In this document: positions 1 to 64,000 of the stretch, piece after piece
Layout: every line of letters starts with the position of its first letter
Numbering within the stretch: position 1 is the first letter of the stretch
From: a virus
Taxonomy: Duplodnaviria; Caudoviricetes
Length of the DNA stretch: 64,000 nt
Strand: one strand, 5' to 3'
IMG/VR virus record: IMGVR_UViG_3300023170_000023
Span: 60 to 64,059 of that record
The notes under the pieces: generated by a model
What the model was told of the DNA's origin: nothing
Databases searched by the model: none
What the model saw: the letters and a program-made list of their open reading frames with translations, nothing else
Position numbers and translations under genes: made by a program

Positions 1-2675
1 GCAGTAAATGTGTAAGCACCAGCAGTGTATCGTCCTGATCCATCGTCTGCAACAGTAACGTTGACATCTTCTCCTACCGGATTAACTACTGCGAGAGACA
101 AGACAATATCGTTGCCTTCGGTAACTGGTGTGTTAGAACTAACTGTGTATTCTGGAACAACGTCTGTGATGTCCACAGTGAAAGATGCAATTTCGTTTGC
201 TGCATCTGTATTACTGTCAGACACTTTGATCGTAAAACTTTCGGTGCCCTCTGTCAAAGCATCCAGTGCGGCAGCAAGATCCATAGTAGATGTCATGATC
301 ATGGTGTCGCCAGCAGCAGTAACACTGTTAGCAGTGCTGTCAACGGTTAGCACTCCTCTGCTTCCTGTGCGAGGAGGTGTGCTGGTAAAATCTGCATCTG
401 CAACACCGTCTACCCACCAGTAGTAATTAGTTCCGGGTGCTGCATTCTTGTGAGTGAAAGACCATGAACCTCCTGCTTGACCTTCGGTGATAGAAGTGGG
501 TCCTGAGATAACCGGATTAGAAACCGCAGCATCGTTCATTGTGATGGTGCCAGTACTTATTTGTGCAGGAACATCGTGGTTAGTTACACGAACCGTTGCT
601 GTTTGTTGCCCACGATAATAACCGTCAGCGGTAGTCGTAGACATCGTCAAGTTAGTTGATGCAGCAGAGAAAGGTTCTCTTCCTGTAAGCGTGGAGATTC
701 TTCCATCAAGGTCATCAAGGATTTCCCATAACACCCCATCAGAAGTTAAAGTTTCTGTGGATTGATTGTAGAAATAATCACCACCGGGGTTATGTTCATT
801 TGTTACGGAAACATTAATTACAATATTGTCACCTTCAGTAATGGTTTGATCACCAGTGCTATACTGTGGATAAACTGAAGTATCGTTTAATGTAATCAAA
901 GCACCTTGACGTTGAGTGTTGTTGATATCTAAGTATGCGAGCAATTCAACGTTGTCTGAGTCGTTGTGGTAATCTGCATAAGTTGCAGGACCTGTCAAAA
1001 ACACTCTGAACGTTTGTGCTCCTTCCGTGATATAATCTTTCTTCGGATAAACGGTAAACGAAGCATTACCACCCGAAACTGTAATTGGTGCTCTATTAGA
1101 AAATCCGAATACGTTAGGTTGAGCAGCATCCCAATCATTGGAGTGGGTTGTTAAAGTAGAAGTATCGGGGGTAAAAGAACTACCGATATTAGTTGTTTCG
1201 TCTGCTAAGTAATAAGAAATCTGTCCGTCTGGTAAATTAGTACCTGTAATATTAATCGTTTGACCAGTAGGATCTTCATTGACGTTAGTAGTTGTGACTA
1301 TGTAATGAACATCAGCAATACCATATTGATTTGTGAAAATACTATTTCTTTGCGGTTCGTTACACCAGTCGTAAATACGAATGTTGTAATTTTCTAATCC
1401 TTCTGCATTCAAATAGAAGTCGTTCGCAATCGTAAACGTGATCTGATTAGATCCATTTCTTATCGAAGGCAAGTCGTAAACAAAATCATCTTGTGCCGCG
1501 TTGTCTGCAGGAACCAGTTCTCTTCGAACCGTTACTTCTAAATCTCCCCACCCACCTGTAATTGTATACTGGTTTCCTCCAGTAGCAGGAAGATACAGTT
1601 CTTCTTTTATAGTGACAATATTTCTGCCTTCATCAACAAACGCTTCTACAATTTCGCTGCCACCAAATATGCCGGGTCCTCTAATGTCAAACCCTACGAT
1701 ATCAGTAATATTAATTGCAGGACTTATGGTGTCTAAGATAAGTCTACGATTAGGATACTGTGTGCTAAATTCACCTTCAGTGACAGGAGTTTGATCGGGC
1801 ACTGTAGTAGAAGTGTAATCAATTTTGTGTGGAGGAGGAACAACAAAATCACTATCAACGGTGTCTATGTGTTCTAAGTCCCACTTATAAGTTCCGGGAT
1901 ACAGATAGGTCTGAGCAGGAGTCGTGCTTGTACCTGCTCCTACTGTATACGTAACTTCCACCCCTTCAGGAACAGGTTGTAGAGTCGGAGTCAACGTTAA
2001 GATAGGTGACTCATGTTCATCTATTACAGCATCTTCTTGAATAGTCCCTAACGAAAGGTTTGCTTCTCCTTCGAGAAGTACCTCTCCTCCAAGATACATT
2101 CCAGCAGGATGAACAAATAGTTTGAAAAGATTTTTCCACTGATTGACAGGGATACCCGCTCTGACCAGAATAGCAAACGTTTGATAGAGTTTGTCGTTGG
2201 TCAGATATCTTAAAGAGAAAGGACCAATCTTTGTTTTAAACGATTCTGGTTTGTCCGCATCTGCTAATAAGAAAACATTTTCTTTCGGATAGATAACATC
2301 AGGATCGAGACCAAAGAAAGAACGGAAGAACCATTCAATAGAATACTTGGATCCCTTTGCTCTGAACAACACACTAGAAAACTGAGCAGATGCTCTTTTG
2401 TCTTCTGACCCTTCGAAATAACTGCCACCTAAAAGAAGTTCGTCTTCAATGAAGTTGAGGAGTGTGATGTCTGTTTCTGTGATATCACGAGCAGAAAACA
2501 AATGGTTGAGTAGTTCTGTGGTATCGTATTGATTCTGCCACTCGTAGTATCTTTCTAGCAAAGATATAAATTTAGGATAAGACTCAGCAAAATGTTCGGG
2601 AAGAACGTCTTCAATATGTACGTCCCGAAGATTTAACTTGCGTCTTTTTAAATCTTTAAAATTATCGTGTGCCAT
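1..2675 (-). CDS. gp7-like baseplate wedge protein with C-terminal Ig/Calx-beta-like domains (partial; runs off the left edge)
   Basis: Not in the ORF track because it has no stop in the window. Read manually from ATG 2675: MAHDNFKDLKRRKLNLRDVHIEDVLPEHFAESYPKFISLLERYYEW...FRAKGSKYSIEWFFRSFFG...WKNLFKLFVHPAGMYLGGEV, typical of gp7-like wedge proteins. The same frame near the edge reads LDALTEGTESFTIKVSD (Calx-beta-like). Confidence 0.75.
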   Translation of the reverse strand, partial: MAHDNFKDLKRRKLNLRDVHIEDVLPEHFAESYPKFISLLERYYEWQNQYDTTELLNHLFSARDITETDITLLNFIEDELLLGGSYFEGSEDKRASAQFSSVLFRAKGSKYSIEWFFRSFFGLDPDVIYPKENVFLLADADKPESFKTKIGPFSLRYLTNDKLYQTFAILVRAGIPVNQWKNLFKLFVHPAGMYLGGEVLLEGEANLSLGTIQEDAVIDEHESPILTLTPTLQPVPEGVEVTYTVGAGTSTTPAQTYLYPGTYKWDLEHIDTVDSDFVVPPPHKIDYTSTTVPDQTPVTEGEFSTQYPNRRLILDTISPAINITDIVGFDIRGPGIFGGSEIVEAFVDEGRNIVTIKEELYLPATGGNQYTITGGWGDLEVTVRRELVPADNAAQDDFVYDLPSIRNGSNQITFTIANDFYLNAEGLENYNIRIYDWCNEPQRNSIFTNQYGIADVHYIVTTTNVNEDPTGQTINITGTNLPDGQISYYLADETTNIGSSFTPDTSTLTTHSNDWDAAQPNVFGFSNRAPITVSGGNASFTVYPKKDYITEGAQTFRVFLTGPATYADYHNDSDNVELLAYLDINNTQRQGALITLNDTSVYPQYSTGDQTITEGDNIVINVSVTNEHNPGGDYFYNQSTETLTSDGVLWEILDDLDGRISTLTGREPFSAASTNLTMSTTTADGYYRGQQTATVRVTNHDVPAQISTGTITMNDAAVSNPVISGPTSITEGQAGGSWSFTHKNAAPGTNYYWWVDGVADADFTSTPPRTGSRGVLTVDSTANSVTAAGDTMIMTSTMDLAAALDALTEGTESFTIKVSDSNTDAANEIASFTVDITDVVPEYTVSSNTPVTEGNDIVLSLAVVNPVGEDVNVTVADDGSGRYTAGAYTFT

Positions 2676-2680
2676 AGTTT

Positions 2681-2687
2681 TATTTAG
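2681..2687 (-). promoter_or_regulatory. Probable T4-type late promoter variant (CTAAATA) for the gp7-like gene
   Basis: CTAAATA overlaps the gp15 stop codon just upstream of ATG 2675; the same variant recurs at 24921, 58524 and 59052. Confidence 0.45.
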
Positions 2688-5600
2688 ATGCTAGTAAATA
2701 CTTGATTTTCTAAAACTCTACCCTGATTGCTGGTAAACTCGTTGTTACCGATTTTAACAAAGTTTCCGTTTGTCGATATTTGTGCAGGACTACCTGCATT
2801 ATAATTACTTGAATTAGTAACCTGTCCATAAAAATAACTCTGACTCGTCGTGCCAAACCCGAGATAGTCATTTACTTCTCCACGTAAATACCCATTAAGA
2901 GTTGCAATCGTATCAGAAGCGAGCGTCCTGTCAAAACCAACATCAACGGTATCGTCCAAGGCGAACCTATAAATTGTGCCACGGTTTTCGCCAGACCAAG
3001 ATTCCAATGGTGCCGTAACGTATAACTCTGTGTTGTCCGGATTGACTGTCACATATCTTCCAAAATCAATATCAGTTTCGCCGCTCTGACCAGTAAGAGT
3101 TATAACGTGACTAAACTGCACAATCATAGATATCTGCAAGTTATATGTTCCATCTCCTGTGTATCCGGGTATAGCAGGCGCACTTCCGGGTTCTGATCCG
3201 TCAGTAGTCCAATTCACAGTACGAGTTCGGACAGACGTTGGATACTGCGGTACGGCAGGGAACCCAAATGCTTGCATGTCACGAGCAAGTCTGCAAATAA
3301 TATATTCATCGGTATCTTTGTTTCGAATCCAAGCAATTCCACCATTCGCACCATACCAAGTATTAGTGGCTGATCTATACAAAGTTCCGTCATACTCACC
3401 AACTGACATATTGTTAGGATCAGTTCGACCTGAAATTAGATCGGGTGCTTGTGCTCCAAGATCAATACGACTGCCACTATTAGTGACTGAGAAAGAACCA
3501 TCGATCCTTGGCGTAGTTGGAGTTGCTCCCAAACTTCCAAACCTTCCGTTTAATGGATCTGCATATCTCCAAACCGAAACACGATTAAGATTAGGCACTC
3601 CTATAAAAATATGATTGTTAGACATTGCTACACTAGTAGGACCATTTGTAAAAGAATTCGTTGCATCGTAATGTGAATTCCAAATACTAGCAGTGTTATC
3701 GTGCGTATCTAAGAAATTATTAAACTGTAAAGTGCCGCCAGAAACTTTTATTACTCTACCGGCTGATGCTCTACCCGGAAGAGCAACAACATAATCATCA
3801 GCATAGGGCGAAGATGCTACAGAAGTTCCGACATAATTGTTAGTTGATGCTCCGTAATCTTTAGTATAGATTAAACTATACGGAGAAGATCTATCATAAA
3901 AATAAATTATGCCACCACTAGCACTTCCTGCTCTTGGGTGTGCGATACCAATATAATTTTCTGTAAAGAACAATTCGAAACCAAACCTAGCATTTCCAGT
4001 ATCGTCCCACACATTAAGAAGGTTGCCTGACGTATCGAATAAGTAAACCGATCCATTTGCATTAGAAGTATTCAATGCACCTACCAAAACTTGACTACCA
4101 TTTATTGCGGTTGCTCTGCCAAAAGTTGCTACTGTATTTCCACCAGACGGAACTAGTTCAATCGTGGTTCCATCTGCAATAGTTCTCAAATATGCTTTTT
4201 CGTTTCCGGGTTCTCCGATAACTGCATATGTGTCATTAGTATCAATAGAATATGCAAAGTCGCCGTTGTTTGTTGGTGTCGGTGCCTGATATGTTTCAGG
4301 AGGATATGAATCAAGAATGTTGAATGTGTCTGATTCAGTGATTCCTTCTGCCGCATCATTAATAGTAAAGGTGCTTGTAACCGTACCTTGTTCACCAGCA
4401 GGTTGTCCTATTACAATGTCTACCGTTTTACTTAAAGCATCCATAGTCACTGTACCGGATGCCGTTGATATTCTACCATTGGTATTATTATCACCCGTTA
4501 TAGACCAAGAAACTACCTGATTGTTAGCATAGTTGCTAGTGATTGTTGCCTGTATGGTTTCACCTTCTATCGTATTAGGAACAGATACAGTATATGAGTA
4601 TCCTTCAAGAACTTCTATTGTCACCTCACCAACCTCTGACGAGTTCTCTGCACCATCTGGAACAGCACGATATTCAAAAACAACCGTTCCTGTAAACGAT
4701 GCGCTAGGTGGTGTGTATCCAAACGTTCCTGCCAAAGCATCTACAATCGTAACTGTTCCATCCGCTGGTTGGTTTTCAACGGTGTGAGTAATTTCTCCAA
4801 CAGTTTCCCATTCGTCGTTAGTTGAAACTGTAAATTCGAACGCACTTCCATTATTATAATAGGTGAATGCATCAGCAAACACGTCAACCGTATTAGTTGT
4901 ACCTCTGACCTGAACAGTAACGTTTTCTGTTACCCCTTGTCCTACGTCTACTCCAATAACAAAGCTATCTGCTCCATATGCATCTGGGTTAGGAGTATAA
5001 GTCCACTTGCCAGCGTCATCAACTGTAGCAGAACCAAAAGTCGGTTGAGTAACAATACTATAACCTTCGATTTCATTTAGAGTGTTCTTCAACGAAAGGG
5101 TATTAGTAGCAACACCAACATCCTCTGCAGAAAGTTCTGCACTATCACCAGACAAAACGTTTGCATCAACTTTACAAAACGAAAGAAGTCCACCCGTATC
5201 AAAATCAAGGAGACTGGTTTCAACGCTTTTGATGATAGAAGAAGCACCATCAACCGTCTTATATAGATTCAATTTCATTTCGAAATCAAGGGTGTATATA
5301 ATAGTCCTTCTTGACTCCAGTGCTGCCTCATAATCGTCCTGCATTACAACACCGTCAAGTTTAATCGGGGTGTCTTCTTGTAAGTCAAATCCTTCAAGCG
5401 GTTTAACAGAAACTGTGTAATAAGGTGTAAAATATGGAAGAATCTGTTCTACGATCTGCAGAGCATCGTCTTGACTGCGAGCATATATGTTCAATTGAAA
5501 CGTAATGTTATACGGCACAGGAGTATAAATTTTCTGTGCGTTATCTCCAGCAGAAGGTACAATTCTCTTGTTGATTTTAGGCAACTGTCTTTGTGCATCA

Positions 5601-5854
5601 TACGTCATAGATATGATTTCAAAAGACATTCGTGGCAGTTTAATAGCAATCTGTCGTTCTTGTGCATCGCCACTTTGCATACTCAAGATTCGATCAAGGA
5701 AGTCTCGACGTGGTGCGTAAGATAAAGGTACCTTAGTTTGGTTGATCACCTCGCCTGCAGCATTATGACGAACTACATAAAGGTTATTAAACAGTGTACC
5801 AAAAACGGCAACCGCTTTTCTGATCCTTTCGTTGTAAAACCAATTGCCTAACAT
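2684..5854 (-). CDS. gp15: Tail sheath stabilizer/terminator gp15 with an ~840-aa extension (cadherin/Big_9-like repeats, Ig-like domain, FG-GAP-like propeller)
   Basis: N-terminus FYNERIRKAVAVFGTLFNNL...KVPLSYAPR...LPRMSFEI...PVPYNITFQL...DDALQIVEQILPYFTP is gp15-like and follows gp13 and gp14. Extension includes WTYTPNPDAYGADSF and FGRATAINGSQVLVGA. Confidence 0.9.
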   Translation of the reverse strand: MLGNWFYNERIRKAVAVFGTLFNNLYVVRHNAAGEVINQTKVPLSYAPRRDFLDRILSMQSGDAQERQIAIKLPRMSFEIISMTYDAQRQLPKINKRIVPSAGDNAQKIYTPVPYNITFQLNIYARSQDDALQIVEQILPYFTPYYTVSVKPLEGFDLQEDTPIKLDGVVMQDDYEAALESRRTIIYTLDFEMKLNLYKTVDGASSIIKSVETSLLDFDTGGLLSFCKVDANVLSGDSAELSAEDVGVATNTLSLKNTLNEIEGYSIVTQPTFGSATVDDAGKWTYTPNPDAYGADSFVIGVDVGQGVTENVTVQVRGTTNTVDVFADAFTYYNNGSAFEFTVSTNDEWETVGEITHTVENQPADGTVTIVDALAGTFGYTPPSASFTGTVVFEYRAVPDGAENSSEVGEVTIEVLEGYSYTVSVPNTIEGETIQATITSNYANNQVVSWSITGDNNTNGRISTASGTVTMDALSKTVDIVIGQPAGEQGTVTSTFTINDAAEGITESDTFNILDSYPPETYQAPTPTNNGDFAYSIDTNDTYAVIGEPGNEKAYLRTIADGTTIELVPSGGNTVATFGRATAINGSQVLVGALNTSNANGSVYLFDTSGNLLNVWDDTGNARFGFELFFTENYIGIAHPRAGSASGGIIYFYDRSSPYSLIYTKDYGASTNNYVGTSVASSPYADDYVVALPGRASAGRVIKVSGGTLQFNNFLDTHDNTASIWNSHYDATNSFTNGPTSVAMSNNHIFIGVPNLNRVSVWRYADPLNGRFGSLGATPTTPRIDGSFSVTNSGSRIDLGAQAPDLISGRTDPNNMSVGEYDGTLYRSATNTWYGANGGIAWIRNKDTDEYIICRLARDMQAFGFPAVPQYPTSVRTRTVNWTTDGSEPGSAPAIPGYTGDGTYNLQISMIVQFSHVITLTGQSGETDIDFGRYVTVNPDNTELYVTAPLESWSGENRGTIYRFALDDTVDVGFDRTLASDTIATLNGYLRGEVNDYLGFGTTSQSYFYGQVTNSSNYNAGSPAQISTNGNFVKIGNNEFTSNQGRVLENQVFTSI

Positions 5855-6762
5855 TATGGATCACCAAATGGATTTGATTCAGAGAAGTCAAGGATAGTAT
5901 CTCCAAGAGTTTCAAACTCTTCGTTTTGATTTACTTCCATATCGATTTCTTCGATTACTAACGGTAACGCAGTCGATTTACTTTCCTGTCCTAAAACAGA
6001 ATCGACGCTATTGAAAGAATGGAATTTTCCATCGCTTGTTTTAAAGTTTGTTATACTGACTTTGATAGCAGAAGAGTTAGATGCATCTACTTCGACCACA
6101 TCTCCGTATACCGTGTACCCTCCGCTAGTAGAAAGTTGCTCAACTGTTTCACCAACTACAAACATGCTTGGTTGCCCTAAAGACTCTGTGGAAGTTACAG
6201 ATCCAAATGTTAGTTGAATCTTGTGTCCAAATATTTCTACGTTATCTATCTCAGCAATATCAGTATCAAAATTCTCACCACTGTATTCGAACAGTTCACA
6301 TGACAGTCTAAACACAGGTAAGTTTTTTAACTGATAAAAAGGAGTTTCGTCGAACACTTTAGTGATCTCAAATATAGATCCTGACAAGGGAAGGAATATA
6401 AGATCACCTTCACGTGGTCTATAAAACGGAACCTCTTCTGATGCTTCATACGGAGCAATTTGTTGATTCCATCGTCTACGTGCGACAACAAAGGTTGCTT
6501 GGTCTCTAATCTCTACACCGAACTTAGAGAACAAGTCGCCCTCACCATCGAACCCTTCCACGTTCTCGATATACATTTCAATCTTATATGCGTCATCAAA
6601 TACCGCAGACGTTTCGTCTCCGAATATAGTGTCTTCGTTTACTGAGTCGCGTGGAAGATAATAAACATCCTGCCCGTACATTTTTAAGGATTCAACAATG
6701 ATATCCTCATACAGGAGTTGTTCTGATCTGGCACCTTGTGAAAAATACTTGTTAGTTGCCAT
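5854..6762 (-). CDS. gp14: Neck protein gp14
   Basis: EQLLYEDIIVESLKMYGQDVYYLPR, GFDGEGDLFSKFGVEIRD, RPREGDLIFLP, C-terminal LDFSESNPFG; synteny with gp13 and gp15. Confidence 0.93.
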   Translation of the reverse strand: MATNKYFSQGARSEQLLYEDIIVESLKMYGQDVYYLPRDSVNEDTIFGDETSAVFDDAYKIEMYIENVEGFDGEGDLFSKFGVEIRDQATFVVARRRWNQQIAPYEASEEVPFYRPREGDLIFLPLSGSIFEITKVFDETPFYQLKNLPVFRLSCELFEYSGENFDTDIAEIDNVEIFGHKIQLTFGSVTSTESLGQPSMFVVGETVEQLSTSGGYTVYGDVVEVDASNSSAIKVSITNFKTSDGKFHSFNSVDSVLGQESKSTALPLVIEEIDMEVNQNEEFETLGDTILDFSESNPFGDP

Positions 6763-6765
6763 TGG

Positions 6766-7518
6766 TTATCCTACGAAGAAGTCTGGTGGTAACTCCTGTT
6801 CGAGTCTTACTTTCTCTTCTAGTTTTTCGAGTTCTGCCGTAGCGTCTTCATACATCTGTCTTCCGCTAATCGTGACACCACCGGGAAGTTGCATACCTTC
6901 AAATTTAGACATGTTCATGCCCCACTGTTGTTTGATCAATGCGGTGGTATAATTTTTTAAGAACATATCATCGTATACACTAGTGTGTGTATCCGGATCA
7001 ATTGCTTGATAGACTTCTGCTACCACGTAATCATCTACGTCCAGATCTTTGTTATACCACTCACCGTAGATATACAATCGTCCTTGTCTACGAGAGAAAG
7101 TGGTTTTAGGTGTACCACTGAGCAGCATATCTAAGAAATCAAGATACTGTTCGAACTGATAATAGTATGCCATCCCACCAGCAAAGTTCATGAAATCGCC
7201 CAGACTGTTAAGCATCATCTGGTAACGAACATCAAACATGTTCACTGTGCTGAACGTAGGATTGATTGGAAACAACTGCGACACAAAAAGAATATCGTCT
7301 GAGATGGGAATATATCCGTTTGCTTTATCTTCTGCCGTTATCTTATGAGACAGATAAGTCTTAAACTTAGCGTCAGAGTGATACTCACGATATACCTGAA
7401 TAGCATCATCGACTTTGTCTTCGATCTGATCTTCATCCACATTAATTTCGATCACGGGTTCGCCCAACCTACGAAGGCAGAAATCGATCAATGTTTGTCT
7501 GGAATTAGGTTTTGCCAT
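6766..7518 (-). CDS. gp13: Neck protein gp13
   Basis: LIDFCLRRLGEPVIEINVDEDQIED, KQQWGMNMSKFEGMQLPGGVT, C-terminal PPDFFVG. Confidence 0.94.
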   Translation of the reverse strand: MAKPNSRQTLIDFCLRRLGEPVIEINVDEDQIEDKVDDAIQVYREYHSDAKFKTYLSHKITAEDKANGYIPISDDILFVSQLFPINPTFSTVNMFDVRYQMMLNSLGDFMNFAGGMAYYYQFEQYLDFLDMLLSGTPKTTFSRRQGRLYIYGEWYNKDLDVDDYVVAEVYQAIDPDTHTSVYDDMFLKNYTTALIKQQWGMNMSKFEGMQLPGGVTISGRQMYEDATAELEKLEEKVRLEQELPPDFFVG

Positions 7519-7536
7519 TTAGATACCTTTTACCTG

Positions 7537-7544
7537 TATTTATA
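7537..7544 (-). promoter_or_regulatory. T4-type late promoter TATAAATA (gp13 operon)
   Basis: Exact TATAAATA on the minus strand about 20 nt upstream of the gp13 ATG. Confidence 0.8.
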
Positions 7545-10500
7545 CGTTACCCCAGAGGACTGCACCTGCAGAATCGTATATAACCAAAGTTCTGTCGTTA
7601 GCATCCTGAAGTTTAACACCAGTGTCGAGTTTGAGTTTTTCAGTGTCAGTAACCAAAACCTCACCAGCACTATCGATCTTAACCCTCGTTCCAGCAGCAC
7701 CAAAATCGTTACCAGCAACCCTAAGTTCCATTCTGGCAGTTTCACTGCCTGCAGTTCTTTCTGTGAATACAGTTCGAATCTCAGCGTATTCGTACTCTTG
7801 AGTCGCGCTAGTGCTGTTACCTGAAGTGAACAAAAGTTTACTAGCGGTAGCAGCACCATTTGTTCTGTTATCCAGTTTAAAATCTGTGGAAGAATAATCT
7901 GTAGTGATCGACGCTCCGTTTTGCCCGTCTAGTATCAACTGGTTTGTAACAAATCCGTCTGCAATAGACTTAACGCCAAATCGCATTTTAGTAAACGAAT
8001 CACCACTACCGTTGTCAGCACTATCAAAAGCAATGAAGTGTGATATCGTGTTACTTACATCAGTCTTAACATTAATACCAGAGGAAGTGCCGTTCGCTTC
8101 GTTATTAATAGTTAAGAAATTCCCCATATTGATACTGTGAGGAGTTGTAACATAATTATCATCGATTTCCAAATCAATACTTTCGGTATTGCTTGGGTAA
8201 GTACTAAACTGGAATTTAGTGGGGAGGTTTCCACTAGAGACTGTATCGTTTGCTACTACCCTAAGAGAAGCACCAATGCTTTGAGAAGTATTATCAACAC
8301 CATTCCAAATAATTGAACCAAGTTGATCTCCGTTTTGAATTGGTGACAAATCAAACGCACTGTCTCCACGGTTTTTTGCCAGAACAAGATATGAACCGAA
8401 TTCGTTGTTGCTGTGTCTTGTTAAAGAGACAATCGATTCGTTTGCTCCGTTGCCGGAAATTTCAGTAAAACCAGCAAGAGAAGCAGCAGTAGTTACGGCA
8501 ACGTTTTCAACAAAGTTTGCTCCAGCACTGAATCGATAACGTGTTACACCGAGGTTGTCGATATCAAAGAAAGCATCTCTTAGATTAACCCTATCATTGT
8601 GAGTGGTTAAAAAATTAAACGTAGCAGAGTCTTCGACTATCAGTCGCTCATTTGCCGTGATTGAAGGTGCACCAGATAGTTCATCCCTCTTAAACGACAT
8701 CATTGGATTATATGATGGGAAGAAGTTAGATGCGTAAATACCAAATTCTTTCGAAACAGGTTTGAAGAACCAAGGGAAAGTCGTGGTTCCGCCAATGTTC
8801 ATTTGAACAACGGATTGTCCACCGTCTAATCGATACTCAATCTCATCAGCACCACCAGAATCATATCGCAAAGAAAGTCGAGGAGTTGATCCTCTCGACA
8901 TGATCTCACCTTCTGCAGTGATCGTTCCGTTTTGCGCGTTGATCGTGCTACCAACAGAGAGTTTGTTCAGTGCGACAATGTTGCCAGAAACTTCTGCGCT
9001 ATCGACTTGAAGTCTAGTTCCACCTTGACGCCCTAGAAGTGCCGCTTTGTATTCGCCACTGAATGCTGTACCAACGGGAGTGTCTGCGAATACCCCTCCG
9101 GGGTTATAACGGAGATAAACATCACTCGCAGCAATAGGATGTTGAGTTTTGTTACCCGCAGCGGCAACAGTGTCTAAAGTAGATTGTTGTAAGAACTCAT
9201 CAACACCAGCATAGAAAAGTTTTCCGGTTGCTTCGTCTTGAACAATTACCTGAGTCTTTGTAGCATCATTAGCGAGGTTAGTTAAATAAAAGTCACCAGT
9301 GAATGCTACATTTTCGTTTGTAGAGTCGATACCAGAGGTTGTTAATGACGCACCATAATTGGTAACAGTCTTCAACGTCTCTGTTGGCGTGTTCTGATTG
9401 ATTACACCAATTTGACCTCTAGCAACACGGTTGGTGTCTGTGTTGATAACCAACATCTGCCAGAAGTTTGCTGCTTGTGGATCTGTGGTGTTGATCGCAG
9501 CACCATCAAGAAGAGTCGTTCCTCCGGGTGGTAATTCTAAACCGCCACCAAACGTACTCAGAATGTCTGTAGAGTCTCCTGCTTCAGTAACCGCCTGAAG
9601 TGTTGGGTCAAGGAAAGCAGCATCACTAAGTTTACGATAACCTACCTGATCAGTGTCGCTGTCCCACATAAGAGCAGCGTCTGTTGATAATAATGGGAAG
9701 TTTCCTCTCTTGATATAGATCTGGTTGGCATTCGTAATCGTAATGCCTTTCATCTTCAACCATTGGTCTGTGCTATCACCAACACCAGAGAAAGTAGCAC
9801 CATCAGGAAAGTTAGTAACTTGGTAAAGTGTTTGCCCATTCTCAAAGGCAAGATCACCGAGTGCGCGATAACCAACGCTGTCATGTGCTACGTTGTAGAA
9901 GAGAGCGTTCTGGGTCCCGGTGTATTTACTAACACCCGTCCAGTTATCCGCCTGCATCTTCAATTTACCGATAATAACATTATCAGTAGTTTGTGACCAA
10001 TTTTCTGTTCCGTTGCTTAACGCAGTTTGTCCGTGACTTGTGACATAAGATAATGTGATTTCATTATCGTCTCTGTTCGCAACCGTGCCTAGCGTTCTGC
10101 GTCCAATCCTATCACTATCTCCTACGGCAGCCGTAGAAGGATCTGGGTGGAAAACAGGTACTTGTAAACTGGTAGACCATGGAGATTGGTTGGTAATCTG
10201 AGTCCTATCAATCCATAGTCCATCGTTTACGTGAACCTCATACCCGCCTGATGAATCTCCCTGCTCAAGAGTGAATGCCCACGTAAACTCTTCCAGTGGT
10301 TGTGTAGCACCAGAGTTAAGAGTAACTCTAAACGCACTGTCGGTGCCGCCTGCATCAGCGAGACGAATAACATCGAACTGACCTGTAGGAGTTCCGGGAT
10401 TAGTTAATGCAGCAGTAAACCCACCATCAAGATCTATACTGCTAGAAGCAGAAAGTCTTTGTGCCATCGCGTTAGATCCGCGAACGACTGCAGCATCAAT

Positions 10501-13500
10501 CGTAAAGTTAGCAAGAGGTTCGAAAGCAGTAGTTTCAAGAACGGTAGAAACTACACTATCATCTTCGAGTCCTGCTACCGTAAGATTGTTGTTTCTATTT
10601 GTGAGGTTTTCAAGAACCAACCCGCCCTGAATCGTGACCTTACGTGAAGTCGTAGCATTATGATCTGTGACATACTGAAGATTAACAATGTCTAACAGAT
10701 CACCAAGCGTATAGTATTGCGCACTGTCATTAGCAGTGAGAGACATAATCTCTATATTGTCATTTGATCCGCTCAGATTCCTTGAAATGTTAAACGACGC
10801 ACCACCATTAAAGTAAACTGGGATAGTAGTCGTTCTACCGTTTTCTGTAACGTCTTGTAACGTAGGTCCAGTGAAAATATAAGCAGGAACATCTCTTGCT
10901 TGTACTTCTCCTGAAGGATCGATGGTTAATACCGTATCGTCTTCGACCCCCACGAGACTTGAAAGGTTGAGTCCACCAACAATAGCAGTAGAATCTAAAG
11001 TTGTAACACCGTCTACATTAAGATCACCGCCTACTTGTAAACTAGGAACTACAAGATCTTTATTGAACGTGAAGTCATCGTTGACAGATCCATAAAGAAG
11101 TGTAGCAGATCCGTCTGCACCAAGATTAACTGTAATACCACCACCGTCAGCGTCTGACTTAACGAGTGCGCTATCTGCCAAAGTGATATTAACATCGTTA
11201 ACAGAGAGGACGGTGCTATTGATAATAGTTTGAGTACCCTCGACTCTCATGTCACCAAGAACAACAAGTTCGTTAACTGTGACTGAATCTAAAGTAGAAG
11301 CACCAGCGATATTAAGACCACCTGTCCCTGTTAGAATAATATCCCTACCTGATTGATTATTGTTGGCAAGAACATCGTCTAATCCTAGAGCAGTTCCGTC
11401 TAAGATGTTAGCATTAACTGTTAGATATTCGACACTATCTCCTGCAGGAGTTTGTAACACCAGCAAGTTATAAGTTGCAGCGGTTGTTACAGGATCCGCA
11501 ATGGTAGATATACCACCGTTCAAATACAACGGGGTAGTTGTCGTATTAAATCCAGCGGGTCTCGTAGGATCTGTTACAGTTTCTAAAGTCTCTCCGGTAA
11601 ATGCAGTTGATTCTATAGACCTTCTTTGAACTTCGTTCTCAGCATCAATGATAAGAACGTCGAGAGCAGTAGGATCGCCTTGTAAGTTAGTGAGATTAAG
11701 TCCACCGTCGATATTAGTAGAGTCTAAAGTTGTGGTACCGTCTACATCAAAATTACCAAGAACGTCGAGACCTTGATTAACTTGAACATTCTGAACAAGC
11801 AGTTTGGTGTTTCCATTATCCCATTGTAAATTGTCGTTAAAGGTTAACTTGCCGCCAGTAGTTGCGTAAGGAATTCTTCCTGCCGTGATATCTGAAACCG
11901 TGATTCCAGCAACAGTTGTTTCGCCTGCTTCTAAAATATCTGTAACAGTAAGATCGCCATCTATAGTCGTAGAGTCTAAAGTAGTGGTTCCACCAACATC
12001 GAAATTAACTAACGTTTGAAGAGTAGTTCCATCAAACGTTAGATTTGCGTCAACCTCTAACTCTCCACCGGGTCCTGTAAAGACTATCGCATCATTAGTG
12101 TTAAGATTGGTAACAGAAAGCGGACCCTGAATAGTTGCAGAGTCGGTAACACGAAGAACGGTTGAGGTTGCAGATTCAACTAGGATGCCGTTTGCAATCA
12201 TCCTTCGATCAGTTTCGTTCCCTCTTTCGGTGACAGATTGTAAAGTATCATCTTCACCGTCAAGGAGATTATTGTTTAATTCACGAAGAATTACTTTACC
12301 AAGGGTATCATCGTATACTAAGAAACGATTGAAAGTATTAGTACCCGTTTCAATGACAGCAGAGTCTATTAAGAAACCGATACCTGCAGCATTGTTAATA
12401 ACCAATCCACCTACAGTGATTGAGTGATCCGTGCTATCACCAAAACCAGAGGATGATGATGGATCCGCTTGATCTGTTACTGACTGTAAAGTGTCTAGTT
12501 CTGTTCCTGTGAACGCAATAGTGTTAAGATTAACAAACCCTACAGAGTCACCGCCACCGATTGCTAAAACTCTTGGTTCGTTGACTGCTCCAAGGTCTCC
12601 ACGGTTACCTAATATAAAGTTCCCCGTAAGTTCCATTTCTTGGTTAGACGTGCCATCATTACCTAATACAAAGTCAAGGGTTACTAGTGAACTATTGAAA
12701 GCAATATCTTCAGCAAGTCTTACACCAACAATTGCACTGTCTCCAATACCAAAAGTTTCTGCGACCAATACGGTGTTGGTGCCGTTGCGAGTTTGCAGAG
12801 GTTGATCGTTTACAGTTCCTCTTAGTTTAACTGTGTTGCTGAATATAACACGGTTTCCTGTTTCCCCTGTATCGTATCCTACCTCTTGTCTTCCGGAAAC
12901 TGAATGTAATGTTTCGAAAGTATCATCGAGGTTTGTAACTTCAATGTTTACTACTTCGTATTCTTTAGAAATTGAATTCCATTTAACTAAAGGAACAGTT
13001 CCGGATCCGGGAAGATTTCCCGTAGTCGGATTTACAACATCAATTTTATTAACTCGAATATCATCAGTTGTACTATCAAAGATAGCAAGGTCTCTAAGAT
13101 CACGATAACCAATAGAGTCATCGATGCTCTCTATAACTAAACCTTTACGATAAGAAGTTTTACTGACTCCTCTGTCTTTTGGAAGTTGTCCGAACTGTAA
13201 AAACGTTGCGCGGATACCTTTATCTGTGGTAGCACCAAAACGACCCGACGAACCTTGATCTCCTGCAGCAATAGATTGCTCTACTACTTGTTGTAGGGTA
13301 GGAGCAGTAAAGTTTGTAAAGTTGAATAGACGTGAACCTACACTATCTGCGTCACCAAGAACAACCAAACGAATAGAATTTAATCCTGTGAATCCAGAAC
13401 CAAAAGTATTACCGTCGAGGTTAACGCTTCCGGCTGCGCCGAATTGAACAGCGTTATCAAATCGTGAATACCCATCCACTTGCATGGAGTTTTCTGCTTC

Positions 13501-13956
13501 AATTCTCAGAGCATACACTGTGCCCGGAAAAACATCTGCTCCTGTAGAACCTATCTCTTGTAATACAATACCTTGGTCAGTTGTGTTACCGCCTTGGGTT
13601 ACAATCTGAAGGTTTAGGTCTGTGAAATCACTAAACGCTAAGTCACCTAATTGTCTAAAACCAACACTATCATCACCGGGATCAAAGGGATTAGTCTTTA
13701 ATATTAAAGCAAAGTCATCATTCACTTCCGCTTCGGGAAGTTGGCCGTCTTCAAACAGAAGTCCATTTAAAATGGGTTTTTTAGTAAACCCACGGGTACC
13801 ATCAGCGTTAGAAAAGAATAAACTATTATCGCTGTCTGGGTTACCCGGATTAGGTTCTGCTTGCTCTAAGGAAAGGTATTGATAACGATCTGCGTCCAGT
13901 TCGTCAACAGGTCTCCTAATAACCTTCCCTGCGAGTGATATGAGTCTCTTAGCCAT
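7540..13956 (-). CDS. Giant fibre-like virion structural protein (2138 aa)
   Basis: About 17 TLQxVTxxGxxT-type modules, VDGxTTLDST repeats and a Gly/Thr/Asp/Ser-rich composition; located in the structural cluster. Confidence 0.7.
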   Translation of the reverse strand: MAKRLISLAGKVIRRPVDELDADRYQYLSLEQAEPNPGNPDSDNSLFFSNADGTRGFTKKPILNGLLFEDGQLPEAEVNDDFALILKTNPFDPGDDSVGFRQLGDLAFSDFTDLNLQIVTQGGNTTDQGIVLQEIGSTGADVFPGTVYALRIEAENSMQVDGYSRFDNAVQFGAAGSVNLDGNTFGSGFTGLNSIRLVVLGDADSVGSRLFNFTNFTAPTLQQVVEQSIAAGDQGSSGRFGATTDKGIRATFLQFGQLPKDRGVSKTSYRKGLVIESIDDSIGYRDLRDLAIFDSTTDDIRVNKIDVVNPTTGNLPGSGTVPLVKWNSISKEYEVVNIEVTNLDDTFETLHSVSGRQEVGYDTGETGNRVIFSNTVKLRGTVNDQPLQTRNGTNTVLVAETFGIGDSAIVGVRLAEDIAFNSSLVTLDFVLGNDGTSNQEMELTGNFILGNRGDLGAVNEPRVLAIGGGDSVGFVNLNTIAFTGTELDTLQSVTDQADPSSSSGFGDSTDHSITVGGLVINNAAGIGFLIDSAVIETGTNTFNRFLVYDDTLGKVILRELNNNLLDGEDDTLQSVTERGNETDRRMIANGILVESATSTVLRVTDSATIQGPLSVTNLNTNDAIVFTGPGGELEVDANLTFDGTTLQTLVNFDVGGTTTLDSTTIDGDLTVTDILEAGETTVAGITVSDITAGRIPYATTGGKLTFNDNLQWDNGNTKLLVQNVQVNQGLDVLGNFDVDGTTTLDSTNIDGGLNLTNLQGDPTALDVLIIDAENEVQRRSIESTAFTGETLETVTDPTRPAGFNTTTTPLYLNGGISTIADPVTTAATYNLLVLQTPAGDSVEYLTVNANILDGTALGLDDVLANNNQSGRDIILTGTGGLNIAGASTLDSVTVNELVVLGDMRVEGTQTIINSTVLSVNDVNITLADSALVKSDADGGGITVNLGADGSATLLYGSVNDDFTFNKDLVVPSLQVGGDLNVDGVTTLDSTAIVGGLNLSSLVGVEDDTVLTIDPSGEVQARDVPAYIFTGPTLQDVTENGRTTTIPVYFNGGASFNISRNLSGSNDNIEIMSLTANDSAQYYTLGDLLDIVNLQYVTDHNATTSRKVTIQGGLVLENLTNRNNNLTVAGLEDDSVVSTVLETTAFEPLANFTIDAAVVRGSNAMAQRLSASSSIDLDGGFTAALTNPGTPTGQFDVIRLADAGGTDSAFRVTLNSGATQPLEEFTWAFTLEQGDSSGGYEVHVNDGLWIDRTQITNQSPWSTSLQVPVFHPDPSTAAVGDSDRIGRRTLGTVANRDDNEITLSYVTSHGQTALSNGTENWSQTTDNVIIGKLKMQADNWTGVSKYTGTQNALFYNVAHDSVGYRALGDLAFENGQTLYQVTNFPDGATFSGVGDSTDQWLKMKGITITNANQIYIKRGNFPLLSTDAALMWDSDTDQVGYRKLSDAAFLDPTLQAVTEAGDSTDILSTFGGGLELPPGGTTLLDGAAINTTDPQAANFWQMLVINTDTNRVARGQIGVINQNTPTETLKTVTNYGASLTTSGIDSTNENVAFTGDFYLTNLANDATKTQVIVQDEATGKLFYAGVDEFLQQSTLDTVAAAGNKTQHPIAASDVYLRYNPGGVFADTPVGTAFSGEYKAALLGRQGGTRLQVDSAEVSGNIVALNKLSVGSTINAQNGTITAEGEIMSRGSTPRLSLRYDSGGADEIEYRLDGGQSVVQMNIGGTTTFPWFFKPVSKEFGIYASNFFPSYNPMMSFKRDELSGAPSITANERLIVEDSATFNFLTTHNDRVNLRDAFFDIDNLGVTRYRFSAGANFVENVAVTTAASLAGFTEISGNGANESIVSLTRHSNNEFGSYLVLAKNRGDSAFDLSPIQNGDQLGSIIWNGVDNTSQSIGASLRVVANDTVSSGNLPTKFQFSTYPSNTESIDLEIDDNYVTTPHSINMGNFLTINNEANGTSSGINVKTDVSNTISHFIAFDSADNGSGDSFTKMRFGVKSIADGFVTNQLILDGQNGASITTDYSSTDFKLDNRTNGAATASKLLFTSGNSTSATQEYEYAEIRTVFTERTAGSETARMELRVAGNDFGAAGTRVKIDSAGEVLVTDTEKLKLDTGVKLQDANDRTLVIYDSAGAVLWGNV

Positions 13957-14320
13957 TTAATGATTCCAAGTAACTTAACGTCAATTCTAATTTACCCGCT
14001 TGTTCACACCAAACCGCAATCTGGTTTCCTTCTTGCACAACTAATTTTCCTGTTAGCGGAGAAACAGCATCGAATGCCTGAACAGAAAAGTCTTTCACTA
14101 GAAAGGTAGACGTGTCTGTTCCAACATCGTGATGAATAAAGTTAACGTTATAAGACGCATCGTTCGCTGTGTTCGAAATTTGTGCCATCAGAATAATTGC
14201 CGAAACTCCAGCAGGAACTGTATACACAACGTCTGTACCACGTGCTTTAAGAGCATCCGTAGGATCTTTATCTTGGATAATAAATGTTTTTGTTTTAAAT
14301 TGATTTAATGGAGTTGCCAT
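13949..14320 (-). CDS. Small hypothetical virion-associated protein (123 aa)
   Basis: ORF tightly coupled between two giant fibre genes; beta-rich sequence (VYTVPAGVSAIILMAQISN, GKLVVQEG). Confidence 0.65.
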   Translation of the reverse strand: MATPLNQFKTKTFIIQDKDPTDALKARGTDVVYTVPAGVSAIILMAQISNTANDASYNVNFIHHDVGTDTSTFLVKDFSVQAFDAVSPLTGKLVVQEGNQIAVWCEQAGKLELTLSYLESLNG

Positions 14321-14321
14321 T

Positions 14322-17300
14322 TTATCCCTCTAATGCTAGAATATATGGTGTTAACACCGCGAACAACGATCTGTCAAACGTTGTTCCTGTAATCGTTCCT
14401 GACTCACGGTTAATGGTCAAGTCTCCACCAATACGGAAGTCACCAAGTTCGTCCGTAGCAGTGAAGTATACCAAACCAAAGTTAGGCGTTAATGATTCAG
14501 CAGAGTCAAATACAATTTCGTTTTCTTTCTTCGGTATACCGCCGTTCTGAGGAATAGCAGCAAACATGTTTGTACCCGAACCTACGAATTCAAACGTGTG
14601 TGAAGAAGCACTAATCAATGATCTCTGATGGAAATCTACTTTCTGTTCAGCACCTGCGTTTTTATTTAGTGGTGGTGCAATCGTCAATTCATAAGAACCT
14701 GTCTCTGGGAGAATAGAAGAATAAGTGAATACTGCACCATTATCTCCTTCAACGGTTCTCTTATCTGCACTTACTGCAATGTAATCACCTGTTCCACCAA
14801 TAGTAGCATATCTACCGAAACGATCATCCGCAGTGCTACCATTACCGTCACCCACTTTTTGAACTGTTTGTGGTTTGATCATAGCGACTTCAGACCAGTT
14901 TGTTCCTGCACGTTCTACCATATATACCGCACACGAATCATTTAAATCGTTTCTAGGATTCTGTCCGACAATAACCAAGTCACCTTTAGTGTTCATATCA
15001 ATAGTAGTACCAAACCCTTGGTCTGTTCGAGCATCCCTTGGGTATACTAATTCCTGCAGACTCCAAGAACCTTCATTAAACCGATAAAGTTCTACACCGC
15101 CTGAATTAGGATGATAACCAAAGATGTAATCAAAGTTACCGTCAATGGTCCCAGTTGTTGGATTGGATAACTCTAACGTATTACCTACAATATCAACAAT
15201 CGTCGTATTATCAGGGATTCGCGTGTCTTTGCTAGTATACTCAATGGTTGTAGCAGAAGAGGCATAGACCCTTTGTCCAATCTCAAACTTACTTGCATCA
15301 TTAACCTGAAGGAAAACGCTTCCCGTTGCTTGAGAAGGAGCAGAATCTATCGCAGTTAGAGCAGTCTGTGAAGAAGTGAAGGCAGCATAACCGTTAGTCT
15401 TGTTCATCACTATTTCAAAATCTGCTTCGTCATTTTGTGCTAACTGAGACGTAACGTTTTGTGAGATACTATAGTTTCCGAACTGATTCTTAGTATAATA
15501 GTAATGAGTATTTCCTCTCCACGAAACAAGAACTGCTATACCATCCTCATTGATTGTGGTTCGAGGAGCAAGTGCTGCAGTGCCTTTCGGGAACAAAAGT
15601 TTCTGTTTGAATTGGTAACCATTAACATCGTTAGCAGAATCTCTTCCCCAAATCTGCACCGAACCAGAAATGAATCCAGCATCTGAGTCTGCTCTATTAG
15701 AAAGCAACAATGTGTTACCATCAGCAGACAATGACATTCTATCGCCTAACCTTCTATTTGTATTCGGATTTGGTGAAGAAGAAACAGAATCTTGAATAAA
15801 TTGAACCTGATTCCACAATGAAGTGTCAACGCTATCTTGATGATAAACATATGCACCACCGTATTGAGTTAGACCTACACCGCCAACAACGTGACGGTTA
15901 GCAGGAGCAGCAACTACAATTGTAGTCCCATCTTCGCTCATTACAATCTGTTGTCCGAATGCATCAGAATCCGCAGCATTGTTTACCGGGTTAGTAGGAA
16001 CAATCGTTGATGTGTTAGTCCATGCCAAAACATCACGATTTAGTATTTCTACATTACGTTCTTCGATGTTTGCAAAGGCAAGAACTTGATCGTTCTTAGA
16101 CATGCGCACACCAAACCCTGTACCAAAATCCGCTGGATCGTTAGAAGCGATTTTAATTTGATCTTCATTTCCTGACACAGACCAGTTCTGCAAAATCTCG
16201 TCTGAAACATTTAGAATCGTATAGTAATACGAATCAGTAGAAAATTTAATTGCATCGTTATAGTTCGGAGTTTTAAAATCTCCAAGGTTCAATGAGTAGT
16301 TTGCTGAGTCTGTATTAAGAATGCCGTTAACTCGAATGATATCATCGTTCAAGTTGTAATCTGCATGCAACGAACCATTGTAGATAGACTTAGATCCACC
16401 CGTTGCAACGAGACCAAAGTCTCCAAACGATGAGTTCGAGTTTGTGATCGAGCACTGGGCACCCGACTCTGCTTTGATCGAAGTTGACGTGGAAATCGTG
16501 AAGCACGATACCAACTGTGCATATGCACGTTCTTTCAGCAGAACTCCAATACCGTCTGCGTTGAACTGAGTGAATGCGTCAAGAACCATTGAGCGAAGAC
16601 CAGACACTTTAGATCCATCGATCTTCATACCGATACCTGATGTAGTCAACGAAGTACAGTTCTGAACATAAGGCGATTGTGTGATAAACGGACCTGTAAT
16701 ATTATCGTTGCGTGGATCGAACGCGACACACGCTGCACCGTTCTGATGATCACGGAATGTAATCTCTTTAACGTAACAACCGTTATCAACCCAGAAGATA
16801 TCGCTATCTACGTTACGAGGACGAATAGTCGTTGATCGTAATGCGTCTCCGATGATAGCAGTCTTCGGAGGAAGTTTGATTGGATTGTTGACGGTGTAGT
16901 CACCAGACTTCAAGAAGATCGTAGTGTCTGCCCCTTGGTTATCAGAAACTGCCAAAGACTGTGTAATAATTGTTTGTCTTACAGACGTAACAACTGGGTC
17001 TTTATTAAACTCTGTAAACGCTTCATAAATGTCTGGGTATGTAATCTTAATACCCAAAGCGATAGGATCTGGGAATGTTAAAGTATTAAACCCAACTGCT
17101 AGATCGAAAGGATAGTTATACTGATAAAGTTCACCATTAGGACCAAAGAAATCACCAATTTGGAAAATACCAGTCGAAGATTGTTCTAACGCATGAATAA
17201 TCAGGTCTAACAGATTTCCTACACGAGTTAAGTGTACACCAGAAACTCCTTGAGTTCCGATAATAATTTTAAGTTGCTCATATGCTGCTACGGTTGCAGC

Positions 17301-20300
17301 AAGTTCGCTATCTCCTAAGATGTCTGCATACCCTTTGTTGAACACAGAGAAGTATGAACGCATAGAATATGAAGTAGCACTGTTACCACCATACTTAAGA
17401 TCGTAAACCAAACCGTCTACAATATAACCAACGTCTCTTCGACAAGTTGCTTGATCATAGGAGTAGGTTGGGAATACAGAATTTGCATAGAAAACTGTTT
17501 GTTGTTGCAGAGTCGTTTTGTTCGTATGGAACAATGCTGCCTGTCCTGATATAGCAGGAAGTGTAACAGTAACTAACTCATCAACTGAAGGAGATGCAGG
17601 AGGAGTGATCTGAATCGCATTGATGATAATATCAAGCAATTGGTTTACACGAGTTTCTTCTGCACTCGTCGAGATATATGAGTTTGCAAAGACTTTGAGT
17701 TGTTCGTATGCGGCAACTGAAGCAACGATTTCTCCGTCACCTAACTGATTAGTCCAGTTATCCGCTTGTCCATCTAGATCTTCGTAAGTAGTACCACCTT
17801 CTATATCAAGGTCCGTCCCTACCCAGTAAGAACGTGCGTTGGTGTCAGAAGCAAAGGTGCCACCGAAAAGAATATCATGAGTCAAAGCATCTACGATATA
17901 ACCAACGTCTCTTTCACACTTGTCTTGGTTATATTCTAACGAATCGTAATTCTGTTGAATCCACGTGATGATCTGACGCTGCATCTTTCTTCGATTAACG
18001 ATGAGTGCGTTTGCAGCATTTCTCTTATCAGCATCTTCTTGACCTGTCCCATCAAAGAATATTGGATCTCCGTCTTCTGCACCATAGGCACCTGTTTCTT
18101 CAAGGAGGTCTGTGATTTCTTTTGCACGTGCAGTAATGAAAGTTTGACTGGCTTCTGTCAATCCTGCCGTAGCATTGATTTGATCACGTAAGTAATTGAT
18201 CGAATCAACTGTATATTGTAACTGATCTGATTGAACTTTTTGTGCATTACCTCGCTGATAAGCAAGACCTGCGGTTATGCTATTATAGTTCGTATTGTTT
18301 TGTAAATCAAGTGCGATTGCATCGACGATCAATCCCGTGTCTCTTTCACACTTATGCTGATCAAAGTTAGAAACAATCGTAGAGTCGTTTACGTAATCGA
18401 TAACTCTGTTCTGAATTGCTCCAGTATCGTTCTTGATCAGATCATAATTTGTAGTATCGAATCCTGTGGTGTCGATATCGACTTCAGCAGGAATATCATC
18501 GATGCCACCAGCAGCGATAACATTAGTCACGATAGCGATGAGTTCATCGACTCGTACATCTTCTGTTACGTTAGGTAATAGTTTAACTCTTCTTGCATAA
18601 TCATTGTATGCATCTATGGTTGGAAGAGATTCTCCTACACCCAATTGATTTTGAGTACCGACAAAGTATGATTTCGCAACGTTCCTCATAGCAGAGTTGC
18701 CACCGTATGTCAAGTCGGCAATGAGTGCTTCCGTTAAGAAGAGAGTGTCTCTTTCACACTTAGCAACGTTATATCCAACAAAAGTATTGACATAGTCGAT
18801 AACTTCTGTTTGTGTAGCAGTAATTGCTGTGTTGAGAGCATCATACTCAGTAGAGTTTAGTCCGGTTCTGTCAATGTCAATCTCAGCAGCAAGGTTGTCT
18901 AAACTCTGATCGTTGACAACTGTGATGATAATATCAAGCAAGTTAGAGATGTAAGTTTCTTCAGGTGTTGTTGCTACTACTGCATTAATTAAAGTCTTTA
19001 AGTTCTCGTATGCAGAAGCAGTAGCAAACACCTCACCAGAACCTAATTGAGAGATGGCACCAACATAATATGACTTAGCATTGGTAATTGTTGCTGAGTT
19101 GCCACCATACTGAACGTCATGAGAAAGAGCATCAAGGATGTACCCAACGTCTCTTTCACACTTGTCTTGATCATAGAACGAGAAGTTATCCCTTCCATAC
19201 TCGATAGTATCGTTAATTATAGTAGCTTCAGATGTATTGATTTCGTTCCATTCCGTCAAAGAAAGTCCTGCAGTGTCTATTTCTACTTCCGCTGGAATGC
19301 CAGAAGTATTTCCTGCAGAGATCACATCTCTTACGATATCAACAAGGGTTGCGACCCTAGCGTCTTCGAACACGTTAATTAGTAATTGAATGTTGCTCTT
19401 TAAAACTTCGTAGGCAGCGACTGTAGGTAGTTCTTCCTGAGATCCTAACTGAGAGTTAGTTCCTGAGAAATAAGCAAGCGCAGCAGTTCTACATGCCGTG
19501 TTTCCACCGTACAAAAGATCGTGACTAATTGCGTCAATTAAAAATCCGGTGTCTCTTCGACATGCGACTTGATCATATACTAATTCAGGGTAGTAAGTAT
19601 CAAGATAGTTAGTAGTATCGTCAATTAAAACCTGACGGTTCGCTTGCACTTCTTGACTCTGAGCAGCACGTCCAGCAACGTTTGCATAAGTTCCGTTAAC
19701 TGGATACGTAATGCTTGTGTGCGGTGTTGTTGTCGTGCCGTTAAGAACATCGATTACACGACCAAACAAAGTGTCAACCGTAGCATCGCTGGACACATTT
19801 GGCAGTGCTTTGATTTGATCTCTTGCGTATTCTACTAATGCTATGGTAACATCTCGTTGATCGCTCAAAACATATGCTGAAGTAGATCGCAAATATGAAT
19901 TAGCAGCAGTCAACGTGTTGTAATCTGTACCAAGAACGAGGTCTCTTCGAACAGCGTCGATTATAAGAGACAAGTCTCTTTCGCAGGTTGTACCTAAACC
20001 GCTAAAGTTGTCGTTGATATATTCTGTAGTATCTGATATAATCGACGCACGATTCGACTGAATTGCCGCCGCTGCAGCGATTCTGTTTGCAGTTTGGTAT
20101 ACAGATCCAACTGTGTTTGGATAGTTGATAGAAGGATATACAGGAGGTGTGTCACTGATGTAACTAGTGATACGAGCGAAAAGCGTGTCAATAGTAGCAT
20201 CACTTGTGACATCTGTCAAGTCTTTCAAATAATCTCTTGCTACGTTGACAGCGTCAATAGTAATTTGTTTTTGATCGCTCAGAACATATGCAGAGTTTGC

Positions 20301-23300
20301 TCTTTGATATGCATTACCTGCCGTGTTTGTGTTGTAATCTGTACCCAGAATTAAATCTCTAGATACCGCTTTGATAATTTCTTCAACATCACGGGAACAC
20401 TTATCTACATCATATTCGAATCCTATACCATCATAGTTCTCGAAAATATATGTTGTAGTATCATCAATAAGAGTTTGATAATTGTTTATAATGTCTTGCG
20501 CTTGGGCAAATCTTGTGTTAGAATACGTTCCTGCTCCGGTATCAACCCAACCACCAATAACTCCGGGTTCAGTAATAGTTCCGTTAAGAACATTAAGTAC
20601 GTTGACAAACAGGTAGTTGAGATCTAGACCCGTAAGAGTAAAAATTTCATCCCTGACAAAATTGACTGCGTCTATCGTCGCTTGTTTCTGATCCGATAGA
20701 ACGTAAGCAGAGTTTGCACGTAAGTATGCAAACCCAGCAGTTTTAGTCCAGAATGTAGTACCAAGAAGAAGGTCTCGTCTCACCGCATCAAGAATTAATC
20801 CTACGTCCCGAGCACACTTGCCTGCATCATATCCTGCTAGTTGTGTTGCCCAATTTAAATTGACATAGTCGATAGTTGCAGCTTGAGTTGCTGAGATTCC
20901 CGCTATTATAGCATCAAATTCTGTGGTGTCAAGTCCTGTTGTAACGACCTGAACTTCAGCAGGCAGACCAACTAGTCCGTTTTCGATAACATCCGTGATG
21001 ACATCAAACTTTAATCCTGCAGCATTTTGCTCTAAGGTAGTAGCAATGATTGCTTGGGTTCTAGTTTTAAGATCGTTATAGGCAGCAACGGTTGCTTCAA
21101 TTTCTCCGTTGCCTAATTGAAGCACACTACCTACGTAGTAAGCTTCTGCGTTAGTTCGGGTTGCAGTGTTACCACCGTATTGAACATCATGAGCAACAGC
21201 GTCTAGGATATACCCAGCATCTCGTGCACATGCTGCTTGGTCATAGAAAGAATAATTTGTTTGACCATACAGTAAAGTTGCATCACTAATAATAGTTTTG
21301 TTGTTTGTTATAGCATCAAATTCTGTAGTTGTCAACCCTGCGGTGCTAATATCTACTTCTGCGGGTACGCTATCAACATTACCTGCGGTGATCGCATCTC
21401 TGGTGATGTCTATAAGTTCTGCTACCCTAACATCTTCGGTGACGTTTGTCAACCCTTGAATTTCAGAAATGAGATGTCCATATGCTTCAACGGTGATAGG
21501 ACCTTCTCCGGTTCCTAACAATGAAACAGCAAACGAGTAGTATGCTAAAGCAGCACTTCTCGAAGCGGAGTTGCCGCTATACAAAAGGTCATGCAACAAA
21601 GCATCAATTAAAAACCCTGTGTCTCTTTCGCATGCAGCAACATCATATCCAACGAAAGTGTTAACAAAGTCTATAACTACTTCTTGTGTTGATGTGATGT
21701 TAGATTGCAATTCGTCAAACTCTGTAGTGGTCAGTCCAGCAGTACTAACTTCTACTTCAGCAGGCAGACTATTTAAGTTGCCTGCAGTCAAAACTCCTGT
21801 TATAATATCAACCAATCCACCAACAACTGTTTGTTCAGCAGACGTAGTGACCACCGAATTCAGTCTTGTTTTCAGATCATTGTAAGCAGCGATGGTTGCT
21901 TGAGTTTCGGTTTCACCTTCAGAGTTGACACCGGGTCCTAATTGTGATACAGTGCCGACAAAATATGCTTCTGCATTAATTCTAGTACCTACGTTACCAC
22001 CATACTTGACATCGTGTGCCAAAGCATCTAAGATATATCCTACGTCTCGCTCACAAGCATCCTGATCGTAGTTCTGATAGAATTCTCTTCCGTGTGCGAT
22101 GGTGTCGCTTGTAATAGTAGATTCCGCAGCAGTAATAGCATCAAACTCTGTGGTAGTATAACCAGCAGTAGAAATCTCGCTGAGTGCAGCAATACTGTCC
22201 ACATTACCTGCAGTGATTACACCAGTCGTAATACCGATAAGTTCGTCAACGCGAGCATCTTCTGAAACATTAGTGAGTGCCTTGATTCGTGTTGCCAAAT
22301 CATTGTATGCTGCTACGGTTGCAGACTCTTCACCGGAACCAAGTTGTGCGGTTCCAAAAGAGAAGTATGCGAGTGCAGCATCTCTAGAAGCAGAGTTACC
22401 ACCATAAGTCAAGTCCGCAATCAAAGCATCGATAATCATCCCCGTGTCTCTTTCACACGTTGCTACATCATAAACCAGTAACGGGAAGTTAACATTAATG
22501 TAAGCAGTAGTATCTGAGATCAAAAGTGCTCTGTTATTAACAAGATCGTCTCGTTGCAGATCTCTTGAATTAGAACCTGCGTAGGTTCCTGTAATTGGGA
22601 ACCCAGTTGGTACTTGAATGGTAGAAATCGTAGTGTCTAGAATGTCAGTGACTCTCTTGAACAAAGTGTCAATCGTAGCATCACTAGTTACGTTAGGAAG
22701 TGCCTTGACTAAATCCCTAGCATATTCCACCAAAATTTTAGTTACGGCAGACTGTGTGCTTAAAACATAAGCGGAAGCACCACGCAGATAAGCGTTACCT
22801 GCAGTCAGAGTCCAGTAGTCAGATCCAGTCAAAAGATCTCTTTCTACTGCATCAAGGATTAACCCAAGGTCTCGCTCACACGTAGCACCAATATCTAAAT
22901 CAAACCAGTTCTGACTGATATAGGTAGAAGTTCCTTCAATCAAAGTTTGACGGTTTGCTTGGATTGCTGCAGCAGCGGCAATACGATCAGCAGTTTGATA
23001 TGTTGATCCAGCAGTCGTAGGATAATTGATTGTAGGATACGCAGGAGGCGTATCTGAAATGAAACTGGTTACTCTTGCAAACAGAGTAGTAATAGTAGCA
23101 TCGCTAGTGATAGCAGGAAGTGCTATCAAAGTATCTCTTGCAAGATTTACTGCATCAATTGTAATTTGCTTTTGGTCACTCAGAACGTAAGCAGAGTTTG
23201 CTCTTTGATAAGCGTTACCAGCAGTGTATGTATTGTAATCGGTTCCTAGTAACAAGTCCCTTGCAACCGCATTGATAATGTTATCAACGTCTCGTGAACA

Positions 23301-24896
23301 TTTAGCACGATCATACTTGAAGGAGATCTGTTCGTAATTGTCGAAAATATACTGAGTTACACTTTCGACAAGTGTCGTTTTTGCTCCTTGAATTGCATCA
23401 TGCTGTGCTTGACGTGTAGACGCATAAGTACCAACCACCGGATATGTGGTTACAGGTTGAACAGTGGTATTGGTTCCGTTAAGAACATCAATCACGCGAG
23501 CAAACAAAGTGTCTACTTGTGAGTCACTGGTAACATCTGCTAGTGCCTTGACCTGATCCCTTGCGTATTCTACTAATGCTATAGTAACATTTTTCTGCTC
23601 TGAAAGAACATAAGCAGAGTTTGCACGTAAGTATGAGTTTCCTGCCGTGATAGAGTTATAATCTGTTCCTAAAATTAAATCACGACGAACCGCATCTAGA
23701 ATCAAACCAAGATCTCGCTCACATGTAGATCCGATTCCAGTGAAGTTATCGTTGATATACTTGGTTGTGTCAGCAACCAAAGTAGCACGGTTTGCCTTGA
23801 TTGCCGCTGCAGCATTTACCCTAGCAGAAGAATTAGCAGACTGATAGGTTGCACCCGGTGTCTGAGGATAATTGATAGCAGGATAAACCGTTTGCGAACC
23901 ATCAAGAACAACCGTGACGTTTCTGAACAATTGCTCAATATCTGTGTCGCTGGTGACGCCAGAGAGTGCAGTAACATAGTCCCTAGCAAAATTGACACCA
24001 GCGATTGTAGCATCTTTCTGGTCACTTAAAACATATGCTGAGTTTGCTCTGTTATACGCCCACCCTGCGGTAACCGTGTTGTAGTTCGTACCCATGATAA
24101 GGTCACGTGCTACTGCGTTAACAATCAATCCAACATCTCTCGCACACTTGGTGGCATTGTATGATCCAGTCAAGAAATCGTTTGCGGGGTCATTTAGATA
24201 GTCTAATACCGCATCTTGGATTGCGTCTTTGTTGTCGATAAGAATCTGAGCAGCAGCGTTCGAACCACCGTCTGTAGCATCGTATTCAATCGGAGGATCA
24301 GGATAAACAAATTCTGATGCATCACCGCCGACAAGAATTTCAATGATCTCATCGAACCCTGCCGATACTCGTTGTTTAGCAATAGAACTGGTTTTAACTT
24401 CTGGAACCGAGATCATACCAAGACGTTCTTCGTTGATCGCACGTCTGGTTTGATACAACTGTTCTGCCGTTACCTTAGCGGCGTTGCCCCTTTTATAAGA
24501 CTGACCAGAGATGATGCTACCAAAGTTTGTGCCCAACAACATATCATATCGAACGTTGTCCATGATGAGGTTGAGGTCACGATGACATACATCTCTATCG
24601 AACTTGAAACTTTGTTTTGCATATACAACCGCTACCGCTGAGTCTAGGGTAGCAAAAGAATTCATTAAAGACTTACCGTCATTACCTTTGGTACCTGACT
24701 GAGACACATAATAAACGTTGTCTACATCTTCGGCACCGATAGACTGGATGGAAAGTTCGCCATCTTTATTCTTTTTGATGTATGCTTTACCATCGTGAGT
24801 GTTGATGGCAATTTCACCGAAATCGATTTCATTCAGTGTCGGGGCACGTCCCGGAATATCACTGCGTGGAAATAATATTTTTTTACGTGATGCCAT
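14322..24896 (-). CDS. Giant virion protein (3524 aa): pectin-lyase-like beta-helix interrupted by 18 helical CxRD repeats, plus an FG-GAP-like propeller
   Basis: N-terminal GEIAINTHDGKAY and YYVSQSGTKGNDG motifs; 18 CxRD repeats; TTIFLKSGDY...IIGDALRSTTIRP...QSPYVQNCTS...SMVLDAFTQFN; FGQQIVMSEDGTTIVVAAP-type blades. Confidence 0.75.
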   Translation of the reverse strand: MASRKKILFPRSDIPGRAPTLNEIDFGEIAINTHDGKAYIKKNKDGELSIQSIGAEDVDNVYYVSQSGTKGNDGKSLMNSFATLDSAVAVVYAKQSFKFDRDVCHRDLNLIMDNVRYDMLLGTNFGSIISGQSYKRGNAAKVTAEQLYQTRRAINEERLGMISVPEVKTSSIAKQRVSAGFDEIIEILVGGDASEFVYPDPPIEYDATDGGSNAAAQILIDNKDAIQDAVLDYLNDPANDFLTGSYNATKCARDVGLIVNAVARDLIMGTNYNTVTAGWAYNRANSAYVLSDQKDATIAGVNFARDYVTALSGVTSDTDIEQLFRNVTVVLDGSQTVYPAINYPQTPGATYQSANSSARVNAAAAIKANRATLVADTTKYINDNFTGIGSTCERDLGLILDAVRRDLILGTDYNSITAGNSYLRANSAYVLSEQKNVTIALVEYARDQVKALADVTSDSQVDTLFARVIDVLNGTNTTVQPVTTYPVVGTYASTRQAQHDAIQGAKTTLVESVTQYIFDNYEQISFKYDRAKCSRDVDNIINAVARDLLLGTDYNTYTAGNAYQRANSAYVLSDQKQITIDAVNLARDTLIALPAITSDATITTLFARVTSFISDTPPAYPTINYPTTAGSTYQTADRIAAAAAIQANRQTLIEGTSTYISQNWFDLDIGATCERDLGLILDAVERDLLTGSDYWTLTAGNAYLRGASAYVLSTQSAVTKILVEYARDLVKALPNVTSDATIDTLFKRVTDILDTTISTIQVPTGFPITGTYAGSNSRDLQRDDLVNNRALLISDTTAYINVNFPLLVYDVATCERDTGMIIDALIADLTYGGNSASRDAALAYFSFGTAQLGSGEESATVAAYNDLATRIKALTNVSEDARVDELIGITTGVITAGNVDSIAALSEISTAGYTTTEFDAITAAESTITSDTIAHGREFYQNYDQDACERDVGYILDALAHDVKYGGNVGTRINAEAYFVGTVSQLGPGVNSEGETETQATIAAYNDLKTRLNSVVTTSAEQTVVGGLVDIITGVLTAGNLNSLPAEVEVSTAGLTTTEFDELQSNITSTQEVVIDFVNTFVGYDVAACERDTGFLIDALLHDLLYSGNSASRSAALAYYSFAVSLLGTGEGPITVEAYGHLISEIQGLTNVTEDVRVAELIDITRDAITAGNVDSVPAEVDISTAGLTTTEFDAITNNKTIISDATLLYGQTNYSFYDQAACARDAGYILDAVAHDVQYGGNTATRTNAEAYYVGSVLQLGNGEIEATVAAYNDLKTRTQAIIATTLEQNAAGLKFDVITDVIENGLVGLPAEVQVVTTGLDTTEFDAIIAGISATQAATIDYVNLNWATQLAGYDAGKCARDVGLILDAVRRDLLLGTTFWTKTAGFAYLRANSAYVLSDQKQATIDAVNFVRDEIFTLTGLDLNYLFVNVLNVLNGTITEPGVIGGWVDTGAGTYSNTRFAQAQDIINNYQTLIDDTTTYIFENYDGIGFEYDVDKCSRDVEEIIKAVSRDLILGTDYNTNTAGNAYQRANSAYVLSDQKQITIDAVNVARDYLKDLTDVTSDATIDTLFARITSYISDTPPVYPSINYPNTVGSVYQTANRIAAAAAIQSNRASIISDTTEYINDNFSGLGTTCERDLSLIIDAVRRDLVLGTDYNTLTAANSYLRSTSAYVLSDQRDVTIALVEYARDQIKALPNVSSDATVDTLFGRVIDVLNGTTTTPHTSITYPVNGTYANVAGRAAQSQEVQANRQVLIDDTTNYLDTYYPELVYDQVACRRDTGFLIDAISHDLLYGGNTACRTAALAYFSGTNSQLGSQEELPTVAAYEVLKSNIQLLINVFEDARVATLVDIVRDVISAGNTSGIPAEVEIDTAGLSLTEWNEINTSEATIINDTIEYGRDNFSFYDQDKCERDVGYILDALSHDVQYGGNSATITNAKSYYVGAISQLGSGEVFATASAYENLKTLINAVVATTPEETYISNLLDIIITVVNDQSLDNLAAEIDIDRTGLNSTEYDALNTAITATQTEVIDYVNTFVGYNVAKCERDTLFLTEALIADLTYGGNSAMRNVAKSYFVGTQNQLGVGESLPTIDAYNDYARRVKLLPNVTEDVRVDELIAIVTNVIAAGGIDDIPAEVDIDTTGFDTTNYDLIKNDTGAIQNRVIDYVNDSTIVSNFDQHKCERDTGLIVDAIALDLQNNTNYNSITAGLAYQRGNAQKVQSDQLQYTVDSINYLRDQINATAGLTEASQTFITARAKEITDLLEETGAYGAEDGDPIFFDGTGQEDADKRNAANALIVNRRKMQRQIITWIQQNYDSLEYNQDKCERDVGYIVDALTHDILFGGTFASDTNARSYWVGTDLDIEGGTTYEDLDGQADNWTNQLGDGEIVASVAAYEQLKVFANSYISTSAEETRVNQLLDIIINAIQITPPASPSVDELVTVTLPAISGQAALFHTNKTTLQQQTVFYANSVFPTYSYDQATCRRDVGYIVDGLVYDLKYGGNSATSYSMRSYFSVFNKGYADILGDSELAATVAAYEQLKIIIGTQGVSGVHLTRVGNLLDLIIHALEQSSTGIFQIGDFFGPNGELYQYNYPFDLAVGFNTLTFPDPIALGIKITYPDIYEAFTEFNKDPVVTSVRQTIITQSLAVSDNQGADTTIFLKSGDYTVNNPIKLPPKTAIIGDALRSTTIRPRNVDSDIFWVDNGCYVKEITFRDHQNGAACVAFDPRNDNITGPFITQSPYVQNCTSLTTSGIGMKIDGSKVSGLRSMVLDAFTQFNADGIGVLLKERAYAQLVSCFTISTSTSIKAESGAQCSITNSNSSFGDFGLVATGGSKSIYNGSLHADYNLNDDIIRVNGILNTDSANYSLNLGDFKTPNYNDAIKFSTDSYYYTILNVSDEILQNWSVSGNEDQIKIASNDPADFGTGFGVRMSKNDQVLAFANIEERNVEILNRDVLAWTNTSTIVPTNPVNNAADSDAFGQQIVMSEDGTTIVVAAPANRHVVGGVGLTQYGGAYVYHQDSVDTSLWNQVQFIQDSVSSSPNPNTNRRLGDRMSLSADGNTLLLSNRADSDAGFISGSVQIWGRDSANDVNGYQFKQKLLFPKGTAALAPRTTINEDGIAVLVSWRGNTHYYYTKNQFGNYSISQNVTSQLAQNDEADFEIVMNKTNGYAAFTSSQTALTAIDSAPSQATGSVFLQVNDASKFEIGQRVYASSATTIEYTSKDTRIPDNTTIVDIVGNTLELSNPTTGTIDGNFDYIFGYHPNSGGVELYRFNEGSWSLQELVYPRDARTDQGFGTTIDMNTKGDLVIVGQNPRNDLNDSCAVYMVERAGTNWSEVAMIKPQTVQKVGDGNGSTADDRFGRYATIGGTGDYIAVSADKRTVEGDNGAVFTYSSILPETGSYELTIAPPLNKNAGAEQKVDFHQRSLISASSHTFEFVGSGTNMFAAIPQNGGIPKKENEIVFDSAESLTPNFGLVYFTATDELGDFRIGGDLTINRESGTITGTTFDRSLFAVLTPYILALEG
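16930..24615 (-). repeat. Array of 18 ~130-160-aa repeats, consensus (Y)DxxxCxRDxGxI(I/L)DAxxxDLxxG
   Basis: Manual count in the translation. Class A has DLxLGT(D/N)Y...RANSAYVLSDQ; class B has DxxYGGN...QLGxGE. Confidence 0.9.
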
Positions 24897-24920
24897 GCTT
24901 CGATCTCTGTTGTATCTTAG

Positions 24921-24947
24921 TATTTAGGTGCAATAAGTGTATTTATA
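24921..24947 (-). promoter_or_regulatory. Late promoters: TATAAATA (24940-24947) and variant CTAAATA (24921-24927)
   Basis: Motifs lie in the intergenic gap upstream of the 3524-aa gene. Confidence 0.75.
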
Positions 24948-24951
24948 TACT

Positions 24952-26847
24952 TTAAGTTCGATAAGTTCTAGCAACTCTTGCTCTGGGATAGACTGCTCCG
25001 CTTGATCTTCTCTGTCTATGTAGCACGTCTCTACCAACCCTGCCCTCGCTGGTTCTGAGGTCTTTCAAGTACATCATCACCTTTGGGTTTTCACCTGCCG
25101 CAAAAGAATAGTTGTCATAATCACCATCTAATCCTCCACTGAAGGGATCGAAGTTTATTGGTTGTTCACCGGGCCAACCTCGACCATCATCTCCCACTTC
25201 ATTATCATTATCTTTATCTCTTGTGAAAGAAGCAAGGATATATTCTTTCAGGTCAGCAGGAGACATATCAGGATATCTTTCTAAGATACATGCTGCCATT
25301 CCTACCGCTTGCGGACAAGCAGAAGACGTACCATTAAATTTACGAATATAATAACTAGCGTTACGCCCATCTTGAATTACGTTACCAACGCTCAAACCAT
25401 TGTTGTTTACCGCAGCGTCTGTAAAATCACAGAAAGCATAGATGTCTACACCTTCGCCTCTAACCGTATAGTAAATAGGCATTTCTCCTTTGCCTTGCGA
25501 TTGCAAAACGCCCTGTGGTGAACCACTTATTGCGCCTACTGTAATCCCTTCCGGAGGACAAAAACTTTTACCATGATAATGAAATTTATTCGTGGTGCTC
25601 AAAGTTCCGTTATTATAAGAGTTTGTTCCTGTAAAACCATTAAGCATGTAAGTATTTAACCAAGATGTGGTTCCGGGAACTTTGCTTAAATTGTTAGAAT
25701 TTCCTGCCGATTTAAAAAAATGAATTCCATCAGCAATCATATCTTCTATTTCTGAAACAACGGGAGTTACAGCAGTCCAACCAAAAACTCCGCTAATATC
25801 AGCAGATCTATTTGGAGAGGTCCCGGTAATTTTTGATTCGGCACATATTTCTGCCGCCTCCATTTCAGCATTACTCATTTTATAAGAAGTGTTGAGGAAT
25901 TGCCCAAAAGTATTTCCTATTCCATTTTGCGCATAGTATGGCCAACGTGAACCACTCTCAGATAAAGTGTAAGTAAATCCAATACTGGCATTTACTATTG
26001 TAGGGTTTTTGACCCCCGTTGCAGGATTAACAGATTTGTTGTTATGAAATGCTCGAATGTAATCCCAAATCTCATCATCAAAGGTCGAAGGAAGTCCAAA
26101 AGCAGCAGGATCATATGGCCAAATAGAATATATGTTTGCACCGGGTGCGTGTCCGTGTTGACTCCCTGCCGCTTGCGAAGCGCAAGACGAACCATGATTA
26201 ATTTGTCGATTATAGGTAGAACTAGAAACGTTTTCATAAACATATCCGGAATAAGCGCCCGTGAGAGATCCTCCGACTTCTACGGTGTGTTGGTTCCAAT
26301 CATACTCGACAACACGAGTACCCCCAGTCCCATCTTCATTAACAGCAGCATCCGGATGGTTAGGATCCAAGGGTCCATCGGCAAAAATAATGTCAACATT
26401 TTTTCCCGTTTCTGTCTGTGTTATACTGCTAGAAAGAAGAGGATTTTCTCCTGCCGCTGACATAGGTCCATCGGGATACCATCCATCAATTGTTGCAGAA
26501 TTATCGTTGTAAGTATTTCTGCTTCTCCACAATGACCAGTTTCTGGATGAAGTACCTGCAGGCGCATTTGCCCAGTTTTTGTCATAAGTTCCGGATCGAG
26601 TAAACGCATCATCCGTAAATTTAGGGATTTCGCTCCTTAAAACAACGCTTCGAACTCTTTCGTCTTGACTGACCTGTTCTGCTTCTTCTGCGGTGAGCAT
26701 GTAATGAGTGTTACGAGAAATTGGTTTACGTTTACAGCAATCACACTCTCGATCCGGTATATACAAACTACCGCCGGGAGTTTCCATATCATCATAGAAA
26801 GCATCTAGATCCGTATGGTTCCATAGAGTTACTACGTAATGTTCCAT
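24952..26847 (-). CDS. Subtilisin-like serine protease (peptidase S8)
   Basis: Catalytic motifs VDIIFADG (Asp), HGSSCASQAAG (His), SAGNS (oxyanion Asn) and FNGTSSACP (Ser), with an N-terminal prodomain-like segment. Confidence 0.88.
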   Translation of the reverse strand: MEHYVVTLWNHTDLDAFYDDMETPGGSLYIPDRECDCCKRKPISRNTHYMLTAEEAEQVSQDERVRSVVLRSEIPKFTDDAFTRSGTYDKNWANAPAGTSSRNWSLWRSRNTYNDNSATIDGWYPDGPMSAAGENPLLSSSITQTETGKNVDIIFADGPLDPNHPDAAVNEDGTGGTRVVEYDWNQHTVEVGGSLTGAYSGYVYENVSSSTYNRQINHGSSCASQAAGSQHGHAPGANIYSIWPYDPAAFGLPSTFDDEIWDYIRAFHNNKSVNPATGVKNPTIVNASIGFTYTLSESGSRWPYYAQNGIGNTFGQFLNTSYKMSNAEMEAAEICAESKITGTSPNRSADISGVFGWTAVTPVVSEIEDMIADGIHFFKSAGNSNNLSKVPGTTSWLNTYMLNGFTGTNSYNNGTLSTTNKFHYHGKSFCPPEGITVGAISGSPQGVLQSQGKGEMPIYYTVRGEGVDIYAFCDFTDAAVNNNGLSVGNVIQDGRNASYYIRKFNGTSSACPQAVGMAACILERYPDMSPADLKEYILASFTRDKDNDNEVGDDGRGWPGEQPINFDPFSGGLDGDYDNYSFAAGENPKVMMYLKDLRTSEGRVGRDVLHRQRRSSGAVYPRARVARTYRT

Positions 26848-29594
26848 TATACTTCTAACTCGACTACCGTAAGAGTTACTTCGAGAACACTCGCGGTGCC
26901 ACTTAAGTTAGTTACTGCTATAGGAATAGCAGATCCCGTCTCTAACCAACCAATAACTCCGGGAGACATTTTGATCGTCAAGTTACCGGAAGAAGTGATC
27001 GCTTCTGCTATTACACCTGCATCCGGTGCTGGATCGTCAGTAATTAAACGAGAAGCGTCAGCAGTTCTTGATGTAGTGTCGGTGTATATTCGAACCCATG
27101 CTTCTACGTTAGTCTGTATTTTGAGAAGAGCGTATGTGGGGAATCCATTTGTAATACTTAAGTCAGTAGTCGCCTGATCTGCAACAGTTGTGGGGTTGGT
27201 AGTTACCGATGGGGTTGTTCTAGAAGCAAGTCCACTACCACCGCCACCGGGTACATTTACAGTCACCACACCTGCAACTTCGCTTGCTGTTACTCCTGCT
27301 CCTGTGAAATCAAATGAAGTTACAGAAGTTGTTAATACACTCCCTTCGTCGCTAACCGCAACGCTAGAACCACCACCACTTACACCAGAAGCATCTATAG
27401 TTAAAGTTTTACCAGAGGTAGTAGCAGTGAGACCACCAGTGAAAGCAAATGTCAACGTATCTTCAGGGTCGGTAGTGGCAATATCAGTTTGACCAGACAC
27501 AGCAACCGTTGTGAAAACGTTTTGAGGCGTTTCCGTAATGCTGCTATTAATAGTTACCGTGTTCGTGCCAGCGTCAGTTGTAAGAGAAATGTTTGTCCCA
27601 GCAGCGAAGTTCAAAGTTGATGCTGTCGATCCCGCAGTAATATTAGATTGACCAGATACAGCAACCGTAGAAAATATATTTTGATCTGAGGGTAACACAG
27701 GTGGTGTGTAGGTAAACACACCAGACACATTATTATAAGACAAGGAACCAGATCCTGCAGCACCTAATTGACTAACAGAAATATCTGTCAGTGCAATACC
27801 ACCACCAACACCACCTGTCAAATCGTTCGCATTAATCCATTCGCCCTGAGAATATTTTAAAACTTGACCATCTTGAACATTAGATAAAGTAACATCTGTA
27901 AGACTTGATATGTTAGTTACAAGAGAACTGCCTGAAGATCCTGATCCTGCTACAGATCCTCCAGAAGAAGATTCAGTGTCCGTTGCTTCACCGTAGAAAT
28001 AATCACCACAATCGATAACATCAAATTGTACTTCTGGTGTGTAGATAACAGGATCAAACTCCCATCGTTCTGGGTTGACACCGTCATTTTTGTATGTTAT
28101 TGTGCCGTATGGTTCAGAAGAATCGCCTACTGCAATACCAGCACCACTAGCAAGAACGTCTGAAGGCGCACCATCTGCAATAACAATTCTTTTATCTGAA
28201 ATCACTAACTCAGTAGTGTTGATACTAGTGGTATCGCCAAGCACCGTAAAGTTTCGAGTTACTGTTAAATCGCCATCGATGGTAGTGGAATCTAAATTGG
28301 CGAGTCCAGAAACATTAATATCACCGGGAACAAGTAGACTGCCTTCAATATAAACTGAATCTAAAGTCGTGGTACCATTAACGGTAAGGTTTCTGTTAAT
28401 GGTTAAATCGCCACCATAATATAGATCTCGTCCAATCGTAAGGTCACCCGTAGTTACCAAATGACCATCGATGGTAGTAGAGTCTAAAGTAGTGATACCG
28501 TCTACATTTAAAGGTCCACTGACATTGAGTTTAGTTAAATCAGCAGAATCTAATGATGCTTCCCTGACGTGTAATTTTTTCCATCGTTGAGATTCACTAC
28601 CAAGATCAAAAGTAACGTCAAGATCGGGAACTACATTAGAGTTAATGTCAGCATTAAATACTACATTGTCACTGAAAGTTGCAACACCTGTCACGTCGAG
28701 AGTAGTGTCTAAAGTAGTGCTTCCGTCTACCTTCAAATTCCCTTGAATGGTAGCACTGTCAGTCATCGTCACTCCACCATCGAGTTTGGTGAGAGCAGAA
28801 ACTGTGAGTCTTACACTATCATAAGTGAAGTTAGGATCATCGGCAAGTATTCCACCGGGACCAACAATTACTACACGATCTTCAGTTAGTCCTTCGTATC
28901 GAAGAGTGCTAAAAGTAGCAGAATCAAACTCAATTGTTTGTGCGTATACAGTTCTCCAACGTTGAACAGAATCACCAAGATCATAGGTGTCGGTTAAGTT
29001 AGGAACAAGATTTGAATTTACATCAGCACCAAAAACAACGTTGTCGGTGTTGGAATCGCCCATCTGAATAGAACCAGACGATCCTGCTTTGAATGTCGCA
29101 ACACCATCAACAGTGAGAGTACCATCGACAAGTAAATTGCTTTGGATTCTTACGTTACCATCTGCACCACGTAGGTTTAATGGTCCTGCAGTAGATGCTA
29201 CTGAATCTCCATCAAGACGTAAAGAGTCTACAAGAAGTTCATTAAGTTTTTTATCATCGTCTACAAGTAGAGCAGATCCGGATGTTACGACACCTCTTTG
29301 GTGGTTCAACATATCGGTAAAATACTTACCGCCGATAGTCGTTATTTCTGAAGAGTAGTAGTGTGTTGCAGAGTCTGCAGTTCCTACATTAACTTCTTCT
29401 CTTAAAACATTTCCTGATCCAATGTATAATCGATCACCGCCGTTACCAAAACCATCATCTTCGGTATCGACAAGAGAAGAGTAAGCAAGTTCACCAACCT
29501 GAAGTAGAGAATTACCAGTGCCTGCTTCTACAGGTCTTCCTTTTGTACTTGACCTTCTTATTAATATCGTGGCAGTTGAGGAATCATGGGACAT
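26847..29594 (-). CDS. Fibre-like virion structural protein (915 aa)
   Basis: ILIRRSS...GELAYS...RLYIG N-terminus, LxVDGxTTLDS repeats and LTDVTLSNVQDGQVLKY (fibre knuckle-type motif). Confidence 0.7.
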   Translation of the reverse strand: MSHDSSTATILIRRSSTKGRPVEAGTGNSLLQVGELAYSSLVDTEDDGFGNGGDRLYIGSGNVLREEVNVGTADSATHYYSSEITTIGGKYFTDMLNHQRGVVTSGSALLVDDDKKLNELLVDSLRLDGDSVASTAGPLNLRGADGNVRIQSNLLVDGTLTVDGVATFKAGSSGSIQMGDSNTDNVVFGADVNSNLVPNLTDTYDLGDSVQRWRTVYAQTIEFDSATFSTLRYEGLTEDRVVIVGPGGILADDPNFTYDSVRLTVSALTKLDGGVTMTDSATIQGNLKVDGSTTLDTTLDVTGVATFSDNVVFNADINSNVVPDLDVTFDLGSESQRWKKLHVREASLDSADLTKLNVSGPLNVDGITTLDSTTIDGHLVTTGDLTIGRDLYYGGDLTINRNLTVNGTTTLDSVYIEGSLLVPGDINVSGLANLDSTTIDGDLTVTRNFTVLGDTTSINTTELVISDKRIVIADGAPSDVLASGAGIAVGDSSEPYGTITYKNDGVNPERWEFDPVIYTPEVQFDVIDCGDYFYGEATDTESSSGGSVAGSGSSGSSLVTNISSLTDVTLSNVQDGQVLKYSQGEWINANDLTGGVGGGIALTDISVSQLGAAGSGSLSYNNVSGVFTYTPPVLPSDQNIFSTVAVSGQSNITAGSTASTLNFAAGTNISLTTDAGTNTVTINSSITETPQNVFTTVAVSGQTDIATTDPEDTLTFAFTGGLTATTSGKTLTIDASGVSGGGSSVAVSDEGSVLTTSVTSFDFTGAGVTASEVAGVVTVNVPGGGGSGLASRTTPSVTTNPTTVADQATTDLSITNGFPTYALLKIQTNVEAWVRIYTDTTSRTADASRLITDDPAPDAGVIAEAITSSGNLTIKMSPGVIGWLETGSAIPIAVTNLSGTASVLEVTLTVVELEV

Positions 29595-29800
29595 TAATAT
29601 TCTCCAGCGTCCAGAGTAACGTTAAGATTGGTGCTAGGTTGCCACAATTGAGTTTGAGAATTGTAAACTAAAACATCCCCGTCAACCGCAGCGGAAGCAT
29701 TAACACCGGGAATACCCGCTTCTTGCACCGTTCGAATAGGCGTTCCCACCACAATCTTATCGATAAGTATGGTCCCATCATTTTTTAATTTAACAGTCAT
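29594..29800 (-). CDS. Small fibre-associated protein (68 aa)
   Basis: AVDGDVLVYNSQTQLW motif, ends LDAGEY, and its stop overlaps the next start. Confidence 0.6.
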   Translation of the reverse strand: MTVKLKNDGTILIDKIVVGTPIRTVQEAGIPGVNASAAVDGDVLVYNSQTQLWQPSTNLNVTLDAGEY

Positions 29801-29808
29801 GGTTTCCC

Positions 29809-30183
29809 CTACGCTTTAGTAACAGAAGGTGTTACCTGAAGTGTGCCTTCAAGTATACGCTCTATAATATAAGTGAGGTTACCTGAACCATCAGAATCAC
29901 TGACATAGGAAAGTTCAACGTCATAGACATAACGTTTCTTAGTACTTAAAAGATCGGTTTGAAGGTTAGTAAGGGAAAGATTTACAATTCCATCCGTTGC
30001 AGGATCTGCAACTATCCCAGTGAATGCAACTTTCTCGCTTGAGTCTGCAGCATAGTTAGGTTTCAACCATGCATTCACTGAGTAATTAGTAAGATCTTTT
30101 TTACTTTTGTCTTTGTTGATCAGGTGAAGTTCGATTGCAACATCTGTACCTTGATCAATAGTGATGTCTTCGTAATAAGCCAT
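29809..30183 (-). CDS. Small virion structural protein (BppU N-terminal-like beta-sandwich)
   Basis: ITIDQGTD...DLTNYSV...GIVNLSLT...YVYDVEL...RILEGTLQVTPSVT pattern; late promoter upstream. Confidence 0.65.
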   Translation of the reverse strand: MAYYEDITIDQGTDVAIELHLINKDKSKKDLTNYSVNAWLKPNYAADSSEKVAFTGIVADPATDGIVNLSLTNLQTDLLSTKKRYVYDVELSYVSDSDGSGNLTYIIERILEGTLQVTPSVTKA

Positions 30184-30213
30184 GAATCACTTTCCGTGAG
30201 AATACTATGGTTT

Positions 30214-30221
30214 TATTTATA
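30214..30221 (-). promoter_or_regulatory. T4-type late promoter TATAAATA
   Basis: Exact motif 30 nt upstream of ATG 30183. Confidence 0.8.
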
Positions 30222-30230
30222 CGAAAACGA

Positions 30231-30935
30231 TTATTGATCCCGCTGAATATCCTCGATAATCCACTCTTGAAGTTTTTGAGATTGCTCAGACCTATCAAAA
30301 ACAAAGGATATGGTCATTCTCCAGCATTCTGTTTTTGCACTATGATAAACCAGATCAGCAGGATTGTCTTGGTAGGCAGCAAAATAACCTAGTTTGCACT
30401 GCCATCCGGGTTTGTCTTGCATTTTTATAATCTTACTTTTTCTTCTATCGAGATAAGAAAAGTCTCCTTCTCCTGTCTCACTCCAAGTAAAGATCACATT
30501 GTACGCAGAAGCATTGGCGTTATTGTGCCAAGCAATAAAACCTCCGGGAGGATAAACCGCAAACAAAGCATTTGTTTTCAAACAATATTTAGTTTCTAAA
30601 GTTTCAAGGCAGTCCCATATTTCTTTCAGACTTTCTCTAACTCTGGCAGGATTATGAGATTCGTTAATTAGAAACGTGTTGTGTTGGAGACTATAACTTT
30701 TAATTGTTGCTGGATATCCGTCATGTTCCTTGCCCTTTGCTATAACATCTTTCAGATAAGGAATAGACGTATACCACTTCTGATCTTTTTCTGTGAAGTG
30801 CTCTCCACGCATCTTCATGTCCTGCAGGACATCATTGGTTGCAAACTTTTCTAGACGCTTTAAATCTTTGAGCAGATCAGAATTTCTTATAGGTATATCT
30901 TGCATATCACTTTGCGTACTTTGCTCGCATGTCAT
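30231..30935 (-). CDS. Putative 2OG-Fe(II) oxygenase / cupin-fold enzyme
   Basis: YPPGGFIAWHNN and distal VYHSAKTECWRMTISF (His...Arg-x-Thr) spacing as in double-stranded beta-helix oxygenases. Confidence 0.6.
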   Translation of the reverse strand: MTCEQSTQSDMQDIPIRNSDLLKDLKRLEKFATNDVLQDMKMRGEHFTEKDQKWYTSIPYLKDVIAKGKEHDGYPATIKSYSLQHNTFLINESHNPARVRESLKEIWDCLETLETKYCLKTNALFAVYPPGGFIAWHNNANASAYNVIFTWSETGEGDFSYLDRRKSKIIKMQDKPGWQCKLGYFAAYQDNPADLVYHSAKTECWRMTISFVFDRSEQSQKLQEWIIEDIQRDQ

Positions 30936-39642: not shown

Positions 39643-40626
39643 CTATGCAAAATTAGTATTTATCCAATCCGAATCGGAGGTAAACCTACTAACAAAGGGT
39701 TTTAAACCTTTGGTTTCATCTGCTAACCATACAATTTTACCGTCACTTGATCTTGGTCCAACATCGCGTGACCAATCTGCCCAGTGTCCGTAATGTGCTC
39801 CTCTCCCGGCGTTTCTTTGAACTGCTTTTTCGTTATCATACATGTTTCGAACAGCAATCCATTCTCTTCCTAGTGCAGGGTCAGTACCGTATATAGTGCT
39901 TTCAGTTTCGTTGAATCTACGAGGGACTGCGATACGAGACATATAGGGTTCTAAAGACTCTTCTCTATTAATAATAATAGATTTAAAAACGCTAACGATA
40001 GAATCTTTATTTCCAGTATTATGATCTACAATCTTATGAACAAACGCAGGATGGTTCGCTTGAAGATATTGATCATAATAGAAAAATTGCCCTGCAATTT
40101 TAACGCCGGGAAAATGATACTGCATGAGGTCTCTTTCAATCAATCGTAAAAACAAAGAGTGTTTCTTTCCTCTATGAGTAGGATGAACATGAAAACCGTC
40201 ATCACGCGACCACCACTGTCCATAACAATCTTGGGGAAGATTATATACGTCTGTCATTCCTGTACTCAGTCTTTGCCAGTAAGGATAAACTACTGCAACA
40301 TCTTCTCCGGAAGAACGTTCACGATAAATTCTAGCAATACGATGAACATGTTTTGTCGCTCGTCCTAATACCGGATCCCCAAGACCTGAATGTTTATTTT
40401 CATAGTAAGCGTGATCTACAGACTCGAATTTAAACAAATCCCAATGTAACCACAAAAACAGTTCGGTGTTACCTACTAGTGCTTGTCCTTCGACCATCGG
40501 ACTTTGTTTTACGCCAGCGGCATAAAGGTCTAGTTCTGTATCTCGACAAGCATCTATAAAAGCTTCATCACCTTGACGAGCAAACCTCCATTGGTAAAGA
40601 GGTCCAGCGTCATATAACTGTGGCAT
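39643..40626 (-). CDS. Hypothetical protein with GNAT-like acyl-CoA-binding motif (paralog 1)
   Basis: FHVHPTHRGKKH; shares YQWRFARQ, TExF, WIAxR and DGK...LKP...WI with its neighbour. Confidence 0.6.
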   Translation of the reverse strand: MPQLYDAGPLYQWRFARQGDEAFIDACRDTELDLYAAGVKQSPMVEGQALVGNTELFLWLHWDLFKFESVDHAYYENKHSGLGDPVLGRATKHVHRIARIYRERSSGEDVAVVYPYWQRLSTGMTDVYNLPQDCYGQWWSRDDGFHVHPTHRGKKHSLFLRLIERDLMQYHFPGVKIAGQFFYYDQYLQANHPAFVHKIVDHNTGNKDSIVSVFKSIIINREESLEPYMSRIAVPRRFNETESTIYGTDPALGREWIAVRNMYDNEKAVQRNAGRGAHYGHWADWSRDVGPRSSDGKIVWLADETKGLKPFVSRFTSDSDWINTNFA

Positions 40627-40862
40627 TAGTTTTTCTCCAGTAATTGTTGTAACATGCCTTTGATATCAGACATATCGTTTTCTAAATTGCTAATACGATT
40701 AACAAGATCTTGTTTCTCTTGCTGTTCTTTTAATTTCAGATCACGAGTTTTACGATACGCTTCAAACTCGTCCACGTTCGTATTTATCAAAGCACCGCTA
40801 GTTTTGTCTCTTACTAAATGCGGATGGTCTATCACTTGTTGATATCTGCTAGGATCAAGCAT
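40626..40862 (-). CDS. Small coiled-coil hypothetical protein (78 aa)
   Basis: HPHLVRDKTSGALINT followed by a heptad-rich C-terminus; translationally coupled to both neighbours. Confidence 0.7.
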   Translation of the reverse strand: MLDPSRYQQVIDHPHLVRDKTSGALINTNVDEFEAYRKTRDLKLKEQQEKQDLVNRISNLENDMSDIKGMLQQLLEKN

Positions 40863-43800
40863 TACAAGAAGGTTCCTACATTGATTCCTGTGATCTGAGG
40901 TACTTTCGCTAAGTTAGTAGATTTCATTACCGCTTTAATTTGTGACATACTAAATTTAGGAAGTCCTGTAACTTCAAATTCAATCGGATGAGTTATTTGA
41001 GGATTCTCTTCTTTTATTATGTCTTTCTTTATGTTAACGGTTGCTCCACTAGGAAGACCAGCAGCACCGGGTTCAACCTTAATCCAATTCTGATCTAAGA
41101 TGTTTTGTCCCGTCATTACTGCACGATAATAGAAATCTAAGTTTGCTACATTAGGAACATTAGCATCGATTTTCGCTTCTAAAATTGTAGAAGGTTCTAC
41201 GGTTTCTAGTGGTGCGGTTTGATGCTGAGAAGTAGCAGAAGAACCATAAGGTTCGGTTTCTACAACTTCATCGATATAATACCCATTGTCTATACAATTC
41301 TGAATCAAAGTCATTGAACATCTTTGGAGATCAATAACCGGAGAAACGTAATTGTTTGCAGACTTAAGGTCCACTTTAACGTCTAGTGAAAACCCACTGT
41401 TCCCTGAGATACTCGGTTCAGAAATTTCTACGCTTCTATCAGCGATAAGTTTGGGGAAATCAAATTCAACATTAGTGCCGGGAACGATTCGAGAATAATT
41501 TTGATCTTTCACAAACTTAGTTTCAGATCCACCAAGGGATTTGCCTGAAGTGAATCGTGCAGACACGTCAATAGAACACTTATTAGGTACAATTGAATCA
41601 ATGTTTGCCATCGCGGTGGTGAACTGCCTGTTCCTGCTAGAAAGAACATTACTTCCTCCTACGTTGCCTGTAGTAGTAGGAGCAGAACCCAAAGTAAACG
41701 TAAAGTGTTTAGCATCGACATCTACAACGGTATGAGTAGCGTTAAGGTTTGCCTCTGTTATACCGTTACCAAAACTTCCTGCTTCAACACCAGAAATAGT
41801 TACGCTTTCTCCCGCACTTAATCCATGACAGTCGTGTTTAACTTTAACCGTAGTAGTGCCATTAAGAACGATAGGATCTTTTTGTAACAAGTTGTAAGGT
41901 AGGGTCACGTTGCGTAATACCAAACTTGCGTTGGTTTCAAAAACTGCACGATACAAAGTGAATGCCAGATCTAGTTCTTTAGATGCTTTAGCACTTCCTG
42001 AGTGCGGCAAGAACAGTTGTCCGTTTGCTGCCTGAGAAGAAACTACAACATCAGTAGAGTTTAATTTGAATTCACCAGTCTTAGCAATAAAGATTCTGTA
42101 GTTTGAAGACTGTGTCTTGACTACTAACGCGTACTCTTTACCGGGATCTAAGAAAACAGGTTCTTCGAAGGTAAACGTTGTTGATTCTAATCCACTTGCA
42201 TTTTCGTTTACAGAACCGGGTTCCAGAGTAACCGTAGATCCGGGTACTACTGAGTTTCCGGGTTTTCCGTTTACCATATTTCGGATTTCAACCGTAACCG
42301 GAATAGAAGTGTCTTTCGTTTCAAAGAATAAATCTACTTTAGTCAATACAACACCAAACTGATTGTCTACCGTGAAACTTTGTGCAAAAGGATACGACAC
42401 ATCATCATCCGGAGAAGATGATGTTCCCGCGTATGACATCTGGTTGACATCTACGTAATCTGAAATGACACTAGAAAGATCTATACCAGAAAGATTAATG
42501 TTTCCGGGGAAGTCGCCACCCCAACCACCAGAGATTGCTGGTTGAATTAATGCAACATCACCAACACCAATACCGTTAAGATAATCTTTCATCTCTGAAG
42601 CATTGTAAGGACGTTTGATTTTACTTTCAACTAACCTTGCTTTTTTAGGCATGCGTGGAGAAGTGATACCATCTTTTCTGTTTTCTACCATCCCAGAAGT
42701 ATCATATATCGCAACGGCATAACTACCCGCTTGATTAATATCCGGAGTACTTACGTCCATAAGTTTAAATTCTTTCTTACCGCATTTAAATCTAAGAGAC
42801 GTGTCATTTTGCGCAACTAAGGTTCTTGGAATACCATTAGCACGAAGAGGAACCGTTGATGTGCCTCTAACATTAGGAATGAAGAATGAACCTTCGATTT
42901 TCCCTGATGCTGATGAGGTCAAAGTAGCAGAACCGTCTGGATGTCCAGAAGTGCTGCTTTGCCCTTGGTTACCAATATCATTTGAGTTAGATGCATAACG
43001 AGAAAACGCTTCGTCATTACACCAGTTAGAAACGTCTACACCGTCAAAGAACGGAACAAATCGAGTGTTTGGTTTCAACCCTGTGGCACGGAAATAAATT
43101 TTACGTGATCGAATCCAAGGAACAATAGCAGCATCAACGGTTCTACCTGCAGAATTCACTGTTCTAATAGTCTCGTTTGAGATAACACGATTTACGTGCC
43201 CACCACTAGAAACTGCTCTTCGAGGATGTCGCTGAGAAACGTTTCTTGGTTTTTTAACAACTCCTGCACGACCATATCGAGTCAATTCATTAGGATTAAC
43301 TTCGAAATCTTCTATTCTACGTCCGTGCCAATTCCATTGGTGAGAGTTATAAAGAAGTGCTTCTTTAACTTCTATTCTTCCTCCTCCCGGTGTAGTTCTG
43401 GTACCCGTTTGCTCAGATTTCCATTCATCTGACGAAGGAGAAAGTTCCAAATCTCCGACATAATCGGTTTTAGAGTTTGCGTTAATTGAAACTGACTGAG
43501 TGAACAAAGGTTGATCGATCCACTGTGTTTCCGTATGATCAATATAAATGTTATCCCCTTTTAAAAGCACGTTTTTAGAACTGTGCTTATAAGTTGGCAA
43601 TCCTGCATCGGTGACTCCGTCATCTGGACGATAAATCAAACGATAGTTATCATCAGAAACACATGCGCGAAGCAATTTGTTTTCCGGGTCTAAAGAAGCG
43701 CAATAGTCATCATGGTTTACAAAAGAACCAGAATGATCTGTAAAATCATCTACTTGTCTTCCTGTTTCTGGAACTGGAGTACCAGTATTATCGGTTCTTT

Positions 43801-46195
43801 GTGCTGCCATTTTTGCTTCTAATTCAGCAAGAGACAACGTGTATGATTCCTCTAAAGCATCTAACTTTCTTTCTAACTTGGCAATGTCTGCCATAGTATA
43901 TCGTTTGTGTTCGATAAAAGTCGTGTTAATATCTTCAGGACTGACTGTGTTAGGATTCATCACAATCTTATACAACTCTAAAGCATTATCAGGGGTCTTC
44001 TTAAACTGAGGATCCCTCGACTGTTGTCCTAACAATATTTGAAATTGACCATCTTCGGTAGCAATTAATTTGTCTGCGCGTGAAAGATAGTAACTAGCAG
44101 TAACCTGAATTGAACTTCCTTGAACAGGATGAACTGCTTCTATACGATTAGATCCCGTTTTAAGTCCACGAAAATCCACATAGTCTCTAAGACTTACAAT
44201 CGTACCATCAGATTGAACATGATCGGGTATTTCTGTATAATCCACATTCCCGTAAGATCCTGCATCAAAGAACAATCCAGTTCCTGCACCACCGACTTCA
44301 ACGTTACCCCAACTCCAATACTTGTAGGTAACATCAATTGCTCCTGTATAAGCGCCTGCGTCTTTTAGTTTAAGAGAAGCAATTTCATAATGCGTATCTC
44401 TTTGCCCATTGTCCAACGTAAACTCTCTTGTGATATCAGCAGTCCCTTTAAGGATGCTGGTCACTTCAAGAACATCTGGGTCCTGAAGTTCTGCTACGCC
44501 ACCAACGATTGTTGCCGTATAGGTTTTCGTAGACAAAGTCTTTGTTTTTCTTTGTGCGTTGTTTCTTTCTACTACTGCTACAACATAGTGGTCGCCTGCT
44601 CCAAGACCAGAAATACTAAAGTTATCCGGAGTTGCACCTATAGTAATAACAGCATTGGTGACTATAGCATTAGTGGTTTTACTAACTACCAACCATTGCG
44701 CCTTGTCTCTGTATTCTTCATCTGGAGAAGAGATATCACCAGAAATACTACCACCGTTTTGAACGGTGTATTGCTTCCAATATCTAAACTGATAATTAGA
44801 AATCAAACGTGGTCTAACACGAGGGAGAGCATACAATCCAGTCTGGTTATTTGATTCTTTCAATTCTCCTGCCGTGGTCAAATCGAAGTAATCAGAAGTA
44901 CTTGTTCCTATAGATGCAACTGAACTGAAATCAGAGTTTACATCGACCATTTCAATATTATCTAAATGAACCCTATAAACACCAGAAGACTCATATGTTA
45001 AACCCTTGATATATGCAGTCCCTATAGGTCCCCCGGTGCCTCCGGTTGAAGTATAAAGGTTAACTCGATCCGATCCACTTGCATCTGCATAGCGACTTAA
45101 GTCTGCACTGGAAGCATCAACATAAACATAAGTACCATAGTCAACCGGAATATAGTCTGCTTCCAGTTCTTCGTATTGTTGTGGACGAGGTAATTTTAAC
45201 TTAAGAGGATTTTCGTTTTCGACACGGTAACCGCGAACATATGCAAGTCCGGGACTAATAACAGCAAAAATATCTGAGTCGGTGCTATCGTCATCTTCGA
45301 AAGTTAACTGAAATGGTTCTGCAAGGTAGTTCCCCGATTCTTCGTAAGTCCTTCTTGCCATCATGTCGTTAATTGTGTTATACTCATCCAACTCATTAAT
45401 TTGTTCTACGATGGTAGAGTTAATAATACGACACAAGAAAATAAACGAATCTGTTCCCGTTGCATTTGCTTTATCTGTTAACACCAAACGAATTCTATAA
45501 CGATCTGCACCGGGTGCGGCAACGTTTGGAGTTTCACCACTGTTATCATATAGATCTGTGGTATCATTTACCGTGATAACATCTTGTGTAACAACAAAAC
45601 CTACGGTTCCATTAAAAACTCTAGAAGTTGGAGAAACAATCAAAGATTGCTTAGGAGCATAAACAAATCTCCCTGCCGCAAAGAAATCACCAGAATCTAC
45701 AATTACGCGAACACCAGCACCTATGTCAGTGCTGTTAGAACCTACTGTGTAAACACCAGAGTTAATTCCTTCACCCAACGTGAAACGAGTTTCTGTTGCT
45801 CCCGGTGCTGCTCCCCCAGTTCCTGTGTATCGAATATAAAGACGTGCATCGTTAGATGCAATTTCAACCGTTTCTAATACAACGGCAGAAACACCACTGG
45901 TATCACCAACCAAATTGGTACCAACCGCGATAGTTTCTGCACCAGTTCCCGTAACACGAACATATTTGTAATTATTGTCAACTTCAATAAGTCCCGCTCG
46001 AACCGCAGAACCTTCTTTGAAAATATTTCTTCCGAAACGAGTTATCTCTTGTTGAATAATTGTTTGTAACTGAGTCAACTCTCTTGCTTGAAGAGAACGC
46101 CCAGAGTTAAACAATATTTTGTGATAACCTTCTGCTTCGTCCCAATCGTCTCTATAAATCGATGATTCGGTTGTGCTGTTATAAGTGTTAGGCAT
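40862..46195 (-). CDS. Large baseplate-associated structural protein, DUF4815-type (1777 aa)
   Basis: YRDDWDEAEGYHKILFNSGRSLQARELTQLQT, ARRTYEESGNY, KRYTMADIAKLERK, PFAQSFTV...LTKVDLFFETKD; follows gp8. Confidence 0.8.
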   Translation of the reverse strand: MPNTYNSTTESSIYRDDWDEAEGYHKILFNSGRSLQARELTQLQTIIQQEITRFGRNIFKEGSAVRAGLIEVDNNYKYVRVTGTGAETIAVGTNLVGDTSGVSAVVLETVEIASNDARLYIRYTGTGGAAPGATETRFTLGEGINSGVYTVGSNSTDIGAGVRVIVDSGDFFAAGRFVYAPKQSLIVSPTSRVFNGTVGFVVTQDVITVNDTTDLYDNSGETPNVAAPGADRYRIRLVLTDKANATGTDSFIFLCRIINSTIVEQINELDEYNTINDMMARRTYEESGNYLAEPFQLTFEDDDSTDSDIFAVISPGLAYVRGYRVENENPLKLKLPRPQQYEELEADYIPVDYGTYVYVDASSADLSRYADASGSDRVNLYTSTGGTGGPIGTAYIKGLTYESSGVYRVHLDNIEMVDVNSDFSSVASIGTSTSDYFDLTTAGELKESNNQTGLYALPRVRPRLISNYQFRYWKQYTVQNGGSISGDISSPDEEYRDKAQWLVVSKTTNAIVTNAVITIGATPDNFSISGLGAGDHYVVAVVERNNAQRKTKTLSTKTYTATIVGGVAELQDPDVLEVTSILKGTADITREFTLDNGQRDTHYEIASLKLKDAGAYTGAIDVTYKYWSWGNVEVGGAGTGLFFDAGSYGNVDYTEIPDHVQSDGTIVSLRDYVDFRGLKTGSNRIEAVHPVQGSSIQVTASYYLSRADKLIATEDGQFQILLGQQSRDPQFKKTPDNALELYKIVMNPNTVSPEDINTTFIEHKRYTMADIAKLERKLDALEESYTLSLAELEAKMAAQRTDNTGTPVPETGRQVDDFTDHSGSFVNHDDYCASLDPENKLLRACVSDDNYRLIYRPDDGVTDAGLPTYKHSSKNVLLKGDNIYIDHTETQWIDQPLFTQSVSINANSKTDYVGDLELSPSSDEWKSEQTGTRTTPGGGRIEVKEALLYNSHQWNWHGRRIEDFEVNPNELTRYGRAGVVKKPRNVSQRHPRRAVSSGGHVNRVISNETIRTVNSAGRTVDAAIVPWIRSRKIYFRATGLKPNTRFVPFFDGVDVSNWCNDEAFSRYASNSNDIGNQGQSSTSGHPDGSATLTSSASGKIEGSFFIPNVRGTSTVPLRANGIPRTLVAQNDTSLRFKCGKKEFKLMDVSTPDINQAGSYAVAIYDTSGMVENRKDGITSPRMPKKARLVESKIKRPYNASEMKDYLNGIGVGDVALIQPAISGGWGGDFPGNINLSGIDLSSVISDYVDVNQMSYAGTSSSPDDDVSYPFAQSFTVDNQFGVVLTKVDLFFETKDTSIPVTVEIRNMVNGKPGNSVVPGSTVTLEPGSVNENASGLESTTFTFEEPVFLDPGKEYALVVKTQSSNYRIFIAKTGEFKLNSTDVVVSSQAANGQLFLPHSGSAKASKELDLAFTLYRAVFETNASLVLRNVTLPYNLLQKDPIVLNGTTTVKVKHDCHGLSAGESVTISGVEAGSFGNGITEANLNATHTVVDVDAKHFTFTLGSAPTTTGNVGGSNVLSSRNRQFTTAMANIDSIVPNKCSIDVSARFTSGKSLGGSETKFVKDQNYSRIVPGTNVEFDFPKLIADRSVEISEPSISGNSGFSLDVKVDLKSANNYVSPVIDLQRCSMTLIQNCIDNGYYIDEVVETEPYGSSATSQHQTAPLETVEPSTILEAKIDANVPNVANLDFYYRAVMTGQNILDQNWIKVEPGAAGLPSGATVNIKKDIIKEENPQITHPIEFEVTGLPKFSMSQIKAVMKSTNLAKVPQITGINVGTFL

Positions 46196-46204
46196 GTGTT
46201 AATC

Positions 46205-47650
46205 CTAGAATGAGATAATTATCTTAATGTCTTCGGTTTGGTTGGGGTCTCTGTCGATTGGTGCGATATTATTTATGTATAGTATCTCACCAGAATATAC
46301 ATCAAGGTCTGGGTCTATCTGATCCGCTTGTACAAACGTACCAAGATCAACTGGACCATTGATAAGAGTAGCATTACCAGCAGTGTCCTGATCGGTAATA
46401 ACTTCTCCTTGACGGAAATTAGCATATCCAGTTTCAGCGGTTTGGTGAATGTATACATCATTACCGTCAATGTGGTCAACAATCGCTTTAGCACCACTAG
46501 TGTCACCAGCAATGATGTTGTCCTCTTGGATATTGGTAACACCCGTAGTCTGTAGAGCACGGTTTGCTTTTCCAGTATTAGCAGTGAAAAGATCAGAACT
46601 ATTATAATTAGTTGGATCTTTAAACAGAAGTATTTGTCTGAAATCGTTGGCAGTAAACAGTGTAGAAAACTCATCGTCTTCAAAATCTGTTGTTACAAGA
46701 AGACTTTCTGCTTTAAGAGTTTTAATAGGGTCTGCTTCAACTCCGTTGTTAGGTCCAAGAACAACCCTTAAGGTTGCGTCTTCAGAAGGAATAGAAGTAT
46801 CTTCAATTACAACAGAAGCAACACTATATCCTGTTCCACGATTAGTAACACGAACGGTTTGAATAACACCACCGACAACGCTCACGATTGCCGTTGCTCC
46901 GGTGCCATCTCCTACCACGGTTGCTGTAGTGTTTGTACCACTATATCCTGCACCGCCATCAATTACTTTAATGTTTAATACCTGACCCGTTGTATCTCCA
47001 GTCAGATTATAACTTGCTTTGTTAACCTGTTGAATTTCATATTGCTCGGTTTCAACGTCTTGATCTAAAGGATCTTGAGTAAAAGACGAGACAGGAATGT
47101 AGTTAAGAGTAAGAAAACGATTGATAGCAACCTGACTTAGAGTAAACAAATATCTCCAAGTATATCCTTTACCGTAACCACCCGTTCCTCTTTGTGAATC
47201 TAGAGTAACGAATTCGTTTTCTAATGGTTGAATAGGATCTGAAAAAACACCAGTTCCGCCGTTAATAAAAGATCTGTCTGGTTCTATATCACTAGGAATA
47301 ACAATACCAGCATCAGTGTACCCTTGTTCTATACACAAAAAGAATTCATATTTACTGTTCATCACGTAAGGAATAGCAGTCTGTGATGAATCATCATACG
47401 GTTGATAAATTGTGTCTGATGACCAGTCCTGTCTAGCAACCGCTGCAGAAACACCCGTGACGATTTTTACGTGTTGAGTAGAACCACGAGATTCTCTGGC
47501 ATATTCAAAACTGGTTTGAGGACTCGCTGGAGTTTCGCCTGCACCCCAAGTTTCTGATCTGCCCAAACCAATGTACAACCCGGAGTTAAAAGTCTCTTTC
47601 GTGTCTTTGATGATCTGTGCAATAAATTCTGTTGTTACTACCGCTGCCAT
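46205..47650 (-). CDS. gp8: Baseplate wedge subunit gp8
   Basis: LYIGLGRSETW, YVMNSKYEFFLC, GYTWRYLFT, NDFRQILL, C-terminal YSGEILYINNIAPIDRDPNQTEDIKIIISF. Confidence 0.88.
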   Translation of the reverse strand: MAAVVTTEFIAQIIKDTKETFNSGLYIGLGRSETWGAGETPASPQTSFEYARESRGSTQHVKIVTGVSAAVARQDWSSDTIYQPYDDSSQTAIPYVMNSKYEFFLCIEQGYTDAGIVIPSDIEPDRSFINGGTGVFSDPIQPLENEFVTLDSQRGTGGYGKGYTWRYLFTLSQVAINRFLTLNYIPVSSFTQDPLDQDVETEQYEIQQVNKASYNLTGDTTGQVLNIKVIDGGAGYSGTNTTATVVGDGTGATAIVSVVGGVIQTVRVTNRGTGYSVASVVIEDTSIPSEDATLRVVLGPNNGVEADPIKTLKAESLLVTTDFEDDEFSTLFTANDFRQILLFKDPTNYNSSDLFTANTGKANRALQTTGVTNIQEDNIIAGDTSGAKAIVDHIDGNDVYIHQTAETGYANFRQGEVITDQDTAGNATLINGPVDLGTFVQADQIDPDLDVYSGEILYINNIAPIDRDPNQTEDIKIIISF

Positions 47651-47670
47651 ATCTTAATCCGTAATAGTCC

Positions 47671-47678
47671 TATTTATA
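47671..47678 (-). promoter_or_regulatory. T4-type late promoter TATAAATA (gp8 operon)
   Basis: Exact motif overlapping the gp6 stop codon. Confidence 0.8.
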
Positions 47679-49449
47679 GTGTAGTTGTCTCAACGGCAGT
47701 CACAGTAATAGCAGCGGTATCCTTCCCAAGTTTGTTCTCTCTTACTGTAGAAACATAACCTTGGTTAGCAGGAACAACCGTTACTTTAATTTCGTTAGAC
47801 GAAACTGCCTGTGGTGCAAAACCTGAAAGTGTAACTTTACCTGTAGCGGTATCGTAATCACCAGCATTATCTACTACAGCATTACCGCTGACAACAGAGA
47901 TAACCTCAAGCACGTTAGTGTTAAGACGATTTCTTAGGATACAGGTTCTGCCGTTATAAATGAATTCGGAAGAAGTTATCGAGTAAGTCGATGGGTTGGG
48001 TGCCTGAATAGTCGAGGGGAACACTAACTCATACGTCTTAGGTACTGAAAGGGTAGGTGTAAATCTTTGTTGTATGCGTATAACCGCTTGACTAGAAAGA
48101 ACGCCCGGATCAGAAGCATCGATAAGAGTTAACATATTTGAACGTCTAAAGGTTTCACTAAACTCATCTGTAACCGTATCTAAGTATGATTCAATAACAC
48201 CTTTTACTACAGACTCAATCTCAGGAACCGTAGCGTATGAAGAAAGAGTTTGGTTGAACTGGAATGTTACTGAAGTCTCAATGTATGTAGTGATTGGTTC
48301 TATAAACACAACATCGAACGAAACAACTGCTAAGTCTTTAACTAAATTTCTAATCTGACCTTTCAACGTTTCGCTAGGAGAAGGAGTGATAGAAAGATAG
48401 ACTGCTCCGTATTGAGCAGGAATATTATCTTCTCCTCCCCAAGCAAGAATGTCTGTAATTTCATTAGAAAAATTTCTTCGTATCAGAGCAGAATAATCTT
48501 CGGCGGTTACCATTCGGTTTTGAGATGCATACAAAAACGGTGCTGCTTTACGAATAGACTCAATACTTTCTTTGTTCGCTCCGCCATATGAGTTAGTAAT
48601 AGTAGTGGGAATAATAGAAGCAGTTGAAGGTGTACCACCAGTGGCAACAGAAGCAGTTGTAGTAAATGTTTTCGCACCATTTGCAGCAGAACCAGCACAA
48701 GAATTATATGTGACAACAATTTTGTCTCCGGTTGCTGGAACTTCACCGAGGTTAGCACCATTACCGAAAGCAAGTTCATAATATCCGTTTGGCGTTTCTT
48801 TCAAAACATAAATTCGAGAGTTCTGATCTAAAGAAGAAACTGTGTTCACGTTATTAAACGTTTTGTTAGTAGGTCCAACCGTAACTTCTACCGTATTGAT
48901 GTCCATGTCTTCGTTTGGAATAACATATGCTTCAGTTTCAGCATCATTACCAGCAACGAATGTTTTTTGTTTTTCAGTACCTTCCGTTATCTCAACGTTT
49001 TCCCACGTATATGAATATGGGTCAGATCCTTCCTTCGATGCGAAATAGTCTTTGAGAGTTCGGAAAGTGTAAGTAGTTTCTTCTACAGTTGTCGTGAACT
49101 GAGTTCCAGCAGGCAACACAAGAGTAGGACCAGAAGTCGCAGAACCCGCAGCAACAACATTGATCACTGCTTTAGATGATACTTTTGAATTTGGAATATA
49201 TCCAATTGCAGTTGCCAGACCAATAACTGACGATCTCAATTGAGCGGTGCTGAGGAATGCTTCGTTAAGAGCAAAGTTTGCAGTCAGTCCATTATAGTGT
49301 GTGTTATATGCAAGAACGTCAAGAAGATTAGAAAGACCTGACGCTTCAAAATTATAGTCAGCAAATTCTGGTTTCTGTTCAAACCATGTTTTAAGATTAT
49401 TTCTTATCGAGTTAAAATCTAAACCCGTGCTGCTAATAGTTGTTGCCAT
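47674..49449 (-). CDS. gp6: Baseplate wedge subunit gp6
   Basis: LDFNSIRNNL, DYNFEASGLSNLLDVLAYNTHY, NEAFLSTAQLRSSV, ESIESIR...QNRMVTAEDY, AWGGED. Confidence 0.93.
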   Translation of the reverse strand: MATTISSTGLDFNSIRNNLKTWFEQKPEFADYNFEASGLSNLLDVLAYNTHYNGLTANFALNEAFLSTAQLRSSVIGLATAIGYIPNSKVSSKAVINVVAAGSATSGPTLVLPAGTQFTTTVEETTYTFRTLKDYFASKEGSDPYSYTWENVEITEGTEKQKTFVAGNDAETEAYVIPNEDMDINTVEVTVGPTNKTFNNVNTVSSLDQNSRIYVLKETPNGYYELAFGNGANLGEVPATGDKIVVTYNSCAGSAANGAKTFTTTASVATGGTPSTASIIPTTITNSYGGANKESIESIRKAAPFLYASQNRMVTAEDYSALIRRNFSNEITDILAWGGEDNIPAQYGAVYLSITPSPSETLKGQIRNLVKDLAVVSFDVVFIEPITTYIETSVTFQFNQTLSSYATVPEIESVVKGVIESYLDTVTDEFSETFRRSNMLTLIDASDPGVLSSQAVIRIQQRFTPTLSVPKTYELVFPSTIQAPNPSTYSITSSEFIYNGRTCILRNRLNTNVLEVISVVSGNAVVDNAGDYDTATGKVTLSGFAPQAVSSNEIKVTVVPANQGYVSTVRENKLGKDTAAITVTAVETTTL

Positions 49450-49893
49450 TTATCTTAACCTCGAAACTGTGGTTTCTAATACGACATTTTCATCTGTACT
49501 TAAAATACCAAATTCAACTCTGATTCGACATGCGTTTCTATCCAAATCGAATCTTACGTCTAAATTTTTGATAGAAGCACGAGGTTCGTATCTTGCGATG
49601 GTCCCGTATATTTGCTCTCGCACTTCATCTTCTGTATCCAGATCCGCAAGATTGAATAATTGTCCTCTTAAGTCTGCGCCAAAATCTGGACGAAAAGGTT
49701 TTTCGAATCTGTTAGTCTGTAATAAATTTTTAACCGCTTGTTTTACCGCTGCAGCATCTTTTTTCTTAAATATATCTCCAGTAGAAGAGTTCAGACCAAA
49801 GGTAAGATCTATATCAGAATAAACCTTCTGCCTACTCGTTACTAGAGTAGCACCCTGTAAATTACCGTCTTCTGTTGAAAGTATTTTTGCCAT
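49450..49893 (-). CDS. gp25: Baseplate wedge subunit gp25
   Basis: YSDIDLTF, AVKQAVKNLLQTNRFEKPFRPDFG, IARYEPR. Confidence 0.92.
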   Translation of the reverse strand: MAKILSTEDGNLQGATLVTSRQKVYSDIDLTFGLNSSTGDIFKKKDAAAVKQAVKNLLQTNRFEKPFRPDFGADLRGQLFNLADLDTEDEVREQIYGTIARYEPRASIKNLDVRFDLDRNACRIRVEFGILSTDENVVLETTVSRLR

Positions 49894-49898
49894 AGTCT

Positions 49899-49906
49899 TA
49901 TTTATA
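49899..49906 (-). promoter_or_regulatory. T4-type late promoter TATAAATA (gp25-gp6)
   Basis: Exact motif overlapping the upstream stop codon. Confidence 0.75.
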
Positions 49907-50486
49907 ACAGAATCTCAACCAATTCGTTCTTCGATTGGAGTTTTGTGTTAAACGTAGTTTCTACATTTCTTTTAAAAGAGATATCAAAACTTTCGGGTAC
50001 ATTCGGCATTTCAACAACAATCTGACAAGACGGATTTCCTGACGGATCGTAAGTATCATAATCTAAGATTAATTTATCGTAATCACAATAGTCTTTCCAG
50101 AATACAGCAAGATCATACGACTTGGCAAAATCTATTTTTCCATTAGTTCCGTATAACTGATATACAACTGCTCTTCCTGTTTGTTTCAAATCGTTGGTAG
50201 AATTAGAAGTGACTGTTTCTTTTTCCGCAGCAACATAAACTCCTTCCGCAACCGTCAATCTATGTTGATCAAAGTCTGAGTTAGCAGTAGTCTTTTTAAT
50301 CAATTCTGCATGCAAGTAGAGATTACGTGCCAGTTGATCTTTATCGGTTTTTATCCTTTCGAATTGAACCCTGCTTCCTCTCGCTCCTAAAAACTTAACT
50401 ATAGGTACTCCTGCCGCTAACTGTGTGTTAGCGGTAATATCAGAAGCAAAGTTAGGATTATAAACTGGATCTGGTAAATATATCAT
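49902..50486 (-). CDS. Hypothetical protein; resembles a degenerate peptidase M15-like domain
   Basis: TGRAVVYQ and YDKLILDY echo M15A motifs (H..GxAxD, DQLIxE), but the metal ligands are absent. Confidence 0.5.
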   Translation of the reverse strand: MIYLPDPVYNPNFASDITANTQLAAGVPIVKFLGARGSRVQFERIKTDKDQLARNLYLHAELIKKTTANSDFDQHRLTVAEGVYVAAEKETVTSNSTNDLKQTGRAVVYQLYGTNGKIDFAKSYDLAVFWKDYCDYDKLILDYDTYDPSGNPSCQIVVEMPNVPESFDISFKRNVETTFNTKLQSKNELVEILL

Positions 50487-51964
50487 ACTAAGAATCTCTT
50501 GCTTTTCACGTCTGCGGGGTTATTGCCCAAAGGTTTGTAACCAAATTTCTTCTGTTTAGATCTATTTGAAGTTCTACCAATCTTACCATCAAACGCTTTT
50601 GCGAAATCAGTAGACAGTAAACCTTCTGCGACAAGATTGTTCGTAAACTCTTTGTTATTGAAATTAGCGGTGTCCCGGATCTTAGAACGGATCTCATCAA
50701 TAGTAGGATCACGATCAAACAAGTCTTTGTAATCGTCCGTTTTCAGAATCTTAGAAACGAGAGAGTTTGGATCTTCGATGTCCGTATCCACAATTACCTT
50801 ACGAATAGCAAAGTTACTCACTGCCAAGTGTGGAGCAATAAGTTCTGTTGTCGGTTCTGGTGCATCCGGTGGAGTTTCGATAAAAGGGAAAATAGTTTCA
50901 TACTTCTCCGGTTCTTTCACACTAGGCGCGGAACCAGAACCATTACTATGAGTTTTTGCTTTACCAGCACCTTCAGCATATTTGGCAAAGGGAGTTTGTC
51001 CTGCTTTGTTTGCGAAATCAGCAGTGATTGCCTCTGCCGCTCGACCCACGAGAGTTCCGTAGAAAGTCGTACCGCCGTTTCCTGCGCCTTCTGGAGGTCC
51101 AGAATAGACTTTACCGTAGTGATCGACCAATGTGCCACCGATGGTTCCTTTCGTCCCCAGAACAGACACAGTGATTCCTGTGATGTTCGTGGTCTCTGAT
51201 GATGCTGCCCACTCACTCTCTGCCGTAGTCACAAGACGATTCCCAGAAGTGAGTTCTACATCACCCTCTACCCAATTGTTCTGATCCCCCTTGACAAACA
51301 CATAATTATCTGATAATAAGGTTTGTGTGTGAGTTCCAACAACTCGACTGCTCTGCGAACCCTTGATCGTTGAATTATGGTTGTTATCGAATGTACCTGT
51401 ATAACTACCATGCACTGCTTCTTCTTTATTACCAGCAACGTCAACGTTAATGTTTCCATCTACGGTGAGATTATAGTCTCCGGTGACTCGAACGTTGAGA
51501 TTGCCTTTGTAAACAAGGTTACCCTCACCCTCAACGATAACAGTGTGGTCTCCCCCAGTGACTTCGACCTTTTTATTAACCGCAGAAAATAGCACAGATC
51601 CATCAGCACGAAGTTCTAATCCTGCTCCCGTTCGATGTTTCATGATAATTCGTTCACCACCGGGAGTGTCATCTATTTCCCATGAATGTCCTGCGGGTGT
51701 TTGCTGAACCTGATTGAACGGATATTGAGACGGTTTCTGATCCGGAAGTTCTATCGAGACGTTTTTATCGCCACCACCACTAAACAATTGTGTAGTGGTT
51801 TCGCCTTTTGCTGCCTTATTAGTAGAAGTTCCAAAATAATAATCTTGTGTAGGGTATTGACCACTAGCGTCAGAGAATCCTGTTTGAGGTACTCCGAGTG
51901 TGTCTTCCTGACCTTCGCCCAGTTTCTGGATACGTGTTACTATATTATCTTCTTTGGTTGTCAT
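50483..51964 (-). CDS. gp5 C-terminal part (baseplate spike, beta-helix repeats)
   Basis: SQYPFNQV, GHSWEIDDTPGGERIIMKHRTGA, then VxGD/N octapeptide repeats. Confidence 0.85.
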   Translation of the reverse strand: MTTKEDNIVTRIQKLGEGQEDTLGVPQTGFSDASGQYPTQDYYFGTSTNKAAKGETTTQLFSGGGDKNVSIELPDQKPSQYPFNQVQQTPAGHSWEIDDTPGGERIIMKHRTGAGLELRADGSVLFSAVNKKVEVTGGDHTVIVEGEGNLVYKGNLNVRVTGDYNLTVDGNINVDVAGNKEEAVHGSYTGTFDNNHNSTIKGSQSSRVVGTHTQTLLSDNYVFVKGDQNNWVEGDVELTSGNRLVTTAESEWAASSETTNITGITVSVLGTKGTIGGTLVDHYGKVYSGPPEGAGNGGTTFYGTLVGRAAEAITADFANKAGQTPFAKYAEGAGKAKTHSNGSGSAPSVKEPEKYETIFPFIETPPDAPEPTTELIAPHLAVSNFAIRKVIVDTDIEDPNSLVSKILKTDDYKDLFDRDPTIDEIRSKIRDTANFNNKEFTNNLVAEGLLSTDFAKAFDGKIGRTSNRSKQKKFGYKPLGNNPADVKSKRFLV

Positions 51965-53820
51965 TCTGGTATCCTTGTTGTGACAAGTTCTGACGGTGAG
52001 AAAGGACCTCTAGCAGAGGGATCTTCGAACAATGATTTTTTGTTGAACAAATCATCGACATAATCTCTTACATCAAAACCCGGATCTTCTTCTAAAACGT
52101 CTATATCATTATGTCCAAGGATTTGTCCTCCCGGATATCGAGAATAGAAGGCAGCACAAAAAGCATTAAACGTATTCATTTGTGCAAGAGTCAAAGATGA
52201 CACCCCTCGATAAGAACCCGGAAACGCAGTACCTGAAGGAGCATTGATACCACCGACAAAAACTAGTCCGATGCTATACTCGTCATGTCCGTTTACATTA
52301 GCGTGTTCGCCTTGTTTGTTGACTGGTCTGCCCCTTTGTAATGAACCGTCTCTTCGAATAACATAATGATATCCTATACCACTAAGACCTAGATCAATAT
52401 GAATTTGATTAATCTCTTCTGATCCAATATTCTTATTCGTGTAAGTATCAGTCCAGTGTACAATAACTTCTGTTACTTGACGAGAGATAGAGTTAATATC
52501 CGCTTGCAATTCTTCTACTGAAGACACATACGAAAACTTCGCTCCCTTGTCTTCGAAATTTAAAGTAGAACTAAGATCAAACGGATCCGCAAAAGCAGAC
52601 TCTTCATTCTCTATTACCACACTTCCTGCAATGGTTGTGTTAAGGTCTTCTAATCCTGCCCTAACTTCATCTGGGGTTTTACCGGAAGATTTAGAGATAA
52701 TGTCAACCGCTTTATCTCTTTCCGCTTGATCTCCTTGTGCCAGAGTAATAACCTCGTCCCTATCTAAAGAAGTTAGATTGGGTGCAAGACTTCTCATGAT
52801 AGTGGTACCTTGCCCGGTTTGTTTTTCCGTAAATCCCTGAAGCAACCCTGACTTGGAATCGCTAACAATGGTACCTACCGTTTTATCATAAGCATCTCTG
52901 CCTTTTGATAATTGGTTTAAATTATCATCTAATCCTTTTTTAGCATCTGAAAAAACAGACTCTCCGATTTTTCCTGTTTGTTCCTGAAAGTCTGTTTTGA
53001 GTTTGTCTTGGTTAATGTCAATATTTTGCGTGAGACCATCTGCAACTTTGGTAACCGACCCTTCGACAGCAGAGGTTAAAGCAGCACCTTGACTTTGAAG
53101 TGCTGTAACTGCGTCGGCACCGCTTGCCACCCCTGCTAAATTTTTTCCAACATCACTAGCAGCGGCAGTAGCACCCGCAGGCAACGAACCCAAACCTGAC
53201 ACTGCATCATTGATCGCACCCTCAGCGGTTGCTGCAAGATCATTTGCCTTTGCGGTAAGTTCATTCAGTGCGTCTGCACCGGGAAACTTGCCTAGATTCC
53301 CCTTTGCTTTTTCAAGCAAACTCAACTGTCCTTTCGGCATCACATTACCAGCAATCTTTTGTACGTATCCGTCAAAAACTTGCAACCCGGTGACTTTGGC
53401 AAGCATAGCATTAATAGATTCATCTATTTGAGAACTAGGATCAATTGAAGACGATATCGGATAAACATTTCCATCAGAATCCGGGTCACTCCAAGCAATA
53501 GCAATCTTGACTGCACTTTTTGTTTTTGCTGGTAGAGAACCAAAGTCGTTTACTGCTCCTTCGAGGGCAGACAACTGATCAGTGACCACCCCTTCAACTG
53601 CACCCGCATTCAATTTACCGGACACATCTTTCGTTAGATTCGTAACACTCTGAATACCACCATTAATTTCGCCTGTAACCTGCCCCACCTTTGTCTCGGT
53701 TGCATTAGCAAAAGAGGTTTGAGCATTTGTCGCAGCATTTTTAACACTACCTTCATACGCATCATTTACAGAGGCAACCGTCTGGTTTAGATTAGTTTTT
53801 ATTGTTTCTTTAGTTGTCAT
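51961..53820 (-). CDS. Baseplate-associated protein with C-terminal N-acetylmuramoyl-L-alanine amidase (T7 lysozyme/AmpD-like)
   Basis: VIVHWT, IGYHYVIRRDG...GRP...GEH, SIGLVFVGG and ILGHND...DPGFDV; Ala-rich helical N-terminus. Confidence 0.82.
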   Translation of the reverse strand: MTTKETIKTNLNQTVASVNDAYEGSVKNAATNAQTSFANATETKVGQVTGEINGGIQSVTNLTKDVSGKLNAGAVEGVVTDQLSALEGAVNDFGSLPAKTKSAVKIAIAWSDPDSDGNVYPISSSIDPSSQIDESINAMLAKVTGLQVFDGYVQKIAGNVMPKGQLSLLEKAKGNLGKFPGADALNELTAKANDLAATAEGAINDAVSGLGSLPAGATAAASDVGKNLAGVASGADAVTALQSQGAALTSAVEGSVTKVADGLTQNIDINQDKLKTDFQEQTGKIGESVFSDAKKGLDDNLNQLSKGRDAYDKTVGTIVSDSKSGLLQGFTEKQTGQGTTIMRSLAPNLTSLDRDEVITLAQGDQAERDKAVDIISKSSGKTPDEVRAGLEDLNTTIAGSVVIENEESAFADPFDLSSTLNFEDKGAKFSYVSSVEELQADINSISRQVTEVIVHWTDTYTNKNIGSEEINQIHIDLGLSGIGYHYVIRRDGSLQRGRPVNKQGEHANVNGHDEYSIGLVFVGGINAPSGTAFPGSYRGVSSLTLAQMNTFNAFCAAFYSRYPGGQILGHNDIDVLEEDPGFDVRDYVDDLFNKKSLFEDPSARGPFSPSELVTTRIPE

Positions 53821-54686
53821 GCGAACACCTCTTCAAAGGCATTTTCTGATTTAGACAAGGGGTTTTGTATATCAGATTTAATATAAAATTTAGTCACGAT
53901 GTTAGATGCTTCTTCTATAGTTTTTGCTTGAAGAAGTTTTTTGTTTGCCAAGTTTTGTGTTGTCCTGAGTTCGTAAATAACAAATTGAAGTTGAGTTGAA
54001 TAATTTTTCCAATCTACTTTGGGTTGGAAAAGGGAACCGAATTGAATAAGACGATTGTACCTGTTGCCTTTTAAACGACTCCATGCAGCAATCCCTACAC
54101 CGTCACCTTGAAACCCATCGACAGGAAACGTTTCGAAGTTTGATGCTGCTTCTAAGTTACCCGTGATTGCAGCACTCTGTAAAGGAGTGTAACCATTATC
54201 TATAAAAAATTTAAGAGACTGACTTCTCCTTCTTGCTACTGAGGTACCTGTTCTAGAAGTATCATTGTCAATATTGATTGTAACAACATTTTGGATTTTT
54301 TCTTGGTCATAATTAAAAGACGTTAGACTATTTCCTACATTTCTTTGAACTTCGGTAGGAAGTTCGATACGAGGAAAACTTCCTAATATTAAAGGTAACT
54401 GAGAAGTTTTACCGTCTAAAAAAACACCGAACACAAAAGACCCAGCAGACAACTGCGCAATTCTACCATACCCAGAAATACCACCTTCTGTGTTAGGAAT
54501 TAACACCTGTGCCCAAGGAAGATCTGACTCTGAGATGTCACCAGTATACAGGTTATGTACACCGTAGATTCGAATTCGAACTCTACCCTCAAACCCAGCA
54601 GGAGGTTGTGCGTTGACCACCGTTGCAACAAACCAACGAGTGTCGTCTCCATAAAATTCTTTTGGTAATGAATAAGGATATATCAT
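53817..54686 (-). CDS. gp5 N-terminal OB-fold fused to a phage tail lysozyme-like domain
   Basis: WFVATV...GRVRIRIYGVH...LPWAQV...VFGVFLDG...PLILGS, then GYTPLQSAAITGNL...GIAAW...QLQFVIYEL. Confidence 0.85.
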   Translation of the reverse strand: MIYPYSLPKEFYGDDTRWFVATVVNAQPPAGFEGRVRIRIYGVHNLYTGDISESDLPWAQVLIPNTEGGISGYGRIAQLSAGSFVFGVFLDGKTSQLPLILGSFPRIELPTEVQRNVGNSLTSFNYDQEKIQNVVTINIDNDTSRTGTSVARRRSQSLKFFIDNGYTPLQSAAITGNLEAASNFETFPVDGFQGDGVGIAAWSRLKGNRYNRLIQFGSLFQPKVDWKNYSTQLQFVIYELRTTQNLANKKLLQAKTIEEASNIVTKFYIKSDIQNPLSKSENAFEEVFA

Positions 54687-56014
54687 GCCGCACCTAAACG
54701 ATTCGCAGGTCTATTTATTTTCGATATTTCACAGGTAACATTGTGAGTAGACTCTCTAAAAACATGTTTGGTTTTGGTAATCACGTAATCACCAGACCAT
54801 CTGGAATCATACAATTCGGTATTACCTGATTCCGGAGATAGTACATCCAAACTAAGAATATCTCCAACCGTTGCTTTTGATATTAAAAAGGCAACCCCCG
54901 GAACAACTATGGTTATTGAGTTCGATAACAAAACCTGTCTTAAAATATTTGATCTAACTTTCAATGCGAACGATGCATTTGATATGTCATCGTGATATGA
55001 ACGGTAATCTGGATATAAGTTAGAAGCAGATACCTGATGCCAATACACAGAGTTAAATTCATCAACGCCTTTGTCTTCTATAGTCTGGAAATCATCATAG
55101 ATATCTTGCTCTGAAGCAGGATCTATAATTTCGTTACTTTGCAGACTCTTAAAAATTTCTTTAAATGTAACTCTTGCTCGATATGAAATTCCTGTAGAAA
55201 CATCGGTGTTAGTGTAGAAACTTCCGTACACCCCTTCTTCGATTTGATTAAGAGTATCTACAGGATCCTTAAAATCGATTGCAGCAACTTGAGTAGAAGC
55301 ACGAGCAGGATCTAGACTTGCAGCAGACTGGGTTGCCGCCTGAGAATAGATGTAAGGCAGTTGAGAATTAAATGCTTTTTGTGATAAAATTCCATCAAGA
55401 TCTGCAAGTCTTACATTATCATCGTGTATAGAAGAATACAAAAATAAAGGCGAACCAAAATCAGTAGTTCCTCTATCGAGCAAAACTTCGCATGCTTCGA
55501 TTGGAGTTAAATAGGGAACAATATATTTTCGTTCTCCTTGCGCTGTTTTGCCTGTACTAAGATAAGACTGATCTACTTTTTTACCTAACTCACTCGTAAC
55601 AATTTGAGTAATCATTTTTTCGATAGGTCCGGTGTATGCTCTACTAAATGGTTTGAGAGCATTAACGTAAGCATGCTCTTCTATCAAATTAAAAAGAAAG
55701 GTGGTGGACGTATCATTCGACCTTACGCTTTTTTCCATGTTATACAGATAAAAAGTTTTATCTACAACAACGTCTGCATTTTCTTCTGCTCCTGCAAGAC
55801 GAAGTGTTATTTTTTCTGTGCCTTTAAATTGAGTCTTACTCAAAAAACCAGTCGTATCTGTTATTACTATTGTGCCTGTTAACCAAGCGGATTCGATATC
55901 TTCAAAAATAACAATTTCAAAAACATTAGATACAACTTCGATTTCTTTCTCTTGAAATCGATCAGCAGTAATAAATGCTTCGACTAATTTAAATTGCTGG
56001 TCTCTGCCTGCCAT
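54683..56014 (-). CDS. Baseplate hub protein (gp27-like)
   Basis: IFEDIESAWLTGTIVITD...GTEKI and C-terminal VPG...VGD...WSGDYVITKTKHVF; lies between gp53 and gp5. Confidence 0.65.
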   Translation of the reverse strand: MAGRDQQFKLVEAFITADRFQEKEIEVVSNVFEIVIFEDIESAWLTGTIVITDTTGFLSKTQFKGTEKITLRLAGAEENADVVVDKTFYLYNMEKSVRSNDTSTTFLFNLIEEHAYVNALKPFSRAYTGPIEKMITQIVTSELGKKVDQSYLSTGKTAQGERKYIVPYLTPIEACEVLLDRGTTDFGSPLFLYSSIHDDNVRLADLDGILSQKAFNSQLPYIYSQAATQSAASLDPARASTQVAAIDFKDPVDTLNQIEEGVYGSFYTNTDVSTGISYRARVTFKEIFKSLQSNEIIDPASEQDIYDDFQTIEDKGVDEFNSVYWHQVSASNLYPDYRSYHDDISNASFALKVRSNILRQVLLSNSITIVVPGVAFLISKATVGDILSLDVLSPESGNTELYDSRWSGDYVITKTKHVFRESTHNVTCEISKINRPANRLGAA

Positions 56015-56016
56015 GA

Positions 56017-57342
56017 TTAACCTTTAACTAGTCGTTCAAACTCAGAGACTACTCTAGCGATGATGTTAGGTTTAATGATTCTAATTCGACGTGCTTCGTC
56101 ATTGGTTGCTTGAAGATATTCTCTATTAGTAATAATAGTCGCTCCGGGAGGCGGATCAATTTCTATTGGTACTACACCATACTCTAAAGGGTTTAATTTA
56201 AAAACATTATCTGCAATTACTGCGTCTAACCACTCACCACTCGAATTTTCATAGTGATGGTGTGCATCCGGTTCAATCACCGCATCAACACCACCACTTT
56301 GTAAGTTATCAAGGAGATAAGTGTCATTTAAAGTGTCTGCAATATCATATGTATTGTTCGTAAAATAAGGAATTGGCATATATGCATGAAGTTCTGGTCC
56401 ACTTCTATTTGTCGAATGCATAGTTGCATAACCTAACTGATAGTCTCTTTCAGAATCCAAGGGTCCCCAAATCTCTATTGCAGCACCTGTCGTTAAAGGT
56501 GCAATCATCGGTTTATCTAAAGTCACCACATTGTTAGAATATGCTGTTACATATGTTTCGTCTTGAATAACATCATCAAGTCTTATGATATCGCCAACAC
56601 GAATGTCAACACTGTGCGCATTGAGATCAACTTTGTATGCATCACCGTTCCATACTGTCAAAGTCACTGGAAAAGAAACTCCATCGACTGCTTCATAATC
56701 ATCTGTGGTATTGTTTGATAAAGTCAGCGTAGCAGGACCTGTTCTACTCGCAGGGTTGGCACCCGTGAATTCAATATTTGTTATCGTGGTACCGTCTGGT
56801 ATATTTAAACCGGATATATTAAATCCTGTTACAATACCAGCACCTTCTGAGACATAGATTAAATTGTCATCGATAGGATCATCAACTGTGATTGTTGTGG
56901 TTATAACTAAATCTTGTCGAGCACTAGTTACATTATTTGATTGATCTACAGTTGCTACAGGAAATCTATAGGGCAACCTTTTTCCATCCTGTGTCAATCT
57001 ATTCCATAAACTAACAGTTTCTGGTCTGAAAGTGATACCGCTAAACAATTTAGCAACGTATACGTCTAGTTCTTTTTGATGTAACGGCCAACCTGTTTCT
57101 TTCAAACTTTGATTCATTAAGTAAAATGTCCAGTAGTAGTCAGTAGTGCCATATAACTTATAGGATAGAGTATCCGGGCGATCCCCATCAAGAATATAAT
57201 AATACTCGTAAAACCCAACAAGATCATCGATCTGATCTAACAAATCAACGTATATGGTTAAGTCTTCGACTAAAACCCGTGTTGATTCGTCTTCATCACC
57301 ATATCTGTATTCTACTAATCCAAAATTTTTAAAATAAGACAT
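56017..57342 (-). CDS. gp53: Baseplate wedge gp53 with an internal insertion
   Basis: MSYFKNF, DGDRPDTLSYKLYGTTDYYWTFYLMN...WP, HHHYEN, TNREYLQATNDEARRIRIIKP. Confidence 0.87.
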   Translation of the reverse strand: MSYFKNFGLVEYRYGDEDESTRVLVEDLTIYVDLLDQIDDLVGFYEYYYILDGDRPDTLSYKLYGTTDYYWTFYLMNQSLKETGWPLHQKELDVYVAKLFSGITFRPETVSLWNRLTQDGKRLPYRFPVATVDQSNNVTSARQDLVITTTITVDDPIDDNLIYVSEGAGIVTGFNISGLNIPDGTTITNIEFTGANPASRTGPATLTLSNNTTDDYEAVDGVSFPVTLTVWNGDAYKVDLNAHSVDIRVGDIIRLDDVIQDETYVTAYSNNVVTLDKPMIAPLTTGAAIEIWGPLDSERDYQLGYATMHSTNRSGPELHAYMPIPYFTNNTYDIADTLNDTYLLDNLQSGGVDAVIEPDAHHHYENSSGEWLDAVIADNVFKLNPLEYGVVPIEIDPPPGATIITNREYLQATNDEARRIRIIKPNIIARVVSEFERLVKG

Positions 57343-58511
57343 TAGTAACCCTCTTCCACAAGTTTGCGTGTCAGTGCTTTACTTTCGATAAAGGTAAGTT
57401 GTATACTAACATCGGAAGGATATCCATCGGCATGGAATCCCATACTTTGTTCATTGTATGCTACATCTACTTCGGTAAGGTAAGCATCTAAAAATTTAGA
57501 ACCTATTCTTCTCCCAGACGATCCCTCTCCATATGTAGTAGTGATTTCAAAGGGATCTGGAAACTTATAACCAAGAGAAACCGTTGCACCACCAATTTGT
57601 CCGACAATTTCATCGGGATATAATTGATACCTAAAAAACTTAACTATTTTTTCTATCTCCACTGCTTCTTTAGCAGACTTTGCAACAAGGCGAAACGAAA
57701 AGGGAATGCTTCGAATTCCAACATCGTCGAATAATACACGAAGATTAGGATTCGTTGTTACCCTAGTTGCCGCTCTTACACCGTTAGCAACTCCTTCGGG
57801 AGCAAAAGATTGAGAAACTTTGGTAAGTGCTAGAGATGATGCTTCTCTATCTAAAGATCCTTGTTGAAAAAGACTTGTGAACGAATCGATACCTTGCGTT
57901 ATTCCAGCACCAACCGCATCTAGTGCTGAAGCACCTCCTTTCAGACCCGCTTCGACACCAGCACCAATAGCGCCTAGAGCAGCACCTCCGTTGTAATTAA
58001 CTTTATCGTTTATTCTGTATGATTGAGGTAAGTACAGAGTTACACTCCCGGCATATTTTTTCTGTGCATTGGGATTATCGTAACTATCTTTTCCTGAACC
58101 CTTTAATTTCTCTAAATTTTTGTTGGTGAGTTCAGTTCTTTTTTTCTTGTCCTGTTCTGTTTGATCGCCAGTTTTTTTATCGATCTTATCATCCAACTTA
58201 GAAATTTTATCTGTAGAAAGCAATTCGTTTACAAAATCTAAATTGCCTAATTGCGCAGCTTCGAGTGGAGCGAGTTCTACAACACGAAATCTTACTTGTG
58301 CTTTGTAAGCATCCCGATCCTCAAGAGGATATCTTAAACGATCTTGCCTGTTACGGTTGAAAGGAGCAGCACTTGCTGCTTTAGATGCTTCAGATTCCAG
58401 TTGAACATTTTCTAGTGCTTCTTTACCATTTGCACGTGCCTCGCGTAACTGTTGTTTCGCTTCTTCTTTGGCTTTTGCGACCCGCTGCTTAATTTGACCT
58501 CTAGTGGGCAT
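57342..58511 (-). CDS. gp48: Baseplate tail-tube cap gp48
   Basis: LRYP, VTLYLP, NPNLRVLF...RSIPFSFRL..KSAKEA...IVKFFR, FPDPFEI, LTEVDVAY, LTFIE. Confidence 0.85.
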   Translation of the reverse strand: MPTRGQIKQRVAKAKEEAKQQLREARANGKEALENVQLESEASKAASAAPFNRNRQDRLRYPLEDRDAYKAQVRFRVVELAPLEAAQLGNLDFVNELLSTDKISKLDDKIDKKTGDQTEQDKKKRTELTNKNLEKLKGSGKDSYDNPNAQKKYAGSVTLYLPQSYRINDKVNYNGGAALGAIGAGVEAGLKGGASALDAVGAGITQGIDSFTSLFQQGSLDREASSLALTKVSQSFAPEGVANGVRAATRVTTNPNLRVLFDDVGIRSIPFSFRLVAKSAKEAVEIEKIVKFFRYQLYPDEIVGQIGGATVSLGYKFPDPFEITTTYGEGSSGRRIGSKFLDAYLTEVDVAYNEQSMGFHADGYPSDVSIQLTFIESKALTRKLVEEGY

Positions 58512-58523
58512 AGTTCATCTCAT

Positions 58524-58551
58524 CTAAATAGATAGTATTTCATTATTTATA
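58524..58551. promoter_or_regulatory. Overlapping divergent late promoters: TATAAATA (minus, 58544-58551) and CTAAATA (plus, 58524-58530)
   Basis: Motifs lie in the 47-bp gap between the divergent gp48 and gp4 genes. Confidence 0.7.
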
Positions 58552-58558
58552 ACGCATC

Positions 58559-59059
58559 ATGGCATACTCAGGTTACTTCCGTCCTAAAAACACTAATAAG
58601 TATAAAGGAGACTATAGAAATATTGTCTATAGGAGTTTATGGGAAAAGAACTGCATGATGTTTTTCGATAAGTCTCCTGATGTTGTACAATGGTCCAGTG
58701 AAGAAATAACAATCCCTTATTACGACGAAGGGGACAAAAGAGTGCACAGATATTTTCCGGATTTTTGGGTGAAATGGAAAAACGGAAAACAATCCCTCAT
58801 TGAAGTCAAACCTCAAAAAGAAACAACTGCTCCTACTGGAAACAAACGGACAAAACGCTATATCACAGAAGCATTTACTTATATTAAAAATACTTGCAAG
58901 TGGAAAGCGGCAGAAGAGTATTGCAAAGACCACAAAATGCAATTTGATATTTGGACAGAGGTCAAATTAGGAAAAATGGGCATTTTGCCGAAAAAGATGC
59001 CCGGTAAATTAAAACCTCTCAAAAAAATGAAACCATATTCCCGAAAAAAGACTAAATAA
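58559..59059 (+). CDS. gp4: Head completion protein gp4
   Basis: KYKGD...IVYRSLWE, WSSEEITIPY, HRYFPDF, LIEVKP, KWKAA. Confidence 0.9.
   Translation: MAYSGYFRPKNTNKYKGDYRNIVYRSLWEKNCMMFFDKSPDVVQWSSEEITIPYYDEGDKRVHRYFPDFWVKWKNGKQSLIEVKPQKETTAPTGNKRTKRYITEAFTYIKNTCKWKAAEEYCKDHKMQFDIWTEVKLGKMGILPKKMPGKLKPLKKMKPYSRKKTK
59052..59058 (+). promoter_or_regulatory. Probable late promoter variant CTAAATA for gp2
   Basis: Motif lies immediately upstream of ATG 59065. Confidence 0.45.
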
Positions 59060-59064
59060 AGATT

Positions 59065-59649
59065 ATGAGTAACTTGTTCGCAACAGTAGAAAGAGAAGCA
59101 TTCCGTGCGGGGATCACTCCTCGTACAGCACAGTCTCGTAAATGGTTCAGAAAAAAAGTTCAGAACATGAGAGGTATCAGTAGACGATCTTTAATGCGAG
59201 AAGAAGAAATTATCATGAGAAATCGTGGTGGTGTCGGTGGAATGTATATGTTCTTTTATGATCCCAAAACTAAAGACAAACTTCCATACTACGATAATTT
59301 TCCTCTCATCATTTTTGTAAAAGGTACTAAAGGTGGGTTCTACGGATTGAATTTGCACTACTTACCTATGACACTAAGAGCAAAGTTTTTAGACGGACTG
59401 ATGGACCAAACCAGCAACAAAAAGTTTGATGATTCAACAAGGTTTGATTTGTCGTATAGTTACTTGAAATCAGCAGCGAAGATGAAATATTTCAAACCTT
59501 GTTTTAAAAAATATTTGACTTCGCATGTTGAAGGAAGACTAGCAATGGTTCCTGCACCAGAGTGGGAGATTGCAACATTCTTACCAACTGCTCAATGGTC
59601 CAAAGCATCACAAGGAAAAGTATATGCAGATTCTAGGAGCATGATATGA
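59065..59649 (+). CDS. gp2: DNA end protector gp2
   Basis: GMYMFFYDPKTKDKLPYYDNFPL, GFYGLNLHYLP, KPCFKKYL, WEIATFLPTAQW. Confidence 0.92.
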   Translation: MSNLFATVEREAFRAGITPRTAQSRKWFRKKVQNMRGISRRSLMREEEIIMRNRGGVGGMYMFFYDPKTKDKLPYYDNFPLIIFVKGTKGGFYGLNLHYLPMTLRAKFLDGLMDQTSNKKFDDSTRFDLSYSYLKSAAKMKYFKPCFKKYLTSHVEGRLAMVPAPEWEIATFLPTAQWSKASQGKVYADSRSMI

Positions 59650-60368
59650 CACAGCGTATCGACGATTTATTCTCGGAGATTAGTCTTGCTGGTGGTGCTG
59701 CCATGAACAACTTGTGGCAAGTTAAACTACCAAGTTTAGGTGCTTACGAGTCTAGAAGTTTAAACCTTTTGTGTGTAGCAACAAGTGTGCCCGGAAGAGC
59801 AATGAACGGAACTGAAGTTCAATACGGACTGCCAAGGGTTAACGTAGTCAACGGGTTTGGTGTCGCTCCTATACAAATGTCTTTCTTAGTTTTGAATGAC
59901 GGTATGATTTTAGAGTATTTTCACAACTGGCAGGCACAGATTGTTGATCCAAACACTTATGCTCTAGGATACTACAAAGATTATACCCGTCGAATAGACA
60001 TCGATGTACTCAAAAAGGGTCTCACGCAATCCGTTATTAAAAAGCAATTCAAGTTACCAATCCCTACAGCAATCAAAAACAGATTACCAAACATCGGACC
60101 TATCAACTTCAGACAAGGTGAGTTCGATTTACAAATTGGTCTGGATGATCAAATCATATATTCTTGGGTGTTAGAAGATGCATATCCATCTATTGTAAAC
60201 GCGATAGCACTAGACAACGCGCCAAGATCAGAGTTTATGCAGATCGATGTAGAGTTCACATACAAGGACTGGAGAACATCGGTTGGACAAGAAGCGTCGA
60301 AAGGAGACATTTTCGGCAAAGCAATAAATACGGTTTTTGACAAATTGACTGATAAATTAGGATTTTAA
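59646..60368 (+). CDS. Tail-tube family protein (gp54-like tube initiator)
   Basis: LNLLCVATSVPGR, YFHNWQ, LEDAYPS, VEFTYKDW (gp19/gp54-family pattern). Confidence 0.75.
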   Translation: MTQRIDDLFSEISLAGGAAMNNLWQVKLPSLGAYESRSLNLLCVATSVPGRAMNGTEVQYGLPRVNVVNGFGVAPIQMSFLVLNDGMILEYFHNWQAQIVDPNTYALGYYKDYTRRIDIDVLKKGLTQSVIKKQFKLPIPTAIKNRLPNIGPINFRQGEFDLQIGLDDQIIYSWVLEDAYPSIVNAIALDNAPRSEFMQIDVEFTYKDWRTSVGQEASKGDIFGKAINTVFDKLTDKLGF

Positions 60369-60370
60369 TA

Positions 60371-61075
60371 ATGGCATTACCCAAACTTAATGATTCACCC
60401 AAATACACGATGACTATTCCTTCAACAGGGAAGAAAATTAAATTTAGACCTTACTTAGTAAAAGAAGAAAAAGTTCTTTTGATGGCGGTAGAGTCTCAGG
60501 ACATGAAAACTGGTCTTTCTGCAGTAGTGGACACAATTTCCGCATGTTGTCAAGATGAAATTAATGTCGATAGACTAACCACCTTTGATGTTGAATACAT
60601 GTTCACTCAAATGAGGGCAAAATCTTCGGGAGAATCCGTTAAGATAGGTTTGTCGTGTAAAAAGTGCGAACAATTAAATGAAGTAGATGTTACTTTAGAC
60701 GATTTGAAGGTCAATGTGCCGAAAGTAGAAAAAGTACATCCGTTGAATGATGAAATTACCATCGAATTACGATATCCTCCGTATAGCGTTTTTCTAGACA
60801 TGGATTTCGAAGATGGTGATGATGCGGAAAACACTTTTTTCATCGCAGGAAAGTGTATCGATGCAATTCAATATGACGATGAAAGAATTGAGTGTGATGA
60901 TGTGCCAACAGAAGAATTGACAGAGTTTTTAGAATCCATGACAAAAGAACAATTTAAAATCATCATGGACTTTGTCGAAACGATGCCAAAACTTGAGAAG
61001 AATGTAAAGTACGACTGTATTCATTGCAGTCACAAGAACACGTTAAAACTAGAGGGTATGCAAAGTTTTTTTTAA
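60371..61075 (+). CDS. gp26: Baseplate hub subunit gp26-like
   Basis: MALPKL...IPSTGKKIKFRPYLVKEEKVLL, FDVEYMFTQMRAKSSGE, two CxxC motifs; ends LEGMQSFF. Confidence 0.88.
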   Translation: MALPKLNDSPKYTMTIPSTGKKIKFRPYLVKEEKVLLMAVESQDMKTGLSAVVDTISACCQDEINVDRLTTFDVEYMFTQMRAKSSGESVKIGLSCKKCEQLNEVDVTLDDLKVNVPKVEKVHPLNDEITIELRYPPYSVFLDMDFEDGDDAENTFFIAGKCIDAIQYDDERIECDDVPTEELTEFLESMTKEQFKIIMDFVETMPKLEKNVKYDCIHCSHKNTLKLEGMQSFF

Positions 61076-61260
61076 TATGCCTTTCTCATGATACGTTAGT
61101 GAATCATTATAAGACTAACTTCGAGTTAATGTATAATGACAAATATTCGCTAACAGAGTTAAACGATATGATGCCATGGGAAAGGGAAATTTATTTAACC
61201 TTGCTTACTCAAAGAATAAAAGAAGAAAACGAGAGAAGAAAGAATGGCAAACATGGCTGA
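61067..61260 (+). CDS. gp51-like baseplate hub assembly protein (start uncertain; possibly a -1 frameshift extension of gp26)
   Basis: HDTLVNHYKTNFELM...KYSLTELNDMMPWEREIYL; no ATG precedes the conserved part. Confidence 0.7.
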
Positions 61261-62533
61261 TATTACATTAAGTCTCTCCGGGAGCAATTCCGGAGAAATG
61301 CTTAGTGAGATCGCAACTTGGAATGAACTCCAAACAGAGCAAAACCAAGAAACTCTCGATGTCTTAAAAGATATGAAAGATGTGATGGAGTTAGTATACT
61401 ATGAAATCGCAAGCATGTTCGAATCTTTGGCGAAGGGATTGCAATTTGCGAAACTACGATCCACTGATACCCCAGACGTTACCTCAAGATCACCATCGAG
61501 TCCTGCTAGTACAGATAATGATAGTGGATTTTCTCTTGCAGACTTTTTCAAAACATTAGCAGTAACCCTAACCAAATTCGTCACTATAATTCTTCCTGCC
61601 ATTCTTGCCGCACTTGGATTGTCTAATCTTGGTCTGACAGGATTAGAGTTCAAAGCATTAAAGGGAGTCAAAGAATTTTTCACTACGGAATGGTGGAAAA
61701 CTAAAACAACACAACTTGCAAATGTCATTAAAAACAATAAAGCGATTGTTGCGATAAAAGAATTTTTCGGTGAAGGAGGCAAAGGCGGTAAAGTAGGTGC
61801 AGTATTAGATGAGGTACTCAAACCTATTAAAGCATTTTTCTCCTTAGAGGGAGACGGTATTCTTGCCAAAGTGTTCCAAGGTTTAAAAGGGTTTGGTGGA
61901 GCATTCACTAAAGTATTAGGAAAAATTTTCTTCCCTATTAGTTTATTAATGTCTGCCTTTGATGGGTTCTTGGTTGCAAAAGAAGCATCAGCAGAAACTG
62001 ACGGTAACATAGTTTCTACTATCATAGGATTTATGGGAGGTTTCGCTGCCTCCTTCTTCGGTTCTCTTATAGATCTCATAAAGAGTGGTATTTCTTGGAT
62101 CTTAGAAAAAATATTTGGTGAAGGTAACCCGGTATCAGAGTTTCTCGATAGTTTTTCTGTGGCGGATATTATGATTGATGTTACTTTAGCACTTTCTAGA
62201 CTAGTCGATGAAATGTGGGAAGGTATTAAATCTTTAATACCCAGTTGGGATAGTATATCATCATTTTTCAGCGGAGACGATGACGAAGCAACACAAAACA
62301 TTCGTGCTAGACGAGATGAACTTGCTGCTAAACAAGAAGAAAAACGTTTAGCGTATATAGAAGAAGCAAATAAGAAATCTGCAGCAATGGATGCGGCGAA
62401 AGGAAACACTGTCATTGCTCCGAACAGCAGTACCACAAACGTATCAAATAATAATTCTAGTTTGACTCTAGGTTCTACACCAAACGCTAATAACGCATCT
62501 AATCGAAGGAAGCGTCAAAGAGGCGGCGGATAA
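61244..62533 (+). CDS. Putative tape-measure (gp29-like) protein
   Basis: Helical Ala/Gly/hydrophobic-rich sequence ending with NTVIAPNSSTTNVSNNN; follows gp26 and gp51-like genes. Confidence 0.6.
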   Translation: MANMADITLSLSGSNSGEMLSEIATWNELQTEQNQETLDVLKDMKDVMELVYYEIASMFESLAKGLQFAKLRSTDTPDVTSRSPSSPASTDNDSGFSLADFFKTLAVTLTKFVTIILPAILAALGLSNLGLTGLEFKALKGVKEFFTTEWWKTKTTQLANVIKNNKAIVAIKEFFGEGGKGGKVGAVLDEVLKPIKAFFSLEGDGILAKVFQGLKGFGGAFTKVLGKIFFPISLLMSAFDGFLVAKEASAETDGNIVSTIIGFMGGFAASFFGSLIDLIKSGISWILEKIFGEGNPVSEFLDSFSVADIMIDVTLALSRLVDEMWEGIKSLIPSWDSISSFFSGDDDEATQNIRARRDELAAKQEEKRLAYIEEANKKSAAMDAAKGNTVIAPNSSTTNVSNNNSSLTLGSTPNANNASNRRKRQRGGG

Positions 62534-62557
62534 AAAAAGGGCACCCGGAGGTGCCCT
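62532..62557 (-). terminator. Rho-independent terminator at the convergence with gp32
   Basis: Minus strand AGGGCACC-TCCG-GGTGCCCT followed by a T tract. Confidence 0.88.
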
Positions 62558-62643
62558 GTAATCGTTTTGGTGGTTTTAAGTGCATATCACAGCGAGACAC
62601 TGCACTCCCTTTGCGGGATACCCAAGGTGATTAACCCACTCGC

Positions 62644-63522
62644 TTAATCTTCTTCTGCTAACCTAGCAAAATAGGACATGGTGTCATCGTCATCATCAGA
62701 TGCGATAGAAGGTTCCGGAGCAGTCTTACGTGCAACAGGTTCTTCAATTTCTGCTAACTCAGGATGATACCCTTTGTTATTTGCTTCACCAAGAACCATC
62801 AATAGACGTGCTTGCAACTCGTCGTATGACTTGTAGTTCGCAGGATCAATAAACTCATTCAGATCGTAACACTTTTCGTAGATTTCTTCTAACTCTGCAT
62901 CGCTTTCAGACAGTTCAGAAGGTGCAGCAAATTCTGATTTATCGTAGTTGCGATATCCCTCAAACTTACGAATCTTCAGTTTGAAAGATGCACCGGACCA
63001 GAAGTCGAAAGGGTTCATTGGTTCTTCGTCCTGAAACTCAGGATTCATAACGTCCATGATTTTGTCATGGATTTTCTTACCATAGGTGAAGAGCATCACC
63101 TTACCTTCGTTTTCGGGGTTACCCGGATCTTGCTCGACGAGCACATTTGATACGTAGTGCAATCTACGCTTACGTTCACGTGCAATTTCTTTGTCACGAT
63201 CATCGCCAGAGTTCCACAGTTTGCTGTTTGCTTCAGAAACTGGGTCTTGTTGTCCAATAGAAGTCAAAGACTTCTCAATGTACCATTGACCAGTTGGACC
63301 CTTGAACCCATGATCCCAGTAGCGAACCCATGGGAGGTCGTTACCTTCAGGAGCAGGCAGGAATCGCAGAACGGCATAACCGTTTCCTGCTTTATCTACC
63401 GTGGGTTTCCATTGACGCTCATCGACATAAGACTTTGTTGCTGATTCCGTGGTAGGAGCAGCAGCAGAAACTAGACGTGAGATTTCGGATGCGCGATTGC
63501 GCTTTAATGCTTCAAAAGACAT
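62644..63522 (-). CDS. gp32: Single-stranded DNA-binding protein gp32
   Basis: DKAGNGYAVLRFLPA, HGFKGPTGQWYIEKSLTSIG, NPFDFWSGASFKLKIRK, YRNYDKSEF and an acidic tail. Confidence 0.96.
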   Translation of the reverse strand: MSFEALKRNRASEISRLVSAAAPTTESATKSYVDERQWKPTVDKAGNGYAVLRFLPAPEGNDLPWVRYWDHGFKGPTGQWYIEKSLTSIGQQDPVSEANSKLWNSGDDRDKEIARERKRRLHYVSNVLVEQDPGNPENEGKVMLFTYGKKIHDKIMDVMNPEFQDEEPMNPFDFWSGASFKLKIRKFEGYRNYDKSEFAAPSELSESDAELEEIYEKCYDLNEFIDPANYKSYDELQARLLMVLGEANNKGYHPELAEIEEPVARKTAPEPSIASDDDDDTMSYFARLAEED

Positions 63523-63594
63523 ATATTTTCCTTGTATTACAGTGTGTATTTTTGTATTTCAGTGTATTTCACAGAATTCATAATATAAGAGTAT

Positions 63595-63623
63595 ATAGTA
63601 TCAAAAAATATTAGACTTGTCAA
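63595..63623 (-). promoter_or_regulatory. Sigma70-type promoter TTGACA-N17-TACTAT for gp32
   Basis: TTGACA at 63623-63618, 17-nt spacer, TACTAT at 63600-63595. Confidence 0.78.
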
Positions 63624-63624
63624 G

Positions 63625-63861
63625 TTATTCTAACTCTAAACTATTATTCTTCTCTACCATAAGGTTTAACTTGATTGCCTCAGCTTCAAGTTTTGATTTG
63701 ATTGCAGGCGATATAAACTTTTTGATATCGTCGATTTCGATATTGTGTTCATTACAAATATCAATGATAGCATCTAGGTAAGAAATAGTTTTTTTCTTAA
63801 CTGTACTCTCAACCATTTTACTGAACTTACTTTTAGTAAGCATAAGACCATCTAAGTTCAT
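63625..63861 (-). CDS. gp33: Late promoter transcription accessory protein gp33
   Basis: FSKMVE...SYLDAIIDIC...ISPAIKSKLEAEAIKLNL; adjacent to gp32. Confidence 0.88.
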   Translation of the reverse strand: MNLDGLMLTKSKFSKMVESTVKKKTISYLDAIIDICNEHNIEIDDIKKFISPAIKSKLEAEAIKLNLMVEKNNSLELE

Positions 63862-64000
63862 ACTTCTGCCTCAAAATCTCCTTTCCAAACCATACCAATA
63901 TCTGGATAGTAATATCCGGGGGTTCTTTTAACTGTCCCGTCTGGGTTATAAGCAAGAGACTTTACAACCCACATCATCTTCTTTTCGCGGTTTTCGCCAA
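63858..64000 (-). CDS. Partial hypothetical protein (C-terminus only)
   Basis: Reads ...GENREKKMMWVVKSLAYNPDGTVKRTPGYYYPDIGMVWKGDFEAEV*; its TGA overlaps the gp33 ATG (ATGA). Confidence 0.65.
   Translation of the reverse strand, partial: GENREKKMMWVVKSLAYNPDGTVKRTPGYYYPDIGMVWKGDFEAEV

Follow-up and report, generated by a model that had tools for sequence, protein, structure and literature searches.

The window, by which we mean the whole 64,000-nt stretch of phage DNA analysed here, carries on its minus strand a giant open reading frame, P0001, whose product consists of a short N-terminal part, 18 tandem domains with the predicted fold of phycobiliproteins (PBPs), and about 940 C-terminal aa devoid of such domains. 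These features, together with the baseplate gene that was used for placing the window phage, are as follows (each motif Cys is followed by the start of its codon):

14322-24896 (-): P0001, giant ORF of 3524 aa, matching tail-fibre PHROGs 4527, 5342 and 17885
17148-24737 (-): array of 18 tandem domains with predicted PBP fold (limits from profile-match envelopes, fold from a model)
24294-24737 (-): domain 1, divergent, motif CHRD; Cys104, 24587
23868-24308 (-): domain 2, subtype A; Cys251, 24146
23442-23885 (-): domain 3, subtype A; Cys392, 23723
23028-23462 (-): domain 4, subtype A; Cys533, 23300
22599-23042 (-): domain 5, subtype A; Cys673, 22880
22173-22616 (-): domain 6, subtype B; Cys814, 22457
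21765-22205 (-): domain 7, subtype B; Cys948, 22055
21366-21779 (-): domain 8, subtype B; Cys1089, 21632
20958-21380 (-): domain 9, subtype B; Cys1223, 21230; sub-threshold match to Pfam PF00502
20544-20975 (-): domain 10, subtype A; Cys1361, 20816
20133-20555 (-): domain 11, subtype A; Cys1500, 20399
19707-20138 (-): domain 12, subtype A; Cys1638, 19985
19299-19721 (-): domain 13, subtype B; Cys1779, 19562; modelled (19302-19706); best match to PF00502 (15.9 bits)
18873-19310 (-): domain 14, subtype B; Cys1913, 19160
18492-18905 (-): domain 15, subtype B; Cys2047, 18758
18060-18509 (-): domain 16, subtype A-like; Cys2183, 18350
17571-18074 (-): domain 17, subtype B with a 20-aa insert; Cys2327, 17918
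17148-17582 (-): domain 18, subtype B; Cys2485, 17444
14322-17147 (-): C-terminal part, free of PBP-fold domains; presumably the distal or receptor-binding end
15843-15983 (-): match to an FG-GAP repeat in the C-terminal part (aa 2972-3018)
14328-14720 (-): C-terminal module common to several tail-fibre PHROGs (aa 3393-3523)
47674-49449 (-): gp6-like baseplate wedge gene, used for placing the window phage

A first-pass annotation of this DNA had described 18 tandem C-x-R-D repeats of about 140 aa in a single giant ORF, with the motif Cys as nearly the only ones. This description is borne out. The motif occurs 18 times in P0001, once per repeat, at a Cys-to-Cys spacing of 134-158 aa, and, when the window was scanned with a profile in all six frames, exactly 18 domains were recovered, at 17148-24737 (E from 5e-28 to 3e-44), with none in the other giant ORFs; hence, the limits proposed initially, 16930-24615, were right to within about 200 nt. 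There is one Cys only per domain: in aa 94-2656, the range that corresponds to those initial limits, 18 of the 19 Cys belong to the motif, the exception being C1802. The repeats share 15-73% identity in pairwise comparisons and fall into two subtypes, A and B; the invariant columns are the C, R and D of the motif, a second Asp 11 residues after the motif Asp (D27 of the repeat) and a Tyr 27 residues after it (Y43).

P0001 also answers to the description of a giant phage structural protein: the gene lies in a T4-like baseplate/tail module and its product matches tail-fibre PHROGs. Its neighbours match, by PHROG, a tail-tube cap, baseplate wedge proteins, a baseplate hub/tail lysozyme, head-tail connector proteins and a tail sheath stabilizer, and the protein itself is similar to phrog_4527 (E = 2.5e-131), phrog_5342 and phrog_17885, all of which are labelled 'tail fiber'. 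As judged from sequence, these data point to a giant protein in the tail fibres of a T4-like marine phage. For the C-terminal 885 aa, no solved relative was found by sequence. In a gp6 tree built by a quick method, the cyanomyovirus clade does not include the window phage, which branches with Phage C48C1 and Pelagibacter phage HTVC008M. The window amounts to about 37% of a genome, none of its close relatives in IMG/VR (gp6 identity of at least 69%), fragments throughout, is longer than 60 kb, and the repeat DNA had no match in phage records by megablast.

Profile-to-profile comparison shows the 18 repeats to be homologous, at the profile level, to the PBP/bilin-binding-globin superfamily, of which they appear to be members. 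With hhalign, a deep profile of the repeat was aligned with a profile of 24 PBP sequences, drawn from three cyanobacterial genomes, at 95.9% probability (P = 6.4e-9) over 84 columns, repeat positions 10-94 falling on PBP positions 80-163; when the unit was permuted, the alignment grew to 115 columns, PBP 35-162. The score of the real pair, 51.0, compares with 9-10 for reversed profiles and with a mean of 11.2 (sd 2.5, maximum 18.7) for 100 column shuffles. The register stayed the same when the first 34 columns were cut (score 21.4, P = 0.0013) and when C-x-R-D was masked (score 27.1, P = 3.9e-4). By HMMER, 30 of the 34 matches of a repeat profile (A3) to PDB sequences at E <= 10 are PBPs, the best of them (E = 0.0038) spanning helices B and E. 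In these profile alignments, which run through helices B and E-H, the repeat Cys is aligned with PBP Cys84, so that in 18/18 domains C-x-R-D lies on Cys84-Arg86-Asp87 at the start of helix E. Among PBPs, phycocyanin alpha (CpcA) is the closest, both by the repeat motif, K-C-x-R-D-[IV]-G-Y-x-[LV], and by single-sequence hhalign (82-90% for CpcA-type proteins versus 7-64% for other PBPs).

Could this similarity be fortuitous, an unrelated helical repeat having arrived at a K-C-x-R-D-x-G-Y-like motif by chance or convergence and AlphaFold merely recalling a memorised PBP fold? Every single-sequence and Pfam score is, indeed, sub-threshold: PF00502, the family matched by most repeats, was matched by 3/18 at E <= 10, the best with E = 0.013, none reaching the curated cut-off of 22.2 bits, and P0001 as a whole had no match to it at E <= 0.1. 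Furthermore, an early hhalign comparison with four PBPs and the 18 repeats only gave 28 columns at 58% probability. Such an origin is nevertheless highly improbable, given that the similarity outlasts removal or masking of the motif, extends over 115 columns and is lost in the reversed and shuffled controls, and that the secondary-structure elements coincide with the PBP helices.

The structure predictions bear on the same question. The AlphaFold2 model of domain 13, re-framed to extend from Cys-48 to Cys+86 and based on a 73-sequence alignment, reached a pLDDT of 92.4 and a pTM of 0.86, and all five runs were confident (pLDDT 91.0-92.4), which also argues against chance. In a Foldseek search of the PDB with this model, 50/50 of the matches listed were PBPs or PBP domains, with a probability of 1.00, TMq of 0.59-0.75 and rmsd of 2.8-6.0 Å over 131-165 alignment columns; the E-values were modest, the best being 5.6e-3 and none being <=0.001 among the matches listed. 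An earlier framing, which started 12 residues before the Cys (alignment A1; pLDDT 82.9), had yielded no PBP among the 50 Foldseek matches listed, the best being four-helix cytokines (E = 0.36), a result that would suit a chance resemblance. This framing was rejected as an artefact because hhalign and HMMER join the last two helices of one unit with the first 95 residues of the next. The AlphaFold and Foldseek check of one repeat that had been proposed in the first-pass annotation thus retrieved PBPs only, once the domain boundary had been moved by about 45 residues; as the second model also had the deeper alignment (73 versus 18 sequences), the gain does not come from the framing alone. AlphaFold may be pulled to the PBP fold by the motif. 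Look-alikes of the repeat in the ESM Atlas were unnamed clusters only, at 0.83-0.85, below the useful range. The repeats, which had been expected to be helical and are so predicted, take in the re-framed model a globin-like PBP fold made up of helices A/B, E, F', G and H.

Known PBPs and related proteins are antenna components of cells or soluble bilin-binding proteins, and the predicted phage domains resemble them, CpcA in particular, in the globin-like fold and in the position of C-x-R-D. The differences are, however, substantial. The repeats are without the X-Y hairpin, which in PBPs serves the pairing of alpha and beta subunits, and the alignments accordingly begin at about PBP residue 32-35. 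Whereas PBPs are free 17-kDa subunits, the phage domains are arranged in tandem within one giant polypeptide that is predicted to be borne on the virion. The PBP-conserved R93 and Y97 have been lost, the position of R93 being occupied by Asp in 80% of the repeats, and D27 and Y43, which do not correspond to PBP-conserved positions, have been gained; hence, the pocket may differ from that of PBPs.

The domain family is large, comprising 1239 cluster representatives. In 806 non-redundant full repeats from P0001 and the best 150 of these 1239 proteins, the overall identity is about 20-30% and the key residues are almost invariant (Cys 97%, Arg 96%, Asp 99%, D27 100%, Y43 99%); C-x-R-D is kept in 1493/1579 repeats. 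Up to 36 matched stretches occur in one protein, and, of 1638 domain matches, 660 cover no more than an N-terminal 'half' unit, about 70 aa long. A search of 50,697 phage records returned 201 matches, every one of cyanophage type by name (Synechococcus 143, Cyanophage 47, Prochlorococcus 10 and 'Marine' 1), and 19 of 27 phage genomes tested carry the domain, with 2-11 profile matches each. In the records examined, the homologues are annotated as 'virion structural protein', 'structural protein' or under other generic names; structural matches in BFVD are tail proteins of Synechococcus phages.

The same domains are found in giant ORFs of T4-like cyanophages that are labelled 'short tail fiber', 'tail protein' or 'virion structural protein' (S-PM2, 165928-177267; P-HM2; Syn1; S-RSM4) and that, like P0001, lie near baseplate and gp12-like genes. 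P0001 differs from them in its higher copy number (18 versus 2-11 per genome) and in belonging to a phage from outside the cyanomyovirus clade.

Of the phycobiliprotein-like array envisaged in the first-pass annotation, the fold and the motif are supported by AlphaFold2/Foldseek and by the profiles, and the chromophore array on the virion is what we infer from them. In the reading that we favour, with a probability of roughly one half, the PBP-superfamily domains form the shaft of a baseplate-attached fibre and each of them binds a bilin covalently at its Cys. The domains, each of about 120 residues followed by a proline-containing linker and equipped with the equivalents of the PBP helices but lacking the N-terminal hairpin, would follow one another head to tail along the shaft of a giant fibre, in a marine myovirus of the T4 type, with the non-repeat C-terminal part as the host-binding end. 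The Cys would form a thioether with a linear tetrapyrrole, one per domain, with Arg and Asp holding the pigment in a PBP-like manner; attachment, inside the infected cell, would be autocatalytic, on the model of BBAGs and ApcE, or would rely on a phage lyase. In that case, the fibres of a virion would carry bilins in numbers from tens to hundreds.

Alternatively, PBP homologues could have been recruited as the rigid helical spacer of a long fibre, free of any ligand, with C, R, D, D27 and Y43 making up a buried polar network for folding or domain packing. Ligand-free repeats are common in long phage fibres, D27 and Y43 are without conserved PBP counterparts, and the abundance of 'half' units points to a modular building element. 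A helical repeat with a purely structural, extracellular role would, however, have no need for a lone, near-invariant Cys; moreover, the residues that were kept are precisely the three that serve the bilin in PBPs, as described by Rockwell et al. (PMC10151467), the rest having diverged to about 20% identity. Within the PBP set used here, C-x-R-D is missing from one member only, a divergent and weak paralogue. A ligand-free spacer seems somewhat unlikely to us.

It is also conceivable that the same fold supports some other chemistry of the Cys, namely, cross-links between chains or between domains (disulfide or thioether), a Cys/Asp/Asp/Tyr metal site stapling a multimeric fibre, or a non-bilin ligand such as heme. 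C13, D16 and D27 are spaced (i, i+3, i+14) so as to share a face of helix E, beside Y43, an arrangement compatible with a metal or a ligand, and phage fibres are often metal-stapled trimers. We consider this possibility quite improbable: it has no positive evidence behind it, and the match with PBPs includes the Arg and Asp that fit a tetrapyrrole.

In a phage that groups outside the cyanomyoviruses, covalent bilin binding by the shaft domains would raise the question of where the pigment comes from, a point that counts against this reading. As had been noted in the first-pass annotation, there are no bilin genes in the window: searches of its 64,000 nt for FDBR, CpeT, lyase, heme-oxygenase and other bilin genes were all empty, a result that, in a 37% fragment, is uninformative rather than negative, although a ligand-free spacer would fit it. 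Fifty motif-carrying contigs were collected with a degenerate DNA pattern based on the motif as it occurs in the window; the sole complete genome in this set (364 kb) carries adjacent hemO and FDBR genes along with 11 domains across three giant ORFs. In the phage clade to which it belongs, with genomes of about 350 kb, the domains occur in 5/5 of the largest FDBR-bearing contigs, and no Photo_RC (psbA-type) match was found in that clade. Across the 27 phage genomes, FDBR is not associated with the domain (7/19 with the domain, 2/8 without; p = 0.68), again in keeping with a spacer. CpeT does co-occur with it (16/19 versus 0/8; Fisher p = 7e-5; p = 0.002 among 22 cyanomyoviruses), but, as the four cyanomyoviruses that are without both CpeT and the domain form one clade on the gp6 tree, this co-occurrence amounts to about one event; three phages have the domains without CpeT. 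Similarly, cpeT lies 1.2-3.1 kb upstream of the array gene in S-PM2, Syn1, S-CAM1 and S-RSM4; as these four fall into a single gp6 clade, we count this, too, as an observation on one lineage. T-type lyases are described in a review as serving Cys153 and not Cys84 (PMC10452541), which counts against the bilin reading. Given the phylogeny, comparative genomics, that is, the hemO and FDBR cassette in a second phage clade with the domains and the restriction to cyanophages among cultured phages, lends weak support to bilin binding.

Among cellular proteins, ApcE, which attaches its bilin autocatalytically, offers a parallel in that a PBP-fold domain is embedded in a long multidomain polypeptide (its structure 4xxi_B ranked 50 among the Foldseek matches listed). 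ApcE differs in having one PBP domain followed by linker repeats and in belonging to the phycobilisome instead of a virion. Another parallel is provided by BBAG-1 and BBAG-3, PBP paralogues with CXRD that attach bilins without lyases (Rockwell et al. 2023, PMC10151467). Like the phage domains, BBAGs are PBP relatives outside the antenna, some of them with CXRD. They are associated with heme oxygenase and FDBR genes (PMC10151467); for the phage domains, such an association was seen in the 350-kb clade but, as regards FDBR, not across the 27 genomes. Unlike the phage domains, BBAGs are small single-domain cellular proteins encoded beside pre-PcyA genes. In the passages on which this comparison rests, phages appear in connection with PcyX/PcyA enzymes, not with globins (PMC10151467). 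The phage hemO/FDBR cassettes, including those of phages thought to infect non-cyanobacteria, are called 'still enigmatic' elsewhere, and no phage acceptor is named in that section (PMC11480375, section 14).

In the full-text literature searched, which did not extend to supplements or to most subscription journals, no description of phage fibres with a PBP fold was found, so that an earlier report is possible; no paper there combined 'cyanophage', 'tail fiber' and 'bilin-binding'. The combination of a PBP fold and a pigment-attachment motif in tandem arrays, predicted for the tail fibres of abundant aquatic phages, would give the first candidate for a chromoprotein that forms part of a phage particle. 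It would also be a large, previously unrecognised branch of the bilin-binding globin superfamily and would bear on the origin of PBPs (PMC10151467). Both the cause of light-dependent adsorption in cyanomyoviruses (Liu et al.) and the purpose of the phage hemO/FDBR cassettes become testable.

Going one step further, one may picture the fibres as a bilin chromoprotein on the virion with which the phage itself senses light: the PBP-fold array would respond by photochemistry, or by changing its conformation when illuminated, and would in this way gate fibre deployment or receptor binding. We regard this as an unlikely, if attractive, extension of bilin binding. If true, it would provide phage-encoded acceptors for the products of phage hemO, FDBR and CpeT, including in phages that are not evidently cyanophages, and would explain why cyanomyovirus adsorption, as has long been known, is light-dependent without requiring host photosynthesis. 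Among the five phages with adsorption data that could be checked, the domain is absent from P-SSM2, which adsorbs in the dark, and from P-SSP7, the adsorption of which is light-independent, and is present in S-PM2, P-HM1 and P-HM2, all three of which depend on light for adsorption.

The array occupies a giant ORF that is a single open frame in the window and sits within a T4-like morphogenesis module, and three further giant ORFs belong to the same structural module:

14322-24896, minus strand: giant ORF of 3524 aa, one open frame, carrying the C-x-R-D repeats
7540-13956, minus strand: giant ORF of 2138 aa, no PHROG match at E <= 1e-5
32151-38513, minus strand: giant ORF of 2120 aa, no PHROG match at E <= 1e-5
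40862-46195, minus strand: giant ORF of 1777 aa, matching phrog_358, function unknown

The 3524-aa ORF itself matches tail-fibre PHROGs (phrog_4527, E 2.5e-131), and its neighbours match the baseplate tail-tube cap, baseplate wedge subunits, baseplate hub and tail lysozyme, head closure and head-tail adaptor proteins, and the tail sheath stabilizer. A profile scan found no phycobiliprotein (PBP)-fold domain in the three other giant ORFs. Two ORFs share the gp5-like "baseplate hub and tail lysozyme" signal, and between them lies a 619-aa ORF with an amidase or endolysin domain (50483-51964, 51961-53820 and 53817-54686, minus strand). The segment 34001-36000, with a GC skew of +0.10, is the sole clearly positive stretch before about 58 kb in negative surroundings and coincides with an antisense ORF of 502 aa (34425-35933, plus strand) inside the 2120-aa gene; it may be compositionally odd or repetitive.

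The first-pass annotation had described tandem C-x-R-D repeats holding nearly the only cysteines at 16930-24615, and this description is confirmed: there are 18 copies of the motif, spaced 134-158 residues apart, and 18 of the 19 cysteines in that range are motif cysteines. Invariant across the repeats are the C, R and D of the motif, another D eleven residues past the motif D, and a Y. Pairwise identity ranges from 15 to 73%, with two subtypes; since two variants alternate inside each subtype, the unit of duplication seems to have been a pair of domains. Between residues 239 and 2170 (about 18387-24182 in the window), repeats R2, R4 and R11 group against R3, R5 and R12 (identity 73% for R4-R11 and 66% for R3-R12), and in the other subtype R6, R8, R13 and R15 group against R7, R9 and R14, a pattern that indicates block duplication, both two-domain and larger.

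Searching 1.84 billion cluster representatives with a profile built from the 18 repeats retrieved 1239 proteins at E <= 0.001, and 820 of these pass E <= 1e-10; many are 2000-6400 residues long, with up to 36 matched stretches. The best 150 of the 1239, together with the window protein, yielded 1638 domain matches, 660 of which are confined to the N-terminal part of the profile, so that many relatives carry shorter "half" units centred on the Cys helix; in the N-terminal-only proteins, the best stretches cover about the first 70-75 profile positions. C-x-R-D is present in 1493 of the 1579 matches in this set that extend over the N-terminal part, and most of the other 86 retain the cysteine as C-x-E-D or C-x-x-D, a few having no Cys. 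Across 806 full-length repeats from these proteins, non-redundant at 60% identity, conservation reaches 97% for Cys, 96% for Arg, 99% for Asp, 100% for the second Asp and 99% for Tyr.

The early signals of PBP likeness were weak, yet all pointed in one direction. Specifically, the 18-repeat profile had seven matches to PDB sequences at E <= 10, six of them PBPs, with the allophycocyanin beta-18 subunit on top (E 0.049). The Pfam family matched by most repeats was PF00502 (3 of 18). Its model scored two repeats at 15.9 and 13.2 bits, below the 22.2-bit cut-off; one control genome, E. coli, likewise gave a sub-threshold match, and by Pfam's own threshold the domains fall outside this family. Profile-level homology emerged when the 806 repeats were aligned by hhalign with 24 PBPs (non-redundant at 80%, from an Acaryochloris plasmid and three cyanobacterial genomes): repeat columns 10-94 match PBP 80-163, the stretch from the Cys84-bearing helix E to helix H, over 84 columns (probability 95.9%, P = 6.4e-9). 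Reversal of either profile lowered the score from 51 to 9-10, and after the columns of the PBP alignment were shuffled 100 times the scores averaged 11.2 (sd 2.5, max 18.7). With the first 34 columns, which hold the whole motif region, deleted, the score was 21.4 (P = 0.0013, register unchanged), and with C-x-R-D alone masked it was 27.1 (P = 3.9e-4, 83 columns). The alignment thus outlives the loss of the motif, and the likeness is not limited to it.

In its first framing, the repeat gave an AlphaFold2 pLDDT of 82.9, and its 50 listed Foldseek matches included no PBP; this framing was abandoned. A circular permutation that moved the last 45 columns to the front lengthened the hhalign alignment to 115 columns (PBP 35-162, score 54.1), while these columns by themselves scored 13.1, which is not significant. 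Units were re-framed to run from Cys-48 to Cys+86; the window supplied 18, and viral contigs located by a DNA pattern derived from the window's motif supplied another 55. Their profile had 34 PDB sequence matches at E <= 10, 30 of them to PBPs (best E 0.0038), and its alignment spanned PBP 32-103, which takes in helices B and E. The re-framed unit is modelled with pLDDT 92.4 and pTM 0.86 (at least 91 pLDDT in 5/5 models) as six helices, with the Cys three residues into the long third helix. PBP-like domains had been proposed in the first-pass annotation, and structure comparison bears this out once the repeat is re-framed: all 50 listed PDB matches are PBP-type (phycocyanin, phycoerythrin, phycoerythrocyanin, cryptophyte biliprotein beta chains and the ApcE bilin domain), with probability 1.00, TMq 0.59-0.75, rmsd 2.8-6.0 A and modest E-values of 5.6e-3 to 2.4e-2. 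Therefore, the true domain consists of the last two helices of one original unit and the first ~95 residues of the next, and the linker between domains is a variable proline-containing loop. Unlike PBPs, the phage domains have no counterpart of the X-Y hairpin and do not retain the conserved R93 and Y97, whereas D27 and Y43 are invariants new to them. Taken together, we consider the phage domains homologues of the PBP/bilin-binding-globin superfamily with a probability of about 0.9. No account of PBP-like domains in phage fibres came up in the literature searched.

The CXRD motif is used by PBPs, and their paralogues in non-photosynthetic bacteria, the bilin biosynthesis-associated globins (BBAGs), some of which carry it, attach bilins without lyases, according to sections of Rockwell et al. 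2023 (PMC10151467), in which phages figure as PcyX/PcyA sources only. Since the three pigment-serving PBP residues are exactly the most conserved ones, each domain has only one Cys, and CXRD-bearing relatives self-attach bilins, we give even odds that each phage domain covalently binds a bilin at its Cys. The main rival, in which the PBP-derived fold serves as a purely structural spacer, seems to us rather unlikely.

Among cultured phages, the domain is confined to cyanophages. A tblastn search of 50,697 phage records with three repeats matched 201, whose names begin with Synechococcus (143), Cyanophage (47), Prochlorococcus (10) or "Marine" (1); no T4-like phage of Escherichia, Vibrio, Klebsiella or Pelagibacter was matched in these records, where a query with the baseplate wedge protein gp6 does reach many of them. 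Foldseek against BFVD gave 12 matches at E <= 0.001, labelled "tail protein", "structural protein" or "tail fiber-like", and all named organisms among the confident matches are Synechococcus phages. Two further lineages carry the domain: that of the window and a clade of ~350-kb phages. The window phage is not a typical cyanomyovirus. Its gp6 shares 36-38% identity with the Phage C48C1 protein, 33-35% with its counterpart in Pelagibacter phage HTVC008M and about 31% with those of cyanomyoviruses, and a quick gp6 tree pairs it with C48C1 (support 100) and places both outside the cyanomyovirus clade (support 97). The genomes of C48C1 and HTVC008M lack the domain. For most exact-motif contigs, CheckV completeness and length imply genomes of ~350 kb, and therefore the jumbo-phage clade is a major metagenomic carrier. 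Phage S-SKS1 (NC_020851.1), which falls together with P-SSM2 on the gp6 tree, has a T4-like gp6 match (E 5.8e-59) and a 928-aa frame holding a single PBP-fold domain.

The purpose of phage heme oxygenase and bilin reductase (FDBR) genes is called "still enigmatic" in the relevant part of PMC11480375, where host phytochromes or BBAGs are named as possible partners. The window has no match to FDBR, CpeT or heme oxygenase, which says little for a 64,059-bp record estimated to be 37% complete and made up of structural genes. Of 50 motif-carrying contigs, 49 are fragments (estimated 7-60% complete); the sole complete one, G006 (363,943 bp), encodes 11 PBP-fold domains across three giant ORFs, as well as an FDBR (54.3 bits; PcyA-like by NCBIfam, under that model's cut-off) with an overlapping heme-oxygenase gene just upstream. 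The five largest contigs with this FDBR type all carry the domains (3-10 matches each); being one clade, they count with G006 as a single observation. Photo_RC (psbA-type) and CpeT had no match in G006 or its 96%-complete relative. Small ORFs adjoining the heme oxygenase-FDBR pair (G006:286338-289724) resemble, by eye, a putative ClpS-like adaptor, small heat-shock protein and DnaK-like fragment.

Across 27 cultured phage genomes scored for the domain, CpeT and FDBR, CpeT occurs in 16/19 with the domain vs 0/8 without (p = 7e-5; p = 0.002 when the 22 cyanomyoviruses alone are counted), and FDBR shows no association (p = 0.68); S-ShM2, P-SSM7 and S-SKS1 have domains without CpeT. The cpeT genes of S-PM2, Syn1, S-CAM1 and S-RSM4 share the strand of the array gene and are located 1.2-3.1 kb upstream of it. 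On the gp6 tree, these four phages form a single clade, as do the four cyanomyoviruses lacking both domain and CpeT, so each of the two patterns may stem from a single event.

As reported in part of Liu et al. 2019 (PMC6628666), darkness prevents adsorption of P-HM1 and P-HM2 and reduces that of P-SSM2, and P-SSP7 adsorbs independently of light; light-dependent adsorption of S-PM2 does not need host photosynthesis (Jia et al. 2010, cited therein). The domains are present in S-PM2, P-HM1 and P-HM2 and absent from P-SSM2 and P-SSP7, a match that is suggestive only, as it comprises five phages from four lineages. A pigmented fibre serving as a light sensor that gates adsorption would be a speculative and, in our estimate, improbable reading. 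In S-PM2 (NC_006820.1, 168556-173383), 16 RefSeq tRNA features lie inside the 11.3-kb CDS of a "short tail fiber protein", although the frame spanning them is open for 3792 aa; a coordinate artefact of the annotation is the probable cause.
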